DNA of 58,312 nucleotides, from positions 1-58,312 of the IMG/VR virus record IMGVR_UViG_3300042475_000814; one strand, written 5' to 3'. The position numbers were made by a program, and so were the translations under genes. Every line of letters starts with the position of its first letter. Positions within the stretch are counted from its first letter, which is position 1. This document shows, one piece after another, positions 1-58,312 of this stretch. The notes under the pieces are model-generated. The model was not told where the DNA came from. It did no database searches and was given only the letters and a program-made list of their open reading frames with translations. This DNA comes from a virus (lineage: Duplodnaviria; Caudoviricetes).

Positions 1-124
1 TGCAACTATCTGCACAACCCATTAACGATTCAATATGTTCATTTTCTTTGCAAGCCCAATGGTAAACATCTGAAAGTAAATCCTGTGCTTGTTCTAACTT
101 TTCCATCAATTCACTATGCGTCAT
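1..124 (-). CDS. Small early hypothetical protein, 3' end runs off the window
   Basis: Manual translation MTHSELMEKLEQAQDLLSDVYHWAC...; ATGA overlap with upstream gene, AGGAGG SD. Confidence 0.6.
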   Translation of the reverse strand, partial: MTHSELMEKLEQAQDLLSDVYHWACKENEHIESLMGCADSC

Positions 125-444
125 ACTTCCTCCTCAACAACTTCATCCCAGCACCAACTACACCCGCCAATGGAATAGTATTTCTGTCCATTAATTTCTT
201 CTGCGCCATAATGTTCGTTGTAATCTTCACTCTTTGTAAATTCAATATCGTTGTAAATAAAAGAATCAGTCTCTTCGGAATATCGTAAATTACTTGGCAT
301 CTGCGCCACGATTTCTAAAGCCACTTCCTTGGTAAAGTAGGGGACTGCCCATCCATTCCAAGTGTGGCCATAAGTTAATCCCGCAAACCAAATTTCTGGT
401 TTAAACCCGTCAGTCGTAAAATAAGTTTTTCTAGGTTCATTCAT
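121..444 (-). CDS. Early hypothetical protein (TWNGWAVPYF motif)
   Basis: ORF track 121..468, start moved to the ATG overlapping the upstream stop. Confidence 0.75.
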   Translation of the reverse strand: MNEPRKTYFTTDGFKPEIWFAGLTYGHTWNGWAVPYFTKEVALEIVAQMPSNLRYSEETDSFIYNDIEFTKSEDYNEHYGAEEINGQKYYSIGGCSWCWDEVVEEEV

Positions 445-718
445 CTTTAATCTCCCTTGCGTGTTCACTCCAATCGTTTCTGTCCCATACCCGCCCGTTG
501 TAACTCATAAATCCAAACTCTTTACCATCTTTGAATACCCGTGCAGTTCCCCAGTTGCCAGCACCCAAATTGTTGTCCTCCCGCCAAGCAAAGACCACAT
601 CCCGCAAATCGGTTAGTGTCGGTGCGGATAAAGTCTTGGGCTTAACTCCGTAAGGCGGTGCGCTTGGGTTCTGCCCGTGGTCGGGATTACCCATAATCCT
701 TGGTTTAACTTGAAACAT
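437..718 (-). CDS. Early hypothetical protein (GNPDHGQ / SYNGRVW motifs)
   Basis: ORF track 437..775, start moved to MFQV after GAGGAG SD. Confidence 0.7.
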   Translation of the reverse strand: MFQVKPRIMGNPDHGQNPSAPPYGVKPKTLSAPTLTDLRDVVFAWREDNNLGAGNWGTARVFKDGKEFGFMSYNGRVWDRNDWSEHAREIKDE

Positions 719-863
719 CTTCTTCCTCCTCATCGTTGAAATAACCCTCTCTAGGTTCGGCATAAAATGTAACAATTAGGTTACCCCTGTCATCCCATGA
801 CATAGCCCAATCTTTATGGCCAAACTCATCTTTGCAATACATATCTAATAAATCACTATTCAT
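705..863 (-). CDS. Small acidic early protein (52 aa)
   Basis: Manual translation MNSDLLDMYCKDEFG...EEEEDVSS; AAGGGG SD; fills the gap between neighbours. Confidence 0.6.
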   Translation of the reverse strand: MNSDLLDMYCKDEFGHKDWAMSWDDRGNLIVTFYAEPREGYFNDEEEEDVSS

Positions 864-872
864 ATAATCCCC

Positions 873-1130
873 TTAAAGAACAGATAAATACTTTTTTAAC
901 ACTTCAAAATCTTCCTGTGGTATTTCTTTAAAGCCAGCATCGGATATCAATGTCCCATAACACCAATACCCATCATGGCTTTTATCCCAATCATCATCAT
1001 CACAACTTCTCCATTCCTGTGCGGTTTTATTGGCATACGCATTAGGATTCCTTGCAACAGAAAACAAATACTTTGTGTGATACTCAAACTCCCCATTCGT
1101 TTCTTTAATTTCTCCTATGTAATATTTCAT
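873..1130 (-). CDS. Early hypothetical protein
   Basis: ORF track, ATGA coupling. Confidence 0.7.
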   Translation of the reverse strand: MKYYIGEIKETNGEFEYHTKYLFSVARNPNAYANKTAQEWRSCDDDDWDKSHDGYWCYGTLISDAGFKEIPQEDFEVLKKYLSVL

Positions 1131-1819
1131 ACTAACTCCTCTAACTCAGCCCGTAATTCTTCTATTTCAGCCTTATACTTTGCACAAGTCTCCGCACAAC
1201 TCTCGCCCTCGATTTTCTCGATTAGTTCGTCAATACTCTCTTGTAGATGTTCTATATCCCATTCCACCATACTGCTAGAGATATTAAATATTTGGTCAAT
1301 TTCATCGGGGATGTTTTCAGTAACCCATTTAGAATTACCGGTAATTTGGTAACTTTCGTCATAATCATCAGACCAAGCACCACAAAAACTCATACCACTT
1401 TCATAGTAATAAGCCCGCACATTAAATCCGAGATAAACTAACTTTTCAAAGAATTGAATAGGCGGACTCCATGCGCTTAAAAATGATAAGGATATAGAAT
1501 TGGCAGACTCTTTATATACATTACCATCCCCACCACCGCCCGACCTTCCTACATCCCACTTAGTTCCCCAATTAGACACTTGCCAATCATACCAATCCTT
1601 AGAGCCAAACCATTTACGATTAAGGGTTTGTTTTAACTCTAATAACTCCTGTTCATATGTTCCCGTGCCACAAAATCCCGATACTGTTTCGTGTAATTCT
1701 TTAGGGCATGGATGGAATTCGTTCATCAATTCGCCACGCATAAACGCCTGTTCTGCTCGTTCAATCATGGACGCATCATTGTGTTGTAAATATACTGTGT
1801 TATCGCACCAATTAGGCAT
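1127..1819 (-). CDS. YubB/DUF1281-like ferredoxin-domain protein
   Basis: MPNWCDN start, WYDWQVSNWGTKWD, SAWSPP and YYESGMSFCG motifs. Confidence 0.8.
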   Translation of the reverse strand: MPNWCDNTVYLQHNDASMIERAEQAFMRGELMNEFHPCPKELHETVSGFCGTGTYEQELLELKQTLNRKWFGSKDWYDWQVSNWGTKWDVGRSGGGGDGNVYKESANSISLSFLSAWSPPIQFFEKLVYLGFNVRAYYYESGMSFCGAWSDDYDESYQITGNSKWVTENIPDEIDQIFNISSSMVEWDIEHLQESIDELIEKIEGESCAETCAKYKAEIEELRAELEELV

Positions 1820-2021
1820 TTTGCAACTCCTTTATTTCGTTAAAAGTTATAGACAGTTCCATTTTGTAATTACCTTTTTCCCAAATCTCTAGCCATTTTT
1901 TTTCGGAAAGAACATCTAAAATCTTGCCTTGTAAAACACCCCATAATTCGTCATAGGAATTGGGATATTTAGCGTCAAGCACATCAACCATCTCCATTTG
2001 GTTTAGTGTAAATTTAGGCAT
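1812..2021 (-). CDS. Early hypothetical protein
   Basis: ORF track, ATGCCTAA overlap. Confidence 0.7.
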   Translation of the reverse strand: MPKFTLNQMEMVDVLDAKYPNSYDELWGVLQGKILDVLSEKKWLEIWEKGNYKMELSITFNEIKELQNA

Positions 2022-2193
2022 TTGTAATCTCCTCTATTTCAGTTATTTGAAAATCATGTCCGTCTGTTACATCCCCATAATCAAAATCAATTTCTCCGTC
2101 ATAAATCATTTCTCTAACTTGTTCGGGAGAATCAGCCTCTACTTCTTTCATGTAATAAATTACTTCACTTGCAAAAGCATAATATTTAGGCAT
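2014..2193 (-). CDS. Small acidic early protein (59 aa)
   Basis: Manual translation MPKYYAFASEVIYYMKEVEADSPEQ...ITNA; overlaps both neighbours by ATGCCTAA. Confidence 0.7.
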   Translation of the reverse strand: MPKYYAFASEVIYYMKEVEADSPEQVREMIYDGEIDFDYGDVTDGHDFQITEIEEITNA

Positions 2194-2413
2194 TTTCTAA
2201 ACCCTCCGTATTTAAATCAAAAAGTGGCAATTCATCTAAAAATTCGTCATATGCTTGGTCGTATTCAATATCAATTAAATCGGAAAAAACTGATTCAAAA
2301 TTGTTTTCAATAAACCCGTCCTCAGTAGTCCATTTAATTCTTACATCACGCCCTTTGTGATTGACAATACAATCAACATACATATCTATGTAATTAAATC
2401 GTGTAAGTTTCAT
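2186..2413 (-). CDS. Acidic early hypothetical protein
   Basis: ORF track 2186..2464, start moved to MKLT. Confidence 0.65.
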   Translation of the reverse strand: MKLTRFNYIDMYVDCIVNHKGRDVRIKWTTEDGFIENNFESVFSDLIDIEYDQAYDEFLDELPLFDLNTEGLENA

Positions 2414-2598
2414 AAATTCCCCTCTATGGTTTGAAAACAATGCGACACTTCCCCGTCTACCCAACTATCATTTGATTCCCCGCCCTGTTCGTGGATACTC
2501 ATACCCCGCTTGATAGCATCTTGCTCGGTATGAGCCTCAACTTCGTAAACATGAGTCCACTCTTGCTGGCTGGAAACATATACTTGGTATGTCTTCAT
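2410..2598 (-). CDS. Small early protein (EVEAxxExDA motif, DpnD/PcfM-like)
   Basis: ORF track; motif resemblance only. Confidence 0.6.
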   Translation of the reverse strand: MKTYQVYVSSQQEWTHVYEVEAHTEQDAIKRGMSIHEQGGESNDSWVDGEVSHCFQTIEGNL

Positions 2599-2853
2599 TT
2601 AAACCCCCCATTGTTGTAAATTTCTAACCCAAGAATCATAGTTAGAATGTTCTTCAATAAAATTAATCTTCTTACCTTGTTTCTCCATCTCGTTTAAGAA
2701 AATAGGTAAATCGCAGTCCTCTTCTAAATAAGCCTTGTTGCCTTTGACATACGAATACCGGCTAATCTGATTGGCTATCTGTAATTCGTTTATTAAGTCT
2801 ATTGATACTTCACCCCAGCCATGAGCCGGATCGCATATAAATCTCAAGTCCAT
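2599..2853 (-). CDS. Conserved phage hypothetical protein (DPxHGW...YLEEDCD)
   Basis: ORF track; recurrent phage motif. Confidence 0.75.
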   Translation of the reverse strand: MDLRFICDPAHGWGEVSIDLINELQIANQISRYSYVKGNKAYLEEDCDLPIFLNEMEKQGKKINFIEEHSNYDSWVRNLQQWGV

Positions 2854-2864
2854 AAAACCCCCTA

Positions 2865-3041
2865 TTAAAAATTGTTTAAATAATTTTGTTGTTCTGTTTC
2901 AGTTTTAAACCACGCAACATCATACGGAAAATCATCATCGTCATAACTGTAAACACCATAAATAAATCCGTTGTTATCATCCCCGTAAAAGTCCTCTAAC
3001 TCCTCATCAAACCAATTTACTTTTCTATGATTTGTTACCAT
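2865..3041 (-). CDS. Small highly acidic early protein (58 aa)
   Basis: Manual translation MVTNHRKVNWFDEELEDFYGDD...; first gene after the 3081-3109 promoter. Confidence 0.6.
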   Translation of the reverse strand: MVTNHRKVNWFDEELEDFYGDDNNGFIYGVYSYDDDDFPYDVAWFKTETEQQNYLNNF

Positions 3042-3080
3042 ATACCCCCCTTAACATGAATTAAAAAATACTCTACACCC

Positions 3081-3109
3081 ATGATATTTACTAATTTCAT
3101 AAATGTAAA
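3081..3109 (-). promoter_or_regulatory. Sigma70-type early promoter
   Basis: TTTACA-17 bp-TATCAT on the minus strand, A-rich upstream. Confidence 0.65.
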
Positions 3110-3203
3110 GTGTTTTTTTAACTATTTGCAAAAATAACAACAAAACTATAATAGCCCATCACCACGCCCGCTATCGTGGCCACAATCCAATCCCATGTCC
3201 CGT

Positions 3204-3404
3204 TCATGCTTTCACCTCATAAAAATCCTCTTCTTTGCCGTTCATGGTTTTTTTGTCTGAATGGGTTAGTCCAATGTAGTAATCATTAAATTTTGAATGG
3301 ATTAAGTATTGCCCTATGCTATCTTTTATAACCTCGTAATTATCGTTATGCCAATACACTTTCCCGCCTTGTTTAATTGTTTCTTTAATTTCATCTAATG
3401 TCAT
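3204..3404 (-). CDS. Early hypothetical protein
   Basis: ORF track. Confidence 0.7.
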   Translation of the reverse strand: MTLDEIKETIKQGGKVYWHNDNYEVIKDSIGQYLIHSKFNDYYIGLTHSDKKTMNGKEEDFYEVKA

Positions 3405-3544
3405 GGCTTGTCCTTTTTAAGTTCGTCAATTTGTTTCTGTAATCGTTCAATGGCTAACCTACACCTGTCTTGCTGGCGTTTATCCTTGGAATTGTTTAAT
3501 ACATGGGTTTGCCAATAGATATCGTTTTCTAGCGTTTTAATCAT
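3401..3544 (-). CDS. Small early protein (47 aa)
   Basis: Manual translation MIKTLENDIYWQ...; ATGA coupled on both sides. Confidence 0.55.
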   Translation of the reverse strand: MIKTLENDIYWQTHVLNNSKDKRQQDRCRLAIERLQKQIDELKKDKP

Positions 3545-3744
3545 GTTAAGGCCTCTATCTCGTGGAATTGTGTTATCCCGTCTGATAAGTCTAGCCTGTC
3601 CCCCTTTTCAAGTTTTAAAATGTAATGCCGGTTTTCTGCCGTATAGCCGTTATCATCATTAAAAAAGTGAAATTCTTGCACTTCAAAATGGTCAAATTCT
3701 AGGTATTTGCCAGCGTGTCCCCATTTGCATAAATATTTAGTCAT
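3541..3744 (-). CDS. Early hypothetical protein
   Basis: ORF track, overlaps neighbours. Confidence 0.65.
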   Translation of the reverse strand: MTKYLCKWGHAGKYLEFDHFEVQEFHFFNDDNGYTAENRHYILKLEKGDRLDLSDGITQFHEIEALT

Positions 3745-3970
3745 AATTTTCCTCTAAAGTATCAAAATAATCATGCTCAACAATTCCGTGGTCTAAGCAT
3801 AAATCCACGAATTTATCCGCTAGTTCTTTATTTGAAATAATAGCGTCAATTAATAACTGCTCAAATTGGCATCTATCCTCAAACTCTATATCTTGCCCAG
3901 CCCAATCAAAATTATCTGTTAATCGTGCTATGCAAGCGTAAACCCAATTATCTAATTCAATATTTTGCAT
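3737..3970 (-). CDS. Acidic early hypothetical protein
   Basis: ORF track. Confidence 0.65.
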   Translation of the reverse strand: MQNIELDNWVYACIARLTDNFDWAGQDIEFEDRCQFEQLLIDAIISNKELADKFVDLCLDHGIVEHDYFDTLEENYD

Positions 3971-4239
3971 TTTAATAACCCTTTTAAAAGTTCGTTAAGT
4001 TCTCTGCGTCTATCGTCCCATAGACTGCACCAATAAATAAAATCCCCGTCAATCTGCGCTTGCTCTGCGGTTAGTGGCTCGGTTTGTTCGTATTCGTCCC
4101 GTTCAATTTCTTGATGGTCATTAAACACGGGTAAGTAGATATCTAATAGCCTTTTAATACGCCTATCATTCTTCCAAAGTCTGCGATTAAACTCACAATC
4201 TGCAAGCCCGTGCGTTTCCATTTCCTGTAATAAACTCAT
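3952..4239 (-). CDS. Early hypothetical protein
   Basis: ORF track, AAGGAG SD. Confidence 0.65.
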   Translation of the reverse strand: MSLLQEMETHGLADCEFNRRLWKNDRRIKRLLDIYLPVFNDHQEIERDEYEQTEPLTAEQAQIDGDFIYWCSLWDDRRRELNELLKGLLKCKILN

Positions 4240-4241
4240 AA

Positions 4242-4421
4242 TTAAAACTCCCTTTCTTCGTCAATTTCTTCCGTCTCGGTATCGAAGTCTAAAATATAAA
4301 GCCCGTTATCTTCAGCCCAATTAATAAATTTACAATAGGCGTCTTCGGGACTAACTGCCCTAAATTTTTCATGTCCCGTTTGTGTTTCCGCCTTGTAATA
4401 AAAAGTATAAATTTCTCTCAT
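4242..4421 (-). CDS. Small acidic early protein (59 aa)
   Basis: Manual translation MREIYTFYYKAETQTG...EERSF. Confidence 0.55.
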   Translation of the reverse strand: MREIYTFYYKAETQTGHEKFRAVSPEDAYCKFINWAEDNGLYILDFDTETEEIDEEREF

Positions 4422-4422
4422 G

Positions 4423-4626
4423 TCATGCCCTGTTTATATAAAGTTTTAAAGATATTTCTTGCATTTGGTGGCGTAAATTTGGATAGCCTTTACTAAACCA
4501 TAGGACTAACAAGCGTTCCGTATCGTTTAATAATGGGCTTTTAATAACCCGTTTTAATGCTCTATCGTTCCAATAATTGCCTGTTGCTATGTTCGATAAG
4601 TGCTGGCTCAGTCTGATATATTTCAT
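4423..4626 (-). CDS. Basic early hypothetical protein
   Basis: ORF track. Confidence 0.6.
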   Translation of the reverse strand: MKYIRLSQHLSNIATGNYWNDRALKRVIKSPLLNDTERLLVLWFSKGYPNLRHQMQEISLKLYINRA

Positions 4627-4668
4627 TATGTCCCTTTCTTTGCCCGCTTTTTAGGGCGGGCGGTTGGT

Positions 4669-4842
4669 TTAATAGTCTTGCAAGTAATCTTCAAGTGAAG
4701 TGATAAGCCCGTCAAAATCCTCATTTTGGCCTAAAAATTCGGCTAACATAAATACAGTCCCTTTATCTGTGCCAAAATCATCCGCTAGATTTTCTAAATA
4801 TTCCGTGCGGTTCTTAAAGCCGTTTTCTACATAAACATTCAT
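4669..4842 (-). CDS. Small acidic phage protein (57 aa; ENGFKNRxEYL...EDFDGL)
   Basis: Manual translation; GAGGGG SD. Confidence 0.7.
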   Translation of the reverse strand: MNVYVENGFKNRTEYLENLADDFGTDKGTVFMLAEFLGQNEDFDGLITSLEDYLQDY

Positions 4843-4912
4843 ATAATCCCCTCAAGTGTAAGATGCAAAATAGCATCACATAACCCGCTAATGGCGGGCT
4901 ATATGCTGATAT

Positions 4913-5245
4913 TTATACTTCCTCGTGATTAGTTTCCCAATTAGTTATATATTCATCGGCATACCACTCAGCGACAAACCATACAACGGCATTTTTAAAT
5001 TGTGTAGCACTATCAAGGTTTTTTATAATATAATCCGGCATCTCGCCCGTCATATCCTTGTATTCGCTTAATATGTCGTGTAACTCATCTGCGAACGCAT
5101 CATATATAGCGTTTGTTTCGTTGTAATAAATAAGCCCGCTAATTCCGTTTTGGCATCCTGAGTGATTAATATTCAAATAATCATCATGTTCGTAAGTCTC
5201 AATCATCCATTGTTTAAAAGTATTAAATTTTGCGTAATCGTTCAT
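4913..5245 (-). CDS. Acidic early protein (GCxxGxxGLIYY motif)
   Basis: ORF track; recurrent phage family, function unknown. Confidence 0.75.
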   Translation of the reverse strand: MNDYAKFNTFKQWMIETYEHDDYLNINHSGCQNGISGLIYYNETNAIYDAFADELHDILSEYKDMTGEMPDYIIKNLDSATQFKNAVVWFVAEWYADEYITNWETNHEEV

Positions 5246-5247
5246 TT

Positions 5248-5547
5248 TTAAGTCCTTGCTGGTTGGGTTTGTGAAATATGGAAAACTGCAACATTTTTAG
5301 GGCGTTTGTATTCTGTCCCGTCTTTTGCTTTCATGTTTAGCCATGTTAATATTTTTACGCCCGTCTCATAGCGTTTTACTCTGCGCCCTTTGGCGTTCCA
5401 AGCCTGTAAAGTCAATACATTTACCCTAGGGTGTATTTCCTCGGCTGGTAATCCCTTGGACTGAAAGCCGGCCATTATGCGCCCGTAGTTCATCATGGAA
5501 GTATTACCGGTTGCCCGTTCTAGGGCTATTTGTGCGTAATCTATCAT
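5248..5547 (-). CDS. ArdC N-terminal-like ssDNA-binding domain protein
   Basis: TLQAWNAKGRRVKRYETG and VFHISQT resemble the ArdC-N TxxQW..G..V.KGE.G / VF..SQT pattern. Confidence 0.65.
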   Translation of the reverse strand: MIDYAQIALERATGNTSMMNYGRIMAGFQSKGLPAEEIHPRVNVLTLQAWNAKGRRVKRYETGVKILTWLNMKAKDGTEYKRPKNVAVFHISQTQPART

Positions 5548-5792
5548 GCTTTCACCTGTAAATTAAATTGTAAACAGTTAGCCCATAAATTCGTTATATC
5601 ATCCCGATTAAAATCGGGTTCATCATGTGGGGGGTAATCCATTAATTCTAAATTACTATTCCCGTATTCCCGTTTTAAGTGGGCTAAAAAGTGGTTTAAT
5701 TCTTTTTCTTCGTTATCCTCTAAGCCCGTATAATCTCCGTTTATGAGTGCGCTGGCGTAGTGGCTGGCTATATTAAAAATGTAAGTATTCAT
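5544..5792 (-). CDS. Early hypothetical protein (ALINGDYTGL motif, DUF6926-like)
   Basis: ORF track; motif recalled from memory. Confidence 0.65.
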   Translation of the reverse strand: MNTYIFNIASHYASALINGDYTGLEDNEEKELNHFLAHLKREYGNSNLELMDYPPHDEPDFNRDDITNLWANCLQFNLQVKA

Positions 5793-5801
5793 TATTTCCC
5801 C

Positions 5802-5996
5802 TTATAAAATATCTGCATAAACTTCGGATTTAAACTCATTTATTCTCAATAAAATATCATTCACATTGACCAAATTATCATTGTGAAATTTTCTAGATTG
5901 CATATATCCTTGTAATTCAGTCATAAATCTAGCGTAATCAATTAAACGCATACGCAATTCTTCGTTCTCTAGTTCTAATGATTTAATATAGTTCAT
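5802..5996 (-). CDS. Early hypothetical protein
   Basis: ORF track, AGGGG SD. Confidence 0.65.
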   Translation of the reverse strand: MNYIKSLELENEELRMRLIDYARFMTELQGYMQSRKFHNDNLVNVNDILLRINEFKSEVYADIL

Positions 5997-6338
5997 AATA
6001 TTTCCCCTAAATCAAAATAAGAATAATTCCCGTCATCTTCTTTTAATCGCACGGGGTTTTTTGCCTCATTGATTAAATTATTCAATTCCTCAAACATACT
6101 GCCGTCGCCGTTCTCACTTCCTAGATACCAACTATTTGCTGGTATATCTTTGTAATTTGTGTAAGTTTGCATAATTTCCCCCTTAGTGTCCGCAAGCGGT
6201 TAAAAATTTATCAATATCAAAATTAGGGTTAAAATCCACAAACTTCATGGCTAACTCTAAGCATAGGGATTTTTCAGCCCTATTAAATTTCAATGTTCCT
6301 GCTATCGTTTCAAAATGTTTTCTGCTCATGCTATCCCC

Positions 6339-6524
6339 TTAAATTTTAAAAGTTGGTTGTATTACTTCGAATGTAAAACCCATATTCTTGGCGGTGGCTA
6401 GTGTGCTAGTTGTAAGCGTTTTAGTCCCAGCAAGTTGGGCTAAATACTTGGCGGTATTATTTACGGGGTATATTGCCTTATTCCCGTAAACTTCCCGTAT
6501 TTCAATTTCTGCTATTGTGTTCAT
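6339..6524 (-). CDS. Early hypothetical protein (VYG...YP...LAGTKTLT)
   Basis: ORF track; recurrent phage motif. Confidence 0.75.
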   Translation of the reverse strand: MNTIAEIEIREVYGNKAIYPVNNTAKYLAQLAGTKTLTTSTLATAKNMGFTFEVIQPTFKI

Positions 6525-6643
6525 ATAATCCTTATTAGTTGTAAAGTGCTATCCAATTACTATAAGCATTGATAATTGATAAAATCAATGGTGAGACTAC
6601 TAAAAGCGTGATAATAAAAATGTGGTAGGGTTTCATAAAATCC

Positions 6644-6829
6644 TTAATAAGTTCGTGCGGTTGGAAATAATGGCGAGTGTCCCCAAATAACGATATCTAA
6701 AGCGATATACTGCTCAACGGGTATTTTGTGCTGGTTTTCAGCCATAGAACTCAAAGTCTGTCGAACTGTGGGGATATTGTTCTCTGTTTTATAAGTTAAA
6801 ACAATTTTTTTTGCTTGCTCTAAATTCAT
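6644..6829 (-). CDS. First gene of the early leftward operon, hypothetical
   Basis: ORF track, GAGG SD. Confidence 0.6.
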   Translation of the reverse strand: MNLEQAKKIVLTYKTENNIPTVRQTLSSMAENQHKIPVEQYIALDIVIWGHSPLFPTARTY

Positions 6830-6898
6830 GGTTAAACCCTCTATATATATGGTTAAGATAACTACAATGTATTACTAAACTACTAATTCATGTGTTAG

Positions 6899-6926
6899 AT
6901 ATTATCATATACAACGGGCTTGTCAA
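6899..6926 (-). promoter_or_regulatory. Putative early leftward promoter
   Basis: TTGACA-16 bp-TAATAT with extended -10 TG on the minus strand. Confidence 0.5.
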
Positions 6927-6973
6927 TACTTTTGTTTACTATTTTTGTAAATAATATACTATCGGTTTCCCTA

Positions 6974-7030
6974 ATGGGTTTGTATACAGTAAAGCCGGCA
7001 TTGTAAACAGTCCGGATATCGTGCTAGAAT
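6974..7030 (+). promoter_or_regulatory. Rightward terS promoter overlapped by two SOS-box-like 16-mers
   Basis: TTGTAA (7001)-18 bp-TG-C-TAGAAT (7025); repeats TTGTAwACAGT 21 bp apart. Confidence 0.45.
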
Positions 7031-7060
7031 ATTCTTACTTTATACCCTACTAATAGAACC

Positions 7061-7987
7061 ATGATAGACAAAAAGCCCGCCAATAAAATCAAGTTGAATA
7101 GAACACAAATAAGGGAAGGACTAAAGCAAATCCCTATAGAGTCCATCATTATGGGTGAGGGTAAGAAAAGAACACTCACAACAAAACAGAAAGGATTTAT
7201 TAAAGATGTCGCACTAGGTAAAACTAAAGCACAGGCATACAGGGATAACTATAACTCTAAGACTACTAAGAAACTACAAGGGGATGCTGGTTATAAGTTA
7301 TCCGCTAAACCCGTAATAAATGCTGAGATAGAGGCGTTTAAGTTGGCGCTAGAGGCACAAGCACATTATGAGGGTAGCAACCTTAAGGCGTTAATACTCC
7401 ATCAACTAACAATTCACGCCCTTAGTCCTGAGACACCGCCTGCTACTCGTGTGCGTGCGCTGGAATTGCTGGGTAAAAGTTACGATGTCGGACTGTTTGT
7501 AGAACGGAAGGAAATAACTACAATTAATAGTTCGATGGATGCAAAGAATAAACTCATGAAACAATTAAAAGATGCGCTCAGCAGGAACGCCATTACAATA
7601 GATTACAACATGACGGGTGAAAGTTTACTAGATGAAATCAAGGGAACGCCCACGGCTAACCAATCCGCAGAACCGCAGACGCACCGCACCCCCGCAAGCC
7701 AAAATGACCGCCATGACACGCCATCGGATACGCATAGTATTCCACACGCTAAATCACCACAAAATGACGCACAACCCATTGATTCCATTGAGGAAAAACC
7801 CCAAGTGGTAACGTTACCACATGACATAAACAACATTAAAGTTGATGCGCAAGTCATTGATTCTGAAGAAGAAAAAAAAGAAGAGGGGGAGGGGGTATTA
7901 AATGTTTGGGAGGAGTCTGAAGAGTCTATACAGGAAGACCCCCCCGTCAATGTTTGGAAAGAAAAGGGGGTGGGGGGTGGAAAATGA
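7061..7987 (+). CDS. terS: Terminase small subunit-like protein with long acidic, low-complexity C-terminus
   Basis: LTTKQKGFI...GKTKAQAYRDNY HTH pattern, RVRALELLGK, position upstream of TerL. Confidence 0.7.
   Translation: MIDKKPANKIKLNRTQIREGLKQIPIESIIMGEGKKRTLTTKQKGFIKDVALGKTKAQAYRDNYNSKTTKKLQGDAGYKLSAKPVINAEIEAFKLALEAQAHYEGSNLKALILHQLTIHALSPETPPATRVRALELLGKSYDVGLFVERKEITTINSSMDAKNKLMKQLKDALSRNAITIDYNMTGESLLDEIKGTPTANQSAEPQTHRTPASQNDRHDTPSDTHSIPHAKSPQNDAQPIDSIEEKPQVVTLPHDINNIKVDAQVIDSEEEKKEEGEGVLNVWEESEESIQEDPPVNVWKEKGVGGGK
7805..7820. repeat. Perfect 16-bp palindrome GTGGTAACGTTACCAC, copy 1
   Basis: Identical copies at 40692 and 54790. Confidence 0.95.
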
Positions 7988-8125
7988 AGAATTTAAGAGA
8001 AAGATGCGTTCTGTAGACGTAGACAAGGCTATAGAGTTGATGTTAGAGTTCCAACGCCGCTGGGAATTAGCGGGCGTGATCGCACGAGGATGGATAGCGA
8101 GTGCGCAGTCGAAGACGAGACAGAA

Positions 8126-8347
8126 ATGACACCACGACAGAAAGAAATCTATATGATTATTGATGAGTTCTGGAAGTCTTATGGATACGGCCCGTCAGTA
8201 GACGAAGTAATGTATATGGCAAATGTCAACGGTAGGGGCAACATCCATCGAATTATGAAGCGCCTTTGTGAGTTAGGTCATTGTAAGCGGATGCCAGATA
8301 AAGCACGGACTGTACGACCTTTAGGGATAGTGATGCGTAATTTATGA
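8126..8347 (+). CDS. LexA-like N-terminal winged-helix DNA-binding domain, no peptidase domain
   Basis: MTPRQKEIY...GYGPSVDEV...L.ELG...R...KARTV matches the LexA DBD pattern. Confidence 0.75.
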   Translation: MTPRQKEIYMIIDEFWKSYGYGPSVDEVMYMANVNGRGNIHRIMKRLCELGHCKRMPDKARTVRPLGIVMRNL

Positions 8348-9831
8348 ATCTTGAACAGATATTAGAAAAGCTACCACCGGGCGAGAGGGAAGAGATATTC
8401 CGAGCAGCAGCTCAGTGGATAGCCAGTGAGGATATGGAACGGGCGCAGGAAAACTTTCTACCGTTTGTGAGAATGATGTGGCCGGGCTTTATAGACGGCA
8501 GACACCACAAGGTCATGGCCAAGAAGTTTGAGGAGATCGCCGCTGGAAAGACGAGACGGTTAATTATTAATCTTCCGCCTAGACATACGAAGTCGGAGTT
8601 TGCCAGTTACTTATTGCCGGCATGGTTTCTGGGAAAGTTCCCAAATAAGAAAATTATCCAATGTTCGAATACGGCAGAGCTTGCCGTAGGGTTTGGTAGG
8701 AAAGTAAGGAATTTAGTTGATGGAGATCATTATGGTAAGGTATTCCCAAATGTCAGTCTTAGACACGACAGTAAAGCTGCTGGTCGCTGGTCCACTAATT
8801 CTAATGGTGAGTATTTTGCTATTGGTGTGGGCGGGACTGTTACTGGTAAAGGAGCTGATTTGCTTATCATTGATGACCCACATTCCGAACAAGAAGCAGC
8901 GTTAGCCGCCGGCGACCCGTCTGTCTTTGATAAGGTCTATGAATGGTACACATCAGGTCCCAGACAGCGACTCCAGCCGGGCGGTAGTATCGTAATTGTG
9001 ATGACAAGGTGGTCTAAACGGGACTTAGTGGGAAAAATACAGCGAGCGAGTTTAGAAAGAGATGGGGATAACTGGGAGGTAATAGACTTTCCTGCAATCT
9101 TACCGAGTGATAAACCGTTATGGCCAGAATTTTGGAGTTATGAAGAGCTTGAGGCATTAAGAACTGAACTTCCTTTATCTAAATGGCAAGCACAGTACCA
9201 ACAAGATCCTACTTCTGAGGAAGGAGCGATCATAAAAAGAGAATGGTGGCAGATTTGGGAGCCAGAAAGACCGCCAAAATGTCAATTTATCATCCAAAGC
9301 TGGGATACTGCTTTTACCAAGACGGAGCGGAGCGACTATAGTGCGTGTACGACATGGGGAGTTTTCTATAAAGACGAAAACGAGGCCGACCCGCACGTTA
9401 TTCTTCTTGATGCGTTTAAAAGACGTATGGAATTTCCCGAATTAAAGGAAAAAGCAATGGAACATTACCGAGAATGGGAGCCGGATGCGTTTGTGGTAGA
9501 GGCAAAAGCGTCAGGTGCGCCATTAATCTATGAACTTAGGGCGATGGGGATACCTGTCCAAGAGTTTACACCGACAAGAGGTAATGATAAGATAGTGCGA
9601 ATTAATAGTGTATCGGATTTATTCTCATCTGGTAAAGTCTGGGCGCCTCCAACAAGATGGGCGGAGGAAGTAATCGAGGAAATGGCGGCATTTCCCAATT
9701 CAGACCACGATGACTTAGTAGACAGTAGTACACAGGCGTTGATTAGATTTAGAAAAGGTGGATTCTTAAGACTTCCCTCTGATGAAGAGGATGAAGTAAG
9801 ATCCTTTAGACGTAAAGCGGCATATTACTAA
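8344..9831 (+). CDS. terL: Terminase large subunit
   Basis: PPRHTKS Walker A, LLIIDDP Walker B, SWDTA and HDDLVD nuclease motifs. Confidence 0.95.
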   Translation: MNLEQILEKLPPGEREEIFRAAAQWIASEDMERAQENFLPFVRMMWPGFIDGRHHKVMAKKFEEIAAGKTRRLIINLPPRHTKSEFASYLLPAWFLGKFPNKKIIQCSNTAELAVGFGRKVRNLVDGDHYGKVFPNVSLRHDSKAAGRWSTNSNGEYFAIGVGGTVTGKGADLLIIDDPHSEQEAALAAGDPSVFDKVYEWYTSGPRQRLQPGGSIVIVMTRWSKRDLVGKIQRASLERDGDNWEVIDFPAILPSDKPLWPEFWSYEELEALRTELPLSKWQAQYQQDPTSEEGAIIKREWWQIWEPERPPKCQFIIQSWDTAFTKTERSDYSACTTWGVFYKDENEADPHVILLDAFKRRMEFPELKEKAMEHYREWEPDAFVVEAKASGAPLIYELRAMGIPVQEFTPTRGNDKIVRINSVSDLFSSGKVWAPPTRWAEEVIEEMAAFPNSDHDDLVDSSTQALIRFRKGGFLRLPSDEEDEVRSFRRKAAYY

Positions 9832-9839
9832 GGCATATC

Positions 9840-12257
9840 ATGATTGAAAAAAGTTTATACGCAGCTCCTCTTGGGATAGAAGAAGAAATAATGCCCGATA
9901 TAGAGATAGAGATAGAAGATCCCGTAGGTTTAGAATCTTTAGAGATTGAGATTGATGTTGAAGACAGCTTTGATGATAATCTAGCCGAGGAAATAAGTGA
10001 GAAAGAATTAGTCCAAATAGCTGGCGACTTATTAGCCGACTACCAAGACGATATTGATGCTAGGAAGGACTGGATCCAGACCTACGTTGACGGGCTTGAG
10101 CTATTAGGTATGAAGATTGAAGAGAGAACAGACCCGTGGGAAGGTGCTTGTGGAGTCTATCATCCCCTTTTATCCGAGGCTTTAGTTAAGTTCCAAGCTG
10201 AAACTATTATGGAAACGTTTCCAGCAGCCGGACCAGTCAAGACCATGATTATCGGGAAAGAGACTCCCGAAAAGAAGGACGCTGCCATACGAGTTCAAGA
10301 GGATATGAACTACCAATTGACAGATGTAATGACAGAATACCGCCCTGAACATGAGCGAATGATTTGGGGACTAGGACTTTCTGGTAATGCATTTAAGAAA
10401 GTCTACTTTGATCCGTCTCTGAATCGGCAAGTGTCGATGTTTATTCCCGCGGAAGATATAGTCGTACCTTACGGGGCTTCTAGTCTAGAACAGTCTCCAC
10501 GAATAACCCACATTATGCGGAAAACCGAGAACGAGGTAAAGCGTTTACAGTTTGCCGGATTTTATCGGGACGTAGATTTGGGAGAGGCCAGCTCTTCATT
10601 AGACGAAGTAGAGAAGAAGATCGCAGAAAAGATGGGCTTTCGAGCTACCACAGATGACCGCTATAAACTTCTTGAAATGCACGTTTATCTCGACTTAGTA
10701 GGATATGAAGACGAAGAAGATGGCGAACCAACAGGCATAGCCTTACCATATGTAGTAACTATAGATAAGGATTCCGAAACTATTCTATCTATACGGCGTA
10801 ACTGGAGGCCAGAAGATGATACACATCAGAAGAGAAATCATTTTGTTCACTATGGTTATGTGCCGGGCTTTGGTTTCTACTGTTTTGGTCTTATCCATCT
10901 TGTTGGTGCTTTTGCCAAGTCTAGTACTTCCCTTATACGGCAACTGGTGGATGCAGGAACCTTATCTAACTTACCGGGCGGATTTAAAACCCGTGGATTG
11001 CGAATCAAAGGTGATGATACCCCGATAGCTCCGGGAGAATGGCGGGATGCGGATGTTCCAAGCGGTGCGCTCAAAGACAACTTAATGAGTCTACCGTATA
11101 AAGAACCAAGTCAGGTCTTATATAGTCTATTGGGAACTATTGTAGAAGAAGGCCGTAGATTTGCCTCGGCAGCGGATATGAAGATATCTGATATGTCAGC
11201 CAATTCCCCTGTTGGAACAACTTTAGCTATCTTAGAACGTACCCTTAAAGTAATGAGTGCGGTACAGTCTCGTATTCACTACTCGATGAAGCAGGAACTT
11301 AAGCTCCTCAAAGAGATAATCCGTGATTACACCCCTGAAGAATACGATTACGAACCTGAAGAAGGAAGTCCACGGGCTAAACAGTCAGATTATGACTTAG
11401 TTAACGTTATTCCAGTTAGCGATCCAAATGCTGCAACGATGGCACAGAAGATTGTGCAGTATCAGGCCGTTCTTCAGTTAGCACAGGGCGCACCACATAT
11501 TTACAATCTACCGCAATTACATAGGCAGATGTTAGATGTGCTGGGTATTCGAAATGCCCAAAAGTTAATCCCGATGCAAGAGGATAGAAAACCCAAAGAT
11601 CCTATTACTGAGAATATGGATGTACTTAATAGTAAGCCACTTAAGGCTTTCATCTATCAAGACCACGAAGCGCACATTACTGCCCATACAAACTTCCTAA
11701 AAGATCCGCTAACTGCAAAGGTTATTGGTCAGAACCCACAAGCACAGGTAATGACGGCAGGTTTACAGGCACATATAGCGGAACACTTTGGATTTAAGTA
11801 TCGCCAGTTAATAGAACAGCAGTTAGGCGCACCGTTACCGTATCTCAAAGAAGACGAAGATACAATTCCGGAAGAGTACGAAGTCCAGATTTCTAGACTG
11901 ATTGCTCAAGCCTCTATACAGTTACTCCAATTAAATCAATCACAGGCGGCGCAAGAACAAGCCCAACAGCAAGCCCAAGATCCAATTATTCAGATGCAAC
12001 AACAGGAACTTCAGATCAAGATGCAAGACGTTCAGCGCAAAGCCCAGAAAGATCAAGTGGATGCACAGCTTAAAGGTGAGCAGATACAGGTTGAGAGAGA
12101 ACGAATACAGTCTCAAGTCGATATAGAAGGGCAAAAAGCGGGTATTAAGATGTCTTACGACAAAGACAAATTAGACCGTGATAGTGAGATGCAAGCTACG
12201 CAAATGGGTATTGATATAGCAGCCGCTAGAGAACGCAACGCAGGGAATAGACAATGA
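9840..12257 (+). CDS. Portal protein
   Basis: 805 aa after TerL, Q-rich C-terminal barrel-type coiled coil. Confidence 0.85.
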   Translation: MIEKSLYAAPLGIEEEIMPDIEIEIEDPVGLESLEIEIDVEDSFDDNLAEEISEKELVQIAGDLLADYQDDIDARKDWIQTYVDGLELLGMKIEERTDPWEGACGVYHPLLSEALVKFQAETIMETFPAAGPVKTMIIGKETPEKKDAAIRVQEDMNYQLTDVMTEYRPEHERMIWGLGLSGNAFKKVYFDPSLNRQVSMFIPAEDIVVPYGASSLEQSPRITHIMRKTENEVKRLQFAGFYRDVDLGEASSSLDEVEKKIAEKMGFRATTDDRYKLLEMHVYLDLVGYEDEEDGEPTGIALPYVVTIDKDSETILSIRRNWRPEDDTHQKRNHFVHYGYVPGFGFYCFGLIHLVGAFAKSSTSLIRQLVDAGTLSNLPGGFKTRGLRIKGDDTPIAPGEWRDADVPSGALKDNLMSLPYKEPSQVLYSLLGTIVEEGRRFASAADMKISDMSANSPVGTTLAILERTLKVMSAVQSRIHYSMKQELKLLKEIIRDYTPEEYDYEPEEGSPRAKQSDYDLVNVIPVSDPNAATMAQKIVQYQAVLQLAQGAPHIYNLPQLHRQMLDVLGIRNAQKLIPMQEDRKPKDPITENMDVLNSKPLKAFIYQDHEAHITAHTNFLKDPLTAKVIGQNPQAQVMTAGLQAHIAEHFGFKYRQLIEQQLGAPLPYLKEDEDTIPEEYEVQISRLIAQASIQLLQLNQSQAAQEQAQQQAQDPIIQMQQQELQIKMQDVQRKAQKDQVDAQLKGEQIQVERERIQSQVDIEGQKAGIKMSYDKDKLDRDSEMQATQMGIDIAAARERNAGNRQ

Positions 12258-12445
12258 CAGAGTTAGACATAATTGTTCAACAACTAGACGAAAAAGTTAA
12301 ACAATTAAACGAAGCAGTAGTAAACGGTAATTTTGAGAAGTTTGAAGATTACAAAAAAACGTGTGGTGAGATTCGGGGTCTGCTCACTGCTCGTGGTTAC
12401 GCATTAGACCTGAAGGATCGAATAGAAAAGGCAAACGATGAATGA
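12254..12445 (+). CDS. Small head-module hypothetical protein
   Basis: ORF track, coupled to neighbours. Confidence 0.7.
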   Translation: MTELDIIVQQLDEKVKQLNEAVVNGNFEKFEDYKKTCGEIRGLLTARGYALDLKDRIEKANDE

Positions 12446-12833
12446 CCTAGCACAGGCAGTAGATTTATCTCTAGTTCTTAATAAAAGAAGCGAAGAGAAA
12501 GCAACACAGCTCCCAAAACCGTCAGGATATCGCATACTCTGCGCTATTCCAGAAGCGGAAAAAGAGCATGACGGAGGCATCCTCAAATCAGACGAAACAA
12601 TGCGAAATGAAGAAACGCTTACGACAGTGCTATTTGTAATAGATTTAGGACCCGATTGTTATGTGGATAAAGTAAAGTTTCCAACTGGGCCGTGGTGTAA
12701 GAAGGGTGATTTTATCCTTGTACGCCCCCACGCAGGTACAAGACTAGTCATACATAATAAAGAGTTCCGTATTATCAATGACGATACAGTAGAAGGTGTA
12801 GTTTCCGACCCCCGTGGTATTAGACGAAAATAA
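12438..12833 (+). CDS. GroES/Cpn10-like co-chaperonin
   Basis: PSGYRIL...GGIL...VIDLGPD...KGD...G.....EFRIINDD pattern. Confidence 0.85.
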   Translation: MNDLAQAVDLSLVLNKRSEEKATQLPKPSGYRILCAIPEAEKEHDGGILKSDETMRNEETLTTVLFVIDLGPDCYVDKVKFPTGPWCKKGDFILVRPHAGTRLVIHNKEFRIINDDTVEGVVSDPRGIRRK

Positions 12834-12843
12834 GGAGTTTACG

Positions 12844-13773
12844 ATGGCAGAAAATAAATTAGGCTTTGAAGAATTTAAGTATCCCGATGAAGTAGAAGAC
12901 AAGATAGAAGTTGAGGTGGAGAGTGACGTTCCTAAACAGGATCGTGGCAAAACGCCTTCTGAACCTGAGTTTGTCGAAAGCATGGATAAAGACGAACTGG
13001 ATGAATATTCTGAGTCTGCTAAACAAAAGATAGCTGGATTTAGGAAGATTTATCACGATGAACGCCGTGCCAAAGAAGAAGCTGACCGTGAAAGACAGGA
13101 AGCCGTAGCTATTGCTAAACAGTTATTTGAGGAGAATAAAGCCCTAAAAGGCAGAGTTACCAACAGTGAAAATTATGCTGTTGACTCTTACAAAACCGCC
13201 GCCCAGCGTGAAATGGAGATGGCAAAGCGGGAATATAAGGAGGCTTATGACTCCGGAGATGGCGATAGGTTAGTCGAAGCACAGGAAAAAATGACTACCG
13301 CCCGCATTAAATTAGATAGGGCAGATAATGTTGCGCAAAATATGCAACAAAAAAATGCTTTACAAGAAGAAAGAAATGAAGTAAAAATACAACAACAGCC
13401 GGAAAGACCACCCCGTGATCAGAAAGCTTCCTCATGGCAAGACCGAAACTCTTGGTTTGGGCAAGATGATGAAATGACAAGTCTAGCTTTAGGGCTACAC
13501 GAAAAGCTTGTCAAAGAAAACGGAATGGCTTATGCTACGACTGACGAGTATTACAAGCGTATTGACGAAACAATGCGCAAAAGATTTCCTGAAAACTTTG
13601 AAGAAGCTGAAGACGAGAAGCCTCGACAAAAACTTAGTAACGTAGTTGCACCAGCAAACCGAAGCACATCCTCGAAAAAGGTAAAGCTTAATACTTCACA
13701 GCTATCGATAGCTAAAAGGTTAGGTCTAACGCCAGAGCAATACGCCCGTGAACTAGTAAAAATGGAGTCTTAA
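12844..13773 (+). CDS. Capsid scaffolding protein (putative)
   Basis: Acidic coiled coil, NSWFG motif, C-terminal IAKRLGLTPEQYA helix pair, upstream of capsid. Confidence 0.7.
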   Translation: MAENKLGFEEFKYPDEVEDKIEVEVESDVPKQDRGKTPSEPEFVESMDKDELDEYSESAKQKIAGFRKIYHDERRAKEEADRERQEAVAIAKQLFEENKALKGRVTNSENYAVDSYKTAAQREMEMAKREYKEAYDSGDGDRLVEAQEKMTTARIKLDRADNVAQNMQQKNALQEERNEVKIQQQPERPPRDQKASSWQDRNSWFGQDDEMTSLALGLHEKLVKENGMAYATTDEYYKRIDETMRKRFPENFEEAEDEKPRQKLSNVVAPANRSTSSKKVKLNTSQLSIAKRLGLTPEQYARELVKMES

Positions 13774-13774
13774 T

Positions 13775-14218
13775 ATGACAACGAAACCAAGAGAAATAGA
13801 AACCCGTGAGTTTACGGAACGTGTAAAAGTTTGGAAACAAGCAGAGCTTTTACCAGAGCCGGACAAGCAAGCAGGTTATAAGTACCGATGGATACGAGTA
13901 GCAACGCTGAATCAAGCCGACCCAAGAAATCTTTCATCGAAATTGAGAGAAGGATGGGAGCCTGTAGGCATTGAAGAACAGCCACAGATGCAAATGTTGA
14001 TAGATCCCAATAGTCGATACAAAGAGAATATTGAGATCAGTGGATTATTACTCTGCAAAACGCCAGAAGATTTAGTTGATCAACGGAACAGTTTCTTCCG
14101 TAATCAAGCAGAAAATCAGATGGAGGCCGTAGATAATAGTCTTATGCGCCAAAGTGATCCACGGATGCCACTCTTTAAAGAGAGTAAGTCTACGACCACA
14201 TTTGGTAAAGGTAATTAA
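13775..14218 (+). CDS. Conserved head-module protein (YRWIR...REGWEPV...GLLLCK)
   Basis: ORF track, synteny. Confidence 0.75.
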   Translation: MTTKPREIETREFTERVKVWKQAELLPEPDKQAGYKYRWIRVATLNQADPRNLSSKLREGWEPVGIEEQPQMQMLIDPNSRYKENIEISGLLLCKTPEDLVDQRNSFFRNQAENQMEAVDNSLMRQSDPRMPLFKESKSTTTFGKGN

Positions 14219-14237
14219 TTTAACTTAGGAGTTTAAT

Positions 14238-14846
14238 ATGGCTTATCCAACTGTAAGCGCTCCGTATGGACTAAAACCAGTCAATTTAATTGGCGGTCAA
14301 GTCTTTGCAGGGGCAACTCGTCAGATGGAAATTGCAAGTGGCTATGCTACGAACATTTTCTATGGCGATTTAGTAAAACGTATTTCCGATGGAACGATTG
14401 AGAAAGATACTGGCACAACTACAGCTACACCTTGCGGTGTATTTTTAGGTGTTAGTTTTACTAACTCATCTACTGGGCAAGTACAGCAACAACAGTTCTA
14501 CCCAGCAAGTCAGGCAATCAAATCTGGAACGAAGATTTTTGCAGTCGTTGCGGATGATCCTGATACATTGTTCCAAGTCGTTTCTTGTTCTTCAACCACA
14601 ACTGTGGCTGGAATGGGTATTTCTGCTATTTGTAATAACATTGCTCTAATTCAAAACTCTGGTTCTACCACTACTGGTAATTCCGCTGTAGCGATTGATG
14701 AAGGAACGCAAGCTACTACTAATACTCTACCTATCCGCATTATTGATGTGGTAAGAGATACAGCAACTGGCACTGACACATTTGTTGAGTTTATCGTTAA
14801 GATAAATGCAACTATGCATCAGTATAACAACTCAACCGGCATCTAA
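14238..14846 (+). CDS. Head decoration/cement protein (putative)
   Basis: PYGLKPV, IFYGDLV, VADDP motifs; immediately upstream of capsid gene. Confidence 0.65.
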   Translation: MAYPTVSAPYGLKPVNLIGGQVFAGATRQMEIASGYATNIFYGDLVKRISDGTIEKDTGTTTATPCGVFLGVSFTNSSTGQVQQQQFYPASQAIKSGTKIFAVVADDPDTLFQVVSCSSTTTVAGMGISAICNNIALIQNSGSTTTGNSAVAIDEGTQATTNTLPIRIIDVVRDTATGTDTFVEFIVKINATMHQYNNSTGI

Positions 14847-14858
14847 GGGAGCAACTAA

Positions 14859-15770
14859 ATGGCTATTTCAAGAGCGCAGCTACTTAAAGAGTTGCTTCCC
14901 GGACTAAACGCTTTGTTTGGTTTGGAGTATGCAACGTATGGTGAACAACACAAAGAAATCTATGCATCAGAGACTTCTGAGCGTTCGTTCGAAGAAGAAA
15001 CAAAACTGTCTGGCTTTAATGCTGCACCGGTCAAAAACGAAGGTTCTGCCATCGCTTATGACAATGCACAAGAAGCTTTCACAGCTCGTTATAACCACGA
15101 AACTATTGCCCTTGGCTTTAGCTTGACTGAAGAAGCAATCGAAGATAACCTCTACGATAGCCTATCATCACGCTATACCAAAGCATTAGCTCGTGCAATG
15201 GCTTACACTAAGCAAACTAAAGCAGCTTCCGTCTTAAACAACGGTTTCTCTGCTGGCGTTTATGCTGGTGGTGATGGCGTGGCTTTATTTAGTACGTCAC
15301 ATCCATTGGTCTCTGGTGGCACAAACAGCAATACTCAATCTACCCCTGCTGACTTGAATGAGACTTCTTTAGAAGCCGCTGTCATTCAAATTGCTGCTTG
15401 GACTGATGAGCGTGGTTTGTTAATCGCTGCTAAACCTCGTAAGTTAATCGTTCCACCTGCACTACAGTTCGTGGCTACCCGTCTATTAGAGACACAGCTC
15501 CGTACTGCAACAGCAGACAACGATATCAACGCTATTGTAAACAACGGTTCAATCCCAGAAGGTTATACAGTAAATAACTATCTGACTGATACCAATGCTT
15601 ACTTCATCTGCACCGATGTACCAAATGGTATGAAGCACTTTGTTCGTACACCTTTGAGTAACTCGATGGACGGTGACTTCGATACAGGTAACGTCCGTTA
15701 CAAGTCTCGTGAGCGTTATTCTTTTGGGTTCTCTGACCCACTAGGAATGTTCGGTTCGCCCGGAGCGTAA
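14859..15770 (+). CDS. Major capsid protein
   Basis: MAISRAQLLKELLPGLNALFG, GGDGVALFSTSHP, RERYSFG; followed by terminator. Confidence 0.9.
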   Translation: MAISRAQLLKELLPGLNALFGLEYATYGEQHKEIYASETSERSFEEETKLSGFNAAPVKNEGSAIAYDNAQEAFTARYNHETIALGFSLTEEAIEDNLYDSLSSRYTKALARAMAYTKQTKAASVLNNGFSAGVYAGGDGVALFSTSHPLVSGGTNSNTQSTPADLNETSLEAAVIQIAAWTDERGLLIAAKPRKLIVPPALQFVATRLLETQLRTATADNDINAIVNNGSIPEGYTVNNYLTDTNAYFICTDVPNGMKHFVRTPLSNSMDGDFDTGNVRYKSRERYSFGFSDPLGMFGSPGA

Positions 15771-15774
15771 AAAG

Positions 15775-15800
15775 AAGGGGAGATAAAACTCCCCTTTTTA
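15775..15800 (+). terminator. Intrinsic terminator after capsid gene
   Basis: AAGGGGAG-ATAAAA-CTCCCCTT followed by T run. Confidence 0.8.
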
Positions 15801-15824
15801 ATTTATTTGTAGTATGATTATTTA

Positions 15825-15899
15825 TCTGGGTAATACCAGCTTATTAAACTGCCCCAGCAGACGGTATACCGATTAATAGGCTTAACTTGTATATAGGAG
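15825..15899 (+). ncRNA. Structured leader RNA with two potential pseudoknots (resembles Polynucleobacter-1 motif)
   Basis: Stem 15839-47/15873-81, CTGC-ccca-GCAG hairpin, CTGGG/CCCAG and GTATAC/GTATAT pairings next to the SD; family match from memory only. Confidence 0.55.
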
Positions 15900-15906
15900 A
15901 ATTAAT

Positions 15907-16446
15907 ATGGCACGTACCACATTCCAAGGTCCAGTTCGTTCATTGGGCGGCATTTATCAACAAGGTCCAGCTACTATTGTTGAAATTACAACCAGCACTA
16001 CATTAAGTCCAGAAGCTCATGGTGGACGTATTATTTCCGTAGGTGGTTCTTTAGCAGCTGCCTTAACTTTAACCTTACCAACCATTAACGCATCTGCAAA
16101 TCCAACCACTTCTGGTCCCGGTCAAGACCCCAGCACGCTGAACAACGAAGGCGTGATGTATACCATTTGGGTTCCAACCACAATCTCTACTTCTTCCTTG
16201 AAGATTGGTACTGACGGCACAGATAAATATGTAGGTTCTGTATTGTCGATTGACACAGACACTTCTGGTGCTGCTGTAGGCTTTGTATCAGGCGCAACTG
16301 ATGACTTTATTAACTTTAACGGTACAACTACTGGCGGTGTTGCAGGTACATTTGTACAGATCTATGCAATTGCTGCATTAAAGTATATGGTTACAGGCAC
16401 AGTGTTAGGTTCTGGTACTGTTGCAACTCCGTTTGCTACTTCTTAA
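15907..16446 (+). CDS. Virion structural protein (minor head/decoration)
   Basis: MARTTFQGPVRS start, T/G-rich beta composition. Confidence 0.7.
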   Translation: MARTTFQGPVRSLGGIYQQGPATIVEITTSTTLSPEAHGGRIISVGGSLAAALTLTLPTINASANPTTSGPGQDPSTLNNEGVMYTIWVPTTISTSSLKIGTDGTDKYVGSVLSIDTDTSGAAVGFVSGATDDFINFNGTTTGGVAGTFVQIYAIAALKYMVTGTVLGSGTVATPFATS

Positions 16447-16485
16447 TTAATCTAGGGGATAACCCTTAACTTTTGGAGATTAATT

Positions 16486-16998
16486 ATGGGTATGCAATAT
16501 GATGTAAAACAAGGACACTTAAACGAAAGTGGTTTCTTTGTTCTTGGACGCAACCGTGTCAAAGGTATTTCTTTCTTTGGTGGCGGTGGAACTTTAGTGT
16601 TATTTGACACAACTTCTGCTCCTGTATCTTCTAGTGTTACTTATGCACAAAGTGGTACAACCGTAACCGTAAGTAAAACATCTCATGGTCTAGTTACAGG
16701 TGATGTGGTTGGCATCCACTTTGACTCAAATACAGGCGTATCCGCAACGGACGGCAATTATTCTATTACTAGAGTGGATGCAAATTCGTTTACTTTGACT
16801 GACATTAACTCACGCACAATCACAAGCACTGCGGCTTTATATGTTAGCGGAGTTAATCGTTGGTTGCTAACCTATGAAACACACTCAACAGATGAGTTCC
16901 AAAACGCTCCGCTTATTCCCGGTGAGGGCGTGTTAGTAGCTAATGGGATTTATGCGTATATGAGTGCCATAGATTCAGCGCAGATTTATTATGGCTAA
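16486..16998 (+). CDS. Virion protein with FCCH-like beta insert (HGLVTGDVV)
   Basis: ORF track; motif. Confidence 0.7.
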   Translation: MGMQYDVKQGHLNESGFFVLGRNRVKGISFFGGGGTLVLFDTTSAPVSSSVTYAQSGTTVTVSKTSHGLVTGDVVGIHFDSNTGVSATDGNYSITRVDANSFTLTDINSRTITSTAALYVSGVNRWLLTYETHSTDEFQNAPLIPGEGVLVANGIYAYMSAIDSAQIYYG

Positions 16999-17248
16999 GA
17001 AAAAAGGTCCGTCCCTCGCTATTGGTAGGGGTGAGAAGTTACCTGTATCTAAAGGGGCGGGTCTTACTGCAAAAGGCAGAGCTAAGTACAATGCGGCTAC
17101 GGGGTCTAATCTAAAAGCTCCGCAACCACAAGGCGGTGCAAGAAAGAAATCGTTCTGCGCTAGGATGTCAGGGATGCCCGGACCAATGAAAGACGAGAAC
17201 GGCAAACCAACTAGGAAGGCTGCGAGTCTAAAAAGATGGAAATGCTAA
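16991..17248 (+). CDS. Small basic protein, DUF6321-like
   Basis: GLTAKGRAKYN...LKAP...RKKSFCARM...RWKC. Confidence 0.7.
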   Translation: MAKKKGPSLAIGRGEKLPVSKGAGLTAKGRAKYNAATGSNLKAPQPQGGARKKSFCARMSGMPGPMKDENGKPTRKAASLKRWKC

Positions 17249-17478
17249 ACATGATGGAGTTATGGACAAGCGGACTGACTATACTAATAGCAGTCATAGC
17301 CTATATGATGAATGAAAAGTTTACAGAGTTAGCCCGTATTGGTATATTGTTAAATAAAACCAGAGAAGAGGTAGCCCGTGATAACGTCACTAAAGCAGAA
17401 GTTGACCGCATTGTTGAACACATTGACGCAAGGTTTAACAAGCTTGAAAACAAAATTGATCAGCTTATTTCGAGGTAA
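17236..17478 (+). CDS. Small protein with N-terminal hydrophobic helix and coiled coil
   Basis: ORF track. Confidence 0.65.
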   Translation: MEMLNMMELWTSGLTILIAVIAYMMNEKFTELARIGILLNKTREEVARDNVTKAEVDRIVEHIDARFNKLENKIDQLISR

Positions 17479-17483
17479 GCAAA

Positions 17484-17897
17484 ATGGCTAAAGTAAAAGA
17501 CCCAATATTCGCCTTCTTAGAAGCTGAAGAAGATGCTGCTTATGCTAAAAGTCCGTTAGGAAAAGCAAAAGGAACTGGATTAGCAGCACTTAGTAAGTTT
17601 GCTGATAGAGCAAGAGCGAACGAAATAACAGAAGCAAAAAAGCCATCTATTAATTACAGAACAAACATTCCTAAAGTTGGCGAAACAAAACTTGAAATTG
17701 AAAAAAGAAGTATTAACTTAAACCCAGACTATGCAGCAGATGACGAATTAAGACAAATTAATTCAAGAATGCAATCCGCTGAAATGCGTAAAGGTGGTAA
17801 GGTTAAGAAAATGGCTAGTGGTGGCAAAGTTTCTAGCGCATCTAAAAGAGCTGACGGTTGCGCAGTTAAAGGTAAAACAAAAGGACGGATAATATAA
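17484..17897 (+). CDS. Basic protein with C-terminal SASKRADG tag (1)
   Basis: Ends MASGGKVSSASKRADGCAVKGKTKGRII. Confidence 0.8.
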   Translation: MAKVKDPIFAFLEAEEDAAYAKSPLGKAKGTGLAALSKFADRARANEITEAKKPSINYRTNIPKVGETKLEIEKRSINLNPDYAADDELRQINSRMQSAEMRKGGKVKKMASGGKVSSASKRADGCAVKGKTKGRII

Positions 17898-18193
17898 TGA
17901 CTGAAATGGAAGAAATGGAAAATGCATTAAAATCTGGAAAAGGTACAGATAAAGGAATGCTTCTCAAACCATATAAAAATTATGATTTTAAAATAGATGG
18001 CAAAGAAGGAAAAAGTGTACCGTTAAGAAAACTAACTCCAAGTGATGCAAAAATTAAAACAGGAATAGAAGAATTTGATGATATTCCAGTACGCAAAATA
18101 AAATATCTAAAAAAAGGTGGATCAGTATCTAGTGCGTCTAAACGTGCAGACGGATGTGCAGTTAAAGGTAAAACTAGAGGTAGGATGGTGTAA
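17897..18193 (+). CDS. Basic protein with C-terminal SASKRADG tag (2)
   Basis: Ends LKKGGSVSSASKRADGCAVKGKTRGRMV. Confidence 0.8.
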   Translation: MTEMEEMENALKSGKGTDKGMLLKPYKNYDFKIDGKEGKSVPLRKLTPSDAKIKTGIEEFDDIPVRKIKYLKKGGSVSSASKRADGCAVKGKTRGRMV

Positions 18194-18597
18194 TGCCAAG
18201 TAGCAGTAAAAAGCAACACAAGTTTATGGAAGCAATTGCTCATAATAAAGCTTTTGCTAAGAAGGTGGGTGTTCCACAGTCTGTGGGACGTGAATTTTCA
18301 AACGCCGATAAAGGCAAAACTTTTAAAAAAGGTGGTGATACTATGGCTTCAAAAATGTCTCCTAAGATGGATCCAAGAATGATGGCTGCAATGATGGCAT
18401 CTCGTAAAAAACCTATGATGCAACCCGGCATGGCACAGCCCGGCACACCAGCTATGATGAAAAAAGGTGGCACAGCTAAAAAAATGGCTAAAGGTGGTGG
18501 CGTTGAAGTCAAGGGTAAGACAAAAGGTACTATGGTAAAAATGAACATGGGTGGTATGCCTATGAAGAAAATGACTAAAGGCGGAAGGGCTTGCTAA
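18193..18597 (+). CDS. Lys/Met-rich basic protein with five xxxGG motifs
   Basis: MPSSSKKQHKFM start; KGKTKG partial tag. Confidence 0.75.
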   Translation: MPSSSKKQHKFMEAIAHNKAFAKKVGVPQSVGREFSNADKGKTFKKGGDTMASKMSPKMDPRMMAAMMASRKKPMMQPGMAQPGTPAMMKKGGTAKKMAKGGGVEVKGKTKGTMVKMNMGGMPMKKMTKGGRAC

Positions 18598-19383
18598 ATG
18601 AAACCTGTTAATGCTAAAGAAAACCCCGGACTTGCTAAGTTACCTACGGCCGTTCGTAACAAGATGGGCTATATGAAAAAGGGTGGATTAACAAAACCTA
18701 ACGGTTCTAAACGCATGAAAAAGTTTGATAATGGCGGATACACTGGCGATGATGAGATAGTTAAATACCGTATGGGCCAATTAAAAGATCCCGGAATTGA
18801 TCTATTTAAATTAGTAAGAGGCGAAGATCAAGTAGCTAAACCTGTCCAACTTGATAAAAAACCTGCTGAAATTAAAACAGAAACTAAAACTGTAACAACG
18901 CCAATAATAGAAGCTGGTGTTGAAGAAGAAACAAGTGTTAGAAGCAAACCTACAGCTCCACCTAAAAAACAAACTTTTGGCGAAGCGTTTAAAAGTGCAA
19001 GAGCTGGCGGTGGCAAGACATTTACTTTTAATGGAAAGTCTTACACTACAGAATTAGCCAAACCAAAAGCAAAAGAACCTGCATATAATGCAGCAGCGGC
19101 AGAAGAGTCATATGCCTCAAGTATGGAGAAATCAAATCCTGATTATCGTGCGGTAATGAAGAGACTAAACAGTCCTGAGTTTAAATTAGCAAAAAAATCT
19201 GGCGCAATACAAGGTACTCCTTTTGAAGATTTTGAAAGAGAAGACCGTATTATTAAAAATCAAAGAAGTTTAATGGGTAAGAAAAAAGGCGGCACAATTA
19301 AAAAGATGGCTAGCGGAGGGAGTGTTTCTAGTGCATCTAAAAGAGCCGACGGATGCGCAGTTCGTGGAAAGACAAGAGCCTAA
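18598..19383 (+). CDS. Basic modular protein with C-terminal SASKRADG tag (3)
   Basis: TFGEAFKSAR...FTFNGKSYTT module; ends MASGGSVSSASKRADGCAVRGKTRA. Confidence 0.8.
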   Translation: MKPVNAKENPGLAKLPTAVRNKMGYMKKGGLTKPNGSKRMKKFDNGGYTGDDEIVKYRMGQLKDPGIDLFKLVRGEDQVAKPVQLDKKPAEIKTETKTVTTPIIEAGVEEETSVRSKPTAPPKKQTFGEAFKSARAGGGKTFTFNGKSYTTELAKPKAKEPAYNAAAAEESYASSMEKSNPDYRAVMKRLNSPEFKLAKKSGAIQGTPFEDFEREDRIIKNQRSLMGKKKGGTIKKMASGGSVSSASKRADGCAVRGKTRA

Positions 19384-19385
19384 TT

Positions 19386-19667
19386 ATGTCAATAATGAAA
19401 ATGTTAAAAGATACTAGTGACAAAGTAAGTGAAGTTACTGACAAGTATAAATTAGCAAATCCTATAGAAGTAATTAACGAAGAGCTTGGCGGAGAAACCC
19501 GTGAAGAGTCTAAAGCCCGTAGAACAAAAGCAAAAGAACCCGTTAAAGAAATTGTTATAGAGAAAGAAACAATCATAAAACCTAGCAAATATAAAGCGGG
19601 TGGAAACGTTTCCAGCGCCTCTAAACGTGCTGACGGCTGTGCTATTCGTGGAAAGACCCGTGCATGA
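19386..19667 (+). CDS. Protein with C-terminal SASKRADG tag (4)
   Basis: ORF track 19353..19667, start moved; ends YKAGGNVSSASKRADGCAIRGKTRA. Confidence 0.75.
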   Translation: MSIMKMLKDTSDKVSEVTDKYKLANPIEVINEELGGETREESKARRTKAKEPVKEIVIEKETIIKPSKYKAGGNVSSASKRADGCAIRGKTRA

Positions 19668-20017
19668 GATCCTCTAGAGGAATGGGAGATATAAACCCAT
19701 CTAAAATGCCCGGTGCTAAAAAGAAATCTCGTAGAGATGATACGGACTTTATGCAATTTGTTGAAGGTGGTTTAGCTAAACAAGCTGCTACGGCAATTGC
19801 TATGAAAGAAAAGGGTATCAAACCTAAGAAAATGGCAGCAGGTGGACAGTCTAAAGTAAACGAAGCTGGTAACTACACAAAACCAAGTTTGCGTAAACGT
19901 ATATTTAATAGCATCAAAGCCTCCGCAGTACAGGGAACTGGTGCAGGGCAGTGGTCAGCTAGAAAAGCACAGTTGATGGCTAAACGGTATAAAGCAGCAG
20001 GTGGCGGGTACAAGTAA
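19664..20017 (+). CDS. Basic protein carrying the N-half of a DUF5872-like domain
   Basis: NYTKPSLRKRI...GQWSARKAQLMAKRYKAAGGGY. Confidence 0.7.
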   Translation: MRSSRGMGDINPSKMPGAKKKSRRDDTDFMQFVEGGLAKQAATAIAMKEKGIKPKKMAAGGQSKVNEAGNYTKPSLRKRIFNSIKASAVQGTGAGQWSARKAQLMAKRYKAAGGGYK

Positions 20018-20262
20018 TGGCGCTGGCTAAATCACAGCAGTCTTTAAAAGCTTGGGGTGATCAGAAGTGGACAACCAAGTCAGGTAAGAAGTCATCTGTA
20101 ACAGGCGAGCGGTATTTACCAAAGAAGGCAATTGAAGCATTAAGCCCACAGGAGTATGCAGCAACGACTAAAGCAAAACGAGCAGGTAAGGCAAAAGGAC
20201 AACAGTTTGTTCCGCAGCCTAAAGGGATTAAGTCTAAGGTTAAACCTTATAGGAAGATATAA
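20017..20262 (+). CDS. Basic protein, C-half of a DUF5872-like domain
   Basis: SQQSLKAW..QKWTTKSG...ERYLPKKA...GQQFV. Confidence 0.7.
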   Translation: MALAKSQQSLKAWGDQKWTTKSGKKSSVTGERYLPKKAIEALSPQEYAATTKAKRAGKAKGQQFVPQPKGIKSKVKPYRKI

Positions 20263-21191
20263 TGGCATTAACATCGGGAACTACCACATCAAACTTAGAT
20301 CTAAATAATCTAATTGAGGAAGCCTTTGAGCGTTGTGGTACTGAATTGCGTACAGGCTATGATATGCGCACAGCTCGCCGGTCACTTAATTTATTAACAA
20401 TTGAGTGGGCAAACCGAGGTTTAAATCTTTGGACGGTAGAACAAGGTCAGATCCTACTAACCACAGGACAAGCTATTTACCCAATTCCGATTGATACAAT
20501 AGACCTTTTAGACCATCAAATCCGCCAAAATAATAGTACTCCGTCTACCCAAATAGACATATCAATTAGTCGTATATCTGAGCCAACCTACGCTACGATT
20601 CCTAATAAACTGACTACTGGTAGACCAATTCAAGTATGGATTAACCGTCAAACAGGCTTAGATTACACCGCAACTGCAACTTTAGATGGCACAATTAATG
20701 CTACAACAACATCAATCACGGTTTCTAGTGCATATAGCTTACCTAGTGCTGGATTTATTAAGATTGATTCCGAGACAATTAGTTATGTAAATATTGTAGG
20801 AAACGTATTAACTAACTGTGCAAGAGGGCAGAATAACACAACCGCCGCATCCCACACAACGGCAGCGCCAATTACCGTACAGAACTTACCATGTATTAAT
20901 ATCTGGCCAACTCCGGATGCGGGTGGTGGACCATACACATTTATCTACTGGCGTTTGCGCAGAATCCAAGACGGTGGAACGAATGGTGAGATTATTCAAG
21001 ATATACCGTTTAGATTACTACCGTGTTTAGTATCTGGACTAGCGTTTTATATGGCACAAAAACTTCCAGATGGACAGGCACGGCTTGGGTTTTTAAAACA
21101 AGAGTACGAAGAACAGTGGTTATTAGCCTCAACAGAAGACCGAGAAAAAGCACCTTCTCGATTTGTTCCTAGGAATACATTCTATGCCTAA
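20262..21191 (+). CDS. Head-tail adaptor/connector-type virion protein
   Basis: IEEAFERCG...ARRSLNLL..EWANRGLNLW; synteny. Confidence 0.65.
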   Translation: MALTSGTTTSNLDLNNLIEEAFERCGTELRTGYDMRTARRSLNLLTIEWANRGLNLWTVEQGQILLTTGQAIYPIPIDTIDLLDHQIRQNNSTPSTQIDISISRISEPTYATIPNKLTTGRPIQVWINRQTGLDYTATATLDGTINATTTSITVSSAYSLPSAGFIKIDSETISYVNIVGNVLTNCARGQNNTTAASHTTAAPITVQNLPCINIWPTPDAGGGPYTFIYWRLRRIQDGGTNGEIIQDIPFRLLPCLVSGLAFYMAQKLPDGQARLGFLKQEYEEQWLLASTEDREKAPSRFVPRNTFYA

Positions 21192-21567
21192 TGCATTTGC
21201 ATCCGGAAAAAATGCGATTGCGGAGTGTGATCGTTGTGGACAGCGTTACAAACTGAAAGAGTTAAAGAAGCTAACAATAAAACAGACACAAAAGAATATT
21301 AAAGTATGTCCTGAGTGTTGGGAACCGGATCAACCGCAGTTAAGTTTAGGAATGTACCCAGTAGATGATCCACAGGCTTTAAGGAATCCTAGACCAGATG
21401 TAAGTTATAAAAATTCTGGCACAGATAACTTGGGATATGTGTCAGGAGGTAGTAGAATATTTCAATGGGGATGGAATCCCGTTGGAGGGTCTAGTAATGA
21501 TGGGCTAACACCAAACAATTTAGCAGCCCAAAGTGGTTTAGGAACCGTAACAGTAACCATAACTTAG
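21184..21567 (+). CDS. Zn-ribbon-containing conserved phage protein
   Basis: CDRCG and CPEC pairs. Confidence 0.7.
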   Translation: MPNAFASGKNAIAECDRCGQRYKLKELKKLTIKQTQKNIKVCPECWEPDQPQLSLGMYPVDDPQALRNPRPDVSYKNSGTDNLGYVSGGSRIFQWGWNPVGGSSNDGLTPNNLAAQSGLGTVTVTIT

Positions 21568-21575
21568 GAGTAATT

Positions 21576-21761
21576 ATGAAACATGAAGACGTAAAAAAAG
21601 ATAAGCCAATGATGGAAAAGGTAGCAAAGAAAGCCGTCAAGGGACATGAGAAGCGTATGCACGGCATGAAAGCTGGTGGTGTTACTACCCTTGATATGAA
21701 GAAATACGGTAGAAACATGGCTCGTGTAATGAATCAGAAATCTGGCTCAAGGGGTCGATAA
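21576..21761 (+). CDS. Small basic protein (MKAGG motif)
   Basis: ORF track, AGGAG SD. Confidence 0.7.
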   Translation: MKHEDVKKDKPMMEKVAKKAVKGHEKRMHGMKAGGVTTLDMKKYGRNMARVMNQKSGSRGR

Positions 21762-21952
21762 TGGCAAAGTTCTCTAAGAAAGTTATGGGTAAAGAGATTG
21801 GCGATGCTACAGTCTATGCTGAACCACATACGATGGACGGTAAGCCAATACAACCAAAAAACCAAATGGCTGGTGTAAAGACCACAGGAATAGAAACCCG
21901 TGGGAATGGCGCTGCTACTAAAGGTCGTATAGCTAGAGGCCCGATGGCGTGA
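21761..21952 (+). CDS. Small basic protein ending RGNGAATKG...GPMA
   Basis: ORF track; weak resemblance to the RADGCAxKG tag. Confidence 0.7.
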   Translation: MAKFSKKVMGKEIGDATVYAEPHTMDGKPIQPKNQMAGVKTTGIETRGNGAATKGRIARGPMA

Positions 21953-22608
21953 ACTACACAGAATTAACTGCTGCAATTAAAGGCTATGCTGAGAATACCT
22001 TTCCAGATACGGTAGGGGCTTTTACTTCTGCAAACCAGATTGCTACTTTCGTAAAGATGGCAGAACAGCGCATCTACAATATGGTGCAGTTACCAGCAAT
22101 TAGAAAGAACGTAACAGGTAATTTAACAAGTGGAAATAAGTATTTAACTACGCCTACAGACTGGTTATCTACCTTTAGTTTAGCTATAATTAACGCAAGT
22201 AACGAGTACTTATATCTACTGAATAAGGATGTAAACTTTATTCGAGAGTCGTATCCGGATACAGATTCACCGTTTTATGGAGTGCCAAAGTACTATGCAG
22301 TTTTTGATGATAATACTTTTATTCTAGGACCTACTCCGGATGCAAATTATTCCGCAGAGTTACATTACTTTTATTATCCAAATTCCATAGTTACGGCATC
22401 AACATCATGGTTAGGTGATAACTTTGATTCAGTATTATTGTATGGCTCATTATTAGAGGCGGCCTCCTTTATGAAGTCAGAGGCAGAAGTGATTAATTTT
22501 TACAAAGCTCGCTATGACGAAGCGATGGAAGAACTCAAACAATTAGGCGATGGCAAGAACCGTCAAGATGCTTATCGTAGTGGACAAGTAAGGTATCCCG
22601 TAAGATGA
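21949..22608 (+). CDS. Tail adaptor / tail tubular protein A-like
   Basis: GPTPD, LLYGSLLEA motifs; synteny. Confidence 0.65.
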   Translation: MNYTELTAAIKGYAENTFPDTVGAFTSANQIATFVKMAEQRIYNMVQLPAIRKNVTGNLTSGNKYLTTPTDWLSTFSLAIINASNEYLYLLNKDVNFIRESYPDTDSPFYGVPKYYAVFDDNTFILGPTPDANYSAELHYFYYPNSIVTASTSWLGDNFDSVLLYGSLLEAASFMKSEAEVINFYKARYDEAMEELKQLGDGKNRQDAYRSGQVRYPVR

Positions 22609-22883
22609 ACGCACAGAACAAAAGTGAGATAGGACTAATTCAAGTAGCAACAGTAGACTATCGTGGGTTTACACCAGAGGAGTTGGCAGATCGAGCATTA
22701 GATAAAATTATCCAGATTGGCGATCAGTCACATCCCGTCATTCGAGATCAGGCAGTAGCGTTTCGTGAACATATTCGTGGGATATTAGTTTTTTACATGA
22801 ATGAAGCAGTTAAATTTGACCGTGTAACTATTGCACAAAAGCTTAAAGATTCAGGTCATGCAGAACTAATTAATCTTTTATAG
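22605..22883 (+). CDS. Hypothetical protein
   Basis: ORF track. Confidence 0.7.
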   Translation: MNAQNKSEIGLIQVATVDYRGFTPEELADRALDKIIQIGDQSHPVIRDQAVAFREHIRGILVFYMNEAVKFDRVTIAQKLKDSGHAELINLL

Positions 22884-22892
22884 GAGTTTATT

Positions 22893-23330
22893 ATGGCATT
22901 TACAGGCAATTTTATGTGTACTAGCTTTAAAGTAGAGTTAATGCAAGCAGTGCATAACTTTACAACTGGTACAGGAAATACGTTTAAGTTAGCTTTGTAC
23001 GACAACTCAGCGTCCTTTACAGCAGCGACCACAGCGTATACGGTTACAAACGAAGTAGCTAACTCTGGTACTTATTCAGCGGGTGGTGGGACATTGACAA
23101 ACGTAACACCAACTTCTACAGGTACTACGGCGTTTACAGACTTTGCGGACTTATCGTTTACCACGGCTACGATTACGGCTTTTGGGGCTTTGATATATAA
23201 CGACACGGCAGCCGGTGATCCAACAGTATGCGTACTAGACTTTGGTGGTGCTAAGACATCTACTGCGGGAACATTTACAATTGTATTTCCTGCGGCAGAT
23301 TCAACTAACGCCATCATTCGAATAGCGTAA
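22893..23330 (+). CDS. Tail-associated structural protein
   Basis: CTSFK.ELM, FKLALY, GALIYN, VLDFG motifs. Confidence 0.7.
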   Translation: MAFTGNFMCTSFKVELMQAVHNFTTGTGNTFKLALYDNSASFTAATTAYTVTNEVANSGTYSAGGGTLTNVTPTSTGTTAFTDFADLSFTTATITAFGALIYNDTAAGDPTVCVLDFGGAKTSTAGTFTIVFPAADSTNAIIRIA

Positions 23331-23332
23331 AT

Positions 23333-24031
23333 GTGGCTGATGTATCAATTGCCCTAGGAGGTTATGGAAGCCAAGGATGGGGTGAGGCATCTTGGGGTAA
23401 TGGAAATGTATCATTTGTAGCAACAGGATCAGTAGGTTCTGTAACTATAAATGCAGATGCAAATGTAAGTTTAACTGGTGTATCTGGAACAGCAAGTGTA
23501 GGAGCAGTAACTGTTACAGCAAATGCTAATGTTTCAGTAACAGGAGTAAGTTCTACTGGAAGTGTAGGATCTGTAAGTGTTACAGGAACCGCCGCAGTTA
23601 GCGTAACAGGAGTATCTGGTACAGGCGCAGTTGGGTTAGTTACTGTTACTTGTGATGTAAACGTAAATATTACTGGAGTATCAGGGACTGCAAGTGTAGG
23701 TAGTGTAAGTATTCAAACGGACGTTAGTTTTAATGTAACGGGCGTAAACGGAACTGGACAAGTTGGTACTGTAACAGTAGTTATACAGATAAATGTTAAT
23801 GTAACAGGTGTAAGTGCAACAGGTAATGTAGGAACGGTAACCGTAGTTCCGTCTGTTGAAGTATATGTAGTAGGTGTATCAGCAACAGGAGAGATAGAGC
23901 CGGTATTGGTTTGGGGCATTATAGATACGAATCAAGTGCCAAATTGGGGGGCGATAAATGATGGACAAACACCTACTTGGACTGATATTATTGATACACA
24001 AACTCCGGTATGGAATGATATAGCGGCATAA
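23333..24031 (+). CDS. Virion protein with ~22-aa V/T/G repeats (VTGVSxTGxVGxVTV)
   Basis: About 7 tandem repeats in the translation. Confidence 0.75.
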   Translation: MADVSIALGGYGSQGWGEASWGNGNVSFVATGSVGSVTINADANVSLTGVSGTASVGAVTVTANANVSVTGVSSTGSVGSVSVTGTAAVSVTGVSGTGAVGLVTVTCDVNVNITGVSGTASVGSVSIQTDVSFNVTGVNGTGQVGTVTVVIQINVNVTGVSATGNVGTVTVVPSVEVYVVGVSATGEIEPVLVWGIIDTNQVPNWGAINDGQTPTWTDIIDTQTPVWNDIAA

Positions 24032-24041
24032 AGGAAAACAA

Positions 24042-27000
24042 ATGGCATCCACATATTCAGCACTAAAGATAGAGTTAATCGGCACGGGAGATCAGACCGG
24101 TACATGGGGAACTACAACCAATGTAAACTTGGGCGATTCTGCTCTAGGTGAGGCAATAACAGGTTCAGCGGACGTAGCCTTCTCAAGTGCGGATGTAACC
24201 ATAACCTTAACAGATACAAATGCTACACAGTCAGCCCGTAACTTACGCCTTAACCTAACAGGTACATCTGGCGGTGCAAGGAACTTAATCCTTGGTTCTG
24301 GATGCCAAATTGAGAAACTCTACCTAGTTAATAACGGTCTAGCGGATGCGGTAACGGTTAAGAACACAACAGGAACAGGAATTGCCGTAGCTGCTGGTAA
24401 GACCATGTTTGTCTATAACAACGGTACAAACGTAGTAGACGCTATAACGCATCTGACTTCTCTTACTACGGGTGTTTTATCCGCTAGTGGTGCTACGACC
24501 TTTACCGCAGGGACGGCTTCTACTTCTACGACTACAGGAACTACTGTAATTACAGGTGGTTTAGGAGTAAGTGGCAGAATTAACGCAGCTAATTTTGATG
24601 GTATTGTTGGTGCTAATACGGCAGCAGCAGGCTCATTTACTACGATAAACGCATCAACATCAATCACCAACGCAGGACTAACAAGTGGTCGAGTAACATA
24701 CGCAGGTGCTAGTGGTCTACTAACAGACTCAGCCAACCTTTTATACTCTGGTACTGACTTAACTGTTTATGGTGTAAGAGTAGGTCGTGGTGCTGGTGCT
24801 AGTGCTACAAATACTGCTGTTGGTGCTAGTGCTTTAAACGCTAACACAACTGGCATAGATAATACAGCCTTAGGCGATAGTGCATTGTTGTTAAATTCAA
24901 CAGGAAATCAAAACACAGCAATTGGTCGTGTTGCATTGGCTAATACTACTGCAAGTTTTAATACTGGATTAGGTTTTTATGCTCTTGCATTAAATACTTC
25001 TGGTGCATCTAATACTGCTGTTGGAGTATCTGCACTTCAAGCAAACACCACCGCTTCAAACAACACAGCAGTAGGATACCAAGCAGGATTAAGTACTACA
25101 ACAGGAAGCGGTGTTAATGCTTTTGGTGCTGCTGCTTTAGGCGCAAATACAACTGGATTTAATAATTGTGCTTTTGGGTCATCTGCTTTAGGTGCAAACA
25201 CAACTGCTGGCGACAATTCTGCTTTTGGTGATGCATCCCTTTTGTCAAATACTACTGGCGCTCAAAACACTGCCATTGGTCGTTCTGCTCTTAGGTTTAA
25301 CACCACTGCATCTCACAACACGGCTGTTGGTTATCAGGCAGGTTATAGTACTACAACAGGTAATGGTATAACAGCAGTTGGCTCTAGTGTTTTGTATGCA
25401 AATACAACAGGAACACTAAACGTAGCAGTAGGTGGTTATGCCCCCGGACTTCAATTTGGAGCGTTGCAAAGTAACACCACTGGAAGTCAAAACAACGCTG
25501 TTGGTGTTGGTGCTTTAACAGCAAATACTACTGCTAGTTCAAATAACGCATTTGGATATAACGCCCTTGCAGCAAATACTACTGGGGCAGCAAATTCCGC
25601 ATTTGGTCATAGCGCACTATCATCAAACACCACAGCCTCTAACAACACAGCAGTTGGTTATCAAGCAGGGTTTAGTAATACTACTGGCTTAGTTACGGCT
25701 TTTGGTGTACAAGCAGGATACTCCAACACCACAGGGGTATATAACACTTTTATTGGTGGTCAGGATTCAACATCATTTGGCTCTGGTGGAAGCACAACCA
25801 CAGGCGGTTCTAATACGGCTGTTGGTGCAGGTTCATTAGCAAAAAACACCACCGCATCTAGTAACACAGCAGTTGGCTATCAATCAGCATATTCAAATAC
25901 CACAGGCACAGAAAACGTAGCGGTTGGCGATAATGCATTTCGCACTAATACAACTGGCTCGTATAACACGTCTGTTGGTAAAAATGCAATGTACGGCAAT
26001 ACAACAGGAGTTCGTAATACGGGTGTTGGGCAAAGTGCGCTTACTTCCAACACTACTGGTAGTTACAGTGTTGCTGTTGGTATGTATTCTCTTTATTCAA
26101 GTACTACCGCCTCATACAATATAGCCATAGGTTATGAATCTTTGTATTCAACTGGAACAGGTGCTAACAATACAAGCGTAGGCACATCGGCTATGTATTC
26201 CAATACTACTGGAGGTAATAATGTAGCGGTAGGGTTTAATGCTCTTCTTTCAAACACCTCCGCCTCTGCTAACGTAGCAGTAGGGTATCAAGCTGGATAT
26301 TCAAATACAACAGGTACGCAATCAGTTTTTTCAGGTTATTTTTCTGGGTATACAAATACTACAGGTAGTTATAACACCGCTTATGGTGCGTATTCTTTAT
26401 ATTCAAATACAACTGGTACACAGAATGTTGCAGTTGGTCATGGCGCACTTGATACAAATACAACAGGTAATTACAATATATCAGTAGGCGTTAATGCCCT
26501 TGGCTCAAGCACCACAGGTTCAAATAATACTGCAATAGGGGAGGCAGCGTTATATGCAAACACCACCGGCTCTAACCACACAACAGTAGGCTATCAGGCT
26601 GGGTATGCCATTACTACTGGCGCAAACAATACTTGTATTGGTACTTCTGCTGGCTACGGTACTCCAGTAGGGGGAACAGATTTAACAACTGGAAACTCCA
26701 ACATTTATGTTGGTGGATTTGCTTACCCGTCAGGAGGAAATAACTCATCAGAAATTGTTATCGGATATAACTCTGCTAGTAAAGGTACTGGCACAGGATT
26801 TATTAACCCTGCTGGTGGTGGCGTATATCAAGGTAATAACTCATCAACTTGGTCACAAACTTCTGACGCAAGACTTAAAAAGAACATTGTAGATAACAAC
26901 ACAGGTTTAGATAAGATTACTGCAATCCAAGTGCGTAACTTTGAGTACCGTTTACCTGAAGAAGTTACAGAATTACCAGCACATTCTGTTATTAAAAAAG

Positions 27001-27182
27001 AAGGTGTTCAACTTGGTGTTATTGCACAAGAACTTCAACAGGTACTACCTGAGTGTGTTAAGACTGAAAGCACAGGCGTAATGACTGTAGACGCAGATAA
27101 CTTAACTTGGTACATGATTAACGCAATAAAAGAGTTAAAAGCAGAAGTAGATTCACTTAAACAACAACTTGCATCTAGATAG
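24042..27182 (+). CDS. Tail fibre with ~14-aa NTTGxxNxAVG repeats and C-terminal S74 intramolecular chaperone
   Basis: TWGTTTN anchor, repeat shaft, SDARLKKNI...GVIAQEL...C-terminal coiled coil. Confidence 0.85.
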   Translation: MASTYSALKIELIGTGDQTGTWGTTTNVNLGDSALGEAITGSADVAFSSADVTITLTDTNATQSARNLRLNLTGTSGGARNLILGSGCQIEKLYLVNNGLADAVTVKNTTGTGIAVAAGKTMFVYNNGTNVVDAITHLTSLTTGVLSASGATTFTAGTASTSTTTGTTVITGGLGVSGRINAANFDGIVGANTAAAGSFTTINASTSITNAGLTSGRVTYAGASGLLTDSANLLYSGTDLTVYGVRVGRGAGASATNTAVGASALNANTTGIDNTALGDSALLLNSTGNQNTAIGRVALANTTASFNTGLGFYALALNTSGASNTAVGVSALQANTTASNNTAVGYQAGLSTTTGSGVNAFGAAALGANTTGFNNCAFGSSALGANTTAGDNSAFGDASLLSNTTGAQNTAIGRSALRFNTTASHNTAVGYQAGYSTTTGNGITAVGSSVLYANTTGTLNVAVGGYAPGLQFGALQSNTTGSQNNAVGVGALTANTTASSNNAFGYNALAANTTGAANSAFGHSALSSNTTASNNTAVGYQAGFSNTTGLVTAFGVQAGYSNTTGVYNTFIGGQDSTSFGSGGSTTTGGSNTAVGAGSLAKNTTASSNTAVGYQSAYSNTTGTENVAVGDNAFRTNTTGSYNTSVGKNAMYGNTTGVRNTGVGQSALTSNTTGSYSVAVGMYSLYSSTTASYNIAIGYESLYSTGTGANNTSVGTSAMYSNTTGGNNVAVGFNALLSNTSASANVAVGYQAGYSNTTGTQSVFSGYFSGYTNTTGSYNTAYGAYSLYSNTTGTQNVAVGHGALDTNTTGNYNISVGVNALGSSTTGSNNTAIGEAALYANTTGSNHTTVGYQAGYAITTGANNTCIGTSAGYGTPVGGTDLTTGNSNIYVGGFAYPSGGNNSSEIVIGYNSASKGTGTGFINPAGGGVYQGNNSSTWSQTSDARLKKNIVDNNTGLDKITAIQVRNFEYRLPEEVTELPAHSVIKKEGVQLGVIAQELQQVLPECVKTESTGVMTVDADNLTWYMINAIKELKAEVDSLKQQLASR

Positions 27183-27192
27183 GAGAATTAAA

Positions 27193-27510
27193 ATGGCAAC
27201 AGTATTTACAACAAAAATCACGGCAATGTACACAGTGCAACAGCCTGACCCAAACTATGTGATTAACGCACTATGGGAAGTAACAGGAGTAGACGGCACT
27301 TATACTGCATCTATCCAAGGCAACACACAGTTTGACTCTACAGACCAGACTACATTTGTGCCTTACGCAAATCTAACTGAGGCGTTAGTTATTAGTTGGA
27401 TTCCTGAGAACCAAATAGACAGCGCACAGTCTTGTGTACAAGGGCAAATTGACAGCCTAATTACACCACCTGTTAGCCCGGCAAATACACCGCTACCTTG
27501 GAGCGCATAG
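27193..27510 (+). CDS. Tail fibre-associated protein (ends LPW)
   Basis: FVPYANLTE..V.SW motif; position. Confidence 0.65.
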   Translation: MATVFTTKITAMYTVQQPDPNYVINALWEVTGVDGTYTASIQGNTQFDSTDQTTFVPYANLTEALVISWIPENQIDSAQSCVQGQIDSLITPPVSPANTPLPWSA

Positions 27511-27544
27511 ATTTTTAAACCGTAGTACAACCTAGGAGAATAGC

Positions 27545-27769
27545 ATGAGCGAAAACACTAAAAAGCCCGCCATAACTATTGATGAAGTAGAGTATTTGAT
27601 AGACGATATGACCAACGAGCAGCAAATGATGGTTAATCACATTGATGATTTAAGTCGGAAAATGGCATCATCGCAGTTTAATCTTGACCAACTCAATGTG
27701 GGCAAACAAGCATTTGTTAATATGTTAAAGCAATCTTTAGTGGCGGCACCTGAAGAGACAGTGCAGTAA
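27545..27769 (+). CDS. Small coiled-coil protein
   Basis: ORF track, AGGAG SD. Confidence 0.7.
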   Translation: MSENTKKPAITIDEVEYLIDDMTNEQQMMVNHIDDLSRKMASSQFNLDQLNVGKQAFVNMLKQSLVAAPEETVQ

Positions 27770-27800
27770 AGGCGGGGGGCAACCCCCTTAAAGGGGAGCA

Positions 27801-27947
27801 ATGGAAACAGTAGATATACTAGCAAAGATTTGGCCCCTGCTTGTGGGGTTTGTAACGCTTGTTATTGTGCTTGCCAAAATGGATAATAAAGTGTCAGTCC
27901 TTGAAGAAAAAGTGAAGACTTTGTTTGAACTTTGGAATAAGAAATGA
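27801..27947 (+). CDS. Small single-TM protein (48 aa), lysis-associated
   Basis: Manual translation METVDILAKIWPLLVGFVTLVIVLAKMDNKVSVLEEKV...; GGGGAG SD. Confidence 0.6.
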   Translation: METVDILAKIWPLLVGFVTLVIVLAKMDNKVSVLEEKVKTLFELWNKK

Positions 27948-28300
27948 TGCCAGAAGGATTCCTGATTGATAAACTAGCACCAGCCCTTGGTGGTTTATTT
28001 GGTGGTTTGTCACTTGCCATGTTTTGGACTCCTGAGAAGTTACAGGAAAAAGGTAAGGTTGCATCGGTCTTTATTGCTGGAGGTATTAGTGCAATGGCTG
28101 GCTTTGCGTTTACAGGATTAGCTGCTGAAAAACTAGGTATTGGTACTGATAAATTAGACGTGTTAATTGGATTAGCATGGGTGTTAGGTTTGTGCAGTAT
28201 TGCTGTGATTAATTGGATATCCAACTATATGAGTAAGCGTGAGCATATGGATATTGGTGAAGTTGCAGACGAGATTAAACAAAGAAGAGCAAAGAAATGA
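27944..28300 (+). CDS. Holin-like membrane protein
   Basis: Three hydrophobic segments, basic C-terminus. Confidence 0.6.
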   Translation: MMPEGFLIDKLAPALGGLFGGLSLAMFWTPEKLQEKGKVASVFIAGGISAMAGFAFTGLAAEKLGIGTDKLDVLIGLAWVLGLCSIAVINWISNYMSKREHMDIGEVADEIKQRRAKK

Positions 28301-28593
28301 CATTAACTCATTGGCTCATGTCTATTCTAGTAATTGAACTGATTGCAGTTTTTATAGTAGCGTTTTTGGCTTTTGCTGGCTTTTTTACGGATATGCGGAT
28401 GTTAAGCAAGATTGGCATATTTGTAATGACAATGGGATTGATGGTGCAAGTTATGCGTTCATTACACTTCTTTGAGTTTGGTACGTACCCTGTAGATACG
28501 TTGTTTCCGCTATGGATAACTAAGGATATTGGCGCATCTATTATCATATTTGACTTAGCACTACTTCATTTTAGAAAGGCTAAAGAATGTTAG
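28297..28593 (+). CDS. Membrane protein in lysis cassette
   Basis: Three hydrophobic segments. Confidence 0.6.
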   Translation: MTLTHWLMSILVIELIAVFIVAFLAFAGFFTDMRMLSKIGIFVMTMGLMVQVMRSLHFFEFGTYPVDTLFPLWITKDIGASIIIFDLALLHFRKAKEC

Positions 28594-28988
28594 GACTTGA
28601 TGCAATATTAAACATCGGTGGTAAGTTAATTGATAAGCTCATTCCAGATCCGGAAGCCAAGGCTAAGGCACAGTTAGAATTAGCAACACTAGCCCAGAAC
28701 GGTGAACTCGCTCAGTTACAAGCAGATGTAAGCGAACAACAAGAGCTCACCAAGCGGCAACAAGCCGACATGATGTCGGACTCTTGGCTATCTAAAAACA
28801 TTCGCCCTATGACTCTTATATTTATTTTATTAACCTATACAGTATTTGGCATGATGAGTGCTTGGGATATTGAAGTAAATAACAACTATGTAGAGCTGCT
28901 TGGTCAGTGGGGGATGCTCATTATGAGCTTCTATTTCGGAGGCAGAACCCTGGAAAAAGTGATGGAGATGAAGAAAAATGCTAAGTAA
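28587..28988 (+). CDS. Holin, 3TM/GTA-type
   Basis: LIDKLIPDP, SWLSKNIRP, FYFGGRTLEK. Confidence 0.75.
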   Translation: MLGLDAILNIGGKLIDKLIPDPEAKAKAQLELATLAQNGELAQLQADVSEQQELTKRQQADMMSDSWLSKNIRPMTLIFILLTYTVFGMMSAWDIEVNNNYVELLGQWGMLIMSFYFGGRTLEKVMEMKKNAK

Positions 28989-29514
28989 TTGGGATAAGTC
29001 ATTTGATATGGTTGTAGCCCATGAAGGTGGATTTACTAATGACCAACGTGATAAGGGTAATCATTTACCTGATGGCCGTGAAGGTTCTACCATGTGGGGC
29101 TGTACTCAAGCTGTTTGGGAAAAGTACATTGGACACGAAGTAACTCAAGACGATATGAAAGCGCTAAAGAAAGAAGATGTTAAACCGGTATATAAAAGAG
29201 ATTATTGGGATGCAGTCAGGGGTGATGATCTACCTGCTGGCGTGGACTACGCTGTTTTTGATTTTGCTATTAATGCTGGACCAGCCGCTGCTCGTCGCAT
29301 GATTCAAAAGTCATTAAGAGTAACTCCAGATGGTGTGTTTGGACCTGCAACATTAAAGGCGATCCAAGAATCAAATGGACTAGACTTGCTTAAAAAGTTT
29401 AGCAATAATAAAGAAGAGTTTTACAAGTCATTAAATAACTTCCCAGTTTACGGCAAAGGCTGGCTCAAGCGGGTAGCCGATGTGCAAACATCTGCCTCGA
29501 CCATGATAGGTTAA
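28978..29514 (+). CDS. Endolysin, glycoside hydrolase family 108 with PG-binding domain
   Basis: [36 protein letters not shown]. Confidence 0.9.
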
Positions 29515-29515
29515 G

Positions 29516-31561
29516 ATGCCATTACAGAAAATCCAGTTTAAGCCCGGAGTTAATCGAGATCAGACAAACTACTCAAACGAGGGTGGATGGTTTGAGTGCG
29601 ATAAGATACGGTTTCGTTCTGGATATCCACAAAAAGTGGGTGGTTGGTTAAGGTATTCACTGCTTATTATTCCGGGTATTGTACGACAAGCATTTAACTG
29701 GATAACCACAAGTAACGAGAATTTCTTAGGTATTGGGTCAAGTAGAAAGCTATATATCGAAGCTGGTCAGCAGTTATATGATATGACTCCAATTCGACAG
29801 ACATTTATCTCACCAGCAACTGATAATTGTTTTACGACTACAAACGGATCTAAAACGGTAATTGTGGCTATTTCCGCACATGGTGGCATAAGTGGTGACT
29901 ATGTAACCTTTTCAGGTGCTTCAGCAGTAGGTGGTATATCGGCAACAGTACTTAATGCCGAATATATTATGACTTATGTAAATACTAATTCATTTACGAT
30001 CACCGCAACAGCAGCGGCTACTTCTACAGCCACAGGTGGGGGAACGGGAATTACGGCTGCATTTCAAATTAATATTGGTCAAGATAATGGCTCACAGGGT
30101 TATGGTTGGGGTGCAAGTGCATGGTCAGCAGGAGCTTGGGGATCAGGAGCAGCATCGCCAGTATTTATTGCTCAAAGAGATTGGTTTATAGGTAACTTTG
30201 ATGATGATATGGTGGCTAATGTACGGAACGGCGCTATTTACTATTGGCAATATTCATCTGGATTAACAACTCGTGCATCGTTATTATCATCAACTACAAT
30301 AAGCTCAGTACCCGCCGCAGATGTTCCGACTCAGGCAATGCAAACTTTAGTATCACAAAATAGTAAACATTTAGTTTGTTTTGGGGCAACGCCGTATGGT
30401 GGAGGATCGTTTGATCCTTTATTAATTCGTTGGGCAAGCCAAGATGAGCCGAATATATGGACACCATTAACGACCAATACGGCGGGATTTATTCGAGTAT
30501 CTCGTGGTTCTAGGATTATTTGTGCCATTGCAACACGACAAGAAATCCTTGTGTATACGGAAGGAACGCTAAACTCATTCCAATTCTTAGGTACAACAGA
30601 CGTATTTGGACTAACTGAGTTATCGGATAATATATCTATTATTAGCCCAAGATCCGTGGTAGCTGTGAATAATACAGCCTACTGGATGGGGCATGATAAG
30701 TTTTATGCATATGGCGGTAGAGTAGAGACTCTGCCTTGCTCATTAAGAAACCACGTTTTTGAGAACTTTAATTATGATCAAGCTGATCAAGTAGTCTCAG
30801 GAACAAACGAAGGCTGGAATGAAGTGTGGTGGTTTTATCCAACAGCAACTAGCCAGATTAATAATGCCTATGTTATCTACAACCATTTAGAAAAAATTTG
30901 GTATTACGGATCAATCCAAAGAACAGCATGGTCAGATTCATCACTAAGGGATTACCCTCAAGCGTTTACTGCAACCTACATTACGGCGTCCATTACTGGA
31001 ACAACCATGACGGTTACGGCAATTAATTCTGGAATGTTAAAAGTAGGTAGCGTTATAACAGGTGGTGCTGTCTTAACTGGAACATTAATAACTGCATTAG
31101 GAACTGGAACTGGTGGGGTAGGGACTTATACAGTAAACATTTCACAGACAATTCTATCGAGTGATCTGACCGCAGACGCTATTATGTACAACCATGAGCA
31201 AGGAACAAATGATAATGTATCTGCCATGACTGCATATATTGCCTCATCTGACTTTGATTTAATTGACGGAGATCAGTTTATATTGACTAAGCGGATTATT
31301 CCAGACGTAAGTTTTACTGGTTCTACGGCTACGCTGCCTGAAGTGACAATGACAATTAAGCCACGCAACTTCCCCGGATCGGCATATACTAATACCGAAT
31401 CGGCTGCTGTAATTCAGACGGCAGTAGACATATATACAGAACAAGTCTTTTTAAGAACCCGTGCAAGACAGATGGCGGTAGAGATTTCATCGAGTACAGT
31501 AGACGTTCAATGGCAACTAGGTAGTCCAAGATTAGATGGTAGACCGGATGGGCGTAGATAA
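29516..31561 (+). CDS. Tail nozzle / DNA-stabilisation protein (P22 gp10-like)
   Basis: 681 aa beta-rich, [14 protein letters not shown]; precedes ejection genes. Confidence 0.65.
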
Positions 31562-31857
31562 TGGGGATGCAAACCTTCCGATCTCCAGCTTTACCATTAG
31601 CGCCAACAGATTACGACCAAAGCCAATTTAATCAGTTAATATCCGTTTTAAGGTTATATTTTACGCAGTTAGACTCAAATACTCCTTTACAGTTGGATGG
31701 AATACGGCTTTTAAATTTGCCGACATCGGGTTACAATCTTAGGGAAGGAACAGTCTTTCGGGATGGAGAATACTTAAAGATAGTTCTACCTAATTTTGCA
31801 TACTTAGGCGGCGTATCGGCAACAGTTAATTTAGGAACAGTGACGGTGACAGTATGA
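31561..31857 (+). CDS. Hypothetical tail protein
   Basis: LRLYFTQLD motif. Confidence 0.65.
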   Translation: MGMQTFRSPALPLAPTDYDQSQFNQLISVLRLYFTQLDSNTPLQLDGIRLLNLPTSGYNLREGTVFRDGEYLKIVLPNFAYLGGVSATVNLGTVTVTV

Positions 31858-32237
31858 AACCTACAGAAATTATTAATGCGGAATATCAAAAACTTGGTAA
31901 AGATCCAAGTAAATTCTTGCGTGGCTTAAATGTTGCAATCAATAAAAAATTAGCAATCATTTTACAAGAAGGTAATTCTGTTTTAGTTCTTCTGACTATA
32001 GGTGAAGGTTTAGTTGAGTTACATTTATTTACAACAGATGCTCCATTAAAAGTTGCTAGAGCATTATCAAGATTTGTGGACAAAATTCGTGATTCAGATT
32101 TAAAAGCTGTGTATGGACCAAAAGAAAATGTGCCAAACAGTAATAAACTTCAACAAACATTAACTATGTTAAAAACCCTAGGCGTAGATGTGCAGCCAAG
32201 CGATAATCCAAAATATGAATGGATGGCAAAAGTATGA
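31854..32237 (+). CDS. Hypothetical protein
   Basis: ORF track. Confidence 0.65.
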   Translation: MKPTEIINAEYQKLGKDPSKFLRGLNVAINKKLAIILQEGNSVLVLLTIGEGLVELHLFTTDAPLKVARALSRFVDKIRDSDLKAVYGPKENVPNSNKLQQTLTMLKTLGVDVQPSDNPKYEWMAKV

Positions 32238-35200
32238 GATATAACCACGAATCGTATCTTCCGATAGGGGCTTTTCAACCAATCTTTGGGCGCATGACTT
32301 TGCACGGTGGCGGCGGTGGTGGAATACTAGACGTAGTATCTGATGTTATAGGAACGGGCGGTGGCGATACAGGCATACTTAATATTGTTGATGAAGTAGC
32401 TCAAGCTGGTTCAGACGTATTTGCAGGAGCAGACGATCTTGTTTTTCAACCTATTACAGCACCAATTAGCCAAGTAACTTCAGCATTAGATGAGGCAGTA
32501 GTTCAACCTATAACTGCACCTATTAGTGATGTTGGTGTAGCAATTGATGACGCTGTAGCGGATGTAATTCCCGGTGGATGGGGAACTTTAGCACAGATAG
32601 CAGCAGCAGTTGCTACAGCAGGACAAAGTACATTAGCTCAGGCAGCGGCAGCAGCGGCAGCAGCTGGAGGATCAAAGTTTGCAAAAGATAAGGACTTAAA
32701 ATCTGCTTTAGAAGCAGCAGCAATATCTGGTGCAACTACTGGTGTAACACAGGGAGTTGGAAAAGAATTTGGATTGGGTGATTTAGGCAAAGCTGGACTT
32801 TCTGCTGGATTAAGTGGTGGTGTTGATTATGCTAAAACTGGAGATATAAATAGTGCATTAAGAGCTGGCGCACAAGCTGGTGCAATGTCTTATGGAGGAG
32901 CCAAGTTAGGCGAAGTTGTTAATCCATACTTTAATGAATTAAAGGGAGACTTTGGAAAATATTTACAGGAAAAAGGTCTTAATCTTTCTGAATCCGCTAT
33001 TCCATCAACAGTAAATCTTGATCCAGACTTAGGTATGCCCGGAGAAATATCTGGCCCACCAAACTTTTATCCAGATGCAGCACCGGCATTGCCGGGTGAA
33101 TTGCAAATGACGGATAGCGGAGAAGTTATAAATAGAAATCCAGATATTCAAAATGCAGAGTTTACGCCTAAAAAAATAGAACTAACTCCAGATTTAAGGC
33201 TTAGAGAAGATATACTTAATCAGGCTAATCTTGATGCTGCATATACACCCGATAGTCAATACATTAATCAAGATGCACAGGGATACGACAAAGTAAAATT
33301 CCGAGATGATCCCTATAGATATCTTGCCTCAAGAGGAATTGAAGGTAAAGATTATGTAATTAATAAAGCTACAGGAGCAGTAGACTATTTAAGTAATACA
33401 AACCCGTTAGACTATCCCGGTGATTTATATGATTCAGCTAAAGATTACTATAACCAATCAAGTCCCGGAAAGTTAGCTTTAACTGCCGCTGGATTATATG
33501 GCCTATCTAATTTAGGTGGCGGAGCTGAACAGCCTAAATCTCAAGCACAGATAGATGCGGAAGAAGAGGCAAATAGAGTTTACACTTACGGCACTTCAAC
33601 ATCTTCAGGATCTAACTATATACCTAAAAATAGAATAAACGCTGGTAATGTTTATAGTCCATCGGCGGGATATCGTTCTTTAAATCGTTATGCAGATGGT
33701 GGAGAAGTACAACATTACGGCATAGGCGGAAGAATATCAGATGCATTTACTCGTGTCGCACAACCGTTTGAGAAGGCAGTATTGCGTCCAATAGGCGAAG
33801 CTGTTCCTTTTGTTAAAGATTTAGCTCCTTACGCTGGTATAGCAGCGGGAGCAATGTTTGGTAATCCCGCTATGGCGGCAGGTATAGGTGGAATTGCATC
33901 AGGTTTTGGTAAGCCCGGTGGATTTGATATGAAACGTGCTTTGATGGGCGGTATTGCTGCTTATGGTATGTCTAATCTTGTAGGTGGATTAGAAGCCGCA
34001 GGAACTGATCCTTCAGTATTGCAAACTATGGATGCTCCTAATATATCTGGTAGTGCAGACTATCTCAAAGAAATAGGCTTAGACAATTCAACCTCTGGGT
34101 TAGGAATAACAACAAGTACTGGACCTGCCGTAAGTGCTAATCCAACATTTAGAAGACCTGAAGCAGTCCAAAAAGGTATAGGCAACTTATTACAAAATAG
34201 TAATACCCCCGAATATAAAAATGCCATGTCTACATTTACTAAAAATGCTGGTATATATAATGCTGGTGTTCCACTAATTATGGGAACAACAGGCATGATG
34301 GGCGTAGATGAAGGTAATGAACTCAAAAAAGAATATGACCGTTCTTTAATGGCACAACAAGCAGAAGAAGCTAATTTTAATGCTAGAGTTTTAGCAGGTA
34401 AAAAACGTGCGCAACAAGCCGTAAGTGAAAACCCTTATAGATTTGCTATGGGTGGAGCTATAGATGACGAGTACGGTGGCGATGATATGAATAACGTAAA
34501 TGGAAATATGCAAAACGGTTTCATGGGATATGCCGATGGCGGACCAGTAACAAATCAAGAAGATATAGATTATATGATTCAGATAGAAAATAATAGGCGT
34601 GAAGTAGATCCTATGTCTGATGAAAGATATGCGGGCTTATTAAAACAAAACCAAGATTACTTATCTACAATATACGGTAATATTTATAACCAACCAACTC
34701 CTCAACCTGTTGCGCCTCCGCCTGTGGTAACACCGTCTGTTGAACCAACACCATTAACTGGAGCTATAGCACCACCCCCACCCCCTCCTCCTCCTACTGT
34801 TGCACCGCTTGATATTGAAACAGTAAGAGCTAATGCAAATAGAGCATTAGATATGTCAGAGGAAGTACAAAACAATATAAGGGATTCTTCAAGAGCTGTT
34901 GAAAGAGCGCAAGAGTTAATAGGCACCGCATCTGCAACACCTCCTCCTCCAGTATATCAATCACCAAATGCTACACCTGCGGGGCAGTATATGGTTAGAA
35001 ATCCGTATGGTCCAGAGCCATTAAATGCATCCAATATTTATCAATATCAAAAGAAACGCCGTGGATATGCCGAAGGTGGAGTTCCTAGATTCTTATCTGG
35101 CGGTGGAGATGGTATGTCAGACTCTATTAAGGCAAGTATAGAAGGAACACAAGAGGCTAGATTAGCTGATGGAGAATTTGTAATACCAGCAGATGTAGTT

Positions 35201-35335
35201 TCACATTTAGGCAATGGTTCATCAAAGGCTGGCGCAAAACAACTTTATGCGATGATGGATCGAGTTCGTAAAGCAAGAACGGGTAACCGTAAGCAGGGGC
35301 GTGAAATTAAACCAACCAAACTCATGCCCATATAA
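32234..35335 (+). CDS. Internal virion/ejection protein 1
   Basis: G/A-rich, several YA[DE]GG motifs, C-terminal GDGMSDSI...ARLADGEFVIPADVVS domain. Confidence 0.7.
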   Translation: MRYNHESYLPIGAFQPIFGRMTLHGGGGGGILDVVSDVIGTGGGDTGILNIVDEVAQAGSDVFAGADDLVFQPITAPISQVTSALDEAVVQPITAPISDVGVAIDDAVADVIPGGWGTLAQIAAAVATAGQSTLAQAAAAAAAAGGSKFAKDKDLKSALEAAAISGATTGVTQGVGKEFGLGDLGKAGLSAGLSGGVDYAKTGDINSALRAGAQAGAMSYGGAKLGEVVNPYFNELKGDFGKYLQEKGLNLSESAIPSTVNLDPDLGMPGEISGPPNFYPDAAPALPGELQMTDSGEVINRNPDIQNAEFTPKKIELTPDLRLREDILNQANLDAAYTPDSQYINQDAQGYDKVKFRDDPYRYLASRGIEGKDYVINKATGAVDYLSNTNPLDYPGDLYDSAKDYYNQSSPGKLALTAAGLYGLSNLGGGAEQPKSQAQIDAEEEANRVYTYGTSTSSGSNYIPKNRINAGNVYSPSAGYRSLNRYADGGEVQHYGIGGRISDAFTRVAQPFEKAVLRPIGEAVPFVKDLAPYAGIAAGAMFGNPAMAAGIGGIASGFGKPGGFDMKRALMGGIAAYGMSNLVGGLEAAGTDPSVLQTMDAPNISGSADYLKEIGLDNSTSGLGITTSTGPAVSANPTFRRPEAVQKGIGNLLQNSNTPEYKNAMSTFTKNAGIYNAGVPLIMGTTGMMGVDEGNELKKEYDRSLMAQQAEEANFNARVLAGKKRAQQAVSENPYRFAMGGAIDDEYGGDDMNNVNGNMQNGFMGYADGGPVTNQEDIDYMIQIENNRREVDPMSDERYAGLLKQNQDYLSTIYGNIYNQPTPQPVAPPPVVTPSVEPTPLTGAIAPPPPPPPPTVAPLDIETVRANANRALDMSEEVQNNIRDSSRAVERAQELIGTASATPPPPVYQSPNATPAGQYMVRNPYGPEPLNASNIYQYQKKRRGYAEGGVPRFLSGGGDGMSDSIKASIEGTQEARLADGEFVIPADVVSHLGNGSSKAGAKQLYAMMDRVRKARTGNRKQGREIKPTKLMPI

Positions 35336-35345
35336 AGGATAAATT

Positions 35346-36773
35346 ATGGCAACAAATACTACCGTAAGTACCGCACAAACCACTACACCGGCTATATTAG
35401 AACCGTACTTTACGGGTGTTGGCCAAACGGGAGATGGTGTTGCTGGTGGATTACTACCCGCAGCGCAAAAATTATTTTCCCAATCATATCAACAAAGATA
35501 TGGAGATGTTCTAGATCAATCTGGATTAGCGGGCGCAGGGAGAATAGCTGGATTATCCCCTAACGAAGTAGCTGCTGGACAACAAATATCTGATTTGAGA
35601 CAGCCTACGCAGTTTCGTCAAGGACAATCTGCTTATCAAACAGGATTAGGTTCTTTAGATGCGGCTAAAGCAGGGTATCAAGGTGGTTCAAATGTAAGTG
35701 CGCCAAACTTAACACAGTTTCAAATGGCTGGACCGCAAACTGTTAATGCCCCACAAGGACTGTCATCATTTGATATAGCCGGAGCTGGTAACGTAAACGC
35801 TCAAAATTTAAATCAGTATCAAATGGCTGGTCCACAACAGTATCTTGGACAAAATGTATCTCAGTATATGTCTCCGTACCAGCAGAATGTTGTTGATGTA
35901 CAAAAAGCTGAGGCTATGCGGGATGCACAAAAACAACTTGTTGGTGCTAATTTAGGATCTTCTAGACAAGGTACTTACGGTGGTGCAAGAAACGCATTAA
36001 TGCAATCTGAGGCACAAAGAAATCTTCAGACGCAGATGGGGAACATACAGGCTACAGGCTCACAAAATGCTTTCCAAAATGCACAGAATCAATTTAATGC
36101 TCAGAATCAATTACAACAATCTGCTAATGCGCAAAACTTGCAAGCTCAATTAGGTGTTCAGCAATTAGGCTCAGGACAGAATTTACAAGCTCAGTTAGCC
36201 AATCAACAAGCTCAACAACAGGCTCAGTTAGCTAATCAACAGGCTAGACTTGGGGTTCAGCAGTTTGGCGCTGGTCAGAATATGCAAGCTATGTTGGCTA
36301 ATCAAGCTGCTCAACAGGCTACAGGGCAGACTAATCTGCAAGCACAGTTGGGTATACAGCAACTTGGTGCTGGGCAGTCTCTAGAAGCGCAACGGGCTAA
36401 TCAAGCTGCTCAGTTGCAAAGAGCTGCTGGTTTAGGGCAGTTAGGTCAGACATATGGTGCAATGGGTCAAGGTCTAGGACAGCAAGGCGCATTACAACAA
36501 CAGGCCGATATTGCAAGAGCTGCGGCTTTAGGTGCTTATGGTGGATCAGAACGAGGCGTTGCTCAACAACAGTTAGATGCACAGTATCAAGACGTAATGC
36601 GTGGAGCAGGGTTTGCAGAACAGCAGTTAGGATCTATGTCCAATATCTTACGAGGCGTTCCACTTGGAGATACTTATGGTACACAGACAACAACAGCAGC
36701 TCCACCTAGTTTTGCAAGCCAACTAGCCGGTATTGGGCTTGGCGGTTTATCTTTAGCAAATATGATTAAATAA
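35346..36773 (+). CDS. Internal virion/ejection protein 2 (Q-rich)
   Basis: YMSPYQQNVV, GTYGGAR, QAQLANQ repeats, hydrophobic C-terminus. Confidence 0.7.
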   Translation: MATNTTVSTAQTTTPAILEPYFTGVGQTGDGVAGGLLPAAQKLFSQSYQQRYGDVLDQSGLAGAGRIAGLSPNEVAAGQQISDLRQPTQFRQGQSAYQTGLGSLDAAKAGYQGGSNVSAPNLTQFQMAGPQTVNAPQGLSSFDIAGAGNVNAQNLNQYQMAGPQQYLGQNVSQYMSPYQQNVVDVQKAEAMRDAQKQLVGANLGSSRQGTYGGARNALMQSEAQRNLQTQMGNIQATGSQNAFQNAQNQFNAQNQLQQSANAQNLQAQLGVQQLGSGQNLQAQLANQQAQQQAQLANQQARLGVQQFGAGQNMQAMLANQAAQQATGQTNLQAQLGIQQLGAGQSLEAQRANQAAQLQRAAGLGQLGQTYGAMGQGLGQQGALQQQADIARAAALGAYGGSERGVAQQQLDAQYQDVMRGAGFAEQQLGSMSNILRGVPLGDTYGTQTTTAAPPSFASQLAGIGLGGLSLANMIK

Positions 36774-36785
36774 GTGAGATAAATA

Positions 36786-38954
36786 ATGAGTATATTAAGC
36801 GCAATTAAACAGCAAAGCGGGTCTATTGAAGACTTGGCTAGACTACCTCAGGCCATGATTATGCAGATGGCGCAAAGGAAGCAAATACTGCCGGAAATAG
36901 TTCCTGCGATATTAGCTAAAAAAGCTGAGATGATTGACTTAAATCTCAAGTCAAAAGCAATGCAGACACAGCCACAAACACAATCTGTTATGGAACAGAT
37001 TATGGCGCAAAACGCACAAGCAGATAATCCACAAGCAATGGGTAGGATGCCTCCTGCAATGCAAGTTCCTATGCAACCGCCCATACAGCAACCTCAACAA
37101 CCACCACAAGGAGCTGCTGATGTAGGTATAGCGTCTAATCCAGTACCGCCTATGCAAATGGCCGGCGGTGGAATTATTGCGTTTGCTGAAGGTGATTTAA
37201 TTGAAGATGAAGATAATGAACAAGACGAGTATGACGATTATGTAAGCGCCATGCAGGTTCAGGATTACAGTGTGCCATTAACTCCAGCAGGAGAAGCGGA
37301 TACGTCAAGCATGCCTACGCAATCCACTAAAACATCTCAAATGCCGGCTGGTGGTATTAAGCAACTTATCTCCTCAAAAGCAGAAAAATATAAATTACCA
37401 GCAGATTTAGTACAAAGAATTGCATATTCAGAAAGCGGTGGAAGACCTGACGCTGCAAACCCATTAAGTTCTGCTAAAGGTTTATTCCAGTTTACTAATG
37501 CCACATGGAAGGGTATGGGCGGTAAAGAAGGAGAGCAGTTAGATCCTGAGAAGAACGCTGAGTTAGGTACTTTATTTACTCGCCAAAATGCTGAAGGATT
37601 AAAGAAAGCCTTTGGTAGAGATCCAACATACGGTGAAGTTTATGCTGCCAATCACTTTGGGCTACAGGGCGCTAAAGAGTTATTAAGTCTTGATCCTAAA
37701 ACACCTATGGAAAAAGCAGTATCTAGTACAGTATTAAAACAAAACCCATACTTACGAGGCCGTACAGTAGGTGATGTTATGTCTCAGTTAAGTAAGAAGA
37801 CCGGACAAGGCATAGTAGAATTAGCTGAAGGTGGAGCAATTCGTTTCCAAAAGGGCGGAGCTTCTACAATGGAAGATATAGATTTGGATACGTCAGAAAC
37901 AAAATCAACAAACTTTTCAAATTTTATTAATAATCTTGTTAGGCAGGGTAAGACAATTGAAGATGTTTATGGAAAAACTCCGCCTAAAAATACGGTTAAA
38001 CCATTAGAAATAAAAGAAACTGCGGATGAGCAGATAGCTAGAGAAGCTAATCTTGATGCTGGTTTTACGCCTAAACCACCTCCTGCAAAACCGTCTGGGT
38101 CTAAAAAGCCAATTGTTCCGCCAATCTTCCAAAGTACAGATGCGCAAATGACGGCTGACCAAGGAATAAACTTGCCTCCTATTCCAACAAAAGAAGAAAC
38201 AAAACCTTCTGATGGAGCAAGTAAAAAAGATACGTCAGACTTTGCAAAGTACTTTGAAAGACTTATGCGTCAAGAAGAGGATATAGTCAAGCAGGAAAAG
38301 AATGATCAGAACATGGCATTGTTAGCTGCGGCACTTAAAATGTATGGTGGTACGTCTAAGTACGCTAATGAGAATATTGGTGCGGGCGGGTTGGCCGGAC
38401 TACAAATGATGAGCGATACTCAGAAAACAAGAGCTGCACAACGAGCTGCACTTGATAAGTCTTTTGGTACAGGTTTAAGGTATCAAGCTTTAGGTGAGAA
38501 TACAAAAGCTCAACTAGCACAAAGTGCGGCCTATAATCTTGCTAGAATTGATGCGGAATTAAGAAACCAAAACCTAACAAAAGAATATAGGGATGAGTTG
38601 TTAGTTCAAAGAAAAATAGAAAATGATCGACTTGATCTAAGCAGGACTGATACACTAGAAGAAAGAAGATTAAAAAATTTAAACGATGATGCTTTAAAGA
38701 GGGAGCAGGCTTTAGATAGGTATACAAAAATGTTATTAAATCCTATTGATGCAAAATACAAAAACAATCCTCTTTATTCTATGGGTAACAAAGAATTTTT
38801 AGCGCAATATGAAGCTGAAAAAGCCGCAGTGCTTTCTAGCCCAGAGTATATAAAACGATATAATAAAACGTATCCGGACGACCCATATACGCAACCAACA
38901 GTCTCCAGTACAAATATTTTAAAGTTTGATTCCAAAGGCAACCCGGTAAAATAA
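36786..38954 (+). CDS. Ejection protein with lytic transglycosylase (SLT) domain
   Basis: IAYSESGGRPDAANPLSSAKGLFQF, YAANHFG. Confidence 0.8.
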   Translation: MSILSAIKQQSGSIEDLARLPQAMIMQMAQRKQILPEIVPAILAKKAEMIDLNLKSKAMQTQPQTQSVMEQIMAQNAQADNPQAMGRMPPAMQVPMQPPIQQPQQPPQGAADVGIASNPVPPMQMAGGGIIAFAEGDLIEDEDNEQDEYDDYVSAMQVQDYSVPLTPAGEADTSSMPTQSTKTSQMPAGGIKQLISSKAEKYKLPADLVQRIAYSESGGRPDAANPLSSAKGLFQFTNATWKGMGGKEGEQLDPEKNAELGTLFTRQNAEGLKKAFGRDPTYGEVYAANHFGLQGAKELLSLDPKTPMEKAVSSTVLKQNPYLRGRTVGDVMSQLSKKTGQGIVELAEGGAIRFQKGGASTMEDIDLDTSETKSTNFSNFINNLVRQGKTIEDVYGKTPPKNTVKPLEIKETADEQIAREANLDAGFTPKPPPAKPSGSKKPIVPPIFQSTDAQMTADQGINLPPIPTKEETKPSDGASKKDTSDFAKYFERLMRQEEDIVKQEKNDQNMALLAAALKMYGGTSKYANENIGAGGLAGLQMMSDTQKTRAAQRAALDKSFGTGLRYQALGENTKAQLAQSAAYNLARIDAELRNQNLTKEYRDELLVQRKIENDRLDLSRTDTLEERRLKNLNDDALKREQALDRYTKMLLNPIDAKYKNNPLYSMGNKEFLAQYEAEKAAVLSSPEYIKRYNKTYPDDPYTQPTVSSTNILKFDSKGNPVK

Positions 38955-38956
38955 AT

Positions 38957-41900
38957 ATGCCAATAGCAGAACTATTTGATGGAACAAGGCTAGAGTTTCC
39001 TGAAGATACAGATCCGTCTGTTATTGAGAAAACAGTTAAAAGATTAACTTTAGAACGCCAGCCAAAAAGAAAAGAAAGCTTACTTACTGATGTACAACGT
39101 GGTGCTGAGTCATTTGGATCTAGCGTTAGAGCTGGTATTAGCGGTATATTTGATCCTAATAAGGCGGCAGAAGAAGGCATTACACGGCAAGAAGATATCC
39201 AGCAAAGGCTAGGCGGAGATCAGTCTCGATTAAGTAAAGTTGAGGAGGCGTATAACAAAAAGGGATTACTATCTGCTGCCGGTACAGCACTAGGTGAAAT
39301 TCCGGGCGCAATAGCGGAACAGGTTCCAACACTTGCTACGGCGTTTGGTGGTGCTAGAGTAGGCGCTATGGCTGGTTCGCCTTTAGGTCCGTATGGTGCA
39401 ATTGGTGGCGGTATCGTTGGTACATTCCTACCATTCTTCTTTAGCGAATACGGTGGAAACATACAGCAACAAGCCCAGCTACAAAAAGAAAAGGGTGAGA
39501 AAGTAGACGTAAATGCAGGAAGGGCGGCAGGATTTGCTGTTCCTATGGCCGGTCTAGAAGTAGCAGAAAACTTTATTCCTTTTGGTAAAACTATAGTTGG
39601 CGGTATTTTTGGTAAAGAAGTCTCAGACTTACTAAAGAAGGGCGCTACAAAAGAAGCCGAGCAATTAGCAAAAGAAAAGCTGGCTAAAGAAACATTCCTT
39701 CCTAGTTTACAAAGTAGAGACTTTGGAACAATTGTAAAAGGCACAACAAGAACTGCATTAACAGAAATGCCAGTTGAGATAACTCAGCAAATGTTGGGCA
39801 GAGTACAGTCTGAACAAGACTTGTTTAGCCCAGAAGCTTTGCGTAATTATGGAGAAACGGCGTTTGATGTGGCTCTACTTGGACCTTTAGGTATCTATGG
39901 TAGGTCTGTTAATAAGTCTAAAGCACGAAGCGATATTCTTGAAGCACAAAGAGTTGCCGCCGAGAAGGGCGAATCTCAAGAAGTCCTATTATTAACTTAC
40001 GATCCTAATGTTGAAGGAACAGTTATTAATATTCCTATTCGGGTTAATCCAAATGGGTCTACTGCGTTTCCAAAACAAGAGAATCAATTTAGAGAAAATC
40101 CTGTAGATGAGTTTACAAATGCCGGATTAAAACAAGCATATCCATATCCAAGAACAAAAGAAGTAGAAGGATCTAGATATGCAAATCTTCCACCATCTAC
40201 CCCAACTAGACAGCAAGCAATTGTTCCACCAGTTTTTTACGGGACAGAGGCCGGTCAAGTTGGTCAGTCTGTAGATGATGTTAATCAAGCTCAGATATTT
40301 GAGCAGATTGCTCTTCAGAGACAAGAACAGTTATTGAGGACTGTCACTCCTGATACTTTAAAGGTATTGGGTATTGGTCCGTCCGCTCAAATATATAAGA
40401 ATCCTGCGGTTGTTGGTGCAGATTTAGGCGATCCTAATAAAGCTGCTGTAGTGCGTACAGAGTTATTAAATTTAAGAAATAAAAATAAAAACCCACAAAC
40501 ACAACAGAAAATAGACAAATTCTTAGAGCTTCCGTTCTTTCAAGTATTGCCACCAATTGAAATTACTAAAACACCAGCCGTACAGCCACAAAAGACGCTT
40601 GAATTACAGTCGCCACCCGTAATACAGCCCACGCCTGAAATAAAACCAACACCTATAATACAACCTGAAAAAGTTAAGGAAGAAGCCCCAAGTGGTAACG
40701 TTACCACTTTGCCAATTACCCCAATAGAATCAATAAGTTCCAGCGATAAAAAGCCTAATTTAGAGCCTATTTTAGACGAAATACAGGGCAAAAATGACCC
40801 TACTAAGGTGGATAAATTTGATACTCCATCAATAATTGAAGGGTTACAAACATTTGAAGTACCGGTTGCAGACCTATCGTTATCTAAGGATGTTCCACAA
40901 TTTAAATCGGGCGCATCTAAAGAAGGAGTTGTTGAAGCTCTAGGTGGTAAGTTTGATAGAACGGGCGTAGCACCTATTCAAGTATGGGAAAGATTGGGTG
41001 GCAACCTAGAAATTATCTCAGGAAGACACCGATTTGATTTAGCCAAGCGTAGTGGTGAGCAGACTATACCAGCACAGATTCATAGAGAGGCTGACGGGTT
41101 TAATGTTGAACAGGCAGCGTCATTAGATGCATTACTTAATATCCGTGAAGGACAAGGAAAGGTAAAAGATTATGTACAATTCTTCCAAAGACCGGGCTAC
41201 ACCAGAGAAGAAGCAGAGTCTAGCGGAGTTCTGGCAAGAGCGACAGGCAAAAGGGCGTTCTCCATCGCAACTAACGGAGTCAGTGACCTCGTTGCCTCGC
41301 ATCGTGCCGATCTCATCAGCGATGAAGCGGCCACTCAAATAGCGGAAACCGCACCACAAGATGCTGCATTGCAAAATCTAGGTATAAAGGCGGTGATGGA
41401 TGGTAAGTCTATTACTAACTCCATTAACCTAATGCAAGCAGTTAAGTCTATGACTGGTGATCGTGAATCCACAGGGGACTTGTTTGGGTTTGATGATTCT
41501 GCTATGCGTGAAGCGGAGCAAATGGCAGAGTATGCATCTAAGGTACAGCGTGATTTAGGGCAAAGATTAAGTGCAATAACTGGCGCAGCAAAGAGGCCGG
41601 AGATAGCACGGGCTGAAGGCATTGACGTTAAGGATGAGGCGGCAGTACAAAAACGCATAGAGGAGCTAAGACAAGCAAAGGCTAAATGGGATAGATGGTC
41701 TAGTTACTCTGAGTTAATTGCTGAGATTAGAGAAAACCTAAAGCTTGGTGTTAATAAACCTATTGAGCAAATTGCCCCTAAAGAAGAAGTTAAAACACAG
41801 GCTGAAATTAATCAAGAACGTCAAGCTGCTAAAAGAAAAAAAGCTCCTAAAAAAGATTTTGATTTAAAAGTTACAACTCCAGAAAGTTTAGAACAGGCCG

Positions 41901-44900
41901 AGAAAGAGAAGAAAGCCCAGCAAGATAAAGAAGATAAAGCCAAGAAAGAAGTAGAAGATAAAGAAAAGAAAGATGCTGAGAAGAAAGAAGTTACCGCCCG
42001 TAGTGAAGGCGCAGCTAAAGACTTTGAACTTGGACAGGATGCTGAAGATAATCTTTCCGGTCAAAAGGGTTTGGATTTTGCCAAAGGTTTTATGGGTGAA
42101 ATAGTTGAACCGTCTGATAAAAAGTATTCAGATGGTAGGATTGCTTATAAAAATGGTGACTATGGATTGCTAGAAACAATTCACCCAAAAGGTAAAGTTA
42201 TCTATAAGCCAATGTATAAAGGCACTCTACCAATGTTGCAGATAGAGGTAGATAACGATAACGGTTGGATAAAGAAATTTATTCCTCCTGATATGGCTAA
42301 AGACTTATTGGCTGCAACAAAGTTCTTAAAACAACAAGCAAAAGATAAACACGAAAAAACTCCATTTATAAAGTACAAAAATGGAATAGCTGTATCTTCT
42401 GATGTTTCAAAAGATTTGGCGGGAGTTATTGCCGGCTGGAAAGATATGCTTGGCTTAACGGGTAATATTTACGTCACTACATTTAATGATGTTAAGAAAA
42501 ACTATAACAATTTTACCGGTTCAGATATTGCCGCTAGAAGAGTTATGGCAAATGTAAGCAAAAACGACAAGGGTGTTGCTTATGAAGTTGGGAATGGAAA
42601 TTTTGTTGTAGCGTTTAGAGAGCTTCCATCAAAGAACGCAACATTCGAAATCATAGCGCACGAGCTTGGTCACGTTCACGAAAAACAAGTGTACGCAAAC
42701 GCCCCGCAAGCTGTAAAAAATGCGTTACAAGCAGAACATAATAAGTTTCTAATGGGTTTAAAAGGTAAGACAGGTAGAAATTTAATTGATGCTTTACGAG
42801 CTAGGAAGATGGGTAAGACCACTGCTGGCGGAGAGAATATTCAATTTGAAAATGTTGAAAGATACTGGAAGTCTTTTGCTGAATGGTATGCAGATCAAAC
42901 AGCTAAGTGGGCAACTACACAAGAAAAGCCTTTAACTGTTGTAGAAAGATTTTTTAGCCGGCTTGGTGCTGCACTGCGTCAATTTTATCAAAAACTGCGC
43001 AATCAAAAGTACTTACCTACTGAGACATTTAAAACTTACATGGATAGCGTTACTAAAGAAGTTGGTAACTCTAACTTTAATCCGGAAACGATAGAGCCGA
43101 TAAGCACAAAATCACAGCAGAGTTTATTTGCAAAAGAAGAAATAAAAGAAAAAACAAAAGGTGTTGCTGGATATACTCCAGAACGAATAGACTCTATATT
43201 TAATTATTATTCCGTTTCTGGTCGGCCTACAACAGCTAAAGCATATATTGCATATATAAATCCTATGGATTTTGTTAATGCAACAACTACAAAGGATATG
43301 CGAAAGATATTAGACAAGGAAGTTACAAAATTAGATCCCCAAAAACTTGCTGAAGAATATCAAGAAATATATTTAGATATTGATTTAATTAATGGCAAGG
43401 CAGTTATAAAACAACATGAAGGCCGGCACAGAATGTTAGCTCTTGCAAATGCTGGAATTGAGCAAGTTCCTGTTGTTATTAATACAAGAGATTGGAATCC
43501 AAAAGCAGAAGTTATAGATTCTTTAGACATTAAAGGTCAAAAATTTAGTTCAATCAGCGCATATGATAAAGATGGAAAACCTTATCCTGAAAGTGGAGAA
43601 ACTTTAAATGTTAAAAATTTAATTCCCATAAGTGGAGAATATAAACAATATGCAAAGGAGGCTTTTTCTGAAAATGATTCAACTTTGCAATTTGCATTAG
43701 ATTCTATGGATGGTGTAGATCTACAATACGCTGATAAATTAAGAACTAGATTTGGACCAACTAAAAAATCTACGATTAAAGAAAAGTTTGCAGAGTTAAA
43801 ACCTAATTTCTTTGACCGGTTAATTACTGGCTTATTTGACGAGTTTTATGCTATTAAAAAGTATAGCCAAGATGCTTACATGAAGGCGGTATTGTCTAAG
43901 TCTGTCGATGGCGGGCTTGATGGACTTCTAATGCAAGGACAGGTATACATAAAAGACGGTGCGCTAGATATAAGACAGGGAACAAAAGGTTTACTTGAAA
44001 TAATGAAGCCGTTAGGCACAGACGTAGAACGATATCAAGTATGGAAAGCCCTAAACCGTGACGCAGAAGTAGCTAAGAAATATAACGCTTGGAAGGCGTT
44101 AGCCCCTAAAGATCGTGGTAAAGAGCCGGCAAGTCCATCATTTCCAGCGGCCGAAGTTGCAAGGCGTAATGAGTTACTTAAAGGTGATATTGATGGTAAG
44201 CCACGAGGTGGATTATATAGAACAGCCTTAAATGAAGAGAACGCATTAAACCGTTCTGTCCTAGACGTAGCAAAACAACAAGGCGTTATAGACCAAGAAG
44301 CCTACAATCGGTTTGCTAATGACATATATTACATTCCATTTTATAAAGAAATGGAAGATGGAAATATTGTGTCCGTACAGGATTCGTCAAAACTAACTGG
44401 TCAGTACTTCTCAAAAGCTTTGAAAGGTGGAGAGAAGGAACGGATGGGTGATTTGATGGAGAACGTGTTGCGTAACTGGTCGCATATTCTTTCTGCCTCG
44501 ATGAAAAATGCGGCTGCTAATTCTACCTTATTGGCTGCGGAAAATTTACAAGCTGCTGTACAAGTCAAGAGTACTTACGAAGGTAAGAATGTTATTACTA
44601 CTATGATGAATGGTAAGAAGGCATACTTTGCCGTAAACGATCCTGACTTAGTAGAGTCTATTTCATTAATTAGTTTTCTTGGTCCAAAGTCTCCGTTCTT
44701 AGATATAGCAAAAGGATTTACCAACGCCCTCCGGTTTGGTGTTACATTATCACCCGGCTATAAAATTAGAAACTTGTTCCGTGATACGATTGCATCCGCA
44801 GGTATAAGCCCTGTAGGTCTTAACGTCTTAGATAACGTACAACGTGGACTTAAGCTCAGTGATCGTGGCAATCCAACCTTTATTTCCGCTTTAGCTGGTG

Positions 44901-46321
44901 GTGGCGTGTTTGAGTTAGGCGCTGCGCATGAAGGTGATCAGGCAGCCTTGATTAAAAGATTGATAAATAAAGGTACAAAAAAAGATACCATACTTACTGA
45001 TCCGTCTCAAATAAAGAATATCCTTGTTGATATGTACGAGCGTTATAACGAGTTTGGCAACAGGTTTGAAAACGCCAACCGTCTAGCCTTGTATCAGAAG
45101 ATGATTGATGAAGGTAAGACTCATTTAGAGGCATCATTTGCCGCGAGGGATCTATTAAACTTTACTGGCCAAGGATCTTTCCGTGCGGTTAAGCTTGTCT
45201 CTCAATTAGTGCCATTCTTTAATACTCGGTTACAAGGTCTATATAAGCTCGGTAGAGATGGGGTTACACCTACCTATCGTGTTCTATGTAATATGTCCAC
45301 AGGCAAGCCTATAGAAGAATCAGACAGGCTTAAAGCGCAAAGGTTCTCAATAGTATCTAGTGCGGTCATGCTGGCATCTATGGGCTTATACATGGCCTAT
45401 GAGGATGACGAAGACTTTAAGAAACGTGAAGATTGGGATCGTGATAATTTCTGGTGGTTTAAGGTTGGTGACACAGCATATCGTCTACCAAAACCGTTTG
45501 AAATAGGTGCGTTAGGTACGATAGCAGAGCGGTCATTAGAGCAAATCCGTGATGAAGATGTAGAGGGTAAAGTCTTTTACAATAGGATGAAAGCTATTAT
45601 TGTAGATACATTATCTTTAAATCCAACTCCTCAAGTTGTTAAGCCGTTGATTGATATTTACGCTAACAAAGATAGCTTTACAGGTGCGCCTATAGAGACT
45701 TCCGGTATGGAAAGACTTTCTAAACAGGAACGGTTTAGTAATAACACAAGTGAATTAGCCAAGGCGTTAGGCGGCATTTCTAGCGGAGCGTCTAAGATAT
45801 TAACCATGAATCCTGAAGCACAGGGCATTTCTCCTGTACAGATGGATTACGCAATCAAGACATACTTTGGCTGGTTAGGTTCTACTGTAGCGTCTGTATC
45901 TGACAAAGCGGTACAACCGTTTAGTGAGATAGAAAAACCCGGCAAGCCAGCGTTAGATCAGTATGCTCTTGGGTTTGCTAAAGAGTTACCAGAAGCGCAG
46001 TCTAAGTATGTAACTAACTTCTATGAGAATAGTAACCGGATCAACCAAGCATTTGCAGATATGAAGCGTTATGCAGAGCAGGGTGAGATGGAAAAGGTTG
46101 CTGAAATAATGGCAGAAAAGGGTAATTTAATTGCGCTAGAGAAGATATACAATCAAACAACAGATCAATTAGCGTCTTATAGAAGATATATAAATATGAT
46201 AACCAATAATAAAGAAATGTCAAAAGAGGATAAAGAGAATGAGATTATTCGCATGAAAGTCTTGATCTCACAGGCGGCAGAAAATGCCGAGAAAATAAGG
46301 AAGTCAATTAACCGACAATAG
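38957..46321 (+). CDS. Giant polyvalent virion protein (two ParB-like domains, HExxH peptidase-like, LPD38-like C-terminus)
   Basis: IISGRHRF (~41.0 kb), IAHELGH (~42.66 kb), HEGRHRMLAL (~43.4 kb), LPKPFEIG / NKDSFTGAPI. Confidence 0.75.
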   Translation: MPIAELFDGTRLEFPEDTDPSVIEKTVKRLTLERQPKRKESLLTDVQRGAESFGSSVRAGISGIFDPNKAAEEGITRQEDIQQRLGGDQSRLSKVEEAYNKKGLLSAAGTALGEIPGAIAEQVPTLATAFGGARVGAMAGSPLGPYGAIGGGIVGTFLPFFFSEYGGNIQQQAQLQKEKGEKVDVNAGRAAGFAVPMAGLEVAENFIPFGKTIVGGIFGKEVSDLLKKGATKEAEQLAKEKLAKETFLPSLQSRDFGTIVKGTTRTALTEMPVEITQQMLGRVQSEQDLFSPEALRNYGETAFDVALLGPLGIYGRSVNKSKARSDILEAQRVAAEKGESQEVLLLTYDPNVEGTVINIPIRVNPNGSTAFPKQENQFRENPVDEFTNAGLKQAYPYPRTKEVEGSRYANLPPSTPTRQQAIVPPVFYGTEAGQVGQSVDDVNQAQIFEQIALQRQEQLLRTVTPDTLKVLGIGPSAQIYKNPAVVGADLGDPNKAAVVRTELLNLRNKNKNPQTQQKIDKFLELPFFQVLPPIEITKTPAVQPQKTLELQSPPVIQPTPEIKPTPIIQPEKVKEEAPSGNVTTLPITPIESISSSDKKPNLEPILDEIQGKNDPTKVDKFDTPSIIEGLQTFEVPVADLSLSKDVPQFKSGASKEGVVEALGGKFDRTGVAPIQVWERLGGNLEIISGRHRFDLAKRSGEQTIPAQIHREADGFNVEQAASLDALLNIREGQGKVKDYVQFFQRPGYTREEAESSGVLARATGKRAFSIATNGVSDLVASHRADLISDEAATQIAETAPQDAALQNLGIKAVMDGKSITNSINLMQAVKSMTGDRESTGDLFGFDDSAMREAEQMAEYASKVQRDLGQRLSAITGAAKRPEIARAEGIDVKDEAAVQKRIEELRQAKAKWDRWSSYSELIAEIRENLKLGVNKPIEQIAPKEEVKTQAEINQERQAAKRKKAPKKDFDLKVTTPESLEQAEKEKKAQQDKEDKAKKEVEDKEKKDAEKKEVTARSEGAAKDFELGQDAEDNLSGQKGLDFAKGFMGEIVEPSDKKYSDGRIAYKNGDYGLLETIHPKGKVIYKPMYKGTLPMLQIEVDNDNGWIKKFIPPDMAKDLLAATKFLKQQAKDKHEKTPFIKYKNGIAVSSDVSKDLAGVIAGWKDMLGLTGNIYVTTFNDVKKNYNNFTGSDIAARRVMANVSKNDKGVAYEVGNGNFVVAFRELPSKNATFEIIAHELGHVHEKQVYANAPQAVKNALQAEHNKFLMGLKGKTGRNLIDALRARKMGKTTAGGENIQFENVERYWKSFAEWYADQTAKWATTQEKPLTVVERFFSRLGAALRQFYQKLRNQKYLPTETFKTYMDSVTKEVGNSNFNPETIEPISTKSQQSLFAKEEIKEKTKGVAGYTPERIDSIFNYYSVSGRPTTAKAYIAYINPMDFVNATTTKDMRKILDKEVTKLDPQKLAEEYQEIYLDIDLINGKAVIKQHEGRHRMLALANAGIEQVPVVINTRDWNPKAEVIDSLDIKGQKFSSISAYDKDGKPYPESGETLNVKNLIPISGEYKQYAKEAFSENDSTLQFALDSMDGVDLQYADKLRTRFGPTKKSTIKEKFAELKPNFFDRLITGLFDEFYAIKKYSQDAYMKAVLSKSVDGGLDGLLMQGQVYIKDGALDIRQGTKGLLEIMKPLGTDVERYQVWKALNRDAEVAKKYNAWKALAPKDRGKEPASPSFPAAEVARRNELLKGDIDGKPRGGLYRTALNEENALNRSVLDVAKQQGVIDQEAYNRFANDIYYIPFYKEMEDGNIVSVQDSSKLTGQYFSKALKGGEKERMGDLMENVLRNWSHILSASMKNAAANSTLLAAENLQAAVQVKSTYEGKNVITTMMNGKKAYFAVNDPDLVESISLISFLGPKSPFLDIAKGFTNALRFGVTLSPGYKIRNLFRDTIASAGISPVGLNVLDNVQRGLKLSDRGNPTFISALAGGGVFELGAAHEGDQAALIKRLINKGTKKDTILTDPSQIKNILVDMYERYNEFGNRFENANRLALYQKMIDEGKTHLEASFAARDLLNFTGQGSFRAVKLVSQLVPFFNTRLQGLYKLGRDGVTPTYRVLCNMSTGKPIEESDRLKAQRFSIVSSAVMLASMGLYMAYEDDEDFKKREDWDRDNFWWFKVGDTAYRLPKPFEIGALGTIAERSLEQIRDEDVEGKVFYNRMKAIIVDTLSLNPTPQVVKPLIDIYANKDSFTGAPIETSGMERLSKQERFSNNTSELAKALGGISSGASKILTMNPEAQGISPVQMDYAIKTYFGWLGSTVASVSDKAVQPFSEIEKPGKPALDQYALGFAKELPEAQSKYVTNFYENSNRINQAFADMKRYAEQGEMEKVAEIMAEKGNLIALEKIYNQTTDQLASYRRYINMITNNKEMSKEDKENEIIRMKVLISQAAENAEKIRKSINRQ
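40690..40709. repeat. Palindrome copy 2 (20-bp AAGTGGTAACGTTACCACTT)
   Basis: Direct reading; different codon phase from copies 1 and 3. Confidence 0.95.
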
Positions 46322-46591
46322 ATCGTTCTCAAACAGCCAACCTATAGTCTTCCGGTGGGATTCGTCCCACATTTCTACACGCTCTTGTTTAGACATTTTT
46401 GTACCCTGATCAAGCTCCATGTGGCAACCGTAGCATAGCGCTGCAATGCGATAATCGTGCGCTTTGATACCACGCCCTTTCCCGTCACGGAGCTGGTTAC
46501 TGTGCGCCGCTACTACTGTCCCATCCTGAGTCCCGCAGTATTGGCAAGGGGACTTCCTGACTATCTCTAATAACTTCTTGTTTCTGTACAT
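46304..46591 (-). CDS. DUF1364/YbcO-like His-Me finger nuclease
   Basis: CQYCG, AAHSN, GKGRGIKAHD, CYGCH..LD. Confidence 0.75.
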   Translation of the reverse strand: MYRNKKLLEIVRKSPCQYCGTQDGTVVAAHSNQLRDGKGRGIKAHDYRIAALCYGCHMELDQGTKMSKQERVEMWDESHRKTIGWLFENDLLSVN

Positions 46592-46644
46592 ATATAGCCC
46601 CGTCTAGTTCGGTTAAGACATACCCCATCGAGGCGTATTCTTTT

Positions 46645-46827
46645 TCAACATCTGCCATCTTCATCTTCATAAACAATCCGTTTAGCAGTTTCGTACAGTT
46701 TCATTACTAATCTAGCATTAATAGATATAGGAGTTCCATGCTCGTCAATAAACTTAACATACTCATCATGGTCTACAATACCTGTGCCGTCTTCAATATA
46801 CACGCCATCATCTAAAACAATCATCAT
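46645..46827 (-). CDS. Hypothetical protein
   Basis: ORF track, AAGGAG SD. Confidence 0.6.
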   Translation of the reverse strand: MMIVLDDGVYIEDGTGIVDHDEYVKFIDEHGTPISINARLVMKLYETAKRIVYEDEDGRC

Positions 46828-46842
46828 TTCTCCTTTAGGTTA

Positions 46843-46960
46843 GGTGGCCGGATATGTAGATTACCTGCCGGCCTCAAGCTTGTGAGGTGTAAGTGATGCC
46901 AATTTTCACGGGGGTACACCACTTACTGTGCTAATGGCGCTTCGTATCTACAAGACTAAT
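46843..46960 (-). ncRNA. Candidate structured intergenic RNA
   Basis: Four complementary segment pairs within a 160-bp gap. Confidence 0.4.
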
Positions 46961-46986
46961 CGCTGAACACTAAAAATATCAACCCC

Positions 46987-47307
46987 CTAATTCTTCCTAC
47001 TTTTAAGTAAAATTTTAATCAATTCTGGTATATCTTCTTTTAATTTAATAAAACTTTTTACCCTTAAATAACTAGAAGATAGGCATTGCCCGTTTGGTAA
47101 ATACATAGATCCAGTAATAACGTCCATAAATCGGAATCCAGTAGTAAATACAAATGGACAAAAGTGCCTATTTCCTATTGGTGTTTCACCTACATAAACA
47201 TTTTTATTTTTAAGCCAGTTTTTCATTACAGCTTTATCTGGACTGTTTAATGGGAAACATTTGTTTGCTGGGGCAAACGTATTCGATTCAGTGCAATAGT
47301 CAGTCAT
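46987..47307 (-). CDS. Hypothetical protein (MDVITGSMY..GQC motif)
   Basis: ORF track. Confidence 0.65.
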   Translation of the reverse strand: MTDYCTESNTFAPANKCFPLNSPDKAVMKNWLKNKNVYVGETPIGNRHFCPFVFTTGFRFMDVITGSMYLPNGQCLSSSYLRVKSFIKLKEDIPELIKILLKSRKN

Positions 47308-47443
47308 TAAGTGCTTTCTCTAGTTGTTCAATTTGATACTTTAAGTCTTTAATTAGATATTGAAATTCATAAATCATTTTATCTTTAGTTAAACACTCGG
47401 CCTGTAGTTCGGCTATTGTTTTGTAGTACTCAAGTTCTGTCAT
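47300..47443 (-). CDS. Small coiled-coil protein
   Basis: ORF track 47300..47494, start moved. Confidence 0.5.
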   Translation of the reverse strand: MTELEYYKTIAELQAECLTKDKMIYEFQYLIKDLKYQIEQLEKALND

Positions 47444-47672
47444 ATACCATCGCCCAGTGTTCGATAGCAACCTTAATCTTTTGAGCGGAAACAAGTATAG
47501 CTGTTGTACGCAAATCGTAAGCCATTACTTGTGCTAATGCAATTACATCCGCAGCCGAATATTTTATATCCTCCTTTTCTAACAAAGCCCTAGCAAAGAA
47601 AAAATAATCCTCTGCTGTAGTTTTTGATTGTGAATATAACGTTTCCCAGCCGGCTTCTATATTTTCACTCAT
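47430..47672 (-). CDS. Hypothetical protein
   Basis: ORF track. Confidence 0.6.
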   Translation of the reverse strand: MSENIEAGWETLYSQSKTTAEDYFFFARALLEKEDIKYSAADVIALAQVMAYDLRTTAILVSAQKIKVAIEHWAMVYDRT

Positions 47673-47696
47673 TTAGTTCTCTCTTTCTTTAAGGTT

Positions 47697-47909
47697 TTAC
47701 TTCGAATTAAGTGCTTTTGATGCTACAGAAATTACAAGGTTTAAATGTTCAATCTCTTCTTCATCCTTTTGTCGTTGTTTCTTAATGGCTAAATTCCAAG
47801 CTCTTTGCCAAGCCGACCAAGCAACCTGTGCGCTTGTGTTAGCGTAAGACCTACCTTCGTGAGCTAGTGAAATCTTGCCATGCGCCCATTCTTCAAAATC
47901 TTTTTTCAT
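47697..47909 (-). CDS. Hypothetical protein (FEEW...AWSAWQ)
   Basis: ORF track. Confidence 0.65.
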   Translation of the reverse strand: MKKDFEEWAHGKISLAHEGRSYANTSAQVAWSAWQRAWNLAIKKQRQKDEEEIEHLNLVISVASKALNSK

Positions 47910-48085
47910 TTACCCCTCTTTTCTATTAGTTTGCCACCGTTGTGATATCCAAGAAATTTAATTTTGTTTCTTTTAATGTCATAGACAAGTTTTATGTTTG
48001 GTGAGCCAGCGCACTCAAAGTCAGTTAAAAATTTTTTACTTATTGGTTCATACCAAAAATATAAAGTTTCTTGATACTTGTTCAT
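47906..48085 (-). CDS. Hypothetical protein
   Basis: ORF track, start moved. Confidence 0.55.
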   Translation of the reverse strand: MNKYQETLYFWYEPISKKFLTDFECAGSPNIKLVYDIKRNKIKFLGYHNGGKLIEKRGK

Positions 48086-48375
48086 TTCTCCCCCGCTCTT
48101 TCTAATATTTCCCTGATACATTGCAAATGCAACCAGTCACAATGCTTTGCATCAAAGTATTTGCCATACACTTGTTTTATCTCATCATCGGACATTTCAC
48201 GCTGTTGCTTAACCATTGCGCAAATTAATTTCCACTCCTCAAGCGTAGGCAAGATGTCAGGGTTCATGGTTAACTCACGCATTGGATGGGTATAAAGTGG
48301 AATATGGTAAATCTCGTCTTTAACTACACTGAAAAGTAATTCGTTCGATGCCATCCACGCTACTGGCTTAGTCAT
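48082..48375 (-). CDS. Hypothetical protein (PVAWM...PLYTHP)
   Basis: Recurrent phage accessory motif. Confidence 0.7.
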   Translation of the reverse strand: MTKPVAWMASNELLFSVVKDEIYHIPLYTHPMRELTMNPDILPTLEEWKLICAMVKQQREMSDDEIKQVYGKYFDAKHCDWLHLQCIREILERAGEK

Positions 48376-48584
48376 TTCTCTCTCGCTTTCATCATAATGT
48401 CAGCCAGCTTGTAGGATGTTTTAAAGGTTTCTAACGCATCAAACCCTCGACCTTCTACAATTAACTTTAATTGATTGGTAGCAAATTGGATGGCAAAGTA
48501 ATCTCTTAAATCCATACCGCTACTCTCTTTAACACCAACTATATCGTTTCTGTAAATCGGTTCAGTACTTGGAAATGCTTTCAT
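48372..48584 (-). CDS. Small protein, GMDLRDYFA family
   Basis: AFP...GMDLRDYFA...Y.LAD.MMKAR. Confidence 0.75.
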   Translation of the reverse strand: MKAFPSTEPIYRNDIVGVKESSGMDLRDYFAIQFATNQLKLIVEGRGFDALETFKTSYKLADIMMKAREK

Positions 48585-49018
48585 TTTTCAATTGCCTCCT
48601 TTAAAACTGCTTTTGCAAAAGCTATTGGATCTTTACGAAACTCATCCGTTCTGTTTGCATACGCTAAGTCAAATACTAAATCAAGAATTTTTATGTCTTG
48701 CTCTTCAACCAATTTACGCAACGCTTCTATTTCAATCTTTTGTTGACTGATAATGTAATCCTTGATGTGTTTGTCTACCTCTAAATTGCTTGGAGTTACC
48801 TCTAAACTTTTTGGATCTGTCTTTAAATATAGGCCGTGTTTGGCAAGTTTTTCTTTTATGTGATTGTGCGTACCTTTTGCTAAGTTAAGTATTCTTAACA
48901 AATCTTTTTCGTACAATATTAAATCTTCTATGGTTTTTATATCTGAACCATGTTTCAAACAATTCATAGCTCTAACATTTAAACCTAAAGCACTGATTGG
49001 TAATTTAATATCTATCAC
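48581..49018 (-). CDS. RNA polymerase alpha-subunit C-terminal-domain-like protein with coiled coil
   Basis: PISALGLNVRAMNCLK...IKTIEDL...DLLRILNLAKGT..HIKEKLAKHGL aligns with RpoA-CTD. Confidence 0.75.
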   Translation of the reverse strand: MIDIKLPISALGLNVRAMNCLKHGSDIKTIEDLILYEKDLLRILNLAKGTHNHIKEKLAKHGLYLKTDPKSLEVTPSNLEVDKHIKDYIISQQKIEIEALRKLVEEQDIKILDLVFDLAYANRTDEFRKDPIAFAKAVLKEAIEK

Positions 49019-49197
49019 AGCTCCCTCGCTTTCTTTTCAAAAAACCATTTCCATTTTCTTTGTTTTGCAATCGTAACAAGATACTTTTTAACAAATTCTT
49101 CAAGTTTTATTCCTAGTCTTTTTGCTATATCAAATTCAACTTGAGTTATTTTTATAGGATATATTTTGTTTTCCCCACGCACCTTTCTAATAATCAT
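49015..49197 (-). CDS. Small basic protein (IAKRLGI.LEEF)
   Basis: ORF track. Confidence 0.65.
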   Translation of the reverse strand: MIIRKVRGENKIYPIKITQVEFDIAKRLGIKLEEFVKKYLVTIAKQRKWKWFFEKKAREL

Positions 49198-49391
49198 CTA
49201 TCGCTCCTCATTGTTTGTTTAGCCTCTTCACACAACTTTGCGTAATCTTTGGGTACATCAGGATGCCAACCACCTAGTAATAGTTCGCAGTTTAATTTGT
49301 AGACTTCTTCTCTACGACTTACTTCGGTTAGATAGATAATGAGTCCACAAAATAAAATCCACATTACTACAACAACTTGTATCGATTTCAT
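49194..49391 (-). CDS. Small membrane-anchored protein
   Basis: N-terminal TM segment, C..HPD..C. Confidence 0.6.
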   Translation of the reverse strand: MKSIQVVVVMWILFCGLIIYLTEVSRREEVYKLNCELLLGGWHPDVPKDYAKLCEEAKQTMRSDR

Positions 49392-49804
49392 TTCACCACC
49401 TTCCACATGTTGTTTCTGTTTAAACTTTGCTCCATTTCACCTGATAACCGTTTTTGTTTTAAATGTAATTGGTTTGTTCTTAATTTACTAACAGCCTCAA
49501 CGCCATATTTCTTTGCTTTTTTATTTATTATGCAATCTAATTTAGTCTCTTCTAACCAGTCAAGTAACTCAACCTGTTTGTTTTTAGGTGTAATCCACAA
49601 CCTCTCACTTAAAGGTGTTAAATGTTGTGCTACCCATACTCTTGTACCTTGTTTAATTAATTTAGTTGATCTTAAAAGGCCTGTTTCTTGCGGATAAACA
49701 CCAAACTCATACATACATGCCATACCCAGCAAGTAAGAATTGCCAAACTCATTCCACGATCTAATAATCATGGCATCCCAAAACCGTTGATTAATCTCTC
49801 TCAT
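49388..49804 (-). CDS. Hypothetical protein
   Basis: ORF track. Confidence 0.6.
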   Translation of the reverse strand: MREINQRFWDAMIIRSWNEFGNSYLLGMACMYEFGVYPQETGLLRSTKLIKQGTRVWVAQHLTPLSERLWITPKNKQVELLDWLEETKLDCIINKKAKKYGVEAVSKLRTNQLHLKQKRLSGEMEQSLNRNNMWKVVK

Positions 49805-49983
49805 TCTTTAACCCTCCGTTTTTTAATTGCGGTTATACCTGCCTCCTCTTGTGGCCTACGGGCTACTATCATGGTATCTGCTACTAAATAAGCCTCTTCC
49901 GCTAAATCACCATAATTTTTATTAATTATTAAACCCATCATGGCAAACATTGCAAAGCAATCCCTTAAGTCGTTTTCGTTCAT
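49801..49983 (-). CDS. Small protein, DLRDCFA family (paralogue-like of 48372..48584)
   Basis: DLRDCFAMFAM...AYLVADTMIVAR. Confidence 0.7.
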   Translation of the reverse strand: MNENDLRDCFAMFAMMGLIINKNYGDLAEEAYLVADTMIVARRPQEEAGITAIKKRRVKE

Positions 49984-50270
49984 TAGTCCACCTTCTCTAA
50001 CATTTCTAACTGCTCAGTGACCGTGTTGTCTATGTATCTACCTTTGATGGCTATTATGTCTAGATACTGTATCTTGCCAACAGTCTTAACTGCATCACGG
50101 ATAGCTTGGTTATAGCCAGCCCTGTAAGGTTTACTACCATCAAGTATCATGCAGATAGCATCACGAATTAAGCCGGAAGCTTTGCGTTCTTTGGCCAACT
50201 CGCTTATCCTGTCGTGATACTCTTTCGGCAGATAAACACTGTACGGGATTAAATTCTTTACTTTTTCCAT
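49983..50270 (-). CDS. Ribbon-helix-helix-like DNA-binding protein
   Basis: YSVYLP..YHDRI..LA....SGLIRDAI. Confidence 0.55.
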   Translation of the reverse strand: MEKVKNLIPYSVYLPKEYHDRISELAKERKASGLIRDAICMILDGSKPYRAGYNQAIRDAVKTVGKIQYLDIIAIKGRYIDNTVTEQLEMLEKVD

Positions 50271-50674
50271 GCTTCAAATCCTTCTCTAAATTTTATAAAT
50301 GCGTTTCGGGCATCTTCATTAGTCTTTAACTCCGCCCGTGAACCTACCTCAAAGTAATACTTAAACCACTCTACGCACTCTCCTTCTGTGGTTATGATCT
50401 CGTTACAACTTATCTCCACATAACCCCAAAACTCTCTATCCCTACACAACATCCCAGCCTGTGCTACTGCTGGATGATGTTTCTTAAACTCCTCTCGGTT
50501 TATAGGTCTTTCGTCATCGCCTATCCTCACCATAACAACCATGTATCGTGCGCCCACAAAATCCCGCATCAAGTCGTCAGGTAAATCGTCAGGATGAACC
50601 GCAACCGTCAGTATGTAACCATCTTTCGATTGCTTTAAACCCGTCTTAACTCCTTCAAACTGGATTGTTTCCAA
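50258..50674 (-). CDS. Conserved phage hypothetical protein (AGMLCRD..FW, SRAEL)
   Basis: ORF track. Confidence 0.7.
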   Translation of the reverse strand: METIQFEGVKTGLKQSKDGYILTVAVHPDDLPDDLMRDFVGARYMVVMVRIGDDERPINREEFKKHHPAVAQAGMLCRDREFWGYVEISCNEIITTEGECVEWFKYYFEVGSRAELKTNEDARNAFIKFREGFEAWKK

Positions 50675-50909
50675 TCTTGTCCTCCAAGTATTCTATGATT
50701 CCTTTTAACTTATGACCTCGGATAACCGACATATTTAACTCAGACTTTAGCTTAACGATTTCTTTCTTACAGTCCTCATCAAGCTTGTCATATTTTTCTC
50801 GCCATTCTAAACACCACTTGCGGTGTTGTTCGCTCTCGTCAATTTCTTTTTCAAGGGCTTTCTGTAAATTCTTGGCCAGCTTTTGCCAATCTATTTTCCT
50901 ATTCGTCAT
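50655..50909 (-). CDS. Coiled-coil hypothetical protein
   Basis: ORF track. Confidence 0.6.
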   Translation of the reverse strand: MTNRKIDWQKLAKNLQKALEKEIDESEQHRKWCLEWREKYDKLDEDCKKEIVKLKSELNMSVIRGHKLKGIIEYLEDKIGNNPV

Positions 50910-51153
50910 AAGGTAATCTCTCCTCTTTAGGTGCTTCTTTCTGATATGTGTTTACTTTCAAAGATAAGAACGTGCCATTGCGGGAATCTCTCTCCCACGC
51001 ATCAATCTTAATCGTCACCAGCCCTCGTGAATTGTCTAATAACGCTCTAAGGTAGTCTCTGTCTAAGTCTAGTTGTCCGTAACGATCAGGGGCTTTAGGA
51101 TGTTTCTTTTCTTTTGTTGTCCACAGAACGCCTGTGTTTGGGTAATCACTCAT
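50899..51153 (-). CDS. Small ssDNA-binding-like protein
   Basis: NTGVLW...PDRYG...AW...GTFLSL, acidic LPY tail; follows ERF. Confidence 0.55.
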   Translation of the reverse strand: MSDYPNTGVLWTTKEKKHPKAPDRYGQLDLDRDYLRALLDNSRGLVTIKIDAWERDSRNGTFLSLKVNTYQKEAPKEERLPYDE

Positions 51154-51839
51154 GCTAATTCCTTTTTCTTAGATTTAAATGCTGATAATAATTCTGCGTA
51201 TACTTCGTTGTGTTCTTCTTTCAGCTTGTCGTAGATAATTCTATTCACCTTAAATATCTCGTCTACATCTGCGGGCGTGTTTGTAATGGCAAGTAATGTA
51301 GAAGTGGCTAACTTAACCGCATCCTGAAATAAATCATTCGTGGATACAGTAATCTGCCAAGATCCTTCTTTACCGCTAATAGTTTCCTTAACTTCCTTAA
51401 CAGGGGGCTTTACCGGTTTCTCATTAGTAATCTCTTTGCCTGTCTCTTTACCAGTTACCGCATCTAGAGAATCATGCTCACAGATTTCAAACGCCATAGT
51501 CCATAAATACCGCCTTAAGTAAGTCTGCACCGCACCTAGGTTCTGCACTTCATGGCATCCCTTTAACTGCGCCGAGGACATGGGCGATGTAAAGGTAGTA
51601 AACGAGGTTGCAACATTCGGTTCTACTGCATCTATATCGTGAAAGGTTAAATACGCCGTATCCGGTGTAAACGATACAATCCCACATAAACCCACTTTAA
51701 GACATATCTCCTGAATTTCCGGCAGGAAGTCTGCTAACTCAAAATACTCATAGCCAGCAAATTTATTCTTACCTGACTTTGACAACTTAGTTCTTTGGAG
51801 CTGTATGCGAGCCTCCTGTAACTTTCTATATATACTCAT
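51150..51839 (-). CDS. erf: ERF-family single-strand annealing protein
   Basis: KSGKNKF..Y.YFELADF, QNLGAVQTYLRRYL. Confidence 0.85.
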   Translation of the reverse strand: MSIYRKLQEARIQLQRTKLSKSGKNKFAGYEYFELADFLPEIQEICLKVGLCGIVSFTPDTAYLTFHDIDAVEPNVATSFTTFTSPMSSAQLKGCHEVQNLGAVQTYLRRYLWTMAFEICEHDSLDAVTGKETGKEITNEKPVKPPVKEVKETISGKEGSWQITVSTNDLFQDAVKLATSTLLAITNTPADVDEIFKVNRIIYDKLKEEHNEVYAELLSAFKSKKKELA

Positions 51840-52060
51840 TTTTTTATCCAAAATACTGCAACAATTAATAAGAAAATCCAACCTATTGCAAGCACATTTT
51901 TTATCATCACAAGGTTGTCTTGTTTCTGCGCCCGACCACTAAAGATTAAAGCCCTTTGTAGTCTTAGCATATCCATGTCATCTATCATCTGTGGTTTAGG
52001 GGATTCGTTGTATCTCGAACCAATCTTAATGCCGGTGCTGGTTGTGTATGGTGTGTTCAT
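51836..52060 (-). CDS. Hypothetical protein with C-terminal TM segment
   Basis: PYTTSTGIKIG motif. Confidence 0.65.
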   Translation of the reverse strand: MNTPYTTSTGIKIGSRYNESPKPQMIDDMDMLRLQRALIFSGRAQKQDNLVMIKNVLAIGWIFLLIVAVFWIKK

Positions 52061-52224
52061 CCTAAACTCCCTAAGTATCTGTCAGCAAACTCTTCTGCAT
52101 AGGCCATTAAATGTGGAGTGTAATCTCCAAAAATCTCTACGTTTTCCGTCCATTCCTTATAGTGATATGAATTTCCAGCCAATGCCACCATAAAGTCGTA
52201 TACCATTTCTTGTCTAGTTTTCAT
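52057..52224 (-). CDS. Small hypothetical protein (55 aa)
   Basis: Manual translation MKTRQEMVYDFMVALA...; ATGA coupled. Confidence 0.6.
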   Translation of the reverse strand: MKTRQEMVYDFMVALAGNSYHYKEWTENVEIFGDYTPHLMAYAEEFADRYLGSLG

Positions 52225-53096
52225 ACTTTCTCCTTTAAATAATCTTGATACTGTTTACAAAACTTATTAACTGGACAAAACGTGTCGCACCTTGTCCGCT
52301 CTCCCGCCCGTACTTCTACTTCATACCCTTTACCGAGTTCATCCATCTTTGCTTGTGCCTCCACTTCATCCGTGAAGACGTTTGTTGCTCGTTTATTCCC
52401 AATTTTCTTAACCGCATAAGAAGTCTGTTTTTCCCACATTTCGACAGATGTGCAGAGAACATAATCTTCCCCAGTCTCGGTGGCCAAATACGCATTGGAA
52501 TGTAGTCCAATCCTTTCTTTAATAAAACTCTCACGGGCTTCGTATGTCCACAGTGGTACATCAATAACCTTGACGGGGGCTTCAGGATAACCCTCCTTGT
52601 TTTGCGCATCCCTTCTACTCCAATCTCTGATTATGGCTATAATCTCAATCTTCTTTACAGGTGTCTTCTTTACACTTTCCACTAGCCAAGCGTAAATATT
52701 TAACTGTTGTTCCCATTCAATCTTTTCATTCATTACCGCCCATGCACCGGTAGTCTTGTAGTCAGAGACAATAATTCCATCCTCTTCGACTCGCTGCAAA
52801 TCAATTGCGCCCGAAATATTCCAGCCATCTACCTCTGCGTGTAGCCTTTGCTCAATGATATGGTTATCATCCTTGCCAAGTTCTAATATAGAGTGGATAG
52901 CCGTGCCGAATATAGCCCATATCCTGTCCGTTACATCCTCCTCTAGATTCTCCCAATGAGTTTTCCTCAGTTGAGCAATCTGTGGTGGCATCAGTAATTC
53001 AGTAGCAGATAAGTGTGCCTTACCCTTTGAATAAGTCGGTCTTTCCAAAACATTGACGAATGTCTGTGGCAAGTTAAACTTGTTAGTTAGTTTCAT
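52221..53096 (-). CDS. PD-(D/E)XK exonuclease (recombination partner of ERF)
   Basis: GTAIH, SGAID, DYKT, QLNIY, C-terminal Cys cluster; GGAGG SD before MKLTN. Confidence 0.85.
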   Translation of the reverse strand: MKLTNKFNLPQTFVNVLERPTYSKGKAHLSATELLMPPQIAQLRKTHWENLEEDVTDRIWAIFGTAIHSILELGKDDNHIIEQRLHAEVDGWNISGAIDLQRVEEDGIIVSDYKTTGAWAVMNEKIEWEQQLNIYAWLVESVKKTPVKKIEIIAIIRDWSRRDAQNKEGYPEAPVKVIDVPLWTYEARESFIKERIGLHSNAYLATETGEDYVLCTSVEMWEKQTSYAVKKIGNKRATNVFTDEVEAQAKMDELGKGYEVEVRAGERTRCDTFCPVNKFCKQYQDYLKEKV

Positions 53097-53128
53097 TAAT
53101 CCTCCATGTTGTACTACAATCCAACTAC

Positions 53129-53157
53129 AGAATAGCAAATCTATTTTTAAATGTCAA
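53129..53157 (-). promoter_or_regulatory. Sigma70 promoter of the recombination operon
   Basis: TTGACA-17 bp-TATTCT with extended -10 TG. Confidence 0.75.
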
Positions 53158-53200
53158 CAGGTTGTACCCATATATTTTCATGTGTTGCAAAGGAACAAAA

Positions 53201-53518
53201 ATGGCCGGTGTTTCCCCTACCCAGCGCAGTCTAAAGATTATGCGAGAGCGTGGTTATCATTGTGAGATAGTAGAAAAATGGAATAGTTTTGTAAAAATAC
53301 GACAAGACCTCTTCGGATTCATTGATGTTCTATGCCTTGGCCAGAACGAGATTATTGGTGTTCAGACCACGACTAGCGCACATATGGCCGAGCGGATTCA
53401 TAAAATTAAAGATCACGCAAACTATCAGGCGGTAGTAGATTCGGGCATCAAGATACTTGTGCATGGCTGGGTAAAACGCACGAATGGAAGGTGGGAATGT
53501 CGTGAAGAATTGATATAA
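53201..53518 (+). CDS. Small PD-(D/E)XK-type nuclease (Holliday junction resolvase-like)
   Basis: SPTQRSL..RERGY, DLFGFIDVL, GVQTT, VHGW. Confidence 0.65.
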   Translation: MAGVSPTQRSLKIMRERGYHCEIVEKWNSFVKIRQDLFGFIDVLCLGQNEIIGVQTTTSAHMAERIHKIKDHANYQAVVDSGIKILVHGWVKRTNGRWECREELI

Positions 53519-53539
53519 TTGATTGGTGAGAAGTGATTT

Positions 53540-53568
53540 AGGGGGCTGAAATATGTCCCCTTTTTTTT
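53540..53568 (+). terminator. Intrinsic terminator
   Basis: AGGGGGC-tgaaatat-GTCCCCT followed by T run. Confidence 0.75.
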
Positions 53569-53604
53569 GTCTATAGACGCTAAATGAGACAATATGATAC
53601 TATA

Positions 53605-53680
53605 TGTCAACAGTTCTATCTGTTAGCACTCCTCCGTGCGAACCCTAATGCCCTAGACTAATCCACTAGGGCATTTTCTC
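53605..53680 (+). ncRNA. Candidate ~70-nt sRNA with anti-SD loop
   Basis: Hairpin GTTAGCAC-TCCTCC-GTGCGAAC, then terminator-like AATGCCCTAG/CTAGGGCATT. Confidence 0.45.
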
Positions 53681-53726
53681 TGTTAGCCTAACACTTCCTT
53701 ACAGCAAGCTAACACTTCATTAACAC

Positions 53727-53755
53727 TAGCAATCTTTTAAAAGTTATGTTATAGT
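53727..53755 (+). promoter_or_regulatory. Promoter of structured leader RNA
   Basis: TAGCAA-17 bp-TATAGT with extended -10 TG. Confidence 0.6.
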
Positions 53756-53761
53756 TTAACT

Positions 53762-53886
53762 ATTGCGACCTGAGAACCGCTAAGAGTCCCTTGATAGGTA
53801 TATTGATAGGGCGTTTTACTAAGTTACTGATAGTGCTTACCTAAACGTCCTAGTTCTCAGCAATATATCTTTTAAGGGATTTTTTT
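53762..53886 (+). ncRNA. Leader RNA/attenuator with c4/CI-type architecture
   Basis: 5' loop CTGAGAAC complementary to bulged GTTCTCAG in a long terminator-like hairpin ending in a T run. Confidence 0.55.
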
Positions 53887-54217
53887 ATTGGTCGTAATCG
53901 CAGAACGGCGATACAGATGGTTATTCCCAGCTACCTTACATGGGAACTTGCTAATGACCGAGCAAGTAAATGAAACAGGTTGCGCTTGTAGTGTATACAC
54001 GGGGCGGCGCAGTGGAACTTAAATGGGTATCCACACGAACAGAACATGATAAAGGTGATGCGAAGCTAGTTTGGCCGACTAGAGTTGACAGGCGTTCTGG
54101 AAGATAAACATTACCTCAGGGAGCAGTGGGAGCAATCCGGCTGAAGGTGGTTAAAGACTATGTTGAGTTACAAGGCATATCACCATCTCGCCCCGTGGTT
54201 AACACCGTTTATCTACA
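53887..54217 (+). ncRNA. Candidate large multi-branched structured RNA or ssDNA element
   Basis: Long-range CACGGGGCG/CGCCCCGTG helix plus at least 8 internal or adjacent stems, GCAA tetraloop; no ORF of 60 aa or more. Confidence 0.55.
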
Positions 54218-54220
54218 GAG

Positions 54221-54264
54221 ATGACAAAGTATAGATTCATGTGCTATAATAAGTGTGGTATAAT
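54221..54264 (+). promoter_or_regulatory. Tandem extended -10 promoters for the replication operon
   Basis: ATGACA-18 bp-TGCTATAAT and a second TGGTATAAT 14 bp downstream. Confidence 0.7.
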
Positions 54265-54297
54265 AACAGTGGATTCTGTTTAACGGAGAGAGAGAAT

Positions 54298-55083
54298 ATG
54301 AAGATAGAAGATATAGTAATTGACGCTAAGACGCAGATGCGTGAAATCAGCGAAGACGTAGTAACTGACTACACTGAGAAGCTATTAGATGGAGTTAAAT
54401 TCCCGCCCGTGGAAGTGTTTACAGACGGGAAAATCACTTGGTTAGTGGACGGGTTTCAAAGACTGTTAGCGCACCAACGGGCAAAGTTAGCACACATTGA
54501 AGCAGTCACTCATAAAGGAACGCTACGAGACGCTCAGTTTTATGCGTTAGGAGTAAATGATAAGCACGGCAAGCCTAGAACGATTAAGGATAAAACAAAT
54601 GCGGTATTAACCGCCTTAGAAGATATGGAATGGGGGCTATTAAGCAATAGAGAAATAGCCAAGGCGTGTAATGTATCCCATGTATTTGTGGCAAAAGTTA
54701 AGAAATCCTTAGAAAAACCATCAAAAAAGAAGCCAAAAAAGGCACAAAAAAAGCCCGCAACGCTCGTAGTTAAAGGCTCTGAGTCTGAAGTGGTAACGTT
54801 ACCACTTGAGTATGATCCTAGGGAAGATCAGATTACTGAACTGTCTACAACCAATCGGCAATTATCAGAAGAGAATACTAAGTTAAAGGATAAAGACTTA
54901 GTTGTTAACGAAGATAAGGCGGTGGTGCTGGACGAAATTACCGGTTTGCGTAATCAGATTAAAGGGCTGGAGGCAGAGTTAAAGGCGGTTAAAAACTCCC
55001 GTGATCAGTTCCAAAATAAGAATCTAGAGTTAATAAAACAGGTAAAATATTTAGAGAATAAGATTAAGAAGTCCGGATTGTAA
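54298..55083 (+). CDS. ParB-like protein (ParB/Srx N-domain, HTH, C-terminal coiled coil)
   Basis: FPPVEVF...LVDGFQRLLAH, SNREIAKACNVSHVFVAKV, heptad C-terminus. Confidence 0.8.
   Translation: MKIEDIVIDAKTQMREISEDVVTDYTEKLLDGVKFPPVEVFTDGKITWLVDGFQRLLAHQRAKLAHIEAVTHKGTLRDAQFYALGVNDKHGKPRTIKDKTNAVLTALEDMEWGLLSNREIAKACNVSHVFVAKVKKSLEKPSKKKPKKAQKKPATLVVKGSESEVVTLPLEYDPREDQITELSTTNRQLSEENTKLKDKDLVVNEDKAVVLDEITGLRNQIKGLEAELKAVKNSRDQFQNKNLELIKQVKYLENKIKKSGL
54788..54807. repeat. Palindrome copy 3 (20-bp AAGTGGTAACGTTACCACTT) inside the ParB-like gene
   Basis: Direct reading. Confidence 0.95.
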
Positions 55084-55123
55084 TACCGAAGTTGGGCGGT
55101 TTCCCATCAGGAACGGAGAGAGT

Positions 55124-56602
55124 ATGTTGCAGTTGCGAGAGCATCAGTTGGAAGTTGTTGAGAAGTTAATAGAGGGATTTAAAGAACACCGTTGTCAAAT
55201 ACTATATGCTCCTACCGGATTCGGTAAGACAGAAGTGGCGATGGCTATGATGTTAGAAGTATCTAAGCAGTTTAAAAAGACCGCTATGATACTTGATAGG
55301 GTTGTTCTCGTTGAGCAAACCAGTCTACGCCTAGGTAAGTATCAAATCCCGCACGGGGTTATGCAAGCAAATCATTGGCGTAAACAACCACATGAACGGA
55401 TACAAGTCTGTTCTGCCCAAACCTTAGAAAAGCGCAAGATTATTCCTGAAATGGAATTATTAATCGTGGATGAATGTCATGTCCGGCGCAAAGGAACGCT
55501 AGAGTTAATAAAGAATAACCCCAACCTAAAAGTTATAGGGCTTACTGCTACGCCTTTTACCGATGGGCTAGGGGATACATATACCAATGTGGTCGGTGCG
55601 TCCCCTACTTCTGAGTTAATACAAAAGGGCTGGCTAACTCCTTTGAAAGTCTATATTGCAAAAGAAATAGACATGACGGGCGCAAAGAAGAACTCGTTCG
55701 GTGAGTGGGCGGAAAGCGAAACCACAAGCCGAGGCATGAAGATTACAGGGGATATTATTACCGAGTGGGTTAAATTGACCTACGCAATATATGGTGGCCC
55801 CGCTAAGACTATAGTGTTCTGTTCGGGGGTTAAGCACGGCAAAGACTTAGAGGCCAAGTTTAATGAGGCGGGGTATAACTTTAAGTCTATATCTTATCGA
55901 GAGGATGACGAATACAAACGGATAACTATTGAAGACTTTGCCCGCCCTGATACAGACATTGTTGGTCTTATTGCCACAGACATTCTAACCCGTGGGTTTG
56001 ATGTAAGTGATGTAATGATAGGTGTATCTGCCCGCCCTTTTAGTAAGTCGTTCTCTAGCCATGTTCAGCAGATGGGTAGGGTTATGCGCCCGCATGAGGG
56101 TAAGGATTGGGCATATTGGCTAGATCATTCCGGTAATTATTTAAGATTCCGTAAAGAGTGGGATGAGTTATATGATGAAGGGGTTAAGGAGTTAAAAGAC
56201 GGAGCAGAGTCTACCAAAAAAGAGCCAACAGAAAAGGAAAAGAAACAATCCATATGCCCTGCTTGTAAAGGATTATGGACTTCAAGCACAGATATTTGTA
56301 ACGAATGTGGACATGTCCGTCAGTCTAAAGTAATGTTTGAATCCGTGGCTGGAGAGTTAGTCGAGTTGGACGGGGTTAGTAGACAGGCAGATACAAATGC
56401 ATCACAGTTTTACGCAGAGGTGCTTTACTATGCAAGACTACAAGGATACAAGGATGGTTGGGCAGCATACAAATATAAAGAGAAGTTCGGCATCTTCCCG
56501 TCCAGATATCTAAGTAGCATTGCGCCACAACCACCTAGTAATAAAACATTAGGTTGGATTAAATCACGCAACATAGCATATGCAAAGGCTAGACAACAAT
56601 GA
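55124..56602 (+). CDS. SF2 (DExH) helicase with C-terminal Zn finger
   Basis: PTGFGKT, DECH, TATP, QQMGRVMR, CPAC/CNECG. Confidence 0.9.
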   Translation: MLQLREHQLEVVEKLIEGFKEHRCQILYAPTGFGKTEVAMAMMLEVSKQFKKTAMILDRVVLVEQTSLRLGKYQIPHGVMQANHWRKQPHERIQVCSAQTLEKRKIIPEMELLIVDECHVRRKGTLELIKNNPNLKVIGLTATPFTDGLGDTYTNVVGASPTSELIQKGWLTPLKVYIAKEIDMTGAKKNSFGEWAESETTSRGMKITGDIITEWVKLTYAIYGGPAKTIVFCSGVKHGKDLEAKFNEAGYNFKSISYREDDEYKRITIEDFARPDTDIVGLIATDILTRGFDVSDVMIGVSARPFSKSFSSHVQQMGRVMRPHEGKDWAYWLDHSGNYLRFRKEWDELYDEGVKELKDGAESTKKEPTEKEKKQSICPACKGLWTSSTDICNECGHVRQSKVMFESVAGELVELDGVSRQADTNASQFYAEVLYYARLQGYKDGWAAYKYKEKFGIFPSRYLSSIAPQPPSNKTLGWIKSRNIAYAKARQQ

Positions 56603-57369
56603 CATTCGAATCGTTTGCAAAAAAGCACGGGCTTATTATTGAAGATGTTGTAATGGATAAGTGGATGCGTGTCCCAACTCAGGACAAGCCAAACAAACGT
56701 AATGGTGCATACATATGGGATGGTAGGAATGGTGCGATCATTAACTTTGCCAAGCATGAGAATCACATAATCTATAAAGATGATGTGACTAGGTATGACC
56801 CGTTTATCCAAGAGAAGATAAGAAAATCAGAAAAAGATAAACTCGATAAACAACTCAAGGCCAAGAGGAAAGCGGTCTTTATTGTGACTAGTGCGGTGCA
56901 AGCAGAACATCCGTATTTAGAGAAAAAGGGTTTCAGTAAAGGGCTTGTATGGAATAGCCTTTTAGTCGTCCCGATGCGGATTGATGGAGACTTAGTGGGT
57001 TGCCAACTCATCACGCCTGACGGGGATAAGAAGTTTCTAACAGGGCAATTAACCAAGGGCGCATCTCTCACGATAGACAATAAGGGTAGGGATATACTCG
57101 TAGAGGGATTGGCAACGGGCTTGAGTGTCCGCCAAGTCCTCAAAGAACATAACAAGAGATATACAATTCACATTTGTTTTTCTGCATCTAATATGCTGGA
57201 GATAGCCAAGGGCAAGCATAACCCGCTAGTCATCGCAGACCATGATGAGATAGGAATAAAAACTGCCCAAAAAATCGGGCAGTATTGGCTAAGTGATACA
57301 GAGGGAGAAGACTTCAATGATGCGCACCAGCGTGGATACATAGGCAATATTATTGAACTGTTGGAGTGA
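56599..57369 (+). CDS. TOPRIM primase-like protein
   Basis: HPYLEKKG, LVVPM, EGLATGLS, ADHD, DFND. Confidence 0.85.
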   Translation: MTFESFAKKHGLIIEDVVMDKWMRVPTQDKPNKRNGAYIWDGRNGAIINFAKHENHIIYKDDVTRYDPFIQEKIRKSEKDKLDKQLKAKRKAVFIVTSAVQAEHPYLEKKGFSKGLVWNSLLVVPMRIDGDLVGCQLITPDGDKKFLTGQLTKGASLTIDNKGRDILVEGLATGLSVRQVLKEHNKRYTIHICFSASNMLEIAKGKHNPLVIADHDEIGIKTAQKIGQYWLSDTEGEDFNDAHQRGYIGNIIELLE

Positions 57370-57541
57370 GAGGCTGGCTTGCTATAGCACCTCCCTCCGA
57401 GTAATAAACATCTTCCATGAACAAGGCGGTTTGTATGATTCTATGTGCGAGTGCGTGTGCTTTACCATCTGCACCTAAAGACTCTGCCGTGATGCTAATG
57501 TTATCACCTTGATCTTGCAAGTAGATTATAGTTAATCCCAC
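57350..57541 (-). CDS. Hypothetical protein
   Basis: ORF track. Confidence 0.55.
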   Translation of the reverse strand: MGLTIIYLQDQGDNISITAESLGADGKAHALAHRIIQTALFMEDVYYSEGGAIASQPLTPTVQ

Positions 57542-57828
57542 AGAACTCCTTTCAGGTATTTCCTACCTTTTTCGGTAATTCTACACCTTTTCTCCCGTGT
57601 ATCTGAGGGCTTTTCTATGATGGTGATTAGGTTAGCATCCTTTAGTGATATTAGGGCTTTGTGGAGTGTTGCTTGCCCGCCTATGCCCATGTCCCTACCC
57701 TGTTTAATAATCTGCATAACAGTCGCGCGCCATTCCTCTACTTCGAGATAAACGATATCAAGTAGTATCTCCGCTTGCTGGCTTATCCCCATTTTCTTCC
57801 TGTGCGTAAAGTGTTTTATAGGATTCAT
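57532..57828 (-). CDS. MarR-like winged-helix protein
   Basis: ATLHKALISL.DANLI....DTREK...ITEKGRKY. Confidence 0.7.
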   Translation of the reverse strand: MNPIKHFTHRKKMGISQQAEILLDIVYLEVEEWRATVMQIIKQGRDMGIGGQATLHKALISLKDANLITIIEKPSDTREKRCRITEKGRKYLKGVLWD

Positions 57829-58124
57829 GCAATAACCCCGCTTGCACCTTCAATGTAGTTTTGTTTCTTAACATCGAAAAAACTAAATGTTTCCCATGTT
57901 TTTCCATCTTCAGACGGGTCGATTACCATTTCATAACTTCGTGTATTAATCCAAAAATTATGATGTTTGCGTTCTTTCTCTTCCGCACCTGATTTATCTA
58001 ACATATCGCTAATTGCGCCATCTGTTCCATCATTAATAATAATCCAATACTCTTGCTCAAGATTAAAGATTAATGTAATGGTTACACGATTGGTAAGCCT
58101 TACATGATGTATTGTTGCTTTCAT
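57825..58124 (-). CDS. Hypothetical protein
   Basis: ORF track. Confidence 0.6.
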   Translation of the reverse strand: MKATIHHVRLTNRVTITLIFNLEQEYWIIINDGTDGAISDMLDKSGAEEKERKHHNFWINTRSYEMVIDPSEDGKTWETFSFFDVKKQNYIEGASGVIA

Positions 58125-58297
58125 ACTTCCTCCTTAATATCTAAATCATATTTTTCTTGTAACTGCTCATCGCTATAACTGTTAAATCCACCATCAGCAA
58201 AAAATTCTGTTACATCCTTAATATAGGGATGCCCATTATTTATAAACCATTCAAGTTCATATTTTGTAAGTGCGTAAATTAATTCTTGCCTGTTCAT
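58121..58297 (-). CDS. Small acidic protein (58 aa)
   Basis: Manual translation MNRQELIYALTKYELEWF...KEEV. Confidence 0.6.
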   Translation of the reverse strand: MNRQELIYALTKYELEWFINNGHPYIKDVTEFFADGGFNSYSDEQLQEKYDLDIKEEV

Positions 58298-58312
58298 ACT
58301 TCCCCCCTAATT

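Follow-up and report, generated by a model that had tools for sequence, protein, structure and literature searches.

The 58,312-nt stretch of DNA analysed here (the window), which is an entire virus record, carries five short palindromes that we read as the cognate sites of the phage's own orphan ParB-family dimer, serving genome-wide control or organisation, as KorB or Noc do, and not partition; we place the probability of this reading at about 0.6. The ground for it is established here in the fold of the ParB-like protein, the sites, the conserved places that they occupy, their concerted change between lineages and their restriction to genomes that bear the gene. That the palindromes are read by a lineage-specific, phage-encoded factor is supported, and the ParB-like protein is the best candidate for this reader, as suggested by covariation and co-occurrence in sequence comparisons. 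The sites, the gene and its predicted recognition helix are as follows.

7805..7820, no strand: site 1, GTGGTAACGTTACCAC, in the variable 3' tail of terS at codon 249/308, 539 bp before terL
10209..10224, no strand: site 2, variant ATGGAAACGTTTCCAG, in the portal gene, read METFP
19600..19615, no strand: site 3, variant GTGGAAACGTTTCCAG, in ORF 19353-19667, read GGNVSS
40690..40709, no strand: site 4, 20-bp palindrome, in the gene for a 2454-aa virion protein at codon 578, read SGNVTT
54788..54807, no strand: site 5, 20-bp palindrome AAGTGGTAACGTTACCACTT, in the part of the ParB-like gene that encodes a disordered linker, read EVVTLPL
54298..55083, plus strand: ParB-like gene, 261 aa, matching PHROG 1033 'ParB-like partition protein' (1.1e-18) and heading a ParB-like / helicase / primase block
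54679..54711, plus strand: predicted recognition helix H128-V129-F-V-A-K-V-K-K, after V126-S127 (helix 128-138 in the model)

The first-pass annotation of this DNA had reported three exact copies of the 16-bp palindrome GTGGTAACGTTACCAC, and these are found at 7805-7820, 40692-40707 and 54790-54805. Because the window is the entire virus record, they are the full set in the record; a degenerate scan that allowed up to two mismatches to GTGGTAACGTTACCAC gave nothing beyond the three exact copies, and the count of three compares with a mean of 0.01 in 100 dinucleotide-preserving shuffles, none of which (0/100) reached three. Also as described, copies 2 and 3 extend to the 20-bp palindrome AAGTGGTAACGTTACCACTT, copies 1 and 2 have the 21 bases CCCAAGTGGTAACGTTACCAC in common, and the palindrome is read as QVVTLPH in terS, as EVVTLPL in the ParB-like gene and as SGNVTT in the 2454-aa protein; selection of the palindromes as DNA, not as peptide, is supported. 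Absent from that annotation were two extra sites with a symmetric T-to-A swap, TGGAAACGTTTCCA, at 10210 and 19601, which together with the three exact copies bring the sites of the form TGGWAACGTTWCCA in the window to five. Seven AACGTT hexamers occur in the window, five of them inside TGGWAACGTTWCCA sites. Avoidance of host restriction sites was considered as a cause of the AACGTT core and rejected as not general, given that just 3 of 26 AACGTT lie in sites in relative G048.

Site 4 is located in a proline-rich stretch, upstream of a weak ParB_N-like segment. The earlier statement that it lies just upstream of the first ParB-like domain of the giant virion protein is therefore weakly borne out, as what follows ~85 residues after the site is a sub-threshold ParB_N match, obtained with a 227-aa piece of the protein (E 0.0083, 16.6 bits against a cut-off of 26.3). 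No HTH was found in this segment, the whole 2454-aa protein gave no ParB domain against Pfam at E 0.01, and the ParB-like family's own N-domain profile, searched against the rest of the window, gave nothing below E 2.6 except the ParB-like gene.

The ParB-like gene begins with an ATG at 54298, consistent with the starts of relatives, and in its product a ParB/Srx-type N-domain (~aa 1-95) is followed by HTH helices at 117-124 and 128-138, then by a disordered linker rich in lysine (142-173) and finally by a coiled coil at the C-terminus (174-259). Comparison of a profile with the PDB returned ParB (4e-6), sulfiredoxin (6.6e-6) and Spo0J (1vz0, 2.2e-4), the last spanning profile positions 8-138, that is, the N-domain and the HTH. 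An AF2 model of the protein (pLDDT 77) has ParB, Noc, KorB and Spo0J as its top Foldseek matches, with a probability of 1.0 to ParB, Noc, KorB and Srx in alignments of ~124-150 columns that cover both the N-domain and the HTH. These profile and structure matches place the protein in the ParB/Srx superfamily, with the HTH directly after the N-domain as in Spo0J. Pfam ParB_N is matched by 8 of 22 family members (best 3.2e-5), one member has a weak Pfam LacI-HTH match (0.0057) and one relative matches NCBIfam nucleoid_noc (7.6e-5, 22 bits, far under the cut-off of 315), whereas the window's own protein gave no ParB_N match against Pfam at 0.01 and no ParB model above cut-off in NCBIfam. When residues 170-261 were modelled as a homodimer, the score was 0.57 against 0.11 for the best control, with a parallel coiled coil whose contacts are in register, agreement between runs in at least 95% of contacts, and a partner pLDDT of at least 84. 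Among proteins with solved structures, 20 of the 30 that are pairs of one chain and 1 of the 23 that are single chains attain this mark, although for the present protein the pass may stem from likeness, as coiled coils resemble many solved dimers. In the mechanism that we propose, the ParB-like protein would dimerise via its C-terminal parallel coiled coil, and each of the two HTH units would read one half-site, TGGWAAC. The two residues before the predicted recognition helix, V126 and S127, are nearly invariant across the family.

The presence of a palindrome in the same linker of related phages had been put forward as a check on the proposal, and a site is indeed found in or beside the ParB-like gene in at least 10 lineages. 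Sites at the linker position, each of lineage-specific sequence, occur in the relatives that we designate G001, G024/25/34, G027, G044, G045, G046, L224, L236, L239 and G049/G053. Two places are shared among relatives, the linker of the ParB-like gene and the terS 3' end, and the sequences at the two always match each other within a lineage; GTGGCACTAGTGCCAC (G024/25/34), TGGAATTATTACCA (G027) and TGGTAACGTT[A/T]CCA (G044/45/46) are found at both. Of 55 related loci, 26 have a perfect palindrome of at least 14 bp at a distance of 150-1000 bp before terL, compared with 3 of 55 for an equal stretch inside terL that served as control, and some lineages have two copies 27-71 bp apart at terS. In the closest relative, G001, the ParB-like protein is 87% identical, the flanks are 78-87% identical, and all three orthologous sites are kept (3/3), two of the three showing an identical pair of symmetric changes, T>C / A>G. 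Site 2 is unchanged and in the same place in G001 and G065, site 3 is kept in G065 at the corresponding distance, and a site like site 2, TGGAAACGTTTCCA flanked GTGG..CCAG, is present in G044, ~2 kb beyond the sites at terS. The giant ORFs of G035 (codon 416) and G039 (codon 493) likewise carry sites of the local type within their first fifth. Scanning the collection for GTGGYAACGTTRCCAC, a pattern that left out asymmetrically flanked sites such as those of G001, identified more than 121 loci; among the 80 that were read, 72 are symmetric and 8 mixed, against a chance expectation of 1:1 (binomial 5e-14). Helices starting S-H all go with sites starting TGG, and the clade with the helix VSSMTVGRVRK has ATTAACA-N-TGTTAAT instead, in 3-6 exact copies per record.

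The number of sites differs between genomes with and without the gene. Among records from the collection scan that are at least 90% complete, those with the ParB-like gene have 6, 7, 3 and 4 sites, whereas those without it have 1, 1 and 1, such that sites are multi-copy in 4/4 complete genomes with the gene versus 0/3 without, and each of these genomes uses one site variant only. Just 9 of all 36 gene-bearing records, many of which are fragments, have at least three perfect copies of one dyad, with shuffles giving up to 1-4. Dispersed dyads can nevertheless occur in this phage group without the gene, as G011, a complete 73.6-kb relative that has no ParB-like protein by profile search, carries nine copies of CTAACA-WW-TGTTAG. 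A ParB-like HTH was sought in G011, G007 and G009 and none was found; in G007 the N-domain and HTH are gone and a 111-aa coiled-coil homologue is kept directly before the helicase (E 1.7e-20).

The suggestion that the site co-varies with the recognition helix held in the pattern but not in its significance: residue 129, which is V in the window, follows base pair 4/11 (counted in the 14-bp site) in 12 of 13 lineages, whereas a tree-aware test is not significant. In helices of the form S-H-x, x is V or P with a T:A pair in six lineages, and T with C:G in six and with T:A in one, the exception being G047, where the helix is S-H-T yet the site at terS is T:A. Fisher's exact test of the S-H-x residue against the base pair gives 0.0047 with lineages taken as independent. 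The tree-aware test is underpowered, with two well-supported independent pairs, both concordant (five pairs on the best tree). Helix residue and site switch together in both sister pairs, G000/G001 and L324/L236. The C:G site is also used by G055 (S-D-V) and G061 (S-R-Q), so the code is many-to-one, and with helix and in-gene site less than 150 bp from each other, part of the match is explained by shared descent. The window's protein (V129) would be expected to prefer TGGTAACGTTACCA over TGGCAACGTTGCCA, with T at this residue shifting the preference toward the C:G site, and specificity would drift from one lineage to the next, with the recognition helix and every site of the genome changing in step. 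The first-pass annotation had the ParB-like protein, or the ParB-like domains of the giant protein, loading on the sites; the former has become the best candidate reader by its fold, modelled dimer, in-gene site, copy number and covariation, and the latter alternative has behind it a domain match that is sub-threshold.

According to the survey in PMC12704722, ParA-less ParB-fold proteins are common in phages, with targets and roles described as largely unknown. The present group offers a handle in the form of a defined 14-16-bp site, conserved site positions and a single candidate specificity residue (V129 vs T), for which the sister phages are natural 'mutants', and the ParB-type HTH recognition code and the role of an orphan ParB in lytic infection become directly testable.

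Canonical ParB CTPases have GERRxRA as their nucleotide-binding motif. At this position the window has G-F-Q-R-L-L-A and the family G-F-H-R, with one of the three arginines kept (R55), and Q13, R15 and N87 are invariant in the family. The degenerate motif weakens the clamp part of the model. The ParB fold is reported in the same survey to bind CTP, ATP or GTP (PMC12704722), and the ParA-binding motif LG(R/K)GL, in the form given there, is absent from the ParB-like sequence. No ParA had been seen previously, and this holds, with no AAA_31 match in the record (the control was found in 14/14 genomes) and none among 101 ORFs compared with PHROGs; nor was an integrase, likewise reported missing, seen in scans of the window. 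A relative is collinear across the ends of the window, and hence neither gene is hidden there. The scans made of the window gave no partition ATPase or protelomerase, a plasmid-type replication gene is absent, and the gene set is of lytic type. Given that there is no ParA, integrase or plasmid-type replication gene, the role is most likely control or organisation, not partition. Binding of the ParB-like protein at its own gene would provide autoregulation of the ParB-like / helicase / primase block, and binding at the terS-terL junction and a few other places would time transcription or mark DNA for packaging. A bolder and rather unlikely extension is a private ParB/parS-like addressing, in which the orphan ParB of a lytic-type phage would load at 3-7 lineage-specific palindromes, spread or slide, and time replication, late transcription and packaging; helix and sites would co-evolve rapidly enough to yield a per-lineage 'address', like immunity specificities, and lineages without the DNA-binding half (G007, perhaps L066/L067) would have the parS of canonical chromosomal type in this terS position and borrow the host ParB.

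Several known systems can be set beside a phage-encoded ParB-family dimer that controls or organises the genome. Noc is also a non-partitioning ParB paralogue with dispersed palindromes and is among the top structural matches, but it belongs to the host and has both a helix that targets the membrane and the canonical CTP motif, neither of which is seen in the ParB-like protein. Chromosomal ParB (Spo0J)/parS shares the 16-bp palindrome with a central ACGT and the fold of N-domain plus HTH, and a parS is located inside the parB gene itself, whereas the phage lacks ParA, LG(R/K)GL, GERRxRA and the ParB C-terminal domain and has a different half-site. A variant parS of Pseudomonas is described as having arisen through a symmetric pair of transitions, T5C-A12G (PMC5450999); GTGGTAACGTTACCAC and GTGGCAACGTTGCCAC differ at these two positions and by these changes. 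KorB of plasmid RK2, for which the OB palindrome in many dispersed copies, some far from promoters, and gene control over distance are described (PMC11790492), resembles the present case in its ParB fold with HTH and dispersed short palindrome (five in the window; 3-7 in complete gene-bearing relatives), and is among the Foldseek matches. However, KorB has ParA (IncC) and KorA as partners, a canonical motif through which it binds CTP and a plasmid replicon, whereas the phage has a lytic-type gene set and lacks ParA, and its ParB-like protein has a degenerate motif and ends in a coiled coil. Several centromere-like sites across a phage genome are described for SopB of the linear plasmid-prophage N15 (PMC3235114, citing Ravin and Lane 1999), yet N15 is kept as a plasmid and has SopA, and none of a partition ATPase, integrase or protelomerase appeared in our scans. 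Finally, the stoperators of Cluster A mycobacteriophages are described as 20-30 sites of one phage HTH protein, mostly off promoters, with a consensus that varies between lineages together with the repressor (PMC6550527); these are asymmetric 13-mers oriented with transcription and belong to a temperate immunity repressor, unlike the 3-7 palindromes and ParB fold seen here.

Of the other explanations, it is unlikely that the ParB-like protein is a replication initiator and that the palindromes are origins recruiting the adjacent helicase and primase. The gene does head the helicase-primase block in 33/33 records in which both were located, and a site inside the interdomain linker of its own gene recalls lambda O and its ori; in addition, the coiled-coil ORF before the helicase of G007 hints that the coiled coil works with replication proteins. 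However, the sites are dispersed and single, numbering five to seven per genome and lacking an adjacent iteron array, terS and not the replication module is the second place that is best conserved, and main-clade intergenic sites, one of them after a terminator-like hairpin, look more like transcription control.

A different reader is distinctly unlikely. The candidates are a host regulator of the LacI/GalR type and the product of ORF 8090-8347, which is a conserved winged-helix protein of 85 aa, LexA-DBD-like, whose gene stands between terS and terL. Palindromes of 16 bp are bound by domains of the LexA type, and the ORF, which matches LexA_DNA_bind (2.5e-8, 34 bits, cut-off 23.7) and TIGR00498 (1.7e-8), follows site 1 by ~270 bp and occurs ahead of terL in 53 of 67 regions; the dispersed dyads of G011 without a ParB-like gene would fit such a reader as well. 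Its predicted recognition helix, GRGNIHRIMKRL, is nonetheless identical in G000 and G001/G006 although the site differs, and helix identity likewise extends to L124 (AACGTT core) and L140 (AATATT core) and to L104, L105 and L109, where palindromes are unrelated or missing. A host factor cannot explain one variant per phage genome or a variant that tracks a residue of a phage protein. The TG..CG..CA look of the site, which we take to be that of LacI-family operators, underlay an alternative offered in the first-pass annotation that now appears unlikely, as no LacI-type gene was found in the window and the site changes track the phage protein.

We strongly doubt that the palindrome is a pac signal read by TerS, with the terS copy starting headful packaging and the others acting as secondary or synapsis sites. 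In many phages the pac site is internal to terS, and the palindrome place with the highest conservation is the terS 3' end or the stretch right behind it (26/55 vs 3/55), where some lineages hold the two closely spaced copies (27-71 bp). Yet site and TerS vary separately: G000, G001 and G006 share the TerS HTH helix TKAQAYR and yet differ in the site, the same site TGGTAACGTTACCA occurs with TerS just 48-56% identical, TerS proteins 72% identical (L124, L140) go with different sites, and TerS pairs 81-87% identical differ in having any palindrome (L104/L109, L110/L111). The copy in the ParB-like linker and the limitation of multi-copy sites to gene-bearing genomes are left unexplained. Highly improbable is the absence of any protein reader, with the palindromes being RNA or DNA hairpins or cruciforms, or kept alike by gene conversion between short repeats, because even though a stem would preserve symmetric double changes, the Erf-type annealing protein and exonuclease of the phage could drive short-homology exchange, and the AGGGGGTACCCCCT class in relatives is followed by a terminator-like T run, the hairpins have little stability (-2.8 to -6 kcal/mol for single-stranded DNA), a stem requires neither identical sequence everywhere nor self-complementarity through the loop, mixed half-sites (TGGTAACGTTTCCA) in G027, G044 and G045 break the stem and keep two acceptable half-sites, and Rfam gave no match to the window.

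Returning to the palindromes as sites of the ParB-like protein, those of the main clade are mostly in short intergenic gaps, one directly 3' of a terminator-like hairpin, and a sigma-70 scan around main-clade sites gave 17 promoter-like sites versus 15.7 expected, none on the three sites. An apparent main-clade site at ParB-like start + 2587, in the conserved primase peptide FNNVK, may be a coding coincidence. Tried as a shorter main-clade site, TGGCCGGCCA was rejected, its recurrent copy ATGTGGCCGGCCAGCT occupying a single conserved position in coding sequence, ~5.4 kb downstream of the ParB-like start, and probably being due to protein conservation. The AGGGGGTACCCCCT palindromes near terS were also rejected as sites, as a T run follows them in terminator-like fashion and they track TerS type, not ParB-like type; one is present in G035 and absent in G039, despite the same ParB-like helix.

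The phages examined here are a large family of uncultured water phages that have a ParB-like protein and a few matching palindromes, one within its own gene. No paper naming both HTVC023P and ParB was found in the literature searched. The nearest cultured relatives by TerL are the Pelagibacter phages HTVC027P and HTVC023P, at 53-56% identity, a kinship that puts the group among the abundant aquatic phages, and environmental relatives number more than 599 by TerL and include at least 104 ParB-like loci.

The 16-mer GTGGTAACGTTACCAC occurs exactly three times when the whole 58,312-base record is scanned, and no further copy is present in the window with up to two mismatches allowed; shuffling gives a mean of 0.01 copies, and 0 of 100 shuffles reached three. 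The positions, the extension of copies 2 and 3 to 20-bp palindromes, the 21 bases common to copies 1 and 2 and the peptides encoded are as claimed in the first-pass annotation. Two symmetric variants accompany the three exact copies, and the consensus TGGWAACGTTWCCA therefore describes five sites in the window. These contain five of the seven AACGTT hexamers of the genome, and none is intergenic.

Palindromic sites in the window (start, location, sequence)
7805, terS, GTGGTAACGTTACCAC, read VVTLP
10209, portal gene, variant ATGGAAACGTTTCCAG
19600, third site, variant GTGGAAACGTTTCCAG
40692, giant virion protein gene, GTGGTAACGTTACCAC, read GNVTT, 20-bp palindrome
54790, ParB-like gene, GTGGTAACGTTACCAC, read VVTLP, 20-bp palindrome

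The ParB-like gene is the first of a ParB-like/helicase/primase block. Its product has no Pfam ParB match at E 0.01 and no curated ParB model places it above its cut-off. Despite the missing Pfam match, the evidence for a ParB fold is strong: the protein matches PHROG 1033, "ParB-like partition protein" (1.1e-18), eight of the 22 relatives in the alignment hit Pfam ParB_N, and the family profile matches structures of ParB (4e-6), sulfiredoxin and Spo0J, the last across both the N-domain and the helix-turn-helix (HTH). Top structural matches of the AlphaFold model (pLDDT 77) are ParB, Noc, KorB and Spo0J.

Regions of the ParB-like protein in the AlphaFold model
Residues 1-138, folded part
Residues 142-173, disordered linker
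Residues 174-259, two long helices

Residues 170-261 were modelled as a parallel, in-register homodimer scoring 0.57 against 0.11 for the best control, a mark reached by 20 of 30 solved one-chain pairs and 1 of 23 solved single chains, with at least 95% of contacts in agreement between runs and partner pLDDT of at least 84. Because coiled coils resemble many solved dimers, this pass would indicate likeness more than proof. The canonical ParB nucleotide motif is GERRxRA; it is not kept here, reading G-F-Q-R-L-L-A in the window and GFHR in the family. Genome scans found neither ParA nor integrase, as first annotated, whereas the "ParB-like domain" ascribed to the giant protein is reduced to a sub-threshold ParB_N-like stretch (E 0.0083) at window 40940-41100 (+), within ORF 38957-46321, that contains ...IISGRHRFDLAKR.... 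This 2454-aa virion protein has a clear LPD38 domain (aa 2151-2324, 3.6e-42), typical of large polyvalent proteins.

The viral collection holds 48 close relatives of the ParB-like protein (104 by profile) and more than 599 of TerL, by which the nearest named phages are Pelagibacter phages HTVC027P and HTVC023P (53-56% identity). The closest relative, the 22-kb record G001, has a ParB-like protein 87% identical and DNA flanks 78-87% identical to those of the window's phage (G000). It is collinear across both window ends (window 1-444 and 52243-58312 compared), and therefore the window record represents an essentially complete genome in circular permutation, with no block hidden at its ends. All three orthologous sites are kept in G001; the portal site is unchanged, and the terS and linker sites, 11 kb apart, both carry the same double symmetric change, giving TGGCAACGTTGCCA. 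More distant relatives also have a palindrome in the same linker, its sequence varying by lineage and matched at the terS 3' end: GTGGCACTAGTGCCAC in records G024/25/34, TGGAATTATTACCA in G027 and TGGTAACGTT[A/T]CCA in G044/45/46. The linker also holds a site at loci L224, L236 and L239 and in G049/G053, while the site lies about 200 bp before the gene at L214, L245 and L276, and CTGCAAACGTTTGCAG lies 575 bp before it in G003, with a second copy at terS. A perfect palindrome of at least 14 bp was found 150-1000 bp before terL at 26 of 55 loci, compared with 3 of 55 for an equal-length control stretch inside terL at the same loci. Near the terS end of one TerS lineage, AGGGGGTACCCCCT (L170:16770-16783 in G035; L096, L098, L104, L018, L035, L038, L041) was rejected as a protein site, since a T run follows and it looks like an intrinsic terminator.

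We put the probability that these palindromes are cognate targets of the phage's own ParB-like protein at about 60%. Three HTH proteins are candidate readers: the ParB-like protein, TerS and a LexA-DBD-like protein.

8090-8347, + strand, 85-aa LexA-type winged-helix protein (Pfam 2.5e-8; TIGR00498 1.7e-8)

Where base pair 4/11 of the 14-bp site changes from T:A to C:G, the ParB-like helix changes from VSHVFVAKVKK (G000) to VSHTFVANIKK (G001/G006). The helix start S-H-x, x being residue 129, has V or P with T:A in G000, G027, G044/45, G046/52/70, G048 and L239, and T with C:G in G001, L224, L236, the L214 group, G049/53 and G051, with a single exception (G047). With lineages grouped by ourselves, Fisher's test gives 0.0047 if these are independent. 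When the helix columns are left out of the tree there are two well-supported independent pairs (five on the best tree), both concordant and too few for significance. TGG... sites accompany all S-H helices, and the C:G site also occurs in G055 and G061 alongside other helices.

Of 67 related regions preceding terL, 53 encode the 85-aa protein, whose gene overlaps the terL start. It lacks the LexA C-terminal domain; its predicted helix is identical in G000 and G001/G006 despite the site change and does not track the palindromes. TerS likewise keeps an identical predicted recognition helix across that change. The same site stands alongside TerS proteins only ~50% identical, and pairs of TerS proteins sharing 72-87% identity differ in their site or in whether they have one; site class does not follow TerS. 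A purely structural element is disfavoured because the hairpins are weak (-2.8 to -6 kcal/mol) and half-sites are mixed in relatives.

The large VSSMTVGRVRK clade instead carries ATTAACA-N-TGTTAAT in 3-6 exact copies per record. A point against the ParB-like protein as reader is that no more than 9 of the 36 gene-bearing records have at least three perfect copies of one dyad. Most main-clade sites are intergenic (4/6 in G039, 4/5 in G018, 3/3 in G048) and one lies directly 3' of a terminator-like hairpin, a placement that leans towards transcription control, not partition or packaging, as the likely role. One main-clade "site", within a conserved primase peptide, may be a coding coincidence. 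In eight records (G017-G019, G035, G039-G041, G043), ATGTGGCCGGCCAGCT (GGCCGGCC core) recurs at a single conserved position ~5.4 kb downstream of where the ParB-like gene begins, probably reflecting a conserved peptide.

Scanning the viral collection for GTGGYAACGTTRCCAC yielded at least 121 loci, 80 of which comprise 72 symmetric and 8 mixed sites, where chance predicts equal numbers. Among the matches listed, 9 of 23 longer records have a ParB-like family member. Of the 23, seven reach 90% completeness or more; site counts are 6, 7, 3 and 4 in the four that carry the gene and one in each of the three that do not. Every genome of that comparison uses one variant only. Against this stands the relative G011 (L190-L193; complete, 73.6 kb), which has nine CTAACA-WW-TGTTAG dyads within 10 kb (49.3-58.8 kb), six of them intergenic, and no ParB-like protein by profile search.

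The nearest known systems are KorB and the OB sites it binds (PMC11790492), ParB/parS of chromosomes, the sites dispersed over N15, RK2 and pSM19035 (PMC3235114), Noc, and the Cluster A mycobacteriophage stoperators (PMC6550527). Four features set the phage system apart from all of these: ParA is absent, the nucleotide motif is degenerate, the C-terminus is a coiled coil, and a site is kept in the stretch of the protein's own gene that encodes the disordered linker. We file it as a variant of the ParB/parS kind outside the canonical ParABS family, because several defining features that were tested for are absent. We found no description of this system in the main texts searched on phage ParB-like proteins, parS and CTP, nor among the matches listed for palindromic sites and HTH-type ParB in lytic phages, and no searched paper names both HTVC023P and ParB. 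PMC5450999 describes a Pseudomonas parS variant differing from the canonical site by the double symmetric transition T5C-A12G, and the window-type and C:G main variants differ at the same 16-mer positions by the same changes.

The canonical chromosomal parS, as given in the same paper (PMC5450999), is TGTTTCACGTGAAACA, which stands at the terS 3' end in two relatives (L066:1696-1713, L067:4485-4500). At L062, in record G007, TGTTTCAtgTGAAACA, the same sequence with one central change, lies ~660 bp before terL. In G007, which is 77% complete, neither the N-domain nor the HTH of the ParB-like protein is present, and all that remains is a coiled-coil ORF of 111 aa ahead of the helicase. Phages with such a parS-like terS site (L066, L067, G007) may use the host's ParB. 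Finally, window 46304-46591 (- strand) carries an HNH endonuclease gene (PHROG 131, 9.8e-26) that overlaps the terminal part of the giant gene, which lies on the other strand.
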